This document shows positions 1 through 64,000 of a stretch of DNA of 64,000 bases, piece after piece. This DNA comes from an uncultured Clostridia bacterium. GTDB lineage: Bacteria > Bacillota > Clostridia > Christensenellales > UBA1242. The notes beneath the pieces are model-generated. The model worked only from the letters and a program-made list of their open reading frames with translations, was not told the origin of the DNA and made no database searches. Every line of letters starts with the position of its first letter. The stretch's first letter is position 1. The DNA lies in the NCBI GenBank assembly GCA_944384415.1, contig CALWTF010000009.1, positions 30,191-94,190 of the forward strand. The letters run 5' to 3'. The translations under genes were made by a program, and so were the position numbers.

Positions 1-1593
<1,593 letters not shown>

Positions 1594-1703
1594 TTATAAT
1601 TTAACTATAATTATACTTTTGCTTTTAAACTAAGTCAAACAAAACCTTGCTAAAAAACATTTTAATTGTTATAATAAACAAATAATTGATAAAAGGTTAA
1701 TTT

Positions 1704-2450
1704 ATGAAGCGTATAAAAATAGATGTTCAATATAAAGGAACCAATTACTCTGGTTGGCAAATTCAACCTAATAAACAAACTATTCAGGGTGAATTACAAG
1801 AAGCAATTTTTAAAGCTTTGAATGAAAAAGTTGAGGTTGTTGGAAGTGGCAGAACAGATGCGGGAGTTCATGCGTTAAAGCAAGTTGCACATTTTGACAC
1901 TGAAACAAAATTTAAACCAGATAAATTATGGGCAATAATTAACAAATTTTTACCCGAAGATATAAAAGTTTTAGCAAGCTGTGAGGTTAGCAGTGATTTC
2001 CATGCTAGATTTAATAGTAAAAGAAAAACTTATATTTATAACTTTTACACAAGTTTGGTAGATTTGCCATTGTTAAAAGAAACTTTCGCAAGAATAAGAA
2101 CTGATTTTAATTTTGAATTAGCAAAAAAAGCTTGTTCAGCTTTTTTAGGAGAACATGATTTTGCCGCGTTCTGTAGTTCAAAAACCAATGTTGAAAGCAC
2201 TGTTCGTACAATTTATAATTTAGAACTTAAAGCTTGTGGTTCAAATAGTTATTGTTTATCTGTGTGTGGTAATGGATTTTTGTATAATATGGTACGAATA
2301 ATAGCTGGTACAATTATTGATGTTGGTTTGGGTTTTATAAATCCTAATGATGTTCCTGATATTATAAAAAGTAAAAACAGAAGCAAGGCAGGAAAAACTG
2401 CTAGCGCTTGTGGTTTGTGTCTTAAGGAAGTTGAATATAACGATTTATAA
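1704..2450 (+). CDS. truA: tRNA pseudouridine(38-40) synthase TruA
   Basis: YKGTNYSGWQIQPN..GSGRTDAGVHAL motif containing the catalytic Asp; length 248 aa. Confidence 0.9.
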   Translation: MKRIKIDVQYKGTNYSGWQIQPNKQTIQGELQEAIFKALNEKVEVVGSGRTDAGVHALKQVAHFDTETKFKPDKLWAIINKFLPEDIKVLASCEVSSDFHARFNSKRKTYIYNFYTSLVDLPLLKETFARIRTDFNFELAKKACSAFLGEHDFAAFCSSKTNVESTVRTIYNLELKACGSNSYCLSVCGNGFLYNMVRIIAGTIIDVGLGFINPNDVPDIIKSKNRSKAGKTASACGLCLKEVEYNDL

Positions 2451-2509
2451 TTTTTTATTAATATTTTTTAAATTTAAACATTTTTTATTCAGCAAAAATA
2501 AAAATACTC

Positions 2510-2538
2510 TTGACAAAATATATTGTTTGTTATAAAAT
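2510..2538 (+). promoter_or_regulatory. sigma-A type promoter for rplM-rpsI
   Basis: TTGACA at 2510-2515, then TGtTATAAAAT with a -10 at 2531-2538. About 80 nt of 5' UTR precedes the rplM ATG. Confidence 0.5.
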
Positions 2539-2620
2539 TAACAAGTCAATTAACTTTGGAGAATTAGCCCCTCATCAAAGCAAAATTGCAATAAATTTTT
2601 TTATAAAAAGGAAAATAGAT

Positions 2621-3061
2621 ATGAAAACATTTATGCCAAAACAGCAAGATGTTAAAAGAGAATGGTGGGTTGTTGATGCAACTGATATTCCATTAGGTCG
2701 TCTTGCTAGTCAAGTTGCTGCAATTTTGAGAGGTAAAAACAAACCAACTTACACTCCACACGCTGATATGGGTGACAATGTTATTGTTATTAACTGTGAC
2801 AAAGTTGCATTAACAGGTGACAAGTTAAACCAAAAATTTTACAAATACCACACCCTTTATCCAGGTGGAGACCGTGCTATCCAATATAAAAAACTTATGG
2901 CAGAAAAAAGTGATTTTGTTGTTGAACACGCTGTAAAAGGTATGTTACCTAAAAACACTTTAGGTAGACATATGCTTAAAAAACTTCGCACTTATAAGGG
3001 GGCGGAGCATCAACACGAAGCTCAATCACCAAAAGTTTTAAAAATTAAAGGAGGGAAATAA
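2621..3061 (+). CDS. rplM: 50S ribosomal protein L13
   Basis: [35 protein letters not shown] is a canonical L13 N-terminus. The track ORF start at 2510 lies over the promoter, so the ATG at 2621 is preferred. Confidence 0.93.
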
Positions 3062-3063
3062 TT

Positions 3064-3480
3064 ATGGCTGCTACTAAAAAATCTACTAAAGCTGTTACTC
3101 AAAAACCAGAAACTGGTCGTCGTAAATCCTCCGTTGCACGCGTTCGTCTTGTTGCAGGTAATGGTAAGATAACAATCAATGGCCGTGATATTGAACAATA
3201 CTTTGGTTTGGGAACCTTAAAACAAATTGTTCGTCAACCACTTGAGTTAACAAACAGTTTAGATAAATATGATGTTTTTGTTAATGTATATGGTGGTGGT
3301 CTTTCTGGTCAAGCTGGTGCAATTCGTCATGGTATTGCTAGACACATTGTTGCACTTGATGAAAATCAAAAAGCAGTTTTAAAAACTGCAGGTTTGCTTA
3401 CTCGCGACCCAAGAATGAAAGAACGCAAAAAATATGGTTTACACAAGGCTAGAAAAGCTGTTCAATTTAATAAGCGTTAA
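3064..3480 (+). CDS. rpsI: 30S ribosomal protein S9
   Basis: [19 protein letters not shown] and the C-terminal [24 protein letters not shown]. Confidence 0.95.
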
Positions 3481-3483
3481 TTT

Positions 3484-3518
3484 AAAAAACTTGCAAATGC
3501 AAGTTTTTATTTTTTTTG
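3484..3518 (+). terminator. rho-independent terminator after rpsI
   Basis: Hairpin aaaaacttgc-aaat-gcaagttttt followed by a T-run. Confidence 0.75.
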
Positions 3519-3592
3519 TTTAAGTTTTATTTGTCAAATATTTATTTTTATTTTATAATCAAATTGTATACATTCTCAAAAGGGGTATTGTG

Positions 3593-4537
3593 ATGCAAAC
3601 AGATTATGATTTGATTATTATTGGAAGTGGACCAGCTGGAATGACTGCTGGTATTTATGCTAAACGAGCTGGTATAAACACTTTAATTATAGAAAAAGGT
3701 GCAGTTGGTGGGCAAGTTACTTTAACTCAAGATATTGAAAATTATCCAGGAATGGAAAATATAAATGGTTTTGAGCTTTCACAGAAAATGTTTGAACAAG
3801 TTACTTCATTAGCTGTTGATGTTGTTTTTGATGAGGTTATTGATGTTGATTTTAGTGGAGAAAAGAAAAAAATAGTTGCAGGTGGTGTAACATACACCTG
3901 TTATGCTGTCATATTAAGTATGGGTGCATACTCTCGTGGGCTTGGATTAGATAATGAGTTTGAATATGTTGGGGGTGGTGTTAGTTATTGCGCTGTATGT
4001 GATGGTAACTTTTTTAAGAATAAAACCGTTGCAGTTGTAGGTGGTGGAAATACTGCACTAGAAGATGTTATATATTTATCCAACTTGGCTAATAAGATTT
4101 ATCATATACATCGTAGAAACGAATTTAGAGCAGATGAGGCAGTTTTAAAAGATTATAATAAAATTATGCAGGATAAACCAGGAAAGATTGAGCAAGTTTT
4201 ACAATATAAAATAGACCAATTAAAGGGCAAACCTAAACTTCAATCACTAATTTTAAAAAATGTTGTAGATGGTACTAAAAAAGAAATAAATGTTGATGGA
4301 TTATTTGTTGCAATTGGGCGTGTTCCACAAACTGAGTTTTTAAATGGAGTGGTTGAATTATCTAATGGTTATATAAAAGTAGATGATAAAATGCAAACAA
4401 ACATTAAGGGAGTGTTTGCAGCGGGTGATATTGTTGAAAAAAATTTGCGTCAAATTGTAACTGCAACAAGTGATGGGGCTATAGCTGCAACAAATGCAAG
4501 TTTATATATCAAACAAATAAAAAATAAAAATAAATAA
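3593..4537 (+). CDS. trxB: thioredoxin-disulfide reductase
   Basis: GSGPAG FAD motif, CAVCDG redox-active dithiol, GGGNTA NADPH motif. The ATG at 3593 is better spaced from the AAAGGGG RBS than the GTG at 3590. Confidence 0.9.
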   Translation: MQTDYDLIIIGSGPAGMTAGIYAKRAGINTLIIEKGAVGGQVTLTQDIENYPGMENINGFELSQKMFEQVTSLAVDVVFDEVIDVDFSGEKKKIVAGGVTYTCYAVILSMGAYSRGLGLDNEFEYVGGGVSYCAVCDGNFFKNKTVAVVGGGNTALEDVIYLSNLANKIYHIHRRNEFRADEAVLKDYNKIMQDKPGKIEQVLQYKIDQLKGKPKLQSLILKNVVDGTKKEINVDGLFVAIGRVPQTEFLNGVVELSNGYIKVDDKMQTNIKGVFAAGDIVEKNLRQIVTATSDGAIAATNASLYIKQIKNKNK

Positions 4538-4551
4538 AAAGAAGGTTTATT

Positions 4552-5892
4552 ATGAAAAAAATTTTTGGAACAGATGGTGTTCGTGGTCTTGCAAACACTC
4601 AAATAACTTGTGAATTAGCATTTAATATAGGGAAAGCTGTTGCTATTTATGCTACAAAAAAATGTTCACAAATAAAACCAAAGATTTTGGTTGTGCGTGA
4701 TACAAGAACATCAGGTGATATGCTTCAATGTGCAATTTGTGCTGGAATAACAAGTATGGGGATTGATGTTGTTACAACTGAGATTTTGCCAACACCTGCC
4801 GTGCATGTTTTAGTTAAAAAAAGATTTTCTAGTATGGGGGTTATGATAACTGCTAGTCATAATCCGCCAGAATATAACGGAATAAAAATTATTAATGAAT
4901 TGGGGTTAAAATTAAGTGATGAAGAAGAAGCTGAAATTGAACAAATATTAGCAGATATTTCTAATTATTTACCGTGCGACCCTTCAGATGTTGGTGTTAT
5001 AACATTTAATGATGAATTACCAATGACTTTTGCTGAATATGAATTAAAGTCTTTAAGCGAAAATTTGGAAGGTATTTCAATTTGCTTGGATTGTGCTAAC
5101 GGTGCAACTTATCAAATGGCTCCTTATATTTTTAAAAGAGCAGGCGCAAAAATTGATGTTATTAATGATGAAAGTGATGGTGTTAAAATAAATGTAAATT
5201 GTGGTTCAACTCATATTGAACAATTATCAGAATACATAAAGGACAAAAATTTTGATTTAGGTTTTGCTTTTGATGGCGATGGCGACAGAATGATTGCTGT
5301 GTTAGGTGATGGAACAGTGTTAGGTGGAGATGAAATGATATTTTTAACCACTTATTATTATGCTGATAAAAAAATACTTAATAATAATGTTTTTGCAACA
5401 AATATTATAACAAATTGTGGAATTGATAAAAGTTTAGAAAAATTTGGTGTAAAAGTTGAAAGAATAACTGCTGTTGGTGGTAAACCGTTACAAAAAATAA
5501 TGATAGAAAAAAATATTAATCTAGCAGCTGAAGATAATGGACATATTATATTTGGAAATTACAATCATTGTTCTGATGGAATTATCTGTGGGCTTATTTT
5601 AAGTTTGATGGTAAAACAAAACTATAATTTAAAAGACATTTTAAAAAAATATATTCCATTTAAACAATGTAAAGTTGATGTTAATATAAGTGAAAGACAA
5701 AAACAAATTTATTTATCTGGTGGAATAAATGAAATTATTAATGATTTTGAACACAAATTAAAAGATGATGGTAGAATTGTTGTTAGACCAAGTGGAACAG
5801 AACCACTAATTAGAATAATGGTTGAAGGTACAGATTTTGAAACAATAGAAAAAATTGCAAATAAATTAAAAGATAGTATTTTGGCTTTATAA
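4552..5892 (+). CDS. glmM: phosphoglucosamine mutase
   Basis: FGTDGVRG, the TASHNPPEYNGIK phosphoserine loop, FDGDGDR metal loop, VRPSGTEP. Confidence 0.92.
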   Translation: MKKIFGTDGVRGLANTQITCELAFNIGKAVAIYATKKCSQIKPKILVVRDTRTSGDMLQCAICAGITSMGIDVVTTEILPTPAVHVLVKKRFSSMGVMITASHNPPEYNGIKIINELGLKLSDEEEAEIEQILADISNYLPCDPSDVGVITFNDELPMTFAEYELKSLSENLEGISICLDCANGATYQMAPYIFKRAGAKIDVINDESDGVKINVNCGSTHIEQLSEYIKDKNFDLGFAFDGDGDRMIAVLGDGTVLGGDEMIFLTTYYYADKKILNNNVFATNIITNCGIDKSLEKFGVKVERITAVGGKPLQKIMIEKNINLAAEDNGHIIFGNYNHCSDGIICGLILSLMVKQNYNLKDILKKYIPFKQCKVDVNISERQKQIYLSGGINEIINDFEHKLKDDGRIVVRPSGTEPLIRIMVEGTDFETIEKIANKLKDSILAL

Positions 5893-5895
5893 TAA

Positions 5896-5925
5896 AAAAA
5901 GAGTGAAAAAACACTCTTTTTTATT
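5896..5925 (+). terminator. rho-independent terminator after glmM
   Basis: aaagagtg-aaaaaa-cactcttt followed by TTTT. Confidence 0.7.
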
Positions 5926-5968
5926 ATAATTTTTACATAAATTGTATTTTTTTTTGCAAAATAAATTT

Positions 5969-7516
5969 ATGAAGATACAAACTTTTTTTGGTAGTGTTTT
6001 TATTTTATTTGTTGGAAGTGCTGTTGCAAAATTTTTGGGGGCGGTTTATAGAATACCACTTACATGGATTTTAGGTGCTGAGGGTTTGGGATTATATCAA
6101 CTTGTTTTTCCAGTTTTTTCATTGTTATTAATATTATCTGCAACTGGAATGCCAGCTGCAATCAGTCAGGTTATCGCAAGTCATAATAATTCAACTCATT
6201 CAAAACAGATTTTTAAAATAAGTTTATTATTGATGTTTTTTTTAGGCATTTTAGGGTCGTTATTTTTGTTTTTATTTTCTGGAATAATTTCTAATTTACA
6301 AGGTAATGGATTGGTTGTTTATTCTTACATTGCTATAGCGCCAGCAGTGGTTTTTGTAAGTATTTTATCTGCTTTTAGGGGTTATTTTCAAGGTAGACTA
6401 AATATGATACCTACTGCTTTAAGTAATATAAGTGAACAACTATTTAAACTTATTTTTGGTCTTACATTTTCTGCTTTGTTGGTGAAAAACGGAATTCAGT
6501 TTGGTGTTATGGGTGCTATTATAGGTGTAACACTTTCTGAATTATTTACAGTTTTAATGATGTTTATATTTTATATAAATGAAAGAAAAAAATTCAAGGA
6601 ACCAAAAACTGATTTTAAAATAAGTAATAAAGTTTTATTAAAAGAAATAATAAAAACTGCATTTCCGGTGGTTTTGGCTTCGGTAATTATTCCAACTTCG
6701 TTAGTAATTGATAGTTTTTTAGTTATTAATTTATTAAATTTAATTGGATTTTCAACTGAAAACAGTACTATACTTTGGGGAATACATAGCGGAATAGTAA
6801 TGTCCATTATAAATTTACCTGTTGTTTTATGTGTTTGTGTGGCAACTGTATTCGTTCCAACCTTAAGTGGTTCAAAATCAATTTTAGAAAAACAAACAAA
6901 AATACAAAAAGGATTTTGGACAACAATGTATATAGTGTTTCCTTGTGTAATAGTTTTGGCTTTATTAGCTCCACAAATTTTAAGTTTTCTTTATGCCGAC
7001 AGTTTGGTTTCTGATGGAGTAAACGAGTTTGAAGTTGCAACTAGATTGTTATTATATTCAAGCCCTATGGTAATTTTAATAGCAATTTTACAAACACAAA
7101 CTGCTATTTTACAAGGTGATAAGCATTTAGTTATACCAGTTCTTAACTTGTTTGTTGCGGTAATAATTAAAGTTATAATTTTATTACTTGCAGTTTTATC
7201 TTTTAATATTTATGGTGTTGTGATTGCTAATTATTGTTTGTACTTAAGTGTTGTATTATTAAATTGGTGGCAAATAAAAGTAAAAGTTTTAAACAGTTTT
7301 AAATTAAAAATTTATTTACCTAAATTACTAGCTGCCTCTGTAAATTTTATTTTAGCTGTTTTAGTTTTTAAAAATTTTACAATTAATTTATCTGTTTATT
7401 TAAGTTTACCAATCATTGTTTTAGCTGGATTATTAACTTATTTAATTTCATTAATGTGTTTAAATGTTGGTAAGAACAAAGAGTTTTTAAAAAAGTTGGC
7501 ACAAAAGAGTTTATAA
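5969..7516 (+). CDS. MOP-superfamily flippase (SpoVB / MurJ-like polysaccharide biosynthesis protein)
   Basis: About 14 predicted TM helices. The N-terminus (ILFVGSAVAKFLGAVYRIPLTWILGAEGLGLYQLVFP) resembles the SpoVB/YtgP family. The ATG at 5969 is preferred over the track start. Confidence 0.7.
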   Translation: MKIQTFFGSVFILFVGSAVAKFLGAVYRIPLTWILGAEGLGLYQLVFPVFSLLLILSATGMPAAISQVIASHNNSTHSKQIFKISLLLMFFLGILGSLFLFLFSGIISNLQGNGLVVYSYIAIAPAVVFVSILSAFRGYFQGRLNMIPTALSNISEQLFKLIFGLTFSALLVKNGIQFGVMGAIIGVTLSELFTVLMMFIFYINERKKFKEPKTDFKISNKVLLKEIIKTAFPVVLASVIIPTSLVIDSFLVINLLNLIGFSTENSTILWGIHSGIVMSIINLPVVLCVCVATVFVPTLSGSKSILEKQTKIQKGFWTTMYIVFPCVIVLALLAPQILSFLYADSLVSDGVNEFEVATRLLLYSSPMVILIAILQTQTAILQGDKHLVIPVLNLFVAVIIKVIILLLAVLSFNIYGVVIANYCLYLSVVLLNWWQIKVKVLNSFKLKIYLPKLLAASVNFILAVLVFKNFTINLSVYLSLPIIVLAGLLTYLISLMCLNVGKNKEFLKKLAQKSL

Positions 7517-7565
7517 ACACTTTTTTATGAAAAACTTTAAGTATTAAAATTAAAAGGGGATTTTT

Positions 7566-7835
7566 ATGAATAAAAAAGAATTAATAAAAGCTGTTTCAAA
7601 ACAATCAAATTTAACTCAAAAGGATTGTATACAATGTTTAAATGCATTAAAATCGGTGATAACTGATACACTACAAAGAGGGGAAATTATAAGTTTGGTT
7701 GGGTTTGGTAGATTTTATACTAAAGTTAGTCAAAAGCGAGAGATTTATAATCCTGTAACCAAACAAAAACATATTGTAAAATCTCAAATTTTGCCTAAAT
7801 TTAAGGCTAGCAATAGTATAAAAGTTCGTTTTTAG
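7566..7835 (+). CDS. HU/IHF-family DNA-binding protein, divergent paralogue
   Basis: MNKKELIKAVS...GFGRF...NP.T...I....LPKFKAS fits the HU fold pattern, but the arm region is diverged. Confidence 0.75.
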   Translation: MNKKELIKAVSKQSNLTQKDCIQCLNALKSVITDTLQRGEIISLVGFGRFYTKVSQKREIYNPVTKQKHIVKSQILPKFKASNSIKVRF

Positions 7836-7949
7836 GCTTAAAATTGACCTAAAAAGGCTATTTTTTATAAAAAAATGTTAAAAATCGTTTGGTTAAGTTA
7901 TTTTTGTATGTTATAATTAGTTTAACTTTATAAAAGGAGAAAACAAATT

Positions 7950-8222
7950 ATGAACAAACAAGAATTCATCAGTGCTGTTTCTAAAAAAGCAGGTGTTTCA
8001 ATGGCTGACGCTGGTAGAGCAGTTAATGCTATGCTTGATGTTATCCAAGAAGAATTAAAAAAAGGTGGCGAAGTTGTTTTAACAGGTTTTGGAAAATTTG
8101 AAACTCGTAAACGCGCTGCTCGTAATGGCGTTAATCCACTTACAAAACAACCTATTAAAATTGCTGCATCTAAAGTTCCTGCATTCAAAGCAGGAAAAGG
8201 CTTTAAAGATGCTATTCAATAA
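7950..8222 (+). CDS. hup: DNA-binding protein HU
   Basis: MNKQEFISAVS..GFGKFETRKRAARNGVNPLTKQPIKIAASKVPAFKAGK is near-consensus HU. Confidence 0.92.
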   Translation: MNKQEFISAVSKKAGVSMADAGRAVNAMLDVIQEELKKGGEVVLTGFGKFETRKRAARNGVNPLTKQPIKIAASKVPAFKAGKGFKDAIQ

Positions 8223-8244
8223 TTGGTTTATAATATTATATTTG

Positions 8245-8276
8245 AAAAGAAGGGTGGTTTACCCTTCTTTTCTTGA
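8245..8276 (+). terminator. rho-independent terminator after hup
   Basis: aagaagggt-ggttt-acccttctt hairpin followed by T-rich sequence. Confidence 0.7.
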
Positions 8277-8290
8277 ATTTATGGTGATTT

Positions 8291-9223
8291 ATGGAAATTG
8301 GAAATGTAAAATTAAAATCTAAATTTACACTAGCACCAATGGCTGGTTTTACTGATGTTGGTTTTAGGTCATTGTGTGCTAAATTTGGGGCTGGTTTAAC
8401 AACCACAGAAATGGTTAGTTTAAAGGGGTTGTTATATAATAACGCAGATACAAAAAATCTTTTGGTTTTTGAAAATAATGAACAACCTAAAAGTGTTCAA
8501 ATATTTTTGCGTGAGCCAGAGCTGGTTAAACAAGTGTTTGAAAAAGAATTTCTACAACCGTTTGATATAATAGATATTAATATGGGTTGTCCTGTTCCTA
8601 AAATTGTAAAAGAGGGTATGGGGTCAGCTTTAATGAAAGAACCCGATGTTGCTAAAAAAGTTATTGAAGCAGTTGTTAAACATTCAAAAAAACCGGTAAC
8701 TGTAAAATTTAGGTCTGGATTTGATTTTAGCAATATTAATGCTGTTGATTTTGCAAAAATGTGTGAGGATTCTGGAGCAAGTGCAGTTTGTGTTCATGGT
8801 AGAACTCGTGAACAAATGTACAGTGGAAAAGCTGATTGGAATATAATAGCAGAGGTTGTAAAAGCTGTTAGTATTCCAGTTTTAGGGAACGGTGATGTTA
8901 CTAATAAAATTGAAGCTGATAAAATGATTAATGAAACTGGCTGTTCAGGGGTTGCTATTGGTAGAGGAGCATTAGGTAAACCTTGGATATTTTCTGAATT
9001 GAATGGAAATGATATTAATGTAAATATTGTAGATGTAATTAAAGAACACTATAAAATATTGTGTAAATATGAAAATCATAAAATAGTTTTATTAAATATG
9101 AGGAAACATTTGGCAAGTTACATATCTAATGTTCGTGGGGCAAAGCAATTGCGTCAACAACTTACAACAAGTAATGATATAAATGAAATATTTTTTTTAT
9201 TAGAAAAAGTGTTTACAAATTAG
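8291..9223 (+). CDS. dusB: tRNA dihydrouridine synthase
   Basis: LAPMAGFTD..FR, DINMGCP, VTVK.R.G and HGRTR motifs of the Dus family. Confidence 0.88.
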   Translation: MEIGNVKLKSKFTLAPMAGFTDVGFRSLCAKFGAGLTTTEMVSLKGLLYNNADTKNLLVFENNEQPKSVQIFLREPELVKQVFEKEFLQPFDIIDINMGCPVPKIVKEGMGSALMKEPDVAKKVIEAVVKHSKKPVTVKFRSGFDFSNINAVDFAKMCEDSGASAVCVHGRTREQMYSGKADWNIIAEVVKAVSIPVLGNGDVTNKIEADKMINETGCSGVAIGRGALGKPWIFSELNGNDINVNIVDVIKEHYKILCKYENHKIVLLNMRKHLASYISNVRGAKQLRQQLTTSNDINEIFFLLEKVFTN

Positions 9224-9303
9224 GCTATTTTTCGCCTTTTTAGTTGCTTGTTTTTCATATTTTTAGTATCATAATTATTGAACTTTTGTTTTTTGAGGTG
9301 TTG

Positions 9304-10932
9304 ATGAATGTTATTTATAATATAATTGCGACATTGGCTGGTTTGGGAGTTTTAATTTTTGGAATTAAAACAATGAATAAAGCGCTTGAAAATCTTATGG
9401 GAATGAAATTTAAAAGTGCATTAAGTAATGTTTCAAGAAATAATTTTAAAAGTTATGGTGTCGGTCTTGGTTTAACAATGGTTGCTCAAACTTCTTTGTT
9501 GACAAGCTCTATGGTTGTTGGGCTTATTAATACGGGAACTATTGGTTTATCTCAAAGTATGGCTTTAATTTTAGGTGCTATAACGGGTTCTTCGTTTTTT
9601 CATATAATAATGGCGTTTCAAAGTATAAATCTTGTAAGTATTTTTTCAATATTTGCATTTATTGGTGTTATGATTTTATTTTTTGTAAAAAACACTAAAA
9701 TGACTAATATTAGTTTGGTTATTATTGGATTTGGTTTGTTGTGTTTAGGGCTTTCATTAATAAGTTCTAATACTAGTGAAATTACTTCAATTGAAGGTGT
9801 TTCAAATTTTATTAGTAATTTAACAAATCCATTATTATTGATTTTGTGTGGTTTTATTTTGGCATTGCTAATGCACAGTTCAACTCCTGTTGTTGCTCTT
9901 GCTATTGCACTGTGTGGAACAGGTGGAGAAATTGGACCGATGAGCATTACATCTGGATGTTTGTTGGTTTTAGGTGCTTTTGTAGGTACTGCAATAGTTC
10001 ATATGTATATTAATGGTTTTGGCGATACTACCGATAGTAAAAGGCTATTAACATATGATGTTTTAGTTAGATTTATGGGCGCATTAATTATGGGATTATT
10101 GCTTTTAACAGGGTGGCAAAATTGGTTGTATAGTTTTTGTTTTAATGATTCAAGTATTGCTTTAGTTGTGTTTGGGATTTGTGTTGGATTGATTTCTGTT
10201 ATAATAGCACTTCCCACTATTCCTGTTGCTGAAAAATTTATGAGATTGATAGTTAAAAATAAAAAGAAAACAGCAAGCGAATTAGATGTGTTTAGCATTG
10301 ATGAGCATACTATAAAAATTCCTGTTATTGCACAATCAAGTGTTATGCTTGGAATATCTAAAATTTTAGAAATGGAAGTTGATTTATCTAAAAATTTGTG
10401 CAGATATATGTTTGAAAAAGATATAGATGATAAAGGTTTTAAAAATAAATTTAAAACACTTGAAAGGGCAATAAAACTTACAACTAACAATATTATTAGA
10501 ATAAGTGGTGTACAAGGACGAAACTCGGTTGAATATTGCAATAGTTTATTAGACATAACAAATGATACTAATCATATTTTAAAAGTTTGTACAAGGCTTT
10601 ATGATTATGGAAAAGAAGTTAATGAAAAGCCAAGAAAATTGATTTTATCACATATTGGTGTTTTAATGCCAATAAGTATTCAAGTGAACAATTTAGGTGA
10701 TAATGTTGTTAAGTATATTAATGAAAAAACAAAAAATAAAGATGAACTTTTAAAAGAAATGTTTGATATTCAAGATAAAAATACAAATCAAAACACAAAA
10801 GCAAAACATATGTTGTTTGATGAAAAAGTAAAAAAAGACAATACTATATATTTGAGCGTTCTTTATGAACTTGGGAAATTGAATACAGATTATATAAATG
10901 TTGCTATAAAAACTAATTTGATGGAGGTTTAA
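9304..10932 (+). CDS. Na+/phosphate cotransporter (NptA family) with a PhoU-like C-terminal region
   Basis: Polytopic N-terminal half (GLGVLIFGIKTM...) followed by a helical soluble tail. The start at 9304 has a GAGGTG RBS. Confidence 0.75.
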   Translation: MNVIYNIIATLAGLGVLIFGIKTMNKALENLMGMKFKSALSNVSRNNFKSYGVGLGLTMVAQTSLLTSSMVVGLINTGTIGLSQSMALILGAITGSSFFHIIMAFQSINLVSIFSIFAFIGVMILFFVKNTKMTNISLVIIGFGLLCLGLSLISSNTSEITSIEGVSNFISNLTNPLLLILCGFILALLMHSSTPVVALAIALCGTGGEIGPMSITSGCLLVLGAFVGTAIVHMYINGFGDTTDSKRLLTYDVLVRFMGALIMGLLLLTGWQNWLYSFCFNDSSIALVVFGICVGLISVIIALPTIPVAEKFMRLIVKNKKKTASELDVFSIDEHTIKIPVIAQSSVMLGISKILEMEVDLSKNLCRYMFEKDIDDKGFKNKFKTLERAIKLTTNNIIRISGVQGRNSVEYCNSLLDITNDTNHILKVCTRLYDYGKEVNEKPRKLILSHIGVLMPISIQVNNLGDNVVKYINEKTKNKDELLKEMFDIQDKNTNQNTKAKHMLFDEKVKKDNTIYLSVLYELGKLNTDYINVAIKTNLMEV

Positions 10933-10933
10933 T

Positions 10934-12133
10934 ATGCAAAAGAAATTAATGATTACAGATTATAATATTAAAGGACAAAGAGTGTTACTTCGAGTGGATT
11001 TTAATGTTCCGCTAAACTCAAAAGGAGTTATAACAAATGATAAAAAAATAAGGGAATCATTACAAACCATTCAATATATGATGCAAGAAGGTGCAAAAAT
11101 TATTATATGCTCGCATTTAGGAAGACCAGAGGGGAAAGTAGTTCCAGAATTTTCATTAAAACCATGTGCGGAAAGGTTGGCTAAATTGCTTAAAACACCA
11201 GTACTTTTATCTACTGATGTTGGCGGAGTAGATACACATAAACTTGTTCGTGGTATGAAAGATGGTGATATTGTTATGATGGAAAATCTTCGTTTTGACC
11301 CAGGTGAAGAACAAAATTCAGAAGAGTTGGCAAAAAAATTTGCTTCATTTGCAGATTTATACTGTAATGATGCATTTGGTAGTATGCACAGGGCACATAC
11401 CAGTACTTCTAAAATAACTGAGTTTTTGCCAAGTTGTATAGGGTTTCTTGTTCAAAGAGAAATTGAAGTAATGGGAAGTGCGTTAGAAAATCCAAGACGA
11501 CCTTTTGTTGTTATCGTTGGTGGTTCTAAAATAAAAGATAAAATAACATTATTAAACAATATGATGTCTCACGCAGACACTGTTTTAATAGGTGGCGCAA
11601 TGTCTTACACATTTTTAAAAGCACAAGGCTATGATGTGGGGAAATCAATAGTTGAAGATGATAAAATTGATTTTGCACGATTATTGTTAGAAAAAGCTGA
11701 AAAATGTGGAACCGAAGTTTTGTTACCTGTTGACCATGTTGTTGCTGATGAATTTAATTTTGCTGCTGAAAGTAGAGTTGTTAGAACAGAGAAATTTGAA
11801 AAAGATGATATAGGTATGGATATAGGTCCTAAAACTATAAAAATGTTTGAGCGTGAAATTTTCCACGCACGAACAGTTTTTTGGAATGGTCCAATGGGGG
11901 TATTTGAATTTCAGCGTTTTTCTGATGGAACAAATGCAATTGCAGAAGCTATGGCAAGTTGTGGTAAAAATGTTACAACAATAATAGGGGGCGGTGACAG
12001 TGCAAGTGCTGTTGAAAGATTGGGGTTACAAGAAAGGATTACCCATGTTTCAACAGGTGGTGGTGCTTCATTAAAATTTATGGAAGGTACAACATTACCT
12101 GGTTTGGCTGCAATCTCAGATAAACATGAATAG
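10934..12133 (+). CDS. pgk: phosphoglycerate kinase
   Basis: RVDFNVP, SHLGRP, NGPMGVFE, GGGDS motifs. Confidence 0.95.
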   Translation: MQKKLMITDYNIKGQRVLLRVDFNVPLNSKGVITNDKKIRESLQTIQYMMQEGAKIIICSHLGRPEGKVVPEFSLKPCAERLAKLLKTPVLLSTDVGGVDTHKLVRGMKDGDIVMMENLRFDPGEEQNSEELAKKFASFADLYCNDAFGSMHRAHTSTSKITEFLPSCIGFLVQREIEVMGSALENPRRPFVVIVGGSKIKDKITLLNNMMSHADTVLIGGAMSYTFLKAQGYDVGKSIVEDDKIDFARLLLEKAEKCGTEVLLPVDHVVADEFNFAAESRVVRTEKFEKDDIGMDIGPKTIKMFEREIFHARTVFWNGPMGVFEFQRFSDGTNAIAEAMASCGKNVTTIIGGGDSASAVERLGLQERITHVSTGGGASLKFMEGTTLPGLAAISDKHE

Positions 12134-12141
12134 GAGTAGTT

Positions 12142-12888
12142 ATGAAATATTTATTTGGAAATTGGAAAATGAATCAGACAATTTCTTTAATTGATGAATT
12201 TTCAAAAAACTTTAAAAAACAAAAGTTACCCAAAGATGTGAAATTTGCTATAGCAGTTCCTTTTCCTTATGTTCAATATTTGCAAAAAAAATTAAGAAAA
12301 AACTGTGAAATTGGTGTTCAAAATGTATGTTTTGCTGAAAAAGGTGCGTATACTGGCGAAATAAGTGTTAATATGTTAAATGATTTAGGGGTTAATTTTT
12401 GTCTTGTAGGGCACAGTGAAAGAAGACAAATTTTTAAAGAAACTAATGAACAAATTAATAAAAAAATTCAATTATTGTTGTCTGCAAATATTACACCAGT
12501 TTTATGTGTTGGTGAAACATTAAAAGAATTAAAAGCAAACAAAACAGAAGAAGTTTTAAAAAATCAACTTAATCAATGTTTATTAAATTTGCAAGGTGAT
12601 ACAAATAAAATTGTAATTGCGTATGAGCCTGTTTGGGCAATAGGTACAGGTAAAACAGCTACTGCTAAAGATGTTCAAAAAAATATAAAATTTATTAAAA
12701 AACATTTAATTAAAATAATGGGAAATACGGGGAAATGTATAAAAGTGCTTTACGGTGGAAGTGTAAAGCCTGAAAATGCGTTTGAACTTTTAAACAATGA
12801 AACTGTTGATGGTGCATTGGTAGGTGGTGCTAGTTTAAGTGCTGAAACATTTGTTAACATAGGAAAACAATTATCAGGGGTTAATTAA
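12142..12888 (+). CDS. tpiA: triose-phosphate isomerase
   Basis: GNWKMN, GHSERR, AYEPVWAIGTG, GGS motifs. Confidence 0.94.
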   Translation: MKYLFGNWKMNQTISLIDEFSKNFKKQKLPKDVKFAIAVPFPYVQYLQKKLRKNCEIGVQNVCFAEKGAYTGEISVNMLNDLGVNFCLVGHSERRQIFKETNEQINKKIQLLLSANITPVLCVGETLKELKANKTEEVLKNQLNQCLLNLQGDTNKIVIAYEPVWAIGTGKTATAKDVQKNIKFIKKHLIKIMGNTGKCIKVLYGGSVKPENAFELLNNETVDGALVGGASLSAETFVNIGKQLSGVN

Positions 12889-12889
12889 T

Positions 12890-14407
12890 ATGATTAAAAC
12901 AAAAAGTCCAGTTTTGGGTATTATTTTAGACGGTTTTGGTATTTCAGATATTGTTGAAGGTAATCCTGTTAAACATGCCAATATGCCATTTTATAAAAAA
13001 TTGATAAAAAATTATCCAACAACTCAAATGTATGCAAGTGAAGAATTTGTAGGTTTGCCTAAGGGGCAAATGGGAAATAGTGAAGTAGGACATTTGAATT
13101 TAGGTGCTGGTACATGTGTGTATCAAGATTTAATGAGAATAAATAATTCAATAAAAGATAAAACCTTTTATAAAAATGAAGTACTTCTTGAGCAATTTAA
13201 AAGAGCTGCAAAAAATAAAACTACAGTTCATATGATTGGATTAGTGTCTGATGGTGGAGTGCACAGCAGTTTTGAACATTTAATGTGTTTGCTTGATATG
13301 GCAAAACAGAATGGAGTGCTTAGTGTTAAAGTTCATTGTATAACTGATGGAAGAGATTGTGCTGTTGATTCTGGAAAAAATTTTGTTTTATCTGTTCAAG
13401 AAAAATTGACACAGTTAAATATTGGTAATGTGGCAACTATTTGTGGTAGATTTTTTGCAATGGATAGGGAAAACCGTTGGATTAGAACAGAAAAAGCTTT
13501 TAAAGCTATTGCTAATGGTTGTGGTGAGCAGGTTTGTGAAATTGAAAGAGTTTTTGAAGTTGAGTACGATAAGAAAACAAGTGATGAATTTTTACCTCCT
13601 TATGTATTAAATGGTTATAAGGGTATAAATAAAAATGATGAAATTTTATTCTTTAATTTTAGACCAGACCGTATGAGACAAATTGTAAGTGCTTTTTCAA
13701 ATAAAAATTTTTCAGAATTTAGTCGTAAGTTACCAAAAGTAAGATGTGTTTCTATGTGTCAATATGATGAAAAGTTAACAAATGTAAAAGTAGCATTTAT
13801 GCCTATGCATCCAAAACAAACACTTTCAAAATATTTGTCTGAAAAAGGTTTTGAGCAATTAAAAGTTGCAGAAACAACAAAATATGCTCATGTTACATAC
13901 TATTTTAATGGTGGAATTGAAAAGCCATACAAAAAAGAAAGTAGAATTTTAATTGAAAGTGAAAATGTTGATAATTTTGCTGATTATCCTCAAATGAAGG
14001 CTCCAGAAATTGCTAATGTTGTTATTGAAGCAATGACTGAAGAAAAATATGATTTTATATTAGTAAATTTTTCTAATTGTGATATGGTAGGACATACAGG
14101 AAATTATGAAGCTTGCATTAAAGCACTTGAAACCATTGATGAACAATTAGAAAAAATATGTGATACGGCTGATAAAATGGGGTATACTTGTATAATAACT
14201 GCTGACCACGGCAATATAGAAGATGAAAGACCAAAATCACAAAATTTAACAACTCACACATTAAATCCAGTTCCAGTTATAGTTACTAATCGTGGTTTTA
14301 AATTAAAAAAGGGAAAATTTGGGCTGGAAAGTTTTGCTCCTACAGTTTTAGATGTTATGGGGGTGGAGATACCAAAAGAAATGACAGGGCAAAGCTTAAT
14401 TAAATAA
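12890..14407 (+). CDS. gpmI: 2,3-bisphosphoglycerate-independent phosphoglycerate mutase
   Basis: ILDG.G, MGNSEVGHLN.GAG, SDGGVHS, ADHGN motifs. Confidence 0.94.
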   Translation: MIKTKSPVLGIILDGFGISDIVEGNPVKHANMPFYKKLIKNYPTTQMYASEEFVGLPKGQMGNSEVGHLNLGAGTCVYQDLMRINNSIKDKTFYKNEVLLEQFKRAAKNKTTVHMIGLVSDGGVHSSFEHLMCLLDMAKQNGVLSVKVHCITDGRDCAVDSGKNFVLSVQEKLTQLNIGNVATICGRFFAMDRENRWIRTEKAFKAIANGCGEQVCEIERVFEVEYDKKTSDEFLPPYVLNGYKGINKNDEILFFNFRPDRMRQIVSAFSNKNFSEFSRKLPKVRCVSMCQYDEKLTNVKVAFMPMHPKQTLSKYLSEKGFEQLKVAETTKYAHVTYYFNGGIEKPYKKESRILIESENVDNFADYPQMKAPEIANVVIEAMTEEKYDFILVNFSNCDMVGHTGNYEACIKALETIDEQLEKICDTADKMGYTCIITADHGNIEDERPKSQNLTTHTLNPVPVIVTNRGFKLKKGKFGLESFAPTVLDVMGVEIPKEMTGQSLIK

Positions 14408-14480
14408 TATACAAGTTTTTTAAAACATTTTAACAAAATTTGTAAACATTTACGCATTGATATTAATTATTTGTTATTAT

Positions 14481-14509
14481 TTGACTTTAATTTTTATAAA
14501 AGATATAAT
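14481..14509 (+). promoter_or_regulatory. near-consensus sigma-A promoter
   Basis: TTGACT (14481-14486), a 17-nt spacer, then TATAAT (14504-14509). It sits about 30 nt upstream of the small ORF at 14539. Confidence 0.6.
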
Positions 14510-14538
14510 CAAATTATAAAAATATGTAAGGTGTTAGT

Positions 14539-14769
14539 ATGTTTTTGCTTTTATGTGATTTTTTTAATACAATTATTAATACATTATTTCGTGATGTGCC
14601 ACCAGCATTAAAAGCTGTTTTGATTTTAGTTTTTTTAATGCTGGCATTCTTTAGTCTTGCAAAAACATTAAAAGCAAATTCAAAACCTGAAGAAATTCCA
14701 ATAAATGTTGGTTGGCTTTTACTAACAATTTTGTTCTTTGTTTTAATGATGTTATATATTTGGTTATAA
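14539..14769 (+). CDS. small two-TM membrane protein, unknown function
   Basis: AAGGTG RBS, its own consensus promoter, two hydrophobic helices, and a hairpin downstream at about 14776-14805. Confidence 0.5.
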   Translation: MFLLLCDFFNTIINTLFRDVPPALKAVLILVFLMLAFFSLAKTLKANSKPEEIPINVGWLLLTILFFVLMMLYIWL

Positions 14770-14825
14770 AATTTCAAAAAACTTTGATTTATGTCAAGGT
14801 TTTTTATTTGTTTTATTAAAATTAC

Positions 14826-14854
14826 TTGAAAATTTTTAGTTAATGTGTTATAAT
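14826..14854 (+). promoter_or_regulatory. sigma-A promoter with extended -10 for secG
   Basis: TTGAAA (14826-14831), a 17-nt spacer, then TGtTATAAT (TATAAT at 14849-14854). Confidence 0.6.
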
Positions 14855-14890
14855 GTTTTTTACTATATATTAACTAAACAGGGGGAGACT

Positions 14891-15208
14891 ATGAATTCTG
14901 CACTTGGTGTACTTGCATCAACCTTGCCACCATTTATTTCAACCGCAATTCCAGTGTTGCAAAAAATTTTTCTTGTTTTAATGGCAATTTATGCAATTAT
15001 TATAATTGTTTTAGTTTTATGTCAACCAAGCAATAGTGGAAATGGTGTTAATGCTTTAAGTGGAGCAACTGAAACATACTATGCGCAAAACAAGGGAAGA
15101 ACGAAAGAAGGTAGGCTAAAATTAGCAACCACTATATTTGGTATATTGATGGCAGTAACTACAATACTTTATTTCGTTTCGTTATACATCATTCCAATTC
15201 AAAATTAG
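14891..15208 (+). CDS. secG: preprotein translocase subunit SecG
   Basis: About 105 aa with two TM helices flanking a Gly/Asn-rich loop (QPSNSGNGVNALSGA). Lies upstream of rnr-smpB as in many Firmicutes. GGGGGAG RBS before the ATG at 14891. Confidence 0.75.
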   Translation: MNSALGVLASTLPPFISTAIPVLQKIFLVLMAIYAIIIIVLVLCQPSNSGNGVNALSGATETYYAQNKGRTKEGRLKLATTIFGILMAVTTILYFVSLYIIPIQN

Positions 15209-15212
15209 TATT

Positions 15213-15245
15213 AAAGGAAGGGGGTATAAACTCCTTCCTTTAAGT
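15213..15245 (+). terminator. probable terminator after secG
   Basis: aaaggaagg..-loop-..ccttccttt hairpin, but the T-run is short. Confidence 0.45.
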
Positions 15246-15278
15246 TTGTGAATGTAAAATAAAAATTAGGGAAAAAAT

Positions 15279-17378
15279 ATGAGTAAAATTTTAGAATATA
15301 TTGAAAATAATAATTTAAATTTTTTGCGACAACATGAAATATCAAAAGTTGTAAGCGATGCACTGGGTTTAAAAAACTCAGATGTTTTTACAGAAATAAC
15401 ACAACTTTTAAATGATGGTGAAATGGTTGTTGTAGGAGATGATAAAATAGCAACTAGTAAGGCTTTGAATTTAAAAAAGGGAGTATTAATAGGTAATCAT
15501 CGCGGTTTTGCTTTTTGCAAAGTTTATGGAGATGAAGGTGAAGATGTTTTTATACCACATATAAAGCTTAAACACGCATTAAATAAAGATATTGTGTTAA
15601 TTAAAACTGTAACAAAAGATGACAAGGTTGAGGGTGAAGTTGTAAAAGTTATTAAACGATATCAAGGTAATATAGTTGGTATTTATATGCCGATAGATGA
15701 TAAAACTGGTTTTGTACATCCAGATGATTCAAGAAATTTTAATGATATCTTTGTTACTAATGCTAAAAAGTTCAATATTAAAAATGGTGATAAAGTTGTA
15801 GTTAGAATAGAAAAGTTTGACTCAAAAGGCAAAAAACCTGCTGGAATTATAGTTGAAAACTTGGGAAATGAAGGCGCAAAAGGTGTTGATATTCTATCTA
15901 TAATTAGAGAGTATAATCTTTATGAAGAGTTTGATAGGGAAGTTGAAAATGAAGCTAAAAAGGTTCCACAATCAGTTGAACCAAAAGCATATGAAGGGCG
16001 AGAAGATTTTCGTGACTTACCAATAGTAACGATTGATGGTGATGATGCAAAAGATTTTGATGATGCTGTTAATGTTTGGAAAACAGAAAATGGAAATTGG
16101 GGATTAGGCGTGCATATTGCAGATGTTAGTCATTATGTTAAGCAAAACAGTGTGCTTGACCGTGAAGCTTATAAAAGAGGAACTAGTGCATATTTCCCAG
16201 AATTGGTTTTGCCAATGTTACCAGTAGAATTGAGCAATGGAATTTGTTCTCTTAATCCTGATGTTGACCGTTTAACACTTTCGGTTATTATGGAAATAAA
16301 CAATGAAGGAAAAGTTGTTTCGCATCGCATATGCAACAGTGTTATAAAATCTCATGCTAGAATGACATATAACAATGTTTATAAAATTCTTCAAGGTGAT
16401 GAAGAGTTATGCAATAAATACGCAGATTATGTTGAAAATTTTAAAATGATGGTTGAATTGCATGAAATTTTATGTAAAAAACGACAAAAAAGGGGTGCTT
16501 TAGATTTTGATTTACCTGAAAGTGAAATAACTTTAAATGAATTTGGACGAGTTATTGATGTTAGGTTGGCTGAAAGAAATGTTGCCCATCGTTTGATTGA
16601 ATCGTTTATGTTGGAAGCTAATGAAACAGTTGCTCAAGATATATGTGAACGAGGAAATATTCCATTTGTTTATCGAGTACACGAACAACCAGATAGTATG
16701 AAAATGGGCGAATTCTTTAATTTCTGTTCACTTTTAGGTGAACACATTGAGGGAACAGCAGATAAAGTAAAACCTAAACAACTTCAAAATTTATTAAATA
16801 AAATAGCAGACAAATCATATGCTCCTGCAGTTAATCAAGTTATGTTGCGTTCATTGCAAAAAGCCAGATATGCTAGTAAAAATTTAGGTCATTTTGGATT
16901 AGCTGCCGAATTTTATTGTCATTTTACTTCACCTATTAGAAGATATCCTGATTTAATGATTCACCGCATAATAAAAAATTGTGTTTTAAAACCAGCTGAT
17001 GAAGATAGGATTGAATTTTATCGTGATGCCGTAGAAGAAGCAAGTATTTTATCAAGTGAACGAGAAAAGCTTGCTGAAGTAGCAGAAAGAGAAGTTGATG
17101 ACCTTAAAAAAGCGGAATTTATGCTTGATAAAATTAATCAAGAATACACTGGAACTGTAAGTGGAATTACTACTTTTGGTGTGTTTGTATCTTTAGATAA
17201 TACAGTTGAGGGTATGTGTCCACTAGAAGAATTACCAGAAGATACATATATTGCCGTTGAAAAACAATATATGATAAAAGGAAAATCACACAGTTATCAA
17301 TTGGGGCAGAGGGTAAAAATTCAAGTTACAGCTGTAAATTTAAAGAAACATCAGGTAAGTTTTAAAATTTTGGATTAA
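15279..17378 (+). CDS. rnr: ribonuclease R
   Basis: RNB domain motifs (TIDG.DAKDFDDAV, HIADVSHYV, RGTSAYFP) plus a C-terminal S1 domain (YTGTVSGITTFGVFV). Confidence 0.93.
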   Translation: MSKILEYIENNNLNFLRQHEISKVVSDALGLKNSDVFTEITQLLNDGEMVVVGDDKIATSKALNLKKGVLIGNHRGFAFCKVYGDEGEDVFIPHIKLKHALNKDIVLIKTVTKDDKVEGEVVKVIKRYQGNIVGIYMPIDDKTGFVHPDDSRNFNDIFVTNAKKFNIKNGDKVVVRIEKFDSKGKKPAGIIVENLGNEGAKGVDILSIIREYNLYEEFDREVENEAKKVPQSVEPKAYEGREDFRDLPIVTIDGDDAKDFDDAVNVWKTENGNWGLGVHIADVSHYVKQNSVLDREAYKRGTSAYFPELVLPMLPVELSNGICSLNPDVDRLTLSVIMEINNEGKVVSHRICNSVIKSHARMTYNNVYKILQGDEELCNKYADYVENFKMMVELHEILCKKRQKRGALDFDLPESEITLNEFGRVIDVRLAERNVAHRLIESFMLEANETVAQDICERGNIPFVYRVHEQPDSMKMGEFFNFCSLLGEHIEGTADKVKPKQLQNLLNKIADKSYAPAVNQVMLRSLQKARYASKNLGHFGLAAEFYCHFTSPIRRYPDLMIHRIIKNCVLKPADEDRIEFYRDAVEEASILSSEREKLAEVAEREVDDLKKAEFMLDKINQEYTGTVSGITTFGVFVSLDNTVEGMCPLEELPEDTYIAVEKQYMIKGKSHSYQLGQRVKIQVTAVNLKKHQVSFKILD

Positions 17379-17466
17379 AAAATGCCTAAATTTCAAAAAA
17401 ATAAACTAAAATTTTGTAATTTTAACAAATATTTTGTGTTTTTTATTAATATTTTTATAAAGGGTA

Positions 17467-17495
17467 TTGAAAATTTTTAATAATTGTGATATACT
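17467..17495 (+). promoter_or_regulatory. sigma-A promoter with extended -10 for smpB-ssrA
   Basis: TTGAAA (17467-17472), a 17-nt spacer, then TGaTATACT (17490-17495). Confidence 0.55.
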
Positions 17496-17508
17496 CTAAG
17501 GAGTAGAG

Positions 17509-17958
17509 ATGAAAATCATAACTACTAACAAAAAAGCCCACTTTGAATATTTTATTTTGAAAAAGTTTGATGCTGGCATAAACTTGCAAGGAAGTGAGGT
17601 TAAGTCTGTAAGGGCTGGGTTTGTGAATATAAATGATTCTTTTGTGTTGTTTCGTAATGGAGAAGCTTTTATAAACAATATGTTTATAAAAAATTATGAA
17701 AAAACAGGCAACTTTAAACCTGACGAAAGAAGAACTAGAAAATTGTTGCTTCACAAATCTGAAATTATTTCACTTTCAAGCAAGGTTGCAGAAAAAGGTT
17801 TAACTGTTATCCCGTTAAGTGTTTATTTTGACAGAAAATTTGTTAAAATAGAAATTGGTTTATGTAAAGGTAAGCTGTTACACGATAAAAGGGAAACAAT
17901 TAAAAAGCGAGATGAAGAAAGAAGTTTAAAGCGAGAATTAAAAGCTAGTAAATTCTAA
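17509..17958 (+). CDS. smpB: SsrA-binding protein SmpB
   Basis: NKKA.FEY.I...F.AGI.L.G.EVKS.R motif and a basic C-terminal tail. Confidence 0.93.
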   Translation: MKIITTNKKAHFEYFILKKFDAGINLQGSEVKSVRAGFVNINDSFVLFRNGEAFINNMFIKNYEKTGNFKPDERRTRKLLLHKSEIISLSSKVAEKGLTVIPLSVYFDRKFVKIEIGLCKGKLLHDKRETIKKRDEERSLKRELKASKF

Positions 17959-17972
17959 ATAAACTTTTAAAC

Positions 17973-18374
17973 GGGGGCGTATTGGTTTCGACAGATAAAT
18001 GGTGTTTAAATTTGTCGCATCTCAGGTTCGGCTGAGTTAACAACGAAAACAAAAATAAACGCAGAAAACAATGCGAAAACTTATGCTATGCCTTCAACAA
18101 GTTTTGTTGCTGCATATGCATAAGCTGACTTGACCAAAGTCCTTTAAATATGGTTGGTTTTTCTTAGGCTTGCTTGATAGTACTGAGAAAAGTCTAAAAA
18201 TAAATCAAGCAACTTTAATATGATGCCTAGCTTATTAAAGTTTTATTTAGGCTAGTAGGTAAAGGTTTGTTGCTTTTTAAAATTTATCTATGAAATCTTA
18301 TAAAGCAAAAATGTGCGTAGTCAAATTTATTGACCTTTGTTTGGACGAGGGTTCAACTCCCTCCGCTTCCACCA
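17973..18374 (+). ncRNA. ssrA: tmRNA (SsrA)
   Basis: 5' GGGGGCGTATTGGTTTCGACAG and 3' GGACGAGGGTTCAACTCCCTCCGCTTCCACCA form the tRNA-Ala-like acceptor/T-arm. An internal tag ORF spans 18061-18123. The gene sits immediately after smpB. Confidence 0.92.
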
Positions 18375-18454
18375 ACCTAATTTAATTTTTTTGTAATAAG
18401 TTCAAATTGAACTTTTGTTATAGGTTTTCAATTAAATATAAGGAGCAAAAGATA

Positions 18455-19663
18455 ATGACATTTTTTGAAGTATTATTAAATATCTTAGCAATAGTTGGAA
18501 TTATAGTGCTTGGAGCATTAATAGTTTATTTTTTGGCTGTACTTGTTCTTTCAATTACAGGTAAAAATGAAAAAACAAAATCTGAATCTTCTAATAGTCA
18601 ATTTGGAAGACCAAAAGTTTTAGATTCAAATGAATTAGATGAAAATTATGGACTTGGTGGTAAAGTTGAAGAGAAAGTAGAAGAAGTTCAACAACAACCT
18701 TCACTTACTTACGAAGATAAATTTAAGTTTGATGAAGAACTTGAAAAAGAAAGAAAGGCAAAAATTGAAGAAAAGCGTAATTTAGAAGATGATTTTGATG
18801 ATTTTGATGACATTTTTAACACAGAAGAAAATGAGATTTTGTCAACTAACAATCAAGAATCAGATGAAGATGAGTTAAATGAGTTAATCGAAAAAATTAA
18901 TAAAGAATCTATTGAACAATATAAGCAAAATTTACAAAAAAATGAAACCAAGGCTGAAGCAGTTTCAGATCCAGAAATTAATCTATTTGAAGATTTAGGA
19001 ATTGAAGAAACTCCAGCTGAGGAAATCACTGAAGAAGAAGTTGTTGTAAAAACTGATGAAGAGCTTGAAAAAGAAAAAGAAGAAATTGAGCGACAAAAAG
19101 CAGAATTAGAGGAACAACGCAAAGCATTGGAAGAAGAGCGTCGCAAAATGGAAGAATACAAACAAGAAATAGCAAATTTAGAACAACAAGTTCAAGATAA
19201 AGATTCAAATTCTATGTACACAACATGGGGAATTGACCAACTTTATGAAAGATTGGAAGTATTGCGTGCTAGATTAAAAGCAAACGAAAAAGATTTAAAA
19301 GCTAACCGTAAAGAATACAATCCACTTGCTCGTGTTAAACGAGTGTTGGAAAAAGATAAAGAAAAATTACGCCGTAGAGAAGCTATTGTTGCTCGTAAAA
19401 AAGTTATTTTATATGGTGTAAATAACTATGTTGATATTGATGAAGAAAAAGCTAAAAAATTAAGTGAAGATTTGGATTTGCTTGACGGTCTTAGATTATC
19501 TGTTCAACATTGTGAAGAAGTTATGAATGCAAATAAAGATAGATTCCCAATATTAGAAAAAACAAACAGAATTTTGGTTGAAACTAATCAAAACATAAAA
19601 GATGATATTGCAGAAGTTGAAGCAGCTATTACTGCTCGTAATACAAATAATGATGAAATATAA
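18455..19663 (+). CDS. N-terminally membrane-anchored, highly acidic coiled-coil protein, unknown function
   Basis: AAGGAG RBS before the ATG at 18455. One TM helix (ILAIVGIIVLGALIVYFLAVLVLSI), then E/K/D-rich heptad-like sequence. Confidence 0.6.
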   Translation: MTFFEVLLNILAIVGIIVLGALIVYFLAVLVLSITGKNEKTKSESSNSQFGRPKVLDSNELDENYGLGGKVEEKVEEVQQQPSLTYEDKFKFDEELEKERKAKIEEKRNLEDDFDDFDDIFNTEENEILSTNNQESDEDELNELIEKINKESIEQYKQNLQKNETKAEAVSDPEINLFEDLGIEETPAEEITEEEVVVKTDEELEKEKEEIERQKAELEEQRKALEEERRKMEEYKQEIANLEQQVQDKDSNSMYTTWGIDQLYERLEVLRARLKANEKDLKANRKEYNPLARVKRVLEKDKEKLRRREAIVARKKVILYGVNNYVDIDEEKAKKLSEDLDLLDGLRLSVQHCEEVMNANKDRFPILEKTNRILVETNQNIKDDIAEVEAAITARNTNNDEI

Positions 19664-19666
19664 TTT

Positions 19667-19700
19667 AAAAAAGAGGTGTTTTTATACCTCTTTTTTCTTT
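19667..19700 (+). terminator. rho-independent terminator
   Basis: aaaaagaggt-loop-acctctttttt. Confidence 0.7.
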
Positions 19701-19758
19701 GTGTTTTTTTTAATTTTATGTTATTATGAATAATATATACTAAGTGAGGTATAGAACT

Positions 19759-20691
19759 ATGGGGTTTATGGATTGGTTTACTAATCTTTTTAAAGGTAGT
19801 AAAAAAAGAAAAGTTCTAAAAACTGCAATTGTTTTCAGCGGTGGTGGAACTCGTGGTTTTGCTTATATAGGTGTTATTAAAGCTTTGAGAGAGGCTGGAA
19901 TAGATTTTGATATGGTGGCAGGAACATCGGTTGGTTCTATAATAGGTGCTTTTTATGCTGCCGAAATTCCAGTAGATATTATGGAAGAACGGGCTTTAAA
20001 AATGAAGCAAAGTGATATATTTTCTTCAAAGCTTGTTTTTATTCCTAGTAAAACGGAAAAATTAGAAAGTTTTATTGCTGAATATTTAGGTAATAAAACT
20101 TTTGCAGACCTTAAAAAACCTTTTTGTGTGGTTGCTGTTGATATGAAAACAGGGCAAGAAATTCATATTCGTGAAGGAGAATTAGTAAAAGCTATAGCTG
20201 GTTCATGTGCTATACCTGGTGTTTTTACTCCTGTTGACTACGGAAACTATAGGCTTGCTGATGGTGGATTGTGTAATAATATTCCTGCTGATGCTGCCAG
20301 AGATATGGGTGCGGATATTGTTATATCTTTGGACATAAACCCTACCAGAGGATTTGGTACTGATAGTACAAAAACAACTGATTTACTTATGGCAAGTTTA
20401 CGAGTTTTAATGAAATCAAATGCAGTAAATGGTTATGTTCATTCTGACTATATTGTAAAAATAGATTTGAGCAAATTTAGTCAATTAAAAATTAAAGATA
20501 TGCAAGAACTTATACAAATTGGATACCAAGTTACCAAAGAAAATATACCACAGATTTTGCTTGCGCTTGGAAGGGAAGTTCCTGATGAAAGTATTAAACG
20601 AGTAAGTAGAAAAATTAAAGCTATTGAAAAGAAAAAGAAAAAGAAAGGCGAAACTTTTGAAGAAGATTTAGATAGATTAAATGATATATAA
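19759..20691 (+). CDS. patatin-like phospholipase
   Basis: GGGTRG oxyanion motif, GTSVGS nucleophile elbow, DGG catalytic Asp motif. Confidence 0.85.
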   Translation: MGFMDWFTNLFKGSKKRKVLKTAIVFSGGGTRGFAYIGVIKALREAGIDFDMVAGTSVGSIIGAFYAAEIPVDIMEERALKMKQSDIFSSKLVFIPSKTEKLESFIAEYLGNKTFADLKKPFCVVAVDMKTGQEIHIREGELVKAIAGSCAIPGVFTPVDYGNYRLADGGLCNNIPADAARDMGADIVISLDINPTRGFGTDSTKTTDLLMASLRVLMKSNAVNGYVHSDYIVKIDLSKFSQLKIKDMQELIQIGYQVTKENIPQILLALGREVPDESIKRVSRKIKAIEKKKKKKGETFEEDLDRLNDI

Positions 20692-20703
20692 AAGGAGGAA
20701 AAA

Positions 20704-22008
20704 ATGGGAAAAAGTGATTCAAAAAAAACTAGTAAAAAAACTACAAAAAAATCTAAGTTTGTTTTTTCAAAAACAAGAATTTTAATTTTTATGTTAATAT
20801 GTGCCCTTTTGGGTGGTTCAATGTTTTTCAGTAAACCAATTGAAGATAAAATAATGTCTTATTCTACTCACGGTGCGCAATTATCAAGTTATCAAACTGC
20901 ATTAAATAATGATTTTATAGTTCATTTTGTAGATGTTGGTCAAGGTGATTGTATTATGCTAGAATTACCTGATGGTAAAAAAGGTATTATTGATGCCGGT
21001 GATGATAACAAAGAAACAGAAGAACATTTGGTTGAATATGCAAAACAAAATGTTTTTGATGGAACATCAGATAATGTTTTTGATTTCTTAATTTTAACAC
21101 ACTCAGATTCTGACCATGTGGGAGGAATGGACGCTGTATTTGAAAATTTTGTGATAAACACCATTTATAGGCCAAAAATATTTTATAATAAAACACAAAA
21201 TGCAACTACTGCTCAAAGTGAATTAACTAATGATGAAACTGAAAGAGCTAATGAATTAGGTATTAATAAGCCTACAACTAAAAGTACAAATATATATTTT
21301 GAATTTTTAACACTTGCATATAGTGAAAAGGATGAAAATGGTTTAAACGCTCAGATTATATTTAGTGAAGCTGGTTTGGAAATTTCTGATGAAACAGCAG
21401 GATATAATATTAAATTTTATTCACCTAATAAAGATAGTTATAGTGATGTAAATGATTTTTCACCAATTATTATAGCAAGTTACAAAGATTATAGTATTGC
21501 ATTAACTGGTGATGCTGAAAAAGAAGTGGAAGAAGAAGTTTTAGAATTATATAAACTTCCAAATGTTGATGCCTTAAAACTTGGGCACCATGGTAGCAGT
21601 TCGTCTACAACACAAGCATTTTTAGAAGCTTTAGACCCAGAATACATATTTATAACTGTTGGTGCAGGTAATAAATATGGACATCCAACAGAAGAAGTTT
21701 TGAAGCGATTAGAAGATTATAATATTGGAACCAATATATTTAGAACTGACCAAAATGGTGATATTATATTCAGTGTAGGAAAACAAATAGCAAACAGTGA
21801 TTCAACAAATGAACAAACTGTTCAGGCTGATAGTGAATCTTATGGAATTTTAATTGCAATAAGTGAAGGTGATGGAGTTCTTTCATATATTAAATGGTGG
21901 CAGATTGTAAGTGTTATTTTAGTGATTTCATTCTTCTTGTGTTTTTTAACTAAAAAAGAAATTGAAAAAAAGGCAAAAAATGAAATCAAAAAAGCAATCA
22001 GCAAATAG
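20704..22008 (+). CDS. ComEC/Rec2-related metallo-beta-lactamase-fold membrane protein
   Basis: N- and C-terminal TM helices. VHFVDVGQGDCIML, THSDSDHVGG and LGHHGS motifs resemble the ComEC C-terminal MBL domain. Confidence 0.75.
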   Translation: MGKSDSKKTSKKTTKKSKFVFSKTRILIFMLICALLGGSMFFSKPIEDKIMSYSTHGAQLSSYQTALNNDFIVHFVDVGQGDCIMLELPDGKKGIIDAGDDNKETEEHLVEYAKQNVFDGTSDNVFDFLILTHSDSDHVGGMDAVFENFVINTIYRPKIFYNKTQNATTAQSELTNDETERANELGINKPTTKSTNIYFEFLTLAYSEKDENGLNAQIIFSEAGLEISDETAGYNIKFYSPNKDSYSDVNDFSPIIIASYKDYSIALTGDAEKEVEEEVLELYKLPNVDALKLGHHGSSSSTTQAFLEALDPEYIFITVGAGNKYGHPTEEVLKRLEDYNIGTNIFRTDQNGDIIFSVGKQIANSDSTNEQTVQADSESYGILIAISEGDGVLSYIKWWQIVSVILVISFFLCFLTKKEIEKKAKNEIKKAISK

Positions 22009-22048
22009 TTAAAATTTTGTCAAGCAATTTTTAGTATTTTAAATTTAT

Positions 22049-22088
22049 AAAAAACAAGATATGAAATTTCATATCTTGTTTTTATTCA
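22049..22088 (+). terminator. rho-independent terminator
   Basis: Perfect 12-13 bp hairpin aacaagatatga-aatt-tcatatcttgtt followed by TTTTATT. Confidence 0.8.
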
Positions 22089-22202
22089 TAATTATAAGCT
22101 AAACACAACTTATTTAAAGCCTTTAACTTGAATAAATATAAGCTTTTATGAATTATTATTTTTTTTGAAAAATTTTATTTTTGTGCAATTTGAACAAATA
22201 AA

Positions 22203-22253
22203 ACACAATATCTAGTATTTTATTGTATTTGCTTGACACAATATCTAGTATTT
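22203..22253 (+). promoter_or_regulatory. two tandem NrdR boxes overlapping the nrdD promoter(s)
   Basis: The identical 18-mer ACACAATATCTAGTATTT occurs at 22203-22220 and 22236-22253, 33 bp start to start. It matches the NrdR box consensus acaCwAtATaTwGtgt. TTGACA (22233-22238) and TTGAAC (22190-22195) are candidate -35 elements. Confidence 0.65.
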
Positions 22254-22291
22254 GGCAAAATAAGAGAAAACATACGAAAAGGAGAAATAAA

Positions 22292-24445
22292 ATGATAAAA
22301 CTAGTTTTGAAAAGAGATGGAACTTATCAAACATTTAATAAGCAAAAAATAGCAGATGCAATTTTTAAAGCAGCTGTAGCTTGTAATGGTTCAGATTATG
22401 ATGTGGCTAAGTCATTAGCTGACCGTGTAGAGTTGGCGTTACAAAATAAATACGGTGAAAGGGTTCCAACTGTTGAACAAATTCAAGACTTAGTTGAATA
22501 TACATTAATTGATAACCGACATTCACAAACTGCAAAAGCATATATTTTGTATCGTGAAAAGAGAAAATCTGCTCGAGAAACAAATGCTTTAGTAGGTGCA
22601 ACAATTGACCTTTTTGATAAATATATAGAAGAAAAAGATTGGAGAACTAAAGAAAATTCTAATATGCAACGCTCAGTTGCTGGTTTAAACAATTTTGTGA
22701 GAGAAGAATTTACAAAACACTATTGGTTAAATGAAGTTTATCCAGTTGACATTAGAGAAGCTCATTTAAGTGGTGCTTTGCATATACATGATTTGGGTTT
22801 TTTTGGCTCATATTGTGTAGGTTGGGATTTAAACCAGTTATTAACCTTGGGCTTTACTGGTGTTGAAGGAAAAATTTCAAGTGCACCTGCAAAACATTTG
22901 CGTTCTTTTTTGGGGCAAATTACTAATGCAACATTTACTTTACAAGGTGAAAGTGCTGGCGCACAAGCTTGGAGTAGTTTTGACACCTATTGTGCACCTT
23001 TTATAGCATATGATAACTTATCATATGAAGAGGTAAAGCAAGCATTACAAGGTTGGTTGTTTAATATGAATGTTGCAACTCGTGTTGGATTTCAATGTCC
23101 TTTTAGTAATGTTACTTTAGATATCAAGGTGCCAAGACTTTTAAAAGACCGTCCTGTTATAATAGGCGGTAAACCACAAGATAGAACATATGGTGAATTC
23201 CAAAAAGAAATGGATATGTTCAATATGGCATTTTGTGAAGTTATGATGGCAGGTGATAGTAAAGGGCGTATATTTACTTTTCCTATTCCAACTATTAATA
23301 TAACAAAAGATTTAGATTGGAATACTCCTGTTATGGATGCAGTTATGGATATGACTTGTAAATATGGAATTCCTTATTTTGCAAATTATGTGAACAGTGA
23401 TTTAAGTCCTGAAGATGCTGTTTCAATGTGTTGCAGACTTCGTTTAAATGTTAGTGAATTGCGAAAAAGAGGTGGTGGATTATTTGGTTCAAGCCCTTTA
23501 ACTGGTTCAATTGGTGTTGTTACAATCAATTTACCTAGAATTGGTTATTTATCAAGTTCAAAAGAAGAATTTTTTGAAAGATTGGGTAAATTAGCTGATT
23601 TGGCGAAGAATTCTTTGGAAATAAAAAGAAAAATAGTTGAACAACAAACTGAAAATGGTTTGTATCCATATTCTCGTTTTTACTTAAAAACAGTATATGA
23701 CCGTTCAGGACAATATTGGGCAAATCACTTTAATACTATTGGTATTGTTGGAATGAATGAATGTTTGCTTAATTTTTTAAAAACCGATTTAACTACTGAT
23801 GAAGGACAAAAATTTGCTCTTGAAGTTATGCACTTTTTGCGTAATAAAATGATTGAATATCAGAAAGAAACAGGTCATCAATATAATTTAGAAGCAACAC
23901 CAGCTGAAGGAACTGCTCCAAGATTAGCAAGGTTAGATAAGGCTAGATTTCCAGATATTATTACAGCAGGTAAAGAAGAACCATACTACACAAATTCCAC
24001 ACAATTACCAGTTGATTTCTCTGATGACATTTTTAAGGTAATTAGTTTACAAGATGAATTGCAATCTTTGTATACAGGCGGAACAGTTCTTCATTTATAT
24101 TTAGGTGAAAGAGTTTCTGACAGAGAAACTTGTAAAAAACTTTTGCAAAAAATATTTAATACAAGTAAAATGCCATACATAAGTATAACACCTACTTTTA
24201 GCATTTGCCCAGTACACGGATATGTTACAGGCGAACACTTTAATTGTCCAACTTGTGGTGCTAAAAGTGAGGTATGGACTAGAGTAGTTGGTTATTTCAG
24301 ATGTGTTCACGACTTTAATAAGAGTAAACAAGAGGAATATCATGACCGAGTAAAATTCAAAATTAATTTAGACCAATTATCTAATGATGAAAAAGAACAA
24401 TTACAAAAGGAAATGGCAAATGGCGAAGTAAGTGCTTGTTGCTAA
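22292..24445 (+). CDS. nrdD: anaerobic ribonucleoside-triphosphate reductase
   Basis: N-terminal ATP-cone, class III core, C-terminal Zn site CP..G...CPTCG and the glycyl-radical motif RVVGYFR. AAAGGAG RBS before the ATG at 22292. Confidence 0.93.
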   Translation: MIKLVLKRDGTYQTFNKQKIADAIFKAAVACNGSDYDVAKSLADRVELALQNKYGERVPTVEQIQDLVEYTLIDNRHSQTAKAYILYREKRKSARETNALVGATIDLFDKYIEEKDWRTKENSNMQRSVAGLNNFVREEFTKHYWLNEVYPVDIREAHLSGALHIHDLGFFGSYCVGWDLNQLLTLGFTGVEGKISSAPAKHLRSFLGQITNATFTLQGESAGAQAWSSFDTYCAPFIAYDNLSYEEVKQALQGWLFNMNVATRVGFQCPFSNVTLDIKVPRLLKDRPVIIGGKPQDRTYGEFQKEMDMFNMAFCEVMMAGDSKGRIFTFPIPTINITKDLDWNTPVMDAVMDMTCKYGIPYFANYVNSDLSPEDAVSMCCRLRLNVSELRKRGGGLFGSSPLTGSIGVVTINLPRIGYLSSSKEEFFERLGKLADLAKNSLEIKRKIVEQQTENGLYPYSRFYLKTVYDRSGQYWANHFNTIGIVGMNECLLNFLKTDLTTDEGQKFALEVMHFLRNKMIEYQKETGHQYNLEATPAEGTAPRLARLDKARFPDIITAGKEEPYYTNSTQLPVDFSDDIFKVISLQDELQSLYTGGTVLHLYLGERVSDRETCKKLLQKIFNTSKMPYISITPTFSICPVHGYVTGEHFNCPTCGAKSEVWTRVVGYFRCVHDFNKSKQEEYHDRVKFKINLDQLSNDEKEQLQKEMANGEVSACC

Positions 24446-24456
24446 AATGAAAATTT

Positions 24457-25131
24457 ATGAAAATTCATAGTTATCTTAAAACCTCTTTAATAGATTATCC
24501 AGCTCATTTAGCTTGTGTAATTTTTAGTTGTGGTTGCAATTGGAATTGTTGGTATTGTTTAAACCAAGATATGATTAATTTTTCACAAACAGGTAATGTT
24601 CAAGAAAATGAAATATTACAATTTTTAGATGAACGAAAAAATTTTTTAGACGGAGTTGTTTTGTGCGGTGGTGAACCAACTTTACAACCTGATTTGGAAA
24701 ACTTTATTTTAAAGATAAAAAATTTAGGTTATGATGTAAAATTAGATACTAATGGAACAAATCCAGATATATTAAAAAATTTAATAGAAAAAAACTTGAT
24801 AGATTATGTTGCAATGGATATAAAAGCGCCATTAGAAGAATATGAGAAAATAGTTGGAAAAAACACTTGTATTGATAAAGTGAAAAAAAGTATTAATTTA
24901 TTAAAATCTAATTTAATTGATTATGAATTCAGAACAACTTGTGCAACAAATTTAACAGAAGAAGATTTGTATAAAATTTCTGAACAAATAAGTGGTTCAA
25001 AAGTATGGTATTTACAGCGTTTTATTGTTCCTGAAAAATTTAAAAATAATAACTTACATCCTTATTCTGAACAACAATTGTTGGAAATTTCTAAAAGGTG
25101 TAATAAAAATGTTTTAACAAAAGTAAGATAA
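24457..25131 (+). CDS. nrdG: anaerobic RNR activating protein (radical SAM)
   Basis: CNWNCWYC radical-SAM cluster motif and GGEPTL; lies immediately downstream of nrdD. Confidence 0.9.
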   Translation: MKIHSYLKTSLIDYPAHLACVIFSCGCNWNCWYCLNQDMINFSQTGNVQENEILQFLDERKNFLDGVVLCGGEPTLQPDLENFILKIKNLGYDVKLDTNGTNPDILKNLIEKNLIDYVAMDIKAPLEEYEKIVGKNTCIDKVKKSINLLKSNLIDYEFRTTCATNLTEEDLYKISEQISGSKVWYLQRFIVPEKFKNNNLHPYSEQQLLEISKRCNKNVLTKVR

Positions 25132-25155
25132 ACCAAACATAGTTTGGTTTTTTCT
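25130..25155 (+). terminator. rho-independent terminator after nrdG
   Basis: aaccaaac-ata-gtttggtt followed by TTTT. Confidence 0.7.
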
Positions 25156-25237
25156 TATAAATATAAAATTTTGATTGTCAAATTTGTTTAATAATGCTAA
25201 AATAGATTTGCTAGTAAATTCAAACAAGGGGAATTAA

Positions 25238-25786
25238 ATGAAATCTAACATAGCTTTAATTTGTCAACTTCCACAATATAATAAATGTATAACAAAGTTA
25301 TTAAGTGATAAACTAGAAATGTTTTTTGTTGATGTTGAAGAAATGATTGATTTTGAATTAGGTGATGTTGAACACATTATTGATATTCTTGGTAGTAAAG
25401 ATGGTAAAAAGTTTATACGGGGAAGTGAGGTTAAAGTTGTAAAAAATATTTCTAGTTTTGAAAACACTGTAATAAGTGTTAGTCCTCAACTTATGTTCTC
25501 TAATAAAAATTTTGATAGAATTTCTAAAACTAGTTATGTGGTTTATTTACAAATAGCCCCAAAATATTTTAGAACAAGGGCTGTTGACTGTAATGATGAA
25601 TATAACGAAACTTTATTAAACACTGCCTTTACTGAGCGTGATAAATTATATGTAGAATCAAGTGATATTGTAGTAAATTGTTCAAATTATAAGCCTCAAA
25701 AAGCATTAAAAAAAGTTTTGGCAAGCATTAACACTTTTTTCAAAAAACTTGCTAAAGAAAAGAAAAAAGCTAATAGAAATAAATAG
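25238..25786 (+). CDS. shikimate-kinase-like protein with a degenerate P-loop (probable pseudo-kinase)
   Basis: By-eye collinearity with AroK: NIALI..., LSDKLEMFFVDVEEMI, FIRGSEVKVV, YVVYL, ERDKLYVESSDIVV. The Walker A GxxGxGKS is replaced by CQLPQYNKC. Confidence 0.5.
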   Translation: MKSNIALICQLPQYNKCITKLLSDKLEMFFVDVEEMIDFELGDVEHIIDILGSKDGKKFIRGSEVKVVKNISSFENTVISVSPQLMFSNKNFDRISKTSYVVYLQIAPKYFRTRAVDCNDEYNETLLNTAFTERDKLYVESSDIVVNCSNYKPQKALKKVLASINTFFKKLAKEKKKANRNK

Positions 25787-25843
25787 CTTTTTCTGTTTTA
25801 TTAAACAAGTTTATTTTTAGTTAAGATAAAAGGAGTATTTTTT

Positions 25844-27808
25844 ATGCTGTTGATTCAAAATAAAGTTGTAAATACTTTAAGAAAATTATCAGTTGAACAA
25901 ATCACAAGAGCTAATTCTGGTCACCCTGGTGTTGCTTTGGGGGCTGCTCCAATTTTATTTTCAATTTATAATTCTGGAGCAACTTATTCTGTAAAAAATC
26001 CTAATTGGTTTAATCGTGATAGGATTGTGGTTTCTGGTGGACATGCAAGTAGTTTAATTTATTCTACATTACATTTGTTTGGTTTTGATTTATCAATTAA
26101 AGATTTAAGAAATTTTAGACAAGTTGGTTCTATAACACCTGGACATCCAGAATATGATGTTACTCCTGGTGTTGATGCTTCGACAGGGGCATTAGGACAA
26201 GGATTTGCAAACGCTGTAGGAATGGCTATTGCAGAAGCACATTTATGTGCAAAATATAATACTGATAATTTAAAAATATGCAATCACTATACTTTTGTTG
26301 TTTGTGGTGATGGTGATTTGATGGAGGGTGTAGCATATGAAAGTGCAGCTTTAGCAGGTCATCTTAAATTAAATAAATTAATTGCTTTATATGATAGTAA
26401 CAATATCAGTTTAGATGGTGAAACAAACATTTCTACTTCTGAAAATGTGGGTTTAACTTTTAAATCTATGGGGTGGAATGTTATTACAGTTAAAGATGGT
26501 AATAACTATCTTTTTATTGAAAAAGCAATAAAAAAGGCAAAAAAATCTAAAACAAAACCAACATTGATAATTTGTAAAACGACAATAGGTTATGCTAGTG
26601 AATTGGCTGGTAGTAATTTGTGTCATGGTAAACCTTTTAATATGCAACAAACAATAGAAATTTGTGATAGATTAAAAGTTAATCAAATTCCTTTTGAAGT
26701 AGATGCAGATGTTTATCAGTATTGTAAAAAAATTTCAGATAATAACTTGCAAAAAGAAAAACAATGGGAAAATGTAAAAGAGCAATATAAAAAACAATTT
26801 AAAGAAAAATATAATGAGTTGTTTGGTTCTAATGTTGAAAAAACCATAAAAGAAATAAATAAAATGCATTTTGAAAAAGATATGGCAACTAGAGATGCAA
26901 GTAAAGAAATTTTAAATAAAATAGCAGAATTTGAGACAAATATTTTTGGCGGGTGTGCTGACCTTTCTAGTGCGACCAAGGCAATTATAAAAAATGACGA
27001 ATGGTTTAGTTCACAAAATTTAAAAGCAAGAAACATTGCTTTTGGTGTTCGTGAACATGCAATGATAGGTTGTGCTAATGGAATGGCGTTACATGGTGGA
27101 ATAAAACCATTTGTTTCAACATTTTTGGTGTTTTCAGATTATTGTAAATATGCAATAAGAATGTCTGCTATGATGCAACTTCCTTTACTTTATATATTTA
27201 CTCATGATAGTATTGCTGTTGGGGAAGATGGTGCAACACATCAACCAGTTGAGCATTTAGAAGGTTTGCGTATGATACCACATCTTAATGTTTTTCGTCC
27301 TGCTGATGCTGTTGAAACTGTTGCTGGTTATCAATTATGGTTAGAACAAAGAATTCCTGTTGTAATGGCATTAAGCCGACAAACCTTACCTTTATTAAAA
27401 AATTCAAACGCAAATAATGCTTTAAAGGGAGGATATGTTATTGAAAAAGAAAGCGGTGATAAACCAGATATTGTTTTGATTGCAACGGGTAGCGAAGTTT
27501 CTTTATGCGTTAATGTGAAAGAAAAATTAGAAAAATTAAATATTAATACAAGAGTGGTTAGTATGCCTTGTAGAGAAATATTTAACAAACAAGATGATAA
27601 ATATAAACATTCAGTTTTGTCTGATTGTGAAAACAGAATTTCTGTTGAAGCGGGTGTAACCAATGGTTGGGCAAGTTTGGTAGGAGAAAAAGGAAAATCA
27701 ATTGGCATTAACACATTTGGTGAAAGTGGTTCGGCTCAAGATGTTGCTGAATTGTTTGGTTTAACTGAGGATAATATAATAAAAATTGTTAAAAAAATTA
27801 CAAAATAA
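25844..27808 (+). CDS. tkt: transketolase
   Basis: RANSGHPG, GDGDLMEG and HDSIAVGEDGATHQP motifs. Confidence 0.94.
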   Translation: MLLIQNKVVNTLRKLSVEQITRANSGHPGVALGAAPILFSIYNSGATYSVKNPNWFNRDRIVVSGGHASSLIYSTLHLFGFDLSIKDLRNFRQVGSITPGHPEYDVTPGVDASTGALGQGFANAVGMAIAEAHLCAKYNTDNLKICNHYTFVVCGDGDLMEGVAYESAALAGHLKLNKLIALYDSNNISLDGETNISTSENVGLTFKSMGWNVITVKDGNNYLFIEKAIKKAKKSKTKPTLIICKTTIGYASELAGSNLCHGKPFNMQQTIEICDRLKVNQIPFEVDADVYQYCKKISDNNLQKEKQWENVKEQYKKQFKEKYNELFGSNVEKTIKEINKMHFEKDMATRDASKEILNKIAEFETNIFGGCADLSSATKAIIKNDEWFSSQNLKARNIAFGVREHAMIGCANGMALHGGIKPFVSTFLVFSDYCKYAIRMSAMMQLPLLYIFTHDSIAVGEDGATHQPVEHLEGLRMIPHLNVFRPADAVETVAGYQLWLEQRIPVVMALSRQTLPLLKNSNANNALKGGYVIEKESGDKPDIVLIATGSEVSLCVNVKEKLEKLNINTRVVSMPCREIFNKQDDKYKHSVLSDCENRISVEAGVTNGWASLVGEKGKSIGINTFGESGSAQDVAELFGLTEDNIIKIVKKITK

Positions 27809-27877
27809 GTTATATTTTAAATAAAAAAGCACTATTTATATTAGTGTCTTTTTTTATTTTATTTTAAAGGGGAAATT

Positions 27878-28120
27878 ATGCGTGAACCATCAATGGATTT
27901 ACAAGAGATAAAAAACAAAATAATAAATTTAAAGGGCCGAGATATTGAAATGGCAGTAAATCAAGGAAGAAAAAAAATTTTAAAATATCAAGGTGTGATA
28001 GAAGACACTTATCCAAGTGTTTTTGTTGTGAGGGTTAGAAATAAACCAAACACAGAAAAAATGTCGTGTTCTTATACAGATGTTTTGTGTGGAGATGTAA
28101 AAATTGCAATAAAAAAATAA
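27878..28120 (+). CDS. veg: Veg family protein
   Basis: G.IEDTYPSVFVV...SCSYTD is characteristic of Veg (DUF1021). Confidence 0.85.
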   Translation: MREPSMDLQEIKNKIINLKGRDIEMAVNQGRKKILKYQGVIEDTYPSVFVVRVRNKPNTEKMSCSYTDVLCGDVKIAIKK

Positions 28121-28186
28121 TTCTAGTCATAAATTAAAGTTTTAAACAATACATTATAACAATAAGTTTTTCAAGGAGGAAGCGAA

Positions 28187-29722
28187 ATGCCTTTTGAACC
28201 TTCATTATCACAAATTGATACTAAATATAAGAAAATGTTAGGTGTTGCAAATGCGCAGTCAAGCATTGTATTAACTGCTACTAATGATGTAAAAATAAAC
28301 AAAGTTTTATCTGTTAGTGCATTACCGTGTATTGAAAATATTAATTTAAGTAATGGTACTGTTACAATAGAAGGAAAAGTAAATGCTCAAGCACTTGTTA
28401 GAACAACTGAAAAACAATTTGTAACATTATATGCTACAGGTTCGTTTTCTTCCGTTTTTAACAATGCTTCAATACAACCAGATGGTAAAATATTTTGTTG
28501 TAGCAAATTATTGAATATAGAAAATATTATTGCATCAGAAAATTCAATCAACTTTGTCGTTCAAGTTGAAATTGATGTTGAAGCAATTTTACAACAATCA
28601 ATAAACTTTTTGCAAAATGCGGGAACTGCTCAACAAAAAATGGGGGAAATGAGATATTCAAACATTATTGCTACATTAAGTGACAAATTTGAAATTTCAC
28701 AGGAAATTGAAACTCCTACATCTATTTCTCAAATTGTTGGTGTTGAAAGCACTGCTATTTTAGATAGTGTATCATCTGCTGATGATATGGCTATTTTAAA
28801 GGGGCAAATTTGTAGTAATTTAATTTATTTAAGTAATGATGAAGTTCCTAAATTAAAATGTCAAAATTATCAATATGATTTTAACCAAGAAATTTTGTTA
28901 ACTGGTGTTAAATCAGATGATAAAATATGTGGTTGTTTACAACTTTGTAATTATGATTATGAAGTACAAGGTGAATTGGGAAGTTCTAAAGCTGTTTTAA
29001 ATTTAAAAAATAATTTTAAGTTTAATTTATATGCCGAAAGAGAGGATATGCTTGAAGTAGTTGTTGATGCATATTGTCCTAAATATGAACTGAATTTAAG
29101 CTATCAAAGTTTTATTAATCAAAATATACTATGTAAAAAACAAGTGACAGATAAAATAGATGGAAGTGTCATTTTAGATGATGAGTCGGTAAGAATTGAT
29201 AAAGTTATAGGAACTTCATCTGCATATGTAGTAACTAAAAAAGTAAATATTCTTGAAGAGGCTGTGCAAATTTCTGGAACTGTTTATACAAATGTTATTT
29301 ATCTATTAGATGATGATGATAACACTTTACAATCTATCCAGGTTGAATTGCCTTTTGATAGCATTGTAGAGTGTGAAAAAATAAATTCTAATAGTATTGT
29401 AAAAACTTTTGTTAATGTTAAAGATGTTGAAGCAAGAAATAAAAAATCAAAAGAAATTGATGTATTAGCAGATTTAATTGTTAATATTGTTGCAATTGAA
29501 GAAAAAGATATGGCAACTTTATCTGATATTCAGTTGGGTGATAAAAGGAAAAGTGATGGCAATTCTATGAGTATTTATGTAGTTAATAATGCTGAAGATG
29601 TTTGGTCTGTTGGAAAAATGTTATTAGTTGAACCAGATTTAATTTTAAAGCAAAACCCAGAACTTAAATTTCCTATAGAAAAACCTACTCAAATTTTAAT
29701 CTATAGACAAAACAATATTTAA
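28187..29722 (+). CDS. conserved sporulation-associated protein, possibly DUF3794/SPOCS-domain
   Basis: The ORF has a strong RBS (AAGGAGGAAG). Internally repeated beta-rich modules resemble clostridial DUF3794 proteins. The functional call comes from memory of the family only. Confidence 0.4.
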   Translation: MPFEPSLSQIDTKYKKMLGVANAQSSIVLTATNDVKINKVLSVSALPCIENINLSNGTVTIEGKVNAQALVRTTEKQFVTLYATGSFSSVFNNASIQPDGKIFCCSKLLNIENIIASENSINFVVQVEIDVEAILQQSINFLQNAGTAQQKMGEMRYSNIIATLSDKFEISQEIETPTSISQIVGVESTAILDSVSSADDMAILKGQICSNLIYLSNDEVPKLKCQNYQYDFNQEILLTGVKSDDKICGCLQLCNYDYEVQGELGSSKAVLNLKNNFKFNLYAEREDMLEVVVDAYCPKYELNLSYQSFINQNILCKKQVTDKIDGSVILDDESVRIDKVIGTSSAYVVTKKVNILEEAVQISGTVYTNVIYLLDDDDNTLQSIQVELPFDSIVECEKINSNSIVKTFVNVKDVEARNKKSKEIDVLADLIVNIVAIEEKDMATLSDIQLGDKRKSDGNSMSIYVVNNAEDVWSVGKMLLVEPDLILKQNPELKFPIEKPTQILIYRQNNI

Positions 29723-29737
29723 TAGAAAAATCAATAT

Positions 29738-29778
29738 AAAAACACTTGAAATAAATAAAATTCAAGTGTTTTTTTGCA
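29738..29778 (+). terminator. rho-independent terminator
   Basis: aaaaacacttgaa-loop-ttcaagtgttttttt. Confidence 0.75.
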
Positions 29779-29838
29779 TATTTGTGATTAAATAAAAATT
29801 TTTTGTAAATAATTTAAAACACAAGTGAGGTGTTTTAT

Positions 29839-30396
29839 ATGAAAAATTTTACAATAATTTGTTTTGTGTTTGCTTCTTTTTTAGGGCTTATAGGTTTGTT
29901 TATTTGTTTACCCAGTACTCAATTAAATACTAATATTATCGATTGTAATGATTTTTTAAGAATTCATATCAGAGCTAATTCTAATTCACAAATTGACCAA
30001 AGCATAAAATATGAAGTAAAAGATGCCTTGGTAGAAGTTATTACACCACTATTGGTTGATGCTGACACAAAAGAAAAATCAATGTGTATAATTTCGCAAA
30101 ATTTGAATATGCTAACGACAACTGCTAACAATGTTTTGGCAAATAATGGATTTAATTATTTAGCAAGTTGTAGTTTAAGACAAGAAGAATTTCCTACTCG
30201 AACATATAATGGTGTAACATTAGAAACTGGTTTATATGATGCTTTAATTGTAGAGTTAGGATCTGCTATTGGAAATAATTGGTGGTGTGTTGTTTATCCT
30301 CCACTATGTTTTGTAAATAGTGATAATCAAAGTGATGAAATTGTTTATAAATCAAAACTTGTTGAAATAATTGAAAAATTTTTTAATAAGGGGTAA
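29839..30396 (+). CDS. spoIIR: stage II sporulation protein R
   Basis: Signal anchor, then LRIHIRANSNSQIDQSIKYEVKDAL (the SpoIIR LR.HV.ANSD...DQ motif) and NWWCVVYPPLCF. Confidence 0.85.
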   Translation: MKNFTIICFVFASFLGLIGLFICLPSTQLNTNIIDCNDFLRIHIRANSNSQIDQSIKYEVKDALVEVITPLLVDADTKEKSMCIISQNLNMLTTTANNVLANNGFNYLASCSLRQEEFPTRTYNGVTLETGLYDALIVELGSAIGNNWWCVVYPPLCFVNSDNQSDEIVYKSKLVEIIEKFFNKG

Positions 30397-30398
30397 GA

Positions 30399-31073
30399 AT
30401 GGTTAAAATTTTTTCAAAAAAATTAACATTAGTTTTGATTTTAATGATGATTTTTTGTATCGGAACTTTGTGTTTTATTCAACCAAGTATAAGTTATGAT
30501 AATGACATTCAGGTTGAAGCAGGTTTAACAACTAATCAAATAAAAACAGTTCAAACAAAACTAAAGAACTGGGGTTACTATACCGGTTCAGTAGATGGTA
30601 TTTATGGACCAAAAACTAGGGCGGCTGTTATTAAATTCCAACAAAAAAATAATTTAGTAGCAGATGGAATAGTGGGTAGTAAAACTGCTGCTGCACTTGG
30701 TATGTCTTTAACCTCACAAACTAGTAGCGATTTATATCTTCTTGCTAAATGTATTTATGCTGAAGCCAGGGGAGAACCTTATGCAGGTCAAGTAGCTGTT
30801 GGTGCTGTTATTTTAAATCGAGTAAAAAGTTCAAGTTTTCCAAATACTATTTCTGGTGTAATTTATCAGCCATATGCTTTTACAGCGGTTGCTGATGGGC
30901 AAATTAATTTAGAACCTAATGATACTGCATACAATGCAGCCCGTGATGCCTTAAACGGTTGGGATCCTTCCTATGGTGCTTTATATTATTATAACCCTAG
31001 TACGGCAACAAGTTCTTGGATTTGGTCTAGAACAGTTTTAGTTACAATTGGTAAGCATAAATTTGCAATTTAA
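30399..31073 (+). CDS. sleB: spore cortex-lytic enzyme SleB-type cell wall hydrolase
   Basis: PG_binding_1 repeat (LKNWGYYTGSVDGIYGPKTRAAVIKFQ) plus the Hydrolase_2 motif (AEARGEPYAGQVAVGAVILNRV). Confidence 0.88.
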   Translation: MVKIFSKKLTLVLILMMIFCIGTLCFIQPSISYDNDIQVEAGLTTNQIKTVQTKLKNWGYYTGSVDGIYGPKTRAAVIKFQQKNNLVADGIVGSKTAAALGMSLTSQTSSDLYLLAKCIYAEARGEPYAGQVAVGAVILNRVKSSSFPNTISGVIYQPYAFTAVADGQINLEPNDTAYNAARDALNGWDPSYGALYYYNPSTATSSWIWSRTVLVTIGKHKFAI

Positions 31074-31083
31074 GGAGGATATT

Positions 31084-32409
31084 ATGAAAAAAATAAATGT
31101 TGTAATAACTGTTTTTTCTATATTGACAGCTACATGTTTAATAGCTTTAGGTATAGTTTGGGGTGTTCAAGCAGGACAAGTTAACAGTTTAAAAACTCAA
31201 CTTGAAAATGTTTATCAAAATAATTTTTATGAATTAACTGATAATGTTAATAATATTGAATCTAATTTAAGTAAATTAACTGTTTCAACTGAAAAACAAT
31301 TACAAGAAGATTGTTTAAGCGATGTGATAACTCAATGTAATAATGCTCAAGCAAATTTATCTGCATTGCCTTTAAAACAAGATGTTTTAGATGATGCTAC
31401 AAACTTTGTAAATCAATTAGGTGGATATACATATATTTTGCGTCAACAATTAATTAATGGTGAAGAACTTACACTTGATGATATTGACCAACTTGTTGCA
31501 ATGAATGAAGTTTGTTTACAAATTAAATATGAATTAAATAGATTAGCTTTAAAAATTGCACAAGGTTATTCAATTGTAGATAATAGTACTTCAAATTTAG
31601 AAAATAGTACTTTTAATAATGAATGGGGTGGATTAGGTGGAGAAATAATTAAGTATCCTCAATTAATTTATGATGGTCCATTTAGTGATTCTGTTCAAAA
31701 TCGCGAAGTAAAAGGATTACCTTCTGAATTGATAACTGAAACAGAAGCAAAATTGTTAGTTGAAAAATGGTTTAATACTTATAATGTTAATTCAAATGGT
31801 GAAAGTGCTGGTGGTAATTTTGAAACTTGGAATTTTTCGGTAGAAAAAAATGGTGTAAATGGTTATGTGCAAGTTACTAAACAAGGTGGTTTATTGCTTC
31901 AATTTGCATTAGATGATAATCCAAGCAGTGATAGCAAAACCATTAGAGAGTGCGAAGTTTTAGCTGAAGAATTCGCAAAACAAGTAAATTTTGAAGATAC
32001 TAGATGTGTTTGGTCTACTCAGTCTGGAAATTATGTTTTATGTAATTTAGTGTATGTTCAAGATGATGTAGATATTTATCCAGATATGATAAAAGTAAAA
32101 GTAAATAAAGACACTGGAGAAATTGTTGGTTGGGAAGCTAGAAGTTGGGCATTTAATCATCAAATAAGAACCGATTTAAAACCTGAAATATCTTTAGAAA
32201 AGGCAAAAGAAAAAGTTGATTCTTCACTTGATATTATGACTTCTAAATTATGTGTGGTTCCTCAGGATTATGTGGGTGAAAAATTGGCATATGAATTTAA
32301 GTGTGTAAGTGGAGAAGCTGTGTATTATATATATGTTGATGCATTAACAGGTTCGCAGTTTAGAATTTTAAAAATAGTTCAAACAGATGATGGAAATTTA
32401 TTAATATAA
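31084..32409 (+). CDS. ypeB: germination protein YpeB
   Basis: N-terminal TM, a long helical region and C-terminal PepSY-like repeats; lies directly downstream of sleB. AAGGAGG RBS before the ATG at 31084. Confidence 0.8.
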   Translation: MKKINVVITVFSILTATCLIALGIVWGVQAGQVNSLKTQLENVYQNNFYELTDNVNNIESNLSKLTVSTEKQLQEDCLSDVITQCNNAQANLSALPLKQDVLDDATNFVNQLGGYTYILRQQLINGEELTLDDIDQLVAMNEVCLQIKYELNRLALKIAQGYSIVDNSTSNLENSTFNNEWGGLGGEIIKYPQLIYDGPFSDSVQNREVKGLPSELITETEAKLLVEKWFNTYNVNSNGESAGGNFETWNFSVEKNGVNGYVQVTKQGGLLLQFALDDNPSSDSKTIRECEVLAEEFAKQVNFEDTRCVWSTQSGNYVLCNLVYVQDDVDIYPDMIKVKVNKDTGEIVGWEARSWAFNHQIRTDLKPEISLEKAKEKVDSSLDIMTSKLCVVPQDYVGEKLAYEFKCVSGEAVYYIYVDALTGSQFRILKIVQTDDGNLLI

Positions 32410-32499
32410 AAATGCAAAAAAAATGTATATAATTTTAAAAAAAGCACATAATTATATATGTAAAAACTTTGATGTAAATATAAATACACTGGTTTTTAC

Positions 32500-32535
32500 A
32501 AAAACACAAGTCGAATTGACTTGTGTTTTTTATTT
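32500..32535 (+). terminator. rho-independent terminator after ypeB
   Basis: aaaaacacaagtc-gaatt-gacttgtgtttttt. Confidence 0.75.
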
Positions 32536-32597
32536 TTATTAGTTTACAATTTTTTAAATTTATGTTATTATATTTTAAAATATTAAAGAGGTTCGTG

Positions 32598-33992
32598 ATG
32601 TTTTCTAAAACTGAACTTAAAAATTTAACTGAAGAAAAATTGAATGAATTAGGTATTTTTCAACTTAGAACTATTGCTAGAAACATTGGGGTTCATTTGC
32701 CAACTACAATGAAAAAACAAGATTTGGTTACACAAATTTTAAAAGTAGCAAAGGGTGAAGTTGCTCCATTTGTACCTAAAAACAAAAAAGGAAGACCTGC
32801 TAAATCGTTAATGGATATACAAAGTTCGTGGTCAAGCCAAGGCAGTGACACAAAATCTATTAATCTTGTTAACAACTCTTGGGAATTAGGCAAGTATATA
32901 GAACCTGATTTGTCTTTTGATGCTAATTTTGGTGTGAGTATGCCAACTTTTACTTACAATGAAGATACAGATGATGGACAAATTGTTGAAGGGATTGCTT
33001 TTTGTGAAGCTAACGGTGCAGTTACATTGCATATAGGCGGTATAACAAAATTAAATGAAAATAATATTACAGTAATTAAACCACAAATAGCTATAACTTC
33101 TATGATTAGAACAGGTGATGAAATTAAGTGTTTGTTAAATCCTAGAACAAACAGTGTATTTAAAATTTTATCTATTAATGAAAAAAGTGAACATCAAATT
33201 AAAGTTTTTGATAAATTGCAACCTATTTTACCAAATCAAATTATTAATCTTTGGGGTAATAAAAGTTTAGGTGTAACAAAATTTATTTGTCCTGTTGGTA
33301 AAGGGCAACGCGTTTTGCTTAGAGGTGAAAAGGGTAGTGGTAAATCTGAATTATTAAAAAATATTGCTTTACAATTAGATAAAAGTGAAATAAAAACAAT
33401 TTATGTTGCTTTAGATAAACGACCAGAAGATAAGATTAATTTTTCAAATACAAATATTGATTATGTTTTTTCTTCTTTTGATACAATCCCTTTTAGACAA
33501 ATGTATATGTTAAATTTGGCTATTGAAAAATCAAAAAGAATGTGTGAAAATGGTTTAGATGTTGCTATAATCATTGATGATTTATTTTCGGCTGGTAAAG
33601 CTTATGATTATTGTTTACAAAGAATGGGAAAAGATGAACTTTTAGGATTAGATATAAGTGCTATAATTGCGTTAAAAAAGATTTTAGCGGTAGGAAGAAA
33701 TACAGATACTGGTGGTAGTATAACTTTAATAGGTAGTTTAACTGTTAATAATCAATTTGAAGATTCAAGATTATTATCAATGATTGATGAGATTTGTAAT
33801 TGTCATATAATTACTGATAAAAATCTTTATCAAGGTGGTTTTGAAACTTGGATTTCATTAGATAGTTGGACTGATAATGATAGAAAATTATTATCACCAA
33901 GTGATTTAAATATAGCAAATAAAATTAAGGAAGAATGTAAAAATAAAACAAATATAGAAATTGAAAAAGTTTGCAAAAAATATTTTGAATAA
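32598..33992 (+). CDS. Rho-like transcription termination factor homologue with degenerate catalytic and RNA-binding residues
   Basis: Rho_N-like N-terminus, OB-domain remnant (IRTGDEIKCLLNP), P-loop GEKGSGKS and Walker B DVAIIIDD. It is collinear with E. coli Rho by eye. Confidence 0.75.
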   Translation: MFSKTELKNLTEEKLNELGIFQLRTIARNIGVHLPTTMKKQDLVTQILKVAKGEVAPFVPKNKKGRPAKSLMDIQSSWSSQGSDTKSINLVNNSWELGKYIEPDLSFDANFGVSMPTFTYNEDTDDGQIVEGIAFCEANGAVTLHIGGITKLNENNITVIKPQIAITSMIRTGDEIKCLLNPRTNSVFKILSINEKSEHQIKVFDKLQPILPNQIINLWGNKSLGVTKFICPVGKGQRVLLRGEKGSGKSELLKNIALQLDKSEIKTIYVALDKRPEDKINFSNTNIDYVFSSFDTIPFRQMYMLNLAIEKSKRMCENGLDVAIIIDDLFSAGKAYDYCLQRMGKDELLGLDISAIIALKKILAVGRNTDTGGSITLIGSLTVNNQFEDSRLLSMIDEICNCHIITDKNLYQGGFETWISLDSWTDNDRKLLSPSDLNIANKIKEECKNKTNIEIEKVCKKYFE

Positions 33993-33993
33993 T

Positions 33994-34024
33994 AAAAAAA
34001 CACTGTAAAACAGTGTTTTTTTAT
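33994..34024. terminator. bidirectional terminator shared by the convergent rho-like and giant genes
   Basis: aaaaacactg-taaaa-cagtgttttt flanked by A- and T-runs. The T-run contains the giant gene stop codon. Confidence 0.75.
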
Positions 34025-37000
34025 TTAACACGCATTTTAGTTCTTAATAATACGAATGTAACAGTTAATGCAACTACGACAAGAATAGCAACAACAATTA
34101 AAATTATTGATGCAGTGTTAAGTGGTTCATTTATTGTGATTCGTTGACTCATAACAAGGAACCCACTTTCACTGTAAACTTGTACATAATAAGTGTTTGG
34201 TGCAGATAAAGTAAATGACTGAGGATTAGTGTTTGTTGAGTTTGTTTCATTAATATTAGCAATTTCTGTACCATTAACAACTATTGAACAAGCACCAATT
34301 TGTTGATAAATTAAAGCATTGTTATAACTTATAGTAACTGAAGCAGTTGATGAACTTCCAAATTCTCTTGATGGATTTAATATTGGAGTTTCATCATTAA
34401 TCCAAACATTAAATGTGAAATTTTGCGATGGTGTCATATTTTTTGGTTCTGTTGTAATTGTAATTATAAATTTCCCTATACCTGTTGTTTCTTTTGAAAT
34501 AAGGGTAGAGTAAAGATGTGTTTGACCTGCTTCAAGTAAAGATGATGTTATGTTTTCATATTCATAAATTACATTTCCATTTTCATCAAGTTTTTGTTCT
34601 CCATTTTCATCAAGAACGGCATCACCTTGTTTTAGCACGCTTGTTATTTCATAACCAGATATTTTGGTAACTTCATAAGCTGTTCTAGTTTCATTTGCAT
34701 TAAGAATGGTAAAGTTTGCTTCTCCATAAATATACTTGTTTTGTTCACCACGAATCATAACTTTCAATGAAACACGATATACACCAGGTTTAGTAAATGT
34801 AAAAATGTTATTTGTGTAAGTATAATCAGTTTTCACTTTTTGAAGAACATTATTAAGATAAACACTTGCAGAGAATGTAGTCATTGTATAGAAAGAAACA
34901 TCGTGTAGATTTAATGTTACATTGCTATTATAAACAGCATTTTGTATTGGGGTTTCATTATTTATAAGATAGATAACTTCATATAATATTGTAAGGGTAA
35001 ATGATGGATATTGAACATTAAACATATGCTGTTGATTAACAAAGTTTCTAATTCTTATACTGTAAGTACCAGATTCACTAAGTGAAATTTCACCATTATT
35101 ATATGTTCCAACTAATTCGCCATTAAAGTATAAATCAAGATATATAAAATTAGAATAAACGAAAGGATTAGTTGTTGAGTAACTATTATCTGTGTATGAA
35201 GTGCTCCATTTAATAACAACATTAGGTGCACATTCTTCACAGGTTTTATCTTGAGCGTGTTTGTCATAGTGATTTATATCTTTTGCAATAAGTGTAACCA
35301 TTTTACTTGAGTTTCCTGATTGGTCAACATCTCCACTTCCGGTTCCATCGTTTATTGTCATTGTTGTTAACACTGTACCAGTATATGGAACCAATGTTAC
35401 AGCGTAGAAGTTTTCAACAGTGTGCGAAGTAGTTCCCCAAACTCGATATATTCTTGTATTACCTAAAGTTGCTGCTAATTTTATGCTTAAATCTTTATCT
35501 TCATTACATGAATATGTGAAGTTACGCCAACCTGTTGTTGTGTTTGCTGAATAGAAGAAGTATTGCTCAACAGTTTTTGTAAGTGTAACTGTTCCTGTTC
35601 CGTAAATATCACCCTGGTCGTATGTGTAGTCAAATGTGTATGTAGTTAGGTTAGGGTGTGGGGTTAAAAGTTCACCATTATAATATGCTCCAAATATTGA
35701 TATATCATATGATTGAATTGTGAATTCAATTGATTTAGAAAGTGCTAATCCAAGTGCATTACCAATGCGGATTGTGTAAACACCATCTTCTGTTACTACA
35801 AAACCAGAATTTATGTTTGTTATTTGTCCACTAGGATATTCAATAGTAACATAAGGTGAGAATAGTACATCAGTTAAAGTATTCCAAGAAATTTTTACAT
35901 CTTTTGATGTTGTTTTTTCATTGTCTCCTTGCCATATTTGAACATCACTTGTATCAGTTAAATTTATCTCAGGTAAATATGTATAAATGGCAAATATGAA
36001 TTGTTCAGCATTAGATATAGAGCCATCATCAATATTTATATCATAAAGATAATATGTATTTTTAGGTGAAATAAATTTTAATTCTGCTAGCCCGGTGTTT
36101 GTATCAATAACACATTGCCACAAACTGTTTGTATTGTTTAAGAAATATTGTACATTAACTACACCAGTATTTAAAAGTATATTTCCTGATTCTCTATCTG
36201 TAATTTTTACGCTAATATTTCTAAATGTGTTTGATTGATATTTTAAAGTAATAGGTTCTAGTGTGTGTATTATTCCATTATAAATATAATTTTCAATTGC
36301 TCCTTCAGAGTAAACTAATTCTTTTATTAAAGATGTGTCTACTGGATAGGTGATTATATATGTGTAACCAAAATTATCAGTAAATGTAAATATATAATTT
36401 CCATTTGTTAAGTAATTTAAAATATAAGTATCTGGATTTGTTGATACTGGTTCAGGTAAGGTGAAAGTTGTTCCCGTTGAACTTAATTTAGCAGAGAATG
36501 AAACAATTTGAGTTGCGGCAGTTGACATTGGCATAGTCATATAAAATGAAGTATTATTAATTTGAGTAAATGTTGGTTGTAATTTTTGACCTGGAGTTTT
36601 AATATAAAACTTTAAGTCGTTTCCAACACGATTAGTAATAACAAATTCGATTTTTGAACCGATTAAGTATCTATTCGTTGTTGCTATAGCTTCAATTGAT
36701 TCATTTATGCTTGCTAAAATAGAGTTAATGTCTGAAGTAGGCATTACATCAATTACTGTATAAGGAGCACTAGAATCTGAGCCTATGTTTCTATATTTTA
36801 TTGTAAACCATCTATCAGATGTTGAAATTTTTGTGATTAATAAAGATTCGGCACTAATTGATTGAGCAAGTGATGTGTCACCAAATTGGTCAACAGGCAT
36901 ATCATCATAAATTATATTTGAACCAGCTTCTGTTCCTTCATCAAGTTCTGAAATATAATATGTAGAAGTAGATGTTGCAGTTTGTTTAGCTTCAACAGCT

Positions 37001-40000
37001 AGTGAGCTAAATTTTACATAAACTGTGTATACACGATAGTTTTCAACTGCATCTCTTTCAATAATATCATAATAACCTTCTTGAGTAAATGGTCTTACTA
37101 TTGTAGCATTAGATGGGTAAGAATACCTACTGAAAATACTTGTATTAGACTCAACAAATTTTATTGCACCTGTATTTAAATCATAATCGGTCATACCTTC
37201 AACAACTGTTTGTTTGTACTCATTAGATGATGTGTCAAATTTATCGTAAGGACCACGGACAAAATAAACAGAATCTGTTTCGGTGCTATCATATTGAATT
37301 GGTGAATAATCACTGCTAACAGCAAAAGCATAGTTCTTTAAAAAGTCATAATCTAAATCATAAAGATTAGCAAGAACTTCATCTGTTTTACCTGTAGCTT
37401 GTAAATATTTGTCTGATTCAATTAGCGATTTTAAGTTTTTATAAGGTGATGTATGGTCAATATACACACTTGAAGAGCTTGCAAAATAGGAATAACTGTT
37501 TCCAACTTTATAAAGATTTTGTACTGTATTGTCACCTATATATTGATAATTCGCAGTATATCTAGCGTCCATTTGTGTTCCTTCATATCCATCAACTTCT
37601 GGTGTAGGTGGTAAGTAAAGGTAATAAGCATATCTATCTGTTGTTCCTTCAATTAGTGTTTTTAAATAAACATAATTGTTGCTTGTTTGTGTAAATTCAC
37701 TAGCTGAAGAATAAGATGCATTGATGAGTGCTAAAAGCTCATTTAAAGTTAAATTCATAACTGAATAATCACTTGAGTATATTATTTTAAATTCACTTGA
37801 ATAAGCATTTTCTTCAGGGTTTTCTTCAGTACCTGTAATAGATTTATAAGTGTCTATGCTGTTTGTTACATATATAGGATTGGAAATGGTAACAGGTTTT
37901 GATGTGGTACCTTCGCTATTTGATATTGAATATAATGTTCTAGTTACTGTTACATCATTATAAGCTATTTTTGCAGAATATTCATCTGTCGTATCAGTAA
38001 ATGTCAAACGAACATAATCAGATTTTGTTGAAGAGGTTGCGCTTACATAATCACTAGAACCTGTTTTTTGTTCAAATGTAATACTAGGGCTGTTAGCTGT
38101 TATTTGAAAATTAATAATGCAATAATTAGGTCGGAATGTTGTACCTTTTTCAAACATAACAAGGTCATTAAATGTTCCTTCCATAGTTCCGTTAATATTT
38201 GAAAGGTCAAAAACAAATACTCTGTATGAACCAACTGAACTAAATGCATAAGTTAAATCTTTAATATTATAAAGTCGTTTTGCATTATCACTTAAATCTT
38301 GTTGTCCTATGAAGTGACTGTAAAGTGCTTGATATGCACAACCACTTTGGTTAAAGTATTGAACTAAAACCATAAGATTTGAACTTTGTATATTATCAAC
38401 TAAGCCTTGTAATATATCACTTGCAACATCTGTAGACATATATTTATTTGATATTTCTATATTCAAACTTGGTGAAGTAGCATACGGTAACTCTAAACCA
38501 ATAGGTAAAATATTGCTTGATACTACTGGTGAACCTGAAGCAGTTAGCATTCGTGTTGAACTTGGTTTAAATTGATTAGCAAATTCATTAGCTTCAATAA
38601 CGCCGTTTTCAAAACTGCTAAAAGTGTAACCACCATATTCACTGTAATTTCCGTAATGGTTTGAACCTTTTTCAAAACCAAATGTAAGGTGAGAACCAGT
38701 ATCTATTGTTCCAGTTAAAACTTTTCCACGGTCTACATAATATGTATAAGTTCTATCCTTTACATCTCCTTCTGTTCCATCTACAAAATCGGATTTATAT
38801 TTTCGTACAAAAACATATTTTCCATCTTGACTACCAGCTGCACCAAATGAAGAGCTATAATTAAGTTCTTGTAATGCATAACTATGATAATAAGTTTCGC
38901 CATTTATTGTGAGTTCACGGAATAAAGGATTGTTTTCTCCTAATTTATAAATTAGTGCATCTTCACCAGTTAACATTGGTTCATCGCTGTATGGATAGTT
39001 TTCTGATTCTGTATTTATTGTATCAAGAGGGTAGAAGTACAGATAAACTTCTTGAACCTCAAAATCACTACCACTTTCTTGTTGTCTAAAACTAAAAGTT
39101 ACAAATTGTCGGTTGGTTGAGCGATATTGTTGTAATCTAGCCCTGTTTCCATAAACACCATTTAAATATGTTTCATCAGAAACTCCGCTATTATCAACTG
39201 AGCCATAATGACTAAAGAATGTACCTAATGATTTATCAAAGTTAATTTCTATATCTCTTTTAGGCATTTGGTTATTGCTAATATCTTTCAGGTTTATGGT
39301 ATAGGTATAAAAATCAACATAATTTTCTTCTCCAGTTTCACCTGAATTTGCGTTTAATATAATTTCTGTATTTGGATATATTGTAAAGTTTCCTAATTCA
39401 TCGGCATTAGATGTAGATAGGTAGGTTCGGTGATTATCTTTATCAATAACAACCCAAAGGAAAGTTTGTTCAATAAGACCGGCACCATTCTTTTTAAACA
39501 CTATGTTATTTGTGGTTGGGTCGCTTCCATTTGAGCCACTACCCATACTTCCACCACTACCTTTGAAGCTTGCTTCTTCAATTTCAACAGTAATATAGCT
39601 TTTATCATTACTTGTTGCCATATAGTTATTTAAAGAATTTATTATATAATTATATTTAGAAAAATTTTCACTGTAATTTATTGCGATATTGTTTGGATTT
39701 TCGTTATCAACAATATCTGTAACATCTGATTTGTCATCACTTTCCACAATAGATAGTGCTTTATGTGTACCCCAAGTAAACTTTGTGTTTTTAGAAATAA
39801 CACTAAGTTCTGCAGGGGATTCACCTTCGGCTTGTTGTATCATTTCTGGTGTAACATCTTCAAAAATTGTTATAAATATAGCTTTATTTCCGGCACTGTC
39901 CGACAACAATAATAAACCAAGTCGTGGTGTTGTACATATTTGAGTTGAAAGGAAGGTGAGTTGGCTTGCATTTTCTGCCGTAACAATGGTGTGTTTATAT

Positions 40001-42579
40001 GTCATTAAAGGGGCAAATGTAGAAAATTGTCCATTTGCCGTTACCCAAATTTGATTTTCATAATTTATTTCTTCTGCTAAAAAATTGTCAATTGCATTAA
40101 TAGATGCATATGTATATTGTGCTGTAATACTTGCACCACTTTTTTTATTATCCCAAGTCCAAATAAAGTTTTTAGTTGTAGTTAAGGTAAATGATTCTAA
40201 ACTTGAAATAGTTACATTACTTAAATTAAATGCATCAGTAGAATTTTCATCGGCACCTTGAAGTTTGTTTGATGATGGATTTACTTCAAGAGCTTTTATT
40301 CCACTTATCTCTTGTTTATCAATAGTAAAACTGAATGAAAGGCTAGATTGTTTTGAGTTTGTGTAGTAGATTTTAATTGTATAAATACCATTTCTAGTAC
40401 AAACTGTTGTATCTTCTTTTTTACTTGATAGTAAAGTTGTTCCATTTAAATCTTTAAATACTAAACCATAATAAGGAGTATTGCTTGTTGGTGATACATC
40501 ATATGCTTCACTGTTAAAGTTATAAAGAGAATAAGTAGCAGTAATATTTGCATTAAAAGGACTTGTTACAGACCACGATAAGTATACATTTTTGTTTGTA
40601 AATCCATTGACAGCTAAATTGTTTATGTTATCAAGTTCAATATCGGCGCTTGAAGTTGAATTTGTTGTTAAAATTTTAACACTTGGTGGAGTGTTGGTAA
40701 TGCTAAAAACAAAAACTTGACCAAAATATGCTTGTTGATAACTTATTGTTCCGCTAGCGTTACTATCAGCTACTGGATTTTGGAAAGAAATATAAACTAT
40801 GTAAGTTCCAGCGCTTTCAAACTTTACAGATTTTGACCAGCTAGAAGTTGTTGTTAAAACACCTTTGCTGTTGTAATAGAGATACCAACTTGTATTTGAA
40901 CCAGGATTTAAACTTGCATTGTCAATAAATTTTATTGGAACTTGATTTGTTGAAGCCATTTTAACACCGTATTGACTTGCTGTTTTTTCAAGATAAGATA
41001 ATACTGATGTTTTGTTTTGATTTTCAACAGATGTGTCACTACTCAGCTTATAACTAGATGAATAAATAGTATTTAAAGGAACTGCCATTTCTGGGTTTAA
41101 AAAACTAAAATCACTAGTATAAATATTTTGTATTTCATCGTTTTCATTTACATCAAAAGTGCTATTTTTAAGTTCAACATCACCATTTTCACTTGTGTAT
41201 GTCGCTTGAAAACCAACAATACTTAAACTTTCAGGTAAAGTTAAAGTCATATCTGAAAGTAAAATATTTTCAGCTGACACATACTTACCAATTCCAGTTC
41301 GTAATATACAAGTTTTATCAAAAACATACTCACCAACTTCATCAAATGTAAGTGTTACTTCATAATATCCATTTTCATTTTTTGTATAATATAATCTTTC
41401 AGTTGTTACGGTGGAACCGTATGTTTTAGTAATAGTTAAAACACCTCGTTCTGTTTGATTAGCTAAATATTCAGTATTAAAACTTAAATCATAACTTTCT
41501 TGTTTATTGTAAAGTGTTTTGGTATATGAAATTTTATATTTTTCTGGATTATAAGTTAAAGTAGGATACATTAACACTGTTGGTGCATTTAGTGAAGTAT
41601 ACATACTGGTTTGAGATGAGGAAAAAGTTCCACCAGTAACAACGCTAGTATATATGTTTGTAAACTTAAAATAGTGTTGCTTAGAATATGGTGTATCTTC
41701 AGTTGTCGTACTTCCATCTAATAATCGTTTTGTGTTATCAATTTTTTCAGTATAGTTAAAAGTTGTACTTTCATTTATTTGATTATATGTGTTCTCAGTT
41801 ATTAAATAAAATTTGAATTTTGCTAGTCTACGATAATCTTGTCCATCAGTTAATAAACGATATTGAAGTTCAATTTCATATAAACCTTCAATGTTATTAA
41901 TTTCTGTACCAAAAGTTAAGTCACCTTTATCACTAACATTGTTTCCTAGTGTATAAGTTTTATATGAATAATGAAGAGGTGAATTTGATGAACCTTGTTG
42001 GTCAGAACCATTGATAGCATCAGTTGGAGTAAGTCCGTGTATGTATTGTCTGAAATATTGATTTTCAGCTTGTATATCATCATCAGGATATATAAAATTG
42101 TTTGTTGCAATGTTTTGTCCATTAAGTTTAATTGATGAGCTAAATAACTTAACTTGTGCATTGCTAGGTCCATATCCAAATTCTATATAAACAGCTTCAC
42201 GAGTTGCGGGAGAGGTGAGGGAAGCAGATGTATCAAGCATAACAAAAGGAATATCATTTTCATTTACATAAATTATTTCAGTTGTGTTTTGTGTATCATT
42301 TGGATTGTGTAATTCTGTGTCATTGTTTATAATTTCATTTTCATAATGGTCTGTAACCAAAACCTTTGAAACAGATAAAATGGAACTATCTGTAACAGTA
42401 TTTCCATTTGTATCAGTTTTTATTGCGTTTCGAGTTCCTGTGTTGCTGAAACTTGTTGATGAGTTTTTATATTCATTTGTAAAGTTGTTTATAACAGTAA
42501 AACCACTAAACATTACACATATAGCAATTATAGAAAAAGTGATTAAAAATGAAAGTTTTTTCCCTAAACTTTTTGGCAT
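34021..42579 (-). CDS. giant (2,852 aa) surface protein with N-terminal signal/anchor and C-terminal TM anchor, built from many diverged Ig-like beta modules
   Basis: Uninterrupted 8.56-kb ORF. AAAGGAG RBS before the ATG at 42579. N-terminus KKLSFLITFSIIAICVMFSGF. C-terminus ASIILIVVAILVVVALTVTFVLLRTKMRVK. T/S/N/Y-rich with a recurring G-x-Y-x-[IVF]-x-[IVLF] strand motif. Confidence 0.85.
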   Translation of the reverse strand: MPKSLGKKLSFLITFSIIAICVMFSGFTVINNFTNEYKNSSTSFSNTGTRNAIKTDTNGNTVTDSSILSVSKVLVTDHYENEIINNDTELHNPNDTQNTTEIIYVNENDIPFVMLDTSASLTSPATREAVYIEFGYGPSNAQVKLFSSSIKLNGQNIATNNFIYPDDDIQAENQYFRQYIHGLTPTDAINGSDQQGSSNSPLHYSYKTYTLGNNVSDKGDLTFGTEINNIEGLYEIELQYRLLTDGQDYRRLAKFKFYLITENTYNQINESTTFNYTEKIDNTKRLLDGSTTTEDTPYSKQHYFKFTNIYTSVVTGGTFSSSQTSMYTSLNAPTVLMYPTLTYNPEKYKISYTKTLYNKQESYDLSFNTEYLANQTERGVLTITKTYGSTVTTERLYYTKNENGYYEVTLTFDEVGEYVFDKTCILRTGIGKYVSAENILLSDMTLTLPESLSIVGFQATYTSENGDVELKNSTFDVNENDEIQNIYTSDFSFLNPEMAVPLNTIYSSSYKLSSDTSVENQNKTSVLSYLEKTASQYGVKMASTNQVPIKFIDNASLNPGSNTSWYLYYNSKGVLTTTSSWSKSVKFESAGTYIVYISFQNPVADSNASGTISYQQAYFGQVFVFSITNTPPSVKILTTNSTSSADIELDNINNLAVNGFTNKNVYLSWSVTSPFNANITATYSLYNFNSEAYDVSPTSNTPYYGLVFKDLNGTTLLSSKKEDTTVCTRNGIYTIKIYYTNSKQSSLSFSFTIDKQEISGIKALEVNPSSNKLQGADENSTDAFNLSNVTISSLESFTLTTTKNFIWTWDNKKSGASITAQYTYASINAIDNFLAEEINYENQIWVTANGQFSTFAPLMTYKHTIVTAENASQLTFLSTQICTTPRLGLLLLSDSAGNKAIFITIFEDVTPEMIQQAEGESPAELSVISKNTKFTWGTHKALSIVESDDKSDVTDIVDNENPNNIAINYSENFSKYNYIINSLNNYMATSNDKSYITVEIEEASFKGSGGSMGSGSNGSDPTTNNIVFKKNGAGLIEQTFLWVVIDKDNHRTYLSTSNADELGNFTIYPNTEIILNANSGETGEENYVDFYTYTINLKDISNNQMPKRDIEINFDKSLGTFFSHYGSVDNSGVSDETYLNGVYGNRARLQQYRSTNRQFVTFSFRQQESGSDFEVQEVYLYFYPLDTINTESENYPYSDEPMLTGEDALIYKLGENNPLFRELTINGETYYHSYALQELNYSSSFGAAGSQDGKYVFVRKYKSDFVDGTEGDVKDRTYTYYVDRGKVLTGTIDTGSHLTFGFEKGSNHYGNYSEYGGYTFSSFENGVIEANEFANQFKPSSTRMLTASGSPVVSSNILPIGLELPYATSPSLNIEISNKYMSTDVASDILQGLVDNIQSSNLMVLVQYFNQSGCAYQALYSHFIGQQDLSDNAKRLYNIKDLTYAFSSVGSYRVFVFDLSNINGTMEGTFNDLVMFEKGTTFRPNYCIINFQITANSPSITFEQKTGSSDYVSATSSTKSDYVRLTFTDTTDEYSAKIAYNDVTVTRTLYSISNSEGTTSKPVTISNPIYVTNSIDTYKSITGTEENPEENAYSSEFKIIYSSDYSVMNLTLNELLALINASYSSASEFTQTSNNYVYLKTLIEGTTDRYAYYLYLPPTPEVDGYEGTQMDARYTANYQYIGDNTVQNLYKVGNSYSYFASSSSVYIDHTSPYKNLKSLIESDKYLQATGKTDEVLANLYDLDYDFLKNYAFAVSSDYSPIQYDSTETDSVYFVRGPYDKFDTSSNEYKQTVVEGMTDYDLNTGAIKFVESNTSIFSRYSYPSNATIVRPFTQEGYYDIIERDAVENYRVYTVYVKFSSLAVEAKQTATSTSTYYISELDEGTEAGSNIIYDDMPVDQFGDTSLAQSISAESLLITKISTSDRWFTIKYRNIGSDSSAPYTVIDVMPTSDINSILASINESIEAIATTNRYLIGSKIEFVITNRVGNDLKFYIKTPGQKLQPTFTQINNTSFYMTMPMSTAATQIVSFSAKLSSTGTTFTLPEPVSTNPDTYILNYLTNGNYIFTFTDNFGYTYIITYPVDTSLIKELVYSEGAIENYIYNGIIHTLEPITLKYQSNTFRNISVKITDRESGNILLNTGVVNVQYFLNNTNSLWQCVIDTNTGLAELKFISPKNTYYLYDINIDDGSISNAEQFIFAIYTYLPEINLTDTSDVQIWQGDNEKTTSKDVKISWNTLTDVLFSPYVTIEYPSGQITNINSGFVVTEDGVYTIRIGNALGLALSKSIEFTIQSYDISIFGAYYNGELLTPHPNLTTYTFDYTYDQGDIYGTGTVTLTKTVEQYFFYSANTTTGWRNFTYSCNEDKDLSIKLAATLGNTRIYRVWGTTSHTVENFYAVTLVPYTGTVLTTMTINDGTGSGDVDQSGNSSKMVTLIAKDINHYDKHAQDKTCEECAPNVVIKWSTSYTDNSYSTTNPFVYSNFIYLDLYFNGELVGTYNNGEISLSESGTYSIRIRNFVNQQHMFNVQYPSFTLTILYEVIYLINNETPIQNAVYNSNVTLNLHDVSFYTMTTFSASVYLNNVLQKVKTDYTYTNNIFTFTKPGVYRVSLKVMIRGEQNKYIYGEANFTILNANETRTAYEVTKISGYEITSVLKQGDAVLDENGEQKLDENGNVIYEYENITSSLLEAGQTHLYSTLISKETTGIGKFIITITTEPKNMTPSQNFTFNVWINDETPILNPSREFGSSSTASVTISYNNALIYQQIGACSIVVNGTEIANINETNSTNTNPQSFTLSAPNTYYVQVYSESGFLVMSQRITINEPLNTASIILIVVAILVVVALTVTFVLLRTKMRVK

Positions 42580-42791
42580 ATTTTCTCCTTTGGATAAACG
42601 ATAGCCGTTCACCTATTTTTTTGTTTTATTTCCTTTGTATATGTAAATAAGTTTAGCATATATAAATTATATACACAACCAAAATTTGACATTATATAAC
42701 AAATTTTCTCATAAATTTATTGTTTGTTTTTAATGATTAATATATACAAAAATACATTAAAAAATATTTTAAAATGTTCGTTAAAAATTTA

Positions 42792-42858
42792 TGTAAAACA
42801 GGGTACTATGCAATTAATAATTAATACTATGCATTTGATTTTACGAATAGTTTTTGTT
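42792..42858 (+). repeat. left copy of an imperfect direct repeat (DR-L)
   Basis: TGTAAAACAGGGTACTATGCAA ... TTTTACGAATAGTTTTTGTT. Compare 55441-55511. Confidence 0.6.
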
Positions 42859-42892
42859 TTATAATGATAAAATCTTTTTATTTATTATTTAT

Positions 42893-42941
42893 CATAAAAA
42901 TAAAGACACAAAATTATAAAAGTTTTGTGTCTTTATTTTTT
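42893..42941 (-). terminator. terminator downstream of the virD4-like gene
   Basis: 12-bp stem aaagacacaaaa / ttttgtgtcttt (42902-42934) flanked by A- and T-runs. Confidence 0.75.
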
Positions 42942-44877
42942 ACTGTCGAAAAACCTTTCGGTTTCTTTCTCTTATGTTATAGAAAACTTTTTCTTCATCC
43001 AAAAACCTAGCTGGGGCATAGTCTTCTGGTGTTTTTTCCATATTATAAAGGTCAGGTGATTTAAAGTAACCATCAAATTTTGAACGCAATGCTTTTTCAC
43101 CATACATACTAATAATAAATTCACCTTGTTTAAGTAAACTAAGTTCATCAGGGTGAATAAGTGGTGCGCTTGCTTTACTTGTAGAGGTACTTGTTTGTGT
43201 TCCATCTTTTGCTTTGCTTTCTGTTTTTGAAACACTGTCAACCGAAGTGTGACCACATCTGTTACTAAATTCTTCTTTTGTTTTTAAATCAATAGTTCCA
43301 AGGAAGTAGTGAATGTTACAGTTGTTTTTTATGGTTTCAGCTACTGTATCACCATATCTTGCGTTTATTTGAGCATAATTTTGAACTGCTAAAATCATAC
43401 ATATATTACGACTACGAGCAACCGTTATTATAGTGTCAAGACGAGGAATGGTTGGTAACTGACCAAATTCATCAAGCATAAAATATACACGGCGAGGAAG
43501 TGTTTTACCTTCACGATGATTTGCTATGTCAACTAATTCCTTATAAAGTTGTAAAATACACATTGTTGAAATTGCGTGTCTTGTTTCTTTTTCATCTGGC
43601 ACTTTTATAAACAATGCTGTAGGCTTGTCTGCAAATGTTGTAAAATCCATTTCATCTTTACTTGTAGTAAAACATATTCCAGTATCTGCAAACATACTTA
43701 CAAATTGAGTTATTATACCAAAGAAACTTCGTGATGTTGAAACAGCATTGTTAAGAACTGCTGAAGATAATGTTGGTGCAACAGAAAATTTAGACCTTCC
43801 TTGAAAATACTTTTGCAATGTCATAAATGGTCTGTCTGGGTCATTGTCTCTTTCATTACATATTTTATAAAGATTAAAAAAGTTAAATTTTTCTTCCGTC
43901 ATTCCTAAATCTTTATATGCACTGTCTTCAAGCATAGCCATCATAACACCAAGAACAAAATCTTTTGCACCTCGTTCCCAACTTTGGTCGGTTTGAGATT
44001 TTATAGGACACAAGGTGGTTGCGATATCGTTTAAATCTTCAAAAGCTGAATCGTAAAGTTGTTTTTTTAGTGCTTTTAAATCGTTTTCTAATAAAGAACG
44101 GGTAGGATAGGCAACACCATCAAATTCATACCATTCTTTATTATACACTGGTGATATAACTCGCAATCCAAGGTCGGCAGGGTTTTCATCGGTGTGTACT
44201 TTTACTTCATTTAATAAATGTATACTTCGTTGAAATGCTCTAAAAGGTCTAGCCATTGGGTTCCAACAAGTTGATGCATAAGCATCACGCAAGTCCAAAA
44301 CTTTTATGTCATAACCTTCTTTTTTTAATTTGCTACAACACAACTCATATATTTCACCTTTCATATCATTAAAAACAAAAGAAGGTTTAGTTTTTGTTGA
44401 ACTTAAGATTTGAACGCTTGGAACAACAAAGTTAGCTGTTTTACCACTACCAGTTGTACCAATTACTATTGAGTGCCAAGTTTTTGTGAACATATTTATT
44501 TTAACATTTTTTCCAACTTTCTCAGCACGCAAAACTGGTCCATCTGGGTGTTTTGCTAATTCTGTAAATAAACTGTATTCATATTTTCTGTTAAGTTCAT
44601 CTTCTGTTAACCATTCAGAATCAAAAAATTGTTTTGTTTTATTTGTTTTTTTAGCATCTTTAAATAAACTTTTTCCATCTGAAAACTTTAATAAAGTCCA
44701 AATAACAAAACAAATATAAAGAAGTGCTGTTACTGGGAAAAACATTGGGTCGCTTGGATTTATTACAAGTTGTCCCTCTGTTATTATTCCCCAAATTCCA
44801 CTAAAAATAATACCACCAACAAGGCATACAAAAATCATTCCTATGTATAGTAGCAAATATTTTAAAATCTTTGACAT
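42940..44877 (-). CDS. type IV coupling protein (VirD4/TraG/TraD family ATPase)
   Basis: Two N-terminal TM helices, Walker A GTTGSGKTANFVVPS, Walker B YFMLDEFGQLP, and the downstream RSRNI...AVQN motif typical of T4CPs. Confidence 0.85.
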   Translation of the reverse strand: MSKILKYLLLYIGMIFVCLVGGIIFSGIWGIITEGQLVINPSDPMFFPVTALLYICFVIWTLLKFSDGKSLFKDAKKTNKTKQFFDSEWLTEDELNRKYEYSLFTELAKHPDGPVLRAEKVGKNVKINMFTKTWHSIVIGTTGSGKTANFVVPSVQILSSTKTKPSFVFNDMKGEIYELCCSKLKKEGYDIKVLDLRDAYASTCWNPMARPFRAFQRSIHLLNEVKVHTDENPADLGLRVISPVYNKEWYEFDGVAYPTRSLLENDLKALKKQLYDSAFEDLNDIATTLCPIKSQTDQSWERGAKDFVLGVMMAMLEDSAYKDLGMTEEKFNFFNLYKICNERDNDPDRPFMTLQKYFQGRSKFSVAPTLSSAVLNNAVSTSRSFFGIITQFVSMFADTGICFTTSKDEMDFTTFADKPTALFIKVPDEKETRHAISTMCILQLYKELVDIANHREGKTLPRRVYFMLDEFGQLPTIPRLDTIITVARSRNICMILAVQNYAQINARYGDTVAETIKNNCNIHYFLGTIDLKTKEEFSNRCGHTSVDSVSKTESKAKDGTQTSTSTSKASAPLIHPDELSLLKQGEFIISMYGEKALRSKFDGYFKSPDLYNMEKTPEDYAPARFLDEEKVFYNIRERNRKVFRQ

Positions 44878-45187
44878 AATAACTCCTTATTGTTATTTGT
44901 TAACTTTTTTAATTAAGTATATTAAATTAAAATTAAGTATAAAAAAGTGTTCAGCATCATTTTACAACAATTTACAAATAAAATGCAATTATTTTTTTAC
45001 ATTTTTTTTATATTTAAAAACTTAAAAAATTTTTAAAAAAATATCAAAAAATGTTTGCTTTTGTATTTTTTATTTGGTAGTATAATTTCATAAATGTATG
45101 TTTTTACTTCTGTTGCTTCTATATGTTGTGTATATATTTCATAAAAAGGTAAAACATATTATTAAATAAATTGGAGGGGTTTAAGTT

Positions 45188-45580
45188 ATGCAATTTATGT
45201 CTTTAATGGCAGATATTGCCACCAAATTTGCTCTATTAACTGCTGGTGGTGGGGATGATACAACTACAAATAACGATTTCGATTGGGGTGATTGGGAGTT
45301 TTTAAAGGAAATTGTTGAAGCAATTGACTGGGTAATGATTCCTATTATGATTTTGGTTGGTACTGCTGGTCTTATTTATGCCGTTGTTTTAGGTGTAAAC
45401 CTTGCAAGAGCAGATAGTGCAGAAAAAATCAAAGAAGCAAAATCTCGTATGATTAATGCCATTATTGGTTTGGTGTCAATTATTGCTTTGTGTTTATTGT
45501 TGTGGTTGTTTATCGAAAATGTTCCAACAATTTTCGGGTTCACGCAAGAGAGAACAACTGGTGCTTTAATTGGTATTTAA
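45188..45580 (+). CDS. VirB2/TrbC-like (pilin-like) small two-TM conjugal-transfer-type protein
   Basis: 130 aa. Hydrophobic leader, acidic loop, then two TM helices (VMIPIMILVGTAGLIYAVVLGV and AIIGLVSIIALCLLLWLFI) separated by a short basic loop. It is the first gene of the plus-strand T4SS block. GGAGGGG RBS. Confidence 0.5.
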   Translation: MQFMSLMADIATKFALLTAGGGDDTTTNNDFDWGDWEFLKEIVEAIDWVMIPIMILVGTAGLIYAVVLGVNLARADSAEKIKEAKSRMINAIIGLVSIIALCLLLWLFIENVPTIFGFTQERTTGALIGI

Positions 45581-45657
45581 TTTAGCTGTTAAAGTTTTAT
45601 TTTAATATGTTTTAAATTAAAAGGGAGTTTATAATTCTCCATAAGAGGGAGGAAAAA

Positions 45658-47553
45658 GTGAGTAAAAAGTCAACGAAATTATTTAGTTTGTTTTTCACTT
45701 TTGCCTTCGTCTTTTTTTCTTTTACAGGTTGTTCATTAACGCTAACAAAACCAAGTAATTATTATGAGGGATTATTTGGTGGAATGAATCCTAATAATTT
45801 TGATAACAAACCATTACCTGATGTTGAATGGGGTACAGGTGGTGAAACTTATCCTTCTATTACTTACGAACAAAAACAAGAAGCTTTAAATGAAGCTGCT
45901 GAAACTTACACAGGAATAAGAACAGTAAGTGTGCCTGTTGCAGGAGATGAATCGGGATATCAACAAACAGATTATGAACGAGCAAGATTTTATAAAAATG
46001 TATCTGACCAATATGAAATTTTAGCAAAATATATTTTGGTGTCTTTGGTAGGACAATTTGGTTTAGGTTCGGATTTAACAGAAATCGAAAGTTCTGTTTA
46101 TGGTGTTGAAACCACAGGCGATTATGTTACTTCAATTACAACTTATCAACCAGAAAATCGTGAAGATTTTTCTGGTTATTTAGGTGATACTAGTGAGCGT
46201 TCAATTGATAGGACTGTTTCCAGTTGGGTAATTACCGATGATGGTTTATGTGTTCCTGTTGAAAATATTACTACTGGGGAATATACTTGTCCTGGTCAAC
46301 ATACTCCTGAAATTGTTTATACAAATGATTATGCTTGGAAACTAAATTTGGTTGATGAAGGTGATTTGTCTGCAACCGAGTATTTGCAGTTATATCTTGA
46401 TAAATATTTAAAATTTGTTCAATTAAGAATTATGGAAATTGATTTGCAACAAGTTGCTACAAATTATGATTCAACAAATGAAACAGTTATTGATGAAAAA
46501 ATAAAAAAATATTCAAGTGAAATATCTAAATTGGGTGTAGAAATAACTTCTGATGAACAAAGTGCAATTATTAATATGATTAAAAATGAAGTAGTTGGAA
46601 TGACAGCAATAAACTATGATAATTCATCAAAAACTTTTACTGAACCTACTTTTATAAAAAGTTATAATGATTCACAAGTTGTTCATGGTTATGATATTAA
46701 TAATAACGGAATATATGGTGATACAATTGTAATAACACCTAATAATGGTTTTTATTGTGGTTTTGAGCAAGCAGTAAATTTAGTTGTTCCAGAACTTCAA
46801 GAAATTATAAAAACATTTCCTGATTACTATGCGATGGAAATATGTGATGTTAATCCAACAGATTTTTACAACATAGGGGAAGAAGTTGAAAGCGGTGAAA
46901 AGCAGGTTTTAAACAATATTCCGCAAGCTGAATATAAAAGTGTTTCTTTTATAACAGAACAAGAATGGTTTTTTGATGCTGTTTATATAGCAGTATCTGC
47001 TGATACCGACTTTATATTAAATTTATATTTAAGAGTTGTTGTTAACGGTGAAGAATTTACTGTTAAAATTGGTTGTTTAAATGTTGATAGTACTAAAAGT
47101 TGGGAATATTTAGGTGAATCGGAAGAAGAAAGCACTGATACAAGTGATGAAGCTTTAAGAAACGAGTTGTTAGACTCATCAATAAAACGCAATATGTTGT
47201 TAGTTGATTTAAGTGTTATATTATCAACAGAACAATTAGATTTGCTTTATCAAGGGCACACAAATAGTGATTTGCTTAAACAAAATGTATATTCTACAAA
47301 TGAAAATCGTTGGGGATATCATACCAATTCTAAAAATAATACAGAGGTTTCTCCAACAATTTTAGAATTAACTGAAAGTTTGTATATTAATATGTTAATT
47401 GAAAACCAAAAAAGCACTTTTGCGCTTAATAACGAAAATAACACTTTTTATGAAATTATTTTTGATATAGAAAAAGAAAAGGAAACAGATAAACATCCAT
47501 TTACTTTTCTTGTTTGGACAGCTCAATTTAGTGATGGTTTGTTAGAAACTTAG
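45658..47553 (+). CDS. lipoprotein, unknown function (T4SS-associated)
   Basis: GTG start after a GAGGGAGG RBS. Signal peptide with lipobox FSFTG-C. Acidic, with no recognisable domain. Confidence 0.7.
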   Translation: MSKKSTKLFSLFFTFAFVFFSFTGCSLTLTKPSNYYEGLFGGMNPNNFDNKPLPDVEWGTGGETYPSITYEQKQEALNEAAETYTGIRTVSVPVAGDESGYQQTDYERARFYKNVSDQYEILAKYILVSLVGQFGLGSDLTEIESSVYGVETTGDYVTSITTYQPENREDFSGYLGDTSERSIDRTVSSWVITDDGLCVPVENITTGEYTCPGQHTPEIVYTNDYAWKLNLVDEGDLSATEYLQLYLDKYLKFVQLRIMEIDLQQVATNYDSTNETVIDEKIKKYSSEISKLGVEITSDEQSAIINMIKNEVVGMTAINYDNSSKTFTEPTFIKSYNDSQVVHGYDINNNGIYGDTIVITPNNGFYCGFEQAVNLVVPELQEIIKTFPDYYAMEICDVNPTDFYNIGEEVESGEKQVLNNIPQAEYKSVSFITEQEWFFDAVYIAVSADTDFILNLYLRVVVNGEEFTVKIGCLNVDSTKSWEYLGESEEESTDTSDEALRNELLDSSIKRNMLLVDLSVILSTEQLDLLYQGHTNSDLLKQNVYSTNENRWGYHTNSKNNTEVSPTILELTESLYINMLIENQKSTFALNNENNTFYEIIFDIEKEKETDKHPFTFLVWTAQFSDGLLET

Positions 47554-47683
47554 CATTAAAATTGATAAAATTTGTTAAAATTTTGAAATTATAGATATTT
47601 TTTGTCAAATTGTTAAAAAATAAGTTTACATAAAAAGTTTGATTTGTTAAAATTTTAATAAAATAAAAAAAGGAGGATAAGTT

Positions 47684-49999
47684 TTGCAGTTAAGTTTGTT
47701 TCAACTGGGTTGGGTAATTGCTGATGCCATAACTGGTTTAATTAATTGGCTTGCAGATAAAATTGGTGGCTTTATTGGTGATGCTATTGAATCATTTGCT
47801 AGTATTTTTATCACTACTATTTCAGCAATTGCATATGGTTTGCAAATGGGTTTCTTTATTATTATGGACTGCATTCAACTTATGTTCCGTAAAATAGCGG
47901 GGCTTGATTCGTATTATTATCAAGGTACATCGCAAACTGGTGATATGGTGCTTGATTTTATTGCCAATCCTACAGTTCAAGGTGTTTTTTGGAGTGTAAT
48001 GGCAGTTGCTTGTATTATGTTGTTTATTTCTACTTTTATTGCAATTATAAAAAGTGAAATAACAGAAAAAGGCGCAAATCCGAAAGGTCCTATTATCGGA
48101 AAGGCATTTAAATCTATTCTTTATTTTGCAATGGTTCCAGTGGTTTCAATTATGGGAATTTTCTTTGCAAATGTTTTACTAAAAACTTTGGATGTTGCAA
48201 CTGCTGTTAACAATACAACTAAACTTAGTGGAATGGTGTTCCAAGCTGCGTGTGTAGATGGAAATCGAGCGCAAGGAGATGCGGAATTTGCTGCCAAAAT
48301 AGCAAGAGATTTTGGTGTTTCTGCAAATAATGATACATATACTGTCGCAGATGCGGTAAACAAAGCGTTTGCACAAGCCAAACAAATCACAGTTACTACA
48401 GACCCTTTTTCTGAACCATATATGTTTGCAATAAGTATAGGTGCCTTTGTTGGATATGATGCTATAACGGGAACTAGAACTGCCGATATAATGAACTTTA
48501 CATTGGTTTATTATTATTATGATTTAATGATTACTGGATATGATTACTTGATAGGCTTTATCGGTGGTTTTATAGCGTGTTCTATGTTGTTATCTACATG
48601 CTTAGGTTGTATACAGCGAATTTTTGAATTAACAATTTTATTTGTAGTTGCACCACCTTTGATTGCTATGATGCCTATGGATAATGGTGCAAAATATAAT
48701 CAATGGCGTGGTGAGTTTGTTAAGCGTGTGTTTGGTCTTTATGGTCCTATTATTGGTTTAAATTTAATGTTTATGATTTTAACTATAATTGGTGATTATA
48801 CATTGTTCCCAGATGAGCCAGGATATGCTATACATAATGGTTTAACAAAATTGTTCTTTATGATTGTAGCGTTAACATCTTTAAAAGAATTTGTTGCTTT
48901 AATTGCTATCTTGGTTGGTGGTAATGATGCTTACAGCCAAGGTGAATCTAAAAAAGAACCAGTAACAAATATGGCTGGTAAAATTGGTTCAGGTACACGA
49001 AGACTTGCACAATCTATGGTTCCAAAATCAGTTAGAGATAAAGTAAAAGGTAAAGTAGATAGTGTTGGAAGAGATGAAAATGGTGAAATTAAAGGTGGTT
49101 GGAACAAAGCAAAACATGCATTAGTAAATCCTGGAAGTACAATTGGGGGAATTGCTAATAAAAAAGATGGTTTGATTAGTGATTTGATGACAATTTCTGG
49201 TGTTGGAAAGGGTTTAAAAGATAAAGCATTGTTAGAAAATCCTAACAGCATTTGGGGTGCATTAATGCCTGGTGCAGTTGATGCTGCTGATAAACGCAAA
49301 AAAGACAAAGAAGCAAAAGATGCTCGTGAAGCCAAAGAGGCTGAAATGATGAATGAAGAAAATTTCAGACCTGAGTTGGAAAAAAAGAAAAGAGCAAATC
49401 AACTTAAAAATTATGCAGACGCTGAAGCAAAAGGTGGAGTAAACCCTCAAAAAGAAGCTTTAAACCTTATTAACAGCAAAAGGCAAGAAGTGCGAGATAA
49501 AATTGATGCACTTAAATCTGAAAATCCAGAAGCAAATACTAATGCGTATGAAGCTTTGTATGACCAATTGGGCGACTATGCAAATAAAGTGCAAAATGGT
49601 GATTTAGTTGCTGGCGTTGACTTCGAAGAAGGTAAAATGCCAGGAGTAGGTGGGACACCAGGTGGGGCAACAGATGTTTCAACAAACTTGGCTGATATTG
49701 AAAACTTATTACGAAATGGCATAAAAGTTAAACTTGACGATGGAGCAACCGTTAAATTATCTTCTGACGATAGCCCTATTACCAAATTAGCTAGTGTAGC
49801 CGAAGCATTGTCATCAGCTGCCGAAGATTTAAAAGCTGGTGCTTCATCTTCAAAATCAATGCTTTCTGGTGCTGCTAGCAAGTTGGGTGTATCGGCAGGT
49901 GCAATAACAAAAGCTGCAAAAGGTTTAAAACCTGAAACATACACTCCAGGGAAAGCTCCTTCAGCAAAAACACCACCATCTGACCCGATGTTTGGATAG
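47684..49999 (+). CDS. VirB6/TrbL-like polytopic membrane protein with a ~330-aa hydrophilic C-terminal tail
   Basis: TTG start after an AGGAGGA RBS. About 7-8 TM helices within residues 1-430, then K/E/A/G-rich low-complexity sequence. Confidence 0.55.
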   Translation: MQLSLFQLGWVIADAITGLINWLADKIGGFIGDAIESFASIFITTISAIAYGLQMGFFIIMDCIQLMFRKIAGLDSYYYQGTSQTGDMVLDFIANPTVQGVFWSVMAVACIMLFISTFIAIIKSEITEKGANPKGPIIGKAFKSILYFAMVPVVSIMGIFFANVLLKTLDVATAVNNTTKLSGMVFQAACVDGNRAQGDAEFAAKIARDFGVSANNDTYTVADAVNKAFAQAKQITVTTDPFSEPYMFAISIGAFVGYDAITGTRTADIMNFTLVYYYYDLMITGYDYLIGFIGGFIACSMLLSTCLGCIQRIFELTILFVVAPPLIAMMPMDNGAKYNQWRGEFVKRVFGLYGPIIGLNLMFMILTIIGDYTLFPDEPGYAIHNGLTKLFFMIVALTSLKEFVALIAILVGGNDAYSQGESKKEPVTNMAGKIGSGTRRLAQSMVPKSVRDKVKGKVDSVGRDENGEIKGGWNKAKHALVNPGSTIGGIANKKDGLISDLMTISGVGKGLKDKALLENPNSIWGALMPGAVDAADKRKKDKEAKDAREAKEAEMMNEENFRPELEKKKRANQLKNYADAEAKGGVNPQKEALNLINSKRQEVRDKIDALKSENPEANTNAYEALYDQLGDYANKVQNGDLVAGVDFEEGKMPGVGGTPGGATDVSTNLADIENLLRNGIKVKLDDGATVKLSSDDSPITKLASVAEALSSAAEDLKAGASSSKSMLSGAASKLGVSAGAITKAAKGLKPETYTPGKAPSAKTPPSDPMFG

Positions 50000-50013
50000 T
50001 TAAAGAATAAAAA

Positions 50014-50036
50014 AGAGAATTTTTCTCTTTTTTGTT
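50014..50036 (+). terminator. rho-independent terminator
   Basis: aagagaa-ttt-ttctctt followed by TTTTG. Confidence 0.65.
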
Positions 50037-50137
50037 TTTTTAAAATAAATTTAAAAATTTGAAAAATTGTTTTGTTTTTTTAATAAATTATTATATAATT
50101 TAATTAATGTTACAAAATAGGGGATAAGAGGGTTAAT

Positions 50138-52771
50138 ATGAAATTTATTCCGCGTAAAACAAAAGTTAAAATGGAGTTTGGGAAAGGCATTACACTTGGT
50201 GATGTTATTTTGGCTGTTATTGGTGTTGCCGTTTTACTTTTAATGATTTTAAGTCAAGGTATAACTGATGTAGCAATGAAAATTTATTTATCAGTAGCTT
50301 GGTGTGGTATTGTTATTGCACTTTTTGTTCGAGTTGCTGATGGATTGCCTTTATATGCAACTTTGGGTATGTTGATAAAATTTTTTGCTTATAAGAAAAA
50401 GTTTGCAAAACATAAAACTCGTAAGTATTCTGATATACAAGAATTAATTCCGTATCAAAGTATACACAATGATGTGGTAGACTTTACACAATATTATGCT
50501 GGTGTTCTTGAAATTAGGCCAGTTGAATTTTCTTTATTAAATGAAGAAAAGCAAGAGTTGGTTATTAGAACCTTATCAAATGCTTTAAAACTTATTGGAA
50601 CACATCAAAGCGTAAGTATAGTAAAAAATTGTAGACCTATGTCAATGACTCAATATATATATAATGAAGACAGAAAATATGACTCTGTGCTTGAAAGAGT
50701 TGCTGATGGTGAAATGTCAAAAGAAGAAGCTGAAGCAAGGTCTTTAATTTTTGAATCTCGTATACAAAAACTTCGTGATTTTAGTAATGAAGCAAAGGTT
50801 TTTAAGGACCACTTTTATATTGTTGTTTATGACCCAGATTTAGAATCGCTTAATATAACTTTGGAATCTATGATTAGCTCATTAGGAAAAGGTCAGGTTC
50901 CAATTGTTGCAACAAGGCTTCGTGACCAAGATTTAGCTATATTTTTAAAATCTAACTATCAAAAAGATTTTGATGAAGGTGATTTGGCAATTGTTTCAAT
51001 GAAAGATTATGCAAGGTGGACAATTCCTGAAAAAGTTAGGTTTAAAGTTGGAAAAACAATGATTGATGGAATTGAATATCGTTCATTTTCTATAACTGAC
51101 TATCCATTAAATGTTCCAAATGCGTGGGCTTGGCCATTCTTTTCAATGGAGGGTTGTAATGTTAATGTGCACTTAAAACCAATTCCTAAACCAAAAGCTG
51201 AAAAAGATTTGGATAGGGCTATTAACGAGTTGGAAGGAAGAATGGGTGTAGGAAAAACAAGTAAACAAGTTGAACTTGGAACACAGATGCAAACATTAAA
51301 TAGTTTGATATCTGAATTAAAAATTGGTAATGAAGACCTTTTTGATGTTAACATACACTTGTTTTGCGAAGAAGCTTTAAAAAAAGAAGTTCGTGGAATT
51401 TTAAAACAATATGGTTTTAAATATAGTGAAATGTTTGGAAGACAAGTAGAAGCTTTTGTAAGTTACAATACATCACAACTTGAAAGAGCACCTGACCATA
51501 GCCGTGGTATTCAAACAACTTCAATTGCTGCAATGTTTCCATTTATTTCAAACAGTTTGCAAGATGATGCTGGAATTTATCTTGGTTATAATTCATATCC
51601 AGTATTTGTAGATTTATTTGTTCGTAACAATGAACGGGTAAATTCAAATATGATTGTTATTGGTAAATCTGGAAGTGGTAAATCTTATGCTACTAAATGT
51701 TTACTTTCAAATCTTGCAGCAGATAATGCTCGTGTATTTATTCTTGACCCTGAAGATGAATATACTGACCTTGCTATTAACTTAAAGGGTAAAATTATTG
51801 ATGTAGGTTCAAGTGTAAATGGTATTTTAAACCCATTCCATGTAATGACTTCGTTAAGTGCCGATGAAGGTGGTGGTGGTGACTCGTTCTCGCAACACTT
51901 ACAATTTTTAGAAGAATTTTTTAAGGTTATATTTGAAGGAATGAGTAGTGATGCATTTGAACTTGTTAATGCTTTGGTATCCGAGGCTTATAAAAGAAAG
52001 GGTATAACAGGTGCAACCGACCTTAGTAAACTAACACCTGATGATTATCCAATTTTTGATGATTTATATAAAATTATAAATGAGCGCATTGAAAAAGAAA
52101 CTGATGAATATCATCACCGAAATTTACAAATTTTGTTAAATTATGTTGCAAAATTTGCTTCTGGTGGTCGTAACTCAAACTTGTGGAATGGTCCAACTTC
52201 AATTGTTACTAAAGAAAATTTCTGTTGTTTTAACTTCCGTTCGTTAATGGTTAACCGTAATATGACCATTGCTAATGCTCAAATGTTATTAGTATTTAAA
52301 TATTTGGATAACGAAATTTTGAAAAATCGTGACTTTAATAAACGATATGAAACAACTCGTAAAATTATTGTAGCAATTGATGAAGCACATATGTTTATTA
52401 ACCCTAAATTCCCAATTGCTTTGGACTTTATGGCGCAAATGGCAAAGCGTATTCGTAAATATGAAGGAATGCAAATAGTTATTACACAGAACATTAAAGA
52501 CTTTGTTGGTTCGGCTGACATTGAAAGACAAGCAAGTGCGGTTATTAACGCAAGTCAATATTCAATGATATTCTCATTGGCTCCGAATGACATAACAGAC
52601 TTGGTTAATCTTTATAGAAACGCTGGTGAAATTAATACCGATGAACAGGATCGTATTGTTACAGCTGGTCGTGGTGAATGTTTCTTTATTTCAAGTGCAT
52701 TTGCAAGAACTTCGTTTAAAATAGAAGCGAACGATGCAATTAAAAAATTGGCTGCACTTTCTGCAAGATAA
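50138..52771 (+). CDS. VirB4/TraE-family conjugal transfer ATPase with an N-terminal VirB3-like membrane segment
   Basis: Two TM helices within the first ~80 aa. Walker A VIGKSGSGKSYATK, Walker B VAIDEAHMF. 877 aa, typical of VirB4. Confidence 0.88.
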   Translation: MKFIPRKTKVKMEFGKGITLGDVILAVIGVAVLLLMILSQGITDVAMKIYLSVAWCGIVIALFVRVADGLPLYATLGMLIKFFAYKKKFAKHKTRKYSDIQELIPYQSIHNDVVDFTQYYAGVLEIRPVEFSLLNEEKQELVIRTLSNALKLIGTHQSVSIVKNCRPMSMTQYIYNEDRKYDSVLERVADGEMSKEEAEARSLIFESRIQKLRDFSNEAKVFKDHFYIVVYDPDLESLNITLESMISSLGKGQVPIVATRLRDQDLAIFLKSNYQKDFDEGDLAIVSMKDYARWTIPEKVRFKVGKTMIDGIEYRSFSITDYPLNVPNAWAWPFFSMEGCNVNVHLKPIPKPKAEKDLDRAINELEGRMGVGKTSKQVELGTQMQTLNSLISELKIGNEDLFDVNIHLFCEEALKKEVRGILKQYGFKYSEMFGRQVEAFVSYNTSQLERAPDHSRGIQTTSIAAMFPFISNSLQDDAGIYLGYNSYPVFVDLFVRNNERVNSNMIVIGKSGSGKSYATKCLLSNLAADNARVFILDPEDEYTDLAINLKGKIIDVGSSVNGILNPFHVMTSLSADEGGGGDSFSQHLQFLEEFFKVIFEGMSSDAFELVNALVSEAYKRKGITGATDLSKLTPDDYPIFDDLYKIINERIEKETDEYHHRNLQILLNYVAKFASGGRNSNLWNGPTSIVTKENFCCFNFRSLMVNRNMTIANAQMLLVFKYLDNEILKNRDFNKRYETTRKIIVAIDEAHMFINPKFPIALDFMAQMAKRIRKYEGMQIVITQNIKDFVGSADIERQASAVINASQYSMIFSLAPNDITDLVNLYRNAGEINTDEQDRIVTAGRGECFFISSAFARTSFKIEANDAIKKLAALSAR

Positions 52772-52800
52772 AAGCACAAATTTTGGTGCTTTTTCTTTTT
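52771..52800 (+). terminator. rho-independent terminator after the virB4-like gene
   Basis: aaagcac-aaattttg-gtgcttt followed by TTC TTTTTTTT. Confidence 0.65.

Positions 52801-64000: not shown

Follow-up and report, generated by a model that had tools for sequence, protein, structure and literature searches.

The question raised by this locus is what a single gene of 8.6 kb, lying beside a set of T4SS genes, does for the bacterium that carries it. Within the window (the whole stretch of 64,000 nucleotides analysed), its coding sequence occupies 34021..42579 on the minus strand, 2,852 codons plus the stop according to the ORF list and translation, and encodes a protein of 2,852 aa (319.7 kDa, pI 4.57). 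Two starts are offered on this strand, a GTG (34021-42612) and an ATG (34021-42579). The sequence shows a Shine-Dalgarno AAGGAG (42585..42590, minus strand) with a 5-nt spacer to the ATG at 42579, and the resulting N-terminus, MPKSLGKK, is common to four of six close homologues, which confirms the uninterrupted frame and RBS-supported ATG of the first-pass annotation. Downstream, a hairpin at 33991..34025 folds on both strands (dG -16.2 and -15.7 kcal/mol, z -6.1 and about -6; equally stable in none of 200 shuffles) and serves, as had been proposed, as a bidirectional terminator for both this gene and the rho-like gene that converges on it. A second hairpin (42896..42940, minus strand, dG -17.8 kcal/mol, z -6.5) stands directly 3' of the VirD4 stop codon and separates VirD4 from the giant gene, which the two hairpins thus frame as its own transcription unit. 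The AT-rich intergenic region 5' of the gene (42613..42895, minus strand) is, by its sequence, the presumed place of its own promoter; a scan of this AT-rich DNA returned 63 sites against 70 expected, so that no specific promoter is callable. The gene is also free of nucleotide-level tandem repetition, as first described: TRF reported nothing meaningful in it, the sole match being a trivial one of 24 nt.

Hydropathy gives the protein only two hydrophobic segments, at residues ~10-32 and 2823-2845. The second belongs to a C-terminal anchor module (residues 2818-2852; 34024..34128, minus strand), delimited by conservation and AlphaFold2 and composed of EPLNTAS, a 22-residue helix, predicted by AlphaFold2 at tile residues 1170-1197, and the 7-residue tail LRTKMRVK. 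The protein ends in ...LLRTKMRVK, and searches for LPXTG, NPXTG and LAXTG motifs found none, so the transmembrane helix with a basic tail and no sortase motif stands as annotated. Across the family, this EPLNT-helix-LRxKMRVK anchor ranks first in conservation among the windows of the last 480 residues. Of the 166 best representatives, 164 have R at position -7, 117 have M at -4, and 138 carry PLN[TAS] or something close to it. At the other end, a basic stretch and hydrophobic segment recognised by hydropathy (residues 1-34; 42478..42579, minus strand) would act as a Sec signal, either cleaved or retained as an anchor. A signal-peptidase site of A-x-A type (VQA/ED and VYA/EE, for example) directly follows the hydrophobic core in 102 of 143 full-length members of the family when a crude rule is applied, though none is obvious in the N-terminus of the protein studied here. 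Its earlier description as doubly membrane-anchored is therefore not established: judging from these sequences, the helix at this end probably serves as a Sec signal and not as a second anchor. The best reading is a Sec-exported type-I membrane protein with a single C-terminal helix in the cytoplasmic membrane.

The part between these ends is nearly all beta-strand in two AlphaFold2 tiles, residues 1-1200 (mean pLDDT 66.7) and 1653-2852 (mean pLDDT 78.7), which together cover 84% of the protein and leave residues 1201-1652 outside the models. Searched with Foldseek at E <= 1e-3, the C-terminal tile gave 286 PDB matches and the N-terminal tile 18, all of them tandem Ig-like arrays, such as NUP210, the GhpA grappling hook, contactin, the MG domains of alpha2-macroglobulin, the S-layer proteins Sap, EA1 and SbsB, and SiiE. 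On these models, some two dozen Ig-like beta-sandwich modules, strongly diverged from one another, make up the protein, and the module reading of the first-pass annotation holds by fold. The recurrent strand signature on which that reading had been based was counted again. All 11 quoted strings are present, but G-x-Y-x-[IVF]-x-[IVLF], the pattern given for them, is matched by only eight; a strict instance absent from that list, GYYEVTL, lies at residue 404. In total there are nine strict matches, against 0.50 +/- 0.69 expected from 2,000 shuffles (maximum per shuffle, 3), and of the eight that the models cover, seven mark the beginning of a predicted strand and the one at residue 404 falls just before a strand. 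The Pfam families PKD, Big, CARDB and HYR have the same fold, and strand signatures of their style (G-x-Y-x-V-x-V, D-x-A-G-N) occur in the protein; unlike members of these families, however, it is hit by no Pfam model even at E <= 1, and precomputed Pfam matches were found in none of 20 homologues. NCBIfam and PDB sequence searches gave no match. The strong divergence claimed for the modules is borne out by this empty Pfam search and by a profile self-comparison in which internal similarity is weak (best P = 1.3e-4).

The Foldseek matches also bring up a surface-anchored protease trap of the alpha2-macroglobulin kind. A2ML1, alpha2-macroglobulin and the MG-domain arrays of complement C3/C5 are indeed the top matches of the N-terminal tile, and E. 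coli alpha2-macroglobulin is among those of the C-terminal tile. With TM-scores of 0.07-0.13 and 6-9% identity, however, these are only generic matches between beta-sandwich repeats; moreover, the CXEQ thioester motif is absent, the models, which cover 84% of the protein, contain no helical thioester domain, and no PDB chain matches in sequence. We regard this explanation as close to refuted.

The protein is not an isolated oddity. Its family contains 565 clusters at 50% identity, 424 of them at E <= 1e-30, whose sole annotation is "hypothetical protein", and nearly all members are 2,300-3,100 aa long. Among the 166 best representatives, the match always reaches the C-terminus and 143 exceed 2,300 aa (median 2,698 aa), while 20 aligned members are collinear over their full length at 20-25% identity. 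The giant gene is a conserved core gene of a large, so far unnamed family in uncultured gut Clostridia. Conservation rises along the chain, identity with close homologues being 32-42% over the first 200 residues and 65-78% at the C-terminal end. In ten assemblies of the same species the protein is 99.6-99.8% identical, and residues 1-600 do not vary at all; many adhesins that bind a host typically diversify within a species, but the tip of this protein does not, which counts against reading the protein as a fibre for cell contact. The host clade consists of low-GC, spore-forming, uncultured gut Clostridia related to Christensenellales, in which the gene is vertically inherited. One relative of the gene (locus L015) belongs to Candidatus Onthoplasma, of the family UBA1242, whose genomes are below 1 Mb, keep sporulation genes and are predicted to depend on a partner (PMC12306168). 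The organism studied here may share such a reduced-genome lifestyle; the window encodes a class-II fructose-bisphosphate aldolase, an enzyme reported absent from UBA1242 (PMC12306168), so that its assignment to that family is at most tentative.

The co-directional upstream neighbour of the giant gene is a VirD4-type coupling protein (42940..44877, minus strand; Pfam T4SS-DNA_transf, TraG-D_C and TrwB_AAD_bind), which scores 271 bits against NCBIfam conju_CD1115 (cutoff 250). Beyond it, on the plus strand, follow a VirB2-like T4SS pilin candidate with two TM segments (45188..45580; Pfam PF18895, E = 9e-7; 35 bits against the NCBIfam Mbov_0395 family, under the cutoff of 40), a protein of 631 aa that has a TM segment at its N-terminus and matches no family (45658..47553), a VirB6-like polytopic channel protein of Mycoplasma ICE type with ~7 TM segments by hydropathy (47684..49999; 125 bits against the NCBIfam MMCAP2_0566 family, cutoff 90) and a VirB4 ATPase with two N-terminal TM segments (50138..52771; Pfam P-loop_TraG). 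VirB4 matches NCBIfam VirB4_plasma over its full length with 585 bits, just under the cutoff of 590, and has 612 homologues at E <= 1e-60; the 120 matches listed are full-length and 54-83% identical, plus one fragment. The slot of the 631-aa protein is fast-evolving, with no BLAST similarity to the gene at the equivalent position in locus L032. The last gene before MnmA encodes a 763-aa soluble protein (52884..55175, plus strand) whose T4SS membership is only possible; it has no match in Pfam, NCBIfam, PHROG or PDB and no similarity to the 1,094-aa gene at the equivalent L032 position.

The first-pass annotation had suggested that the protein may act like PrgB, which would make it an aggregation substance of a conjugative element, clumping donor and recipient for DNA transfer. 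The gene adjoins VirD4, the pilin candidate, the VirB6-like protein and VirB4, and surface adhesins serve Gram-positive conjugation, in which T4SSs depend on them for donor-recipient contact (PMC12102498). PrgB/Asc10, from enterococcal conjugative plasmids with a T4SS of the MPF-FATA class, is likewise a large surface protein beside a Gram-positive-type T4SS and ends in a hydrophobic helix with a basic tail; the role proposed for the two, to keep a pair of cells joined while the T4SS acts, is also the same. PrgB, however, has a sortase LPXTG wall anchor, ~1,300 aa, a defined adhesin domain and a mobile plasmid as its carrier, whereas the giant protein has 2,852 aa, a membrane anchor, no LPXTG, and no PrgB, antigen I/II or other Pfam domain, and is encoded by a chromosomal core gene of a single-copy, collinear family of constant length, unlike accessory cargo. 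Nor does the locus look mobile. Pfam and NCBIfam profile matches revealed no relaxase or integrase in the window, and the direct repeats said to bracket the T4SS genes are unsupported, the only candidates being AT-rich matches of 21-44 nt, 70-87% identical, that look like chance. The window and loci L032/L033 share the same housekeeping flanks (SipL-SpoIIR-SleB-YpeB-Rho on one side, MnmA, TM2, GAPDH, M29 and FBA on the other), and the T4SS and giant gene occupy this site even in relatives with no more than 56% VirB4 identity, which argues for vertical inheritance and against a mobile element. The T4SS is a Mycoplasma-ICE-type set fixed in the chromosome, and membership of the giant protein among PrgB-like proteins is largely refuted and very improbable.

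The gene order in relatives bears on the main rival, namely that the giant protein is an independent lineage-specific surface protein acting without the T4SS, either as an adhesin for mucus, food particles or other cells, or as an envelope coat or spacer, and that VirD4 adjacency is synteny inherited in small, rarely rearranged genomes. T4SS genes flank the giant gene in the window and in L001, L003, L018, L020, L023, L025, L027 and L033, with VirD4 next to it in each and, in most cases, both genes running in one direction with VirD4 first. This co-directional adjacency is kept down to 25% giant-protein identity, and in L019 the pair is intact although other T4SS genes moved away; both facts speak against simple inertia of gene order. 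In the L024 variant, VirD4 lies ~7.5 kb upstream, across the T4SS genes from the giant gene. Yet the Rho-YpeB-SleB adjacency is as conserved as that of VirD4, so the neighbourhood may be general synteny and not functional coupling. In the family tree, T4SS-adjacent loci occupy many deep branches, and those lacking a T4SS neighbour fall into two derived clades in which the gene was relocated among housekeeping genes, between nucleoside hydrolase/GT2 and L1-NusG-SecA in one and between SpoIIE and ThrRS in the other. The first-pass annotation had taken orthologues in genomes lacking the T4SS as a sign of independent function; what we find, at the level of loci, is that neither clade has a T4SS gene within 10 kb. 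In L015, too, the gene stands beside YpeB, with no T4SS gene in the examined flank. An independent surface protein would also agree with the gene being its own transcription unit, with the S-layer matches (Sap, EA1, SbsB), and with an acidic sequence that is 31% Thr + Ser + Asn, adjoined in one clade by a GT2-TPR glycosyltransferase. On the other hand, Pfam shows no SLH, CWB2 or other wall-binding domain, and the juxtamembrane motif and 7-residue tail are strictly conserved, which suggests a specific membrane partner and not a passive anchor. We consider this rival a serious possibility, though a doubtful one.

The same neighbourhoods would fit a sporulation or spore envelope protein, such as a mother cell-forespore bridge or a spore appendage, co-located with its functional partners. 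One context class contains SipL, SpoIIR, SleB, YpeB and Spo0A, another SpoIIE, and the related reduced-genome family unexpectedly keeps sporulation genes (PMC12306168). This explanation is nevertheless quite unlikely: the third context class (L1, NusG, SecA) has no sporulation neighbours, the giant gene is convergent with the sporulation block of the window and on the opposite strand, and Pfam, PDB and NCBIfam searches gave no similarity to known spore proteins.

Besides PrgB and the Pfam Ig-like families, three known systems are close to what is seen here. In the Mycoplasma ICE T4SS, the models for Mbov_0395, Mbov_0396/MMCAP2_0566 and Mbov_0397 (VirB4) are matched by the pilin-like protein, the polytopic membrane protein and VirB4, with the difference that VirB4 and the pilin fall just under curated cutoffs and that no integrase or mobility gene was detected in the window; Mycoplasma ICEs are not known to include a comparable giant Ig-array protein. 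GhpA (the Aureispira grappling hook) and SiiE (Salmonella), both matched by Foldseek, are very long beta-sandwich chains that reach another cell. They are Gram-negative proteins, exported by T9SS or T1SS, with many similar repeats, and are not known to have a C-terminal transmembrane-helix anchor; the giant protein is about 8-11% identical to them and, unlike them, consists of modules that each differ from the others and keep the same order throughout the family. Patescibacteria, finally, possess a chromosomal MPF-FATA-derived T4SS, mostly without relaxase, whose cluster is essential for the epibiotic growth of one cultured strain, Ca. Southlakia epibionticum (PMC12102498). The likeness lies in a Gram-positive-type, chromosomally fixed T4SS with a VirB2-like pilin and no relaxase detected here, and in the small, host-dependent genomes of some relatives of the organism. 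The differences are the phylum (spore-forming Clostridia), a VirB4 that matches the Mycoplasma ICE model, and the giant surface protein itself, a conserved VirD4 neighbour here, whereas the Patescibacteria study found no PrgB-like adhesin (PMC12102498).

We therefore propose, with a probability of roughly 0.45, that the giant protein is a cell-contact fibre working with the adjacent T4SS in these Christensenellales-related bacteria, some relatives of which are genome-reduced. The ~2,780 residues outside the two ends would form about two dozen individually conserved, non-repetitive Ig-like modules, a chain that we infer to be long enough to cross the wall, its reach being of the order of 100 nm. 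The distal N-terminal modules, which evolve faster, could bind the partner cell, while the conserved membrane-proximal modules, with the EPLNT motif, helix and LRxKMRVK tail, could dock to a conserved part of the membrane machinery, for which VirD4 and the VirB6-like channel are possible candidates, so that contact and transfer would occur at one place. The presumed own promoter region of the gene and the strong hairpin after VirD4 mean that it is not obviously co-transcribed with the T4SS. The T4SS pilin candidate could itself provide contact, a point against the fibre reading. If the contact-fibre reading is true, these bacteria may use this protein to make contact with other cells.

The giant gene is carried by the minus strand, where the ORF list and its translation place it at 34021-42579 if read from an ATG and at 34021-42612 if read from a GTG. 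The ATG is the better start because the motif AAGGAG lies 5 nt upstream and because the resulting N-terminus (MPKSLGKK) recurs in four of six close homologues; the uninterrupted, RBS-backed frame of 2,852 codons described in the first-pass annotation is real. The product (2,852 aa, 319.7 kDa, pI 4.57) is rich in threonine, serine and asparagine, which make up 31% of its residues, and has only 11 cysteines. A CxxC pair (TCEECAP, residues 2447-2450, about 35230-35241) is invariant in close homologues and missing in distant ones. A consensus scan for promoters and terminators was uninformative in this DNA of 30% GC, and it missed two hairpins because it demands three G-C pairs; these were resolved by direct folding. 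The first (33991-34025, dG -16.2 kcal/mol, z -6.1) is common to the giant gene and the convergent rho-like gene, as expected of the shared terminator proposed earlier, and the second (42896-42940, dG -17.8, z -6.5) lies 3' of the VirD4 stop codon. Strong hairpins on both sides thus set the giant gene apart as a separate transcription unit. No meaningful tandem repeat was found in its DNA, in agreement with the initial description.

At the protein level, a recurrent beta-strand signature had been noticed, G-x-Y-x-[IVF]-x-[IVLF], and all 11 strings quoted in its favour are present, although only eight of them fit the pattern as stated. The signature itself stands, with nine strict matches against 0.50 +/- 0.69 in 2,000 shuffled sequences, including one at residue 404 that had been missed. 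Two tiles, residues 1-1200 and 1653-2852, were modelled with AlphaFold2 from a 19-sequence alignment and together cover 84% of the protein. The C-terminal tile reached a mean pLDDT of 78.7 and the N-terminal one 66.7, the latter being confident around residues 340-480, 540-600 and 730-1000. The two models are nearly all beta-strand, with the C-terminal helix closing the model, and seven of the eight G-x-Y motifs that fall within them open a predicted strand, the one at residue 404 just preceding a strand. Tandem modules of about 100 residues are present in the predicted structure, as in an array of Ig-like beta-sandwiches, and strand counts suggest roughly two dozen modules in the whole protein.

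Foldseek comparison of the models with the PDB produced 286 and 18 matches with E <= 1e-3, every one of them an Ig, FN3 or MG beta-sandwich chain; they include NUP210, the GhpA grappling hook, contactin, MDGA1, alpha2-macroglobulin and complement, as well as the S-layer proteins Sap, EA1 and SbsB and the adhesin SiiE. The viral fold library BFVD returned nothing beyond generic FN3/Ig arrays from phages. Searches by sequence were negative: no Pfam family scored at E <= 1 (PKD, Big, CARDB and HYR included), NCBIfam gave nothing significant, no PDB chain was matched by the family profile, and the precomputed Pfam column was empty for all 20 homologues. The assignment to Ig-like modules of PKD/Big/CARDB type therefore holds at the level of fold but not as membership of a Pfam family. 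Internal similarity is weak (best P = 1.3e-4 in a profile self-comparison), which bears out the view that the modules are highly diverged.

Several known classes of large surface protein were considered and rejected. A Firmicutes S-layer protein is not indicated, since neither SLH nor CWB2 is found (no Pfam match) and the anchor is a transmembrane helix. A repeat-expansion adhesin of the BAP, RTX or SiiE type does not agree with the lack of DNA repeats, the weak internal similarity, the constant length of 2,852 aa within the species or the collinearity of the family. The hypothesis of an alpha2-macroglobulin-like trap, which would be a thioester protein, is retained as a minor one at most: the Foldseek matches contain alpha2-macroglobulin itself, but the giant protein has no thioester motif (C[GLA]EQ, CXEQ) and its models contain no large helical domain. 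The RGD motif is also absent from the protein.

The family proved to be much larger than it first seemed. A homology search by indexed words badly understated it, with just 17-20 relatives, each 2,415-2,933 aa long and devoid of Pfam domains, whereas an exhaustive search with a profile of the family's C-terminal 779 positions recovered 565 clusters at 50% identity, 503 of them at E <= 1e-10 and 424 at E <= 1e-30. Among the 166 best representatives, in which the relatives found earlier are included, 143 exceed 2,300 aa (median 2,698, maximum 3,720), and the profile match reaches the C-terminal end of the protein in every case. The 20 members that were aligned are collinear over their full length at 20-25% identity. 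The only name found for its members is "hypothetical protein", in MAGs labelled Firmicutes or Clostridia; the relatives belong to gut MAGs (mouse, rabbit, human) of uncultured Clostridia or Eubacteriales, with one Candidatus Onthoplasma MAG (placed by NCBI in Christensenellaceae) and one Christensenellaceae MAG among them. Among close homologues, the first 200 residues are 32-42% identical, and identity climbs to 65-78% at the C-terminal end. Nine further assemblies of the species carry a full-length copy, 99.6-99.8% identical and exactly 2,852 aa in each, and no variable site occurs in residues 1-600 across the ten; judged from these sequences, the giant protein is not an adhesin of variable repeat number or variable phase. 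The family is large, unannotated and lineage-specific, with an unusual, highly conserved anchor.

This anchor was examined together with the N-terminus. Just two hydrophobic segments of membrane-span grade are found, at about residues 10-32 and 2823-2845, and the protein ends in LLRTKMRVK. The first of them, described as one of two membrane anchors, is probably a Sec signal instead: by a crude rule, an A-x-A-type signal-peptidase site (for example VQA|ED or VYA|EE) follows soon after the hydrophobic core in 102 of 143 full-length relatives. The window's own protein has no obvious site after its N-terminal core; the sequence pattern of the family favours a Sec signal, with the C-terminal helix as the only anchor. 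Over the last 480 residues, conservation is highest in EPLN[TAS]-x-[AS]-I-I, followed by the helix and a terminal L-R-x-[KR]-M-[KR]-[VI]-[RK], and in the 166 best representatives the tail has arginine at -7 in 164 and methionine at -4 in 117. The tripartite order of motif, helix and basic tail that marks sorting signals of the sortase, exosortase or archaeosortase type is thus present and highly conserved. No second carrier of this EPLNT-helix-tail arrangement was found among 1,419 other ORFs of the window and of related loci, so there is no evidence for it as a shared sorting signal, and no sortase-like gene was seen within the window.

The absence of LPXTG before the C-terminal helix, noted from the start, extends to the whole protein, in which no LP.T[GAN], NP.TG, [SN]P.TG or LA.TG occurs; EPLN[TAS] precedes the helix instead. 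This bears directly on the suggestion that the protein acts as a PrgB-like aggregation adhesin carried by a mobile element. With no sortase motif, no adhesin or antigen I/II-type domain in Pfam or NCBIfam and no mobility genes detected, membership of the LPXTG aggregation substances is rejected and the suggestion falls to a minor alternative.

On the right of the giant gene lies the T4SS set. VirD4 (42940-44877, same strand as the giant gene) matches NCBIfam conju_CD1115 with 271 bits against a cutoff of 250. It is followed by a VirB2-like pilin candidate (45188-45580; Pfam PF18895, and Mbov_0395 with 35 bits, below the cutoff of 40), a 631-aa protein with an N-terminal TM segment and no family match (45658-47553), a polytopic VirB6-like protein with about seven TM segments (47684-49999; MMCAP2_0566 family, 125 bits against a cutoff of 90), VirB4 (50138-52771; VirB4_plasma over its full length, 585 bits, just under the cutoff of 590) and a 763-aa protein without family match (52884-55175). 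Two of the NCBIfam models score above their cutoffs (MMCAP2_0566, conju_CD1115) and two just below (VirB4_plasma, Mbov_0395); by sequence, the T4SS that the set appears to resemble most is that carried by Mycoplasma integrative conjugative elements. The 631-aa and 763-aa proteins found nothing in PHROGs, NCBIfam, Pfam or PDB sequences and show no BLAST similarity to the genes in the same positions of the related locus L032 (822 aa and 1,094 aa); these two slots either evolve fast or have had their genes replaced. At E <= 1e-60, VirB4 retrieves 612 homologues, and the 120 listed are full-length proteins 54-83% identical to it plus one fragment; an 828-kb contig of a Christensenellaceae MAG carries one of those listed. 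Its N-terminus has two hydrophobic segments (about residues 14-76), which may represent a fused VirB3-like portion.

The flanks are of a housekeeping kind. Left of the giant gene, on the plus strand, are SipL, SpoIIR, SleB, YpeB and the rho-like gene, and farther left SecG, RNase R, SmpB, tmRNA, NrdD/G and transketolase; beyond the T4SS set lie MnmA, TM2, GAPDH, M29 peptidase and FBA. That the giant protein is a sporulation structure is regarded as a minor possibility. Some features of these flanks deserve separate mention. The rho-like gene (32523-33992) matches Rho_N and the ATPase domain in Pfam, which reports no Rho RNA-binding domain for it, and same-position genes in several relatives do carry Rho_RNA_bind. 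The tmRNA gene (17973-18374, tag peptide AENNAKTYAMPSTSFVAAYA) directly follows SmpB and RNase R. The ORFs at 18407-19663 (418 aa, N-terminal TM segment) and 56831-58858 (675 aa) have no match in any library tried. The class-II fructose-bisphosphate aldolase (62919-63914, 316 bits) is an enzyme reported as absent in UBA1242 (PMC12306168); either the window may stem from a neighbouring family, or that published account may generalise too far.

The first-pass annotation had placed the giant gene just outside direct repeats bracketing the T4SS genes. Only AT-rich matches of 21-44 nt at 70-87% identity were found around the set, and they were rejected as chance. No relaxase or integrase domain was detected in any ORF scanned. 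In L032/L033, two loci of a 195,831-bp scaffold, the block is flanked as in the window by SipL...Rho and by FBA, M29, GAPDH, TM2 and MnmA, with a VirB4 only 56% identical to that of the window. As the housekeeping flanks are the same despite this divergence, T4SS and giant gene are chromosomally fixed and vertically inherited rather than newly acquired as an element, and the T4SS appears to be domesticated in the chromosome. The idea of cargo on a mobile conjugative plasmid or ICE is rejected. In summary, the initial observation was largely correct, and its Ig modules hold by fold, but its mobile-element framing was wrong.

We compared the gene neighbourhoods of relatives over up to 10 kb on either side of the giant gene and found three contexts. 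In class A, T4SS genes precede the giant gene, in most loci with VirD4 right before it, and the giant gene faces Rho-YpeB-SleB-SpoIIR-SipL; this class contains the window, L001/L002/L004, L003, L018, L020, L023, L025, L027 and L033, with L024 as a variant, and in L019 VirD4 alone of the T4SS genes still adjoins the giant gene. In class B, a nucleoside hydrolase and a GT2-TPR gene precede the giant gene, which is followed by L1, NusG and SecA (L006-L010 and L012-L014; the Pfam scan covered L013 and the others were assigned by matching ORF sizes). In class C, the giant gene lies between SpoIIE and ThrRS (L017 and L022, with L028-L030 probably belonging here by tree position). In the Candidatus Onthoplasma locus L015 it lies beside YpeB, and no T4SS gene was detected in the flank. 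A tree built by neighbour joining from the last 800 residues places class A on many deep branches and classes B and C in one derived clade each, so that T4SS adjacency looks ancestral; it occurs in at least 11 distinct loci of deep branches and is absent from two derived clades and L015.

Some of these loci carry additional ORFs. About 6 kb upstream of the giant gene in L007 is a pilin-like ORF (2612-3259) that shares 40% identity with the pilin candidate of the window (tblastn E about 1e-13); no other T4SS gene is seen nearby in its clade, and the ORF may be a remnant or dispersed part of a T4SS. In L023, a second, larger ORF just downstream of the giant gene (20832-29219, called product 5,324 aa) overruns the locus and has no BLAST similarity to the giant-protein family. 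Finally, L017 (1-3975), like L022 (1-3965), encodes a Big_2 protein of about 2,100 aa, some 6-9 kb upstream of the giant gene and adjoining an ABC-transporter ATPase and a 544-aa protein.

The same comparison gives room to the main alternative, that the giant protein is an independent surface or envelope protein and its neighbourhood inherited synteny, which we rate a little below our preferred reading. Classes B and C carry the giant gene away from T4SS genes within the flanks covered, and neighbours are conserved on the Rho/YpeB side no less than on that of VirD4, which may reflect low rearrangement in small genomes. Our preferred reading, at a probability of about 0.45, is that the giant protein is a partner-contact fibre engaging conserved machinery of the membrane, for which the adjacent T4SS is the most plausible candidate. 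The protein would be exported by Sec, be retained by its C-terminal helix and form a long fibre of distinct Ig-like modules; its distal, faster-evolving end would contact the partner, and its strongly conserved end near the membrane, together with the juxtamembrane motif and the cytoplasmic tail, would engage the membrane machinery.

The published account of UBA1242 (Christensenellales, including Onthoplasma) describes genomes below 1 Mb that retain sporulation genes, lack standard transporters and are predicted to depend on partner cells; it mentions neither T4SS nor giant proteins, and no contact apparatus has been proposed yet for such reduced-genome gut Firmicutes (PMC12306168). A parallel is offered by Patescibacteria, which have chromosomal T4SSs derived from MPF-FATA, mostly without relaxase and in many cases accompanied by VirB2-like pilins; for one strain in culture, epibiotic growth requires the T4SS cluster as an essential component (PMC12102498). 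The window's T4SS is likewise chromosomally fixed, with no relaxase detected. Gram-positive T4SSs depend on surface adhesins; a phylum-wide bioinformatic survey of Patescibacteria detected no PrgB-like adhesin (PMC12102498). A stronger proposal, which we consider unlikely, is that a clade of spore-forming gut Clostridia related to Christensenellales domesticated a Mycoplasma-ICE-type T4SS and paired it with a dedicated 320-kDa Ig-array fibre as an organ for attachment to, and exchange with, another cell, EPLNT-helix-LRxKMRVK plugging the fibre into the secretion machine, as an independent Firmicutes counterpart of the T4SS-dependent epibiosis of Patescibacteria. If this were true, the fibre gene would take about 1% of a genome below 1 Mb, the size found in some relatives.

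The family adds more than 500 clusters missed by current domain libraries, and its conserved C-terminal anchor motif can be used for finding members. The co-occurrence, co-expression and interaction of the fibre with the T4SS, and the ligand of the fibre tip, are now testable questions. A giant Ig-array fibre gains interest when, as here, its pairing with a domesticated T4SS looks ancestral and some relatives of the lineage are predicted to be partner-dependent; a giant surface protein beside a fixed T4SS without detectable relaxase is so a concrete candidate for a contact apparatus.
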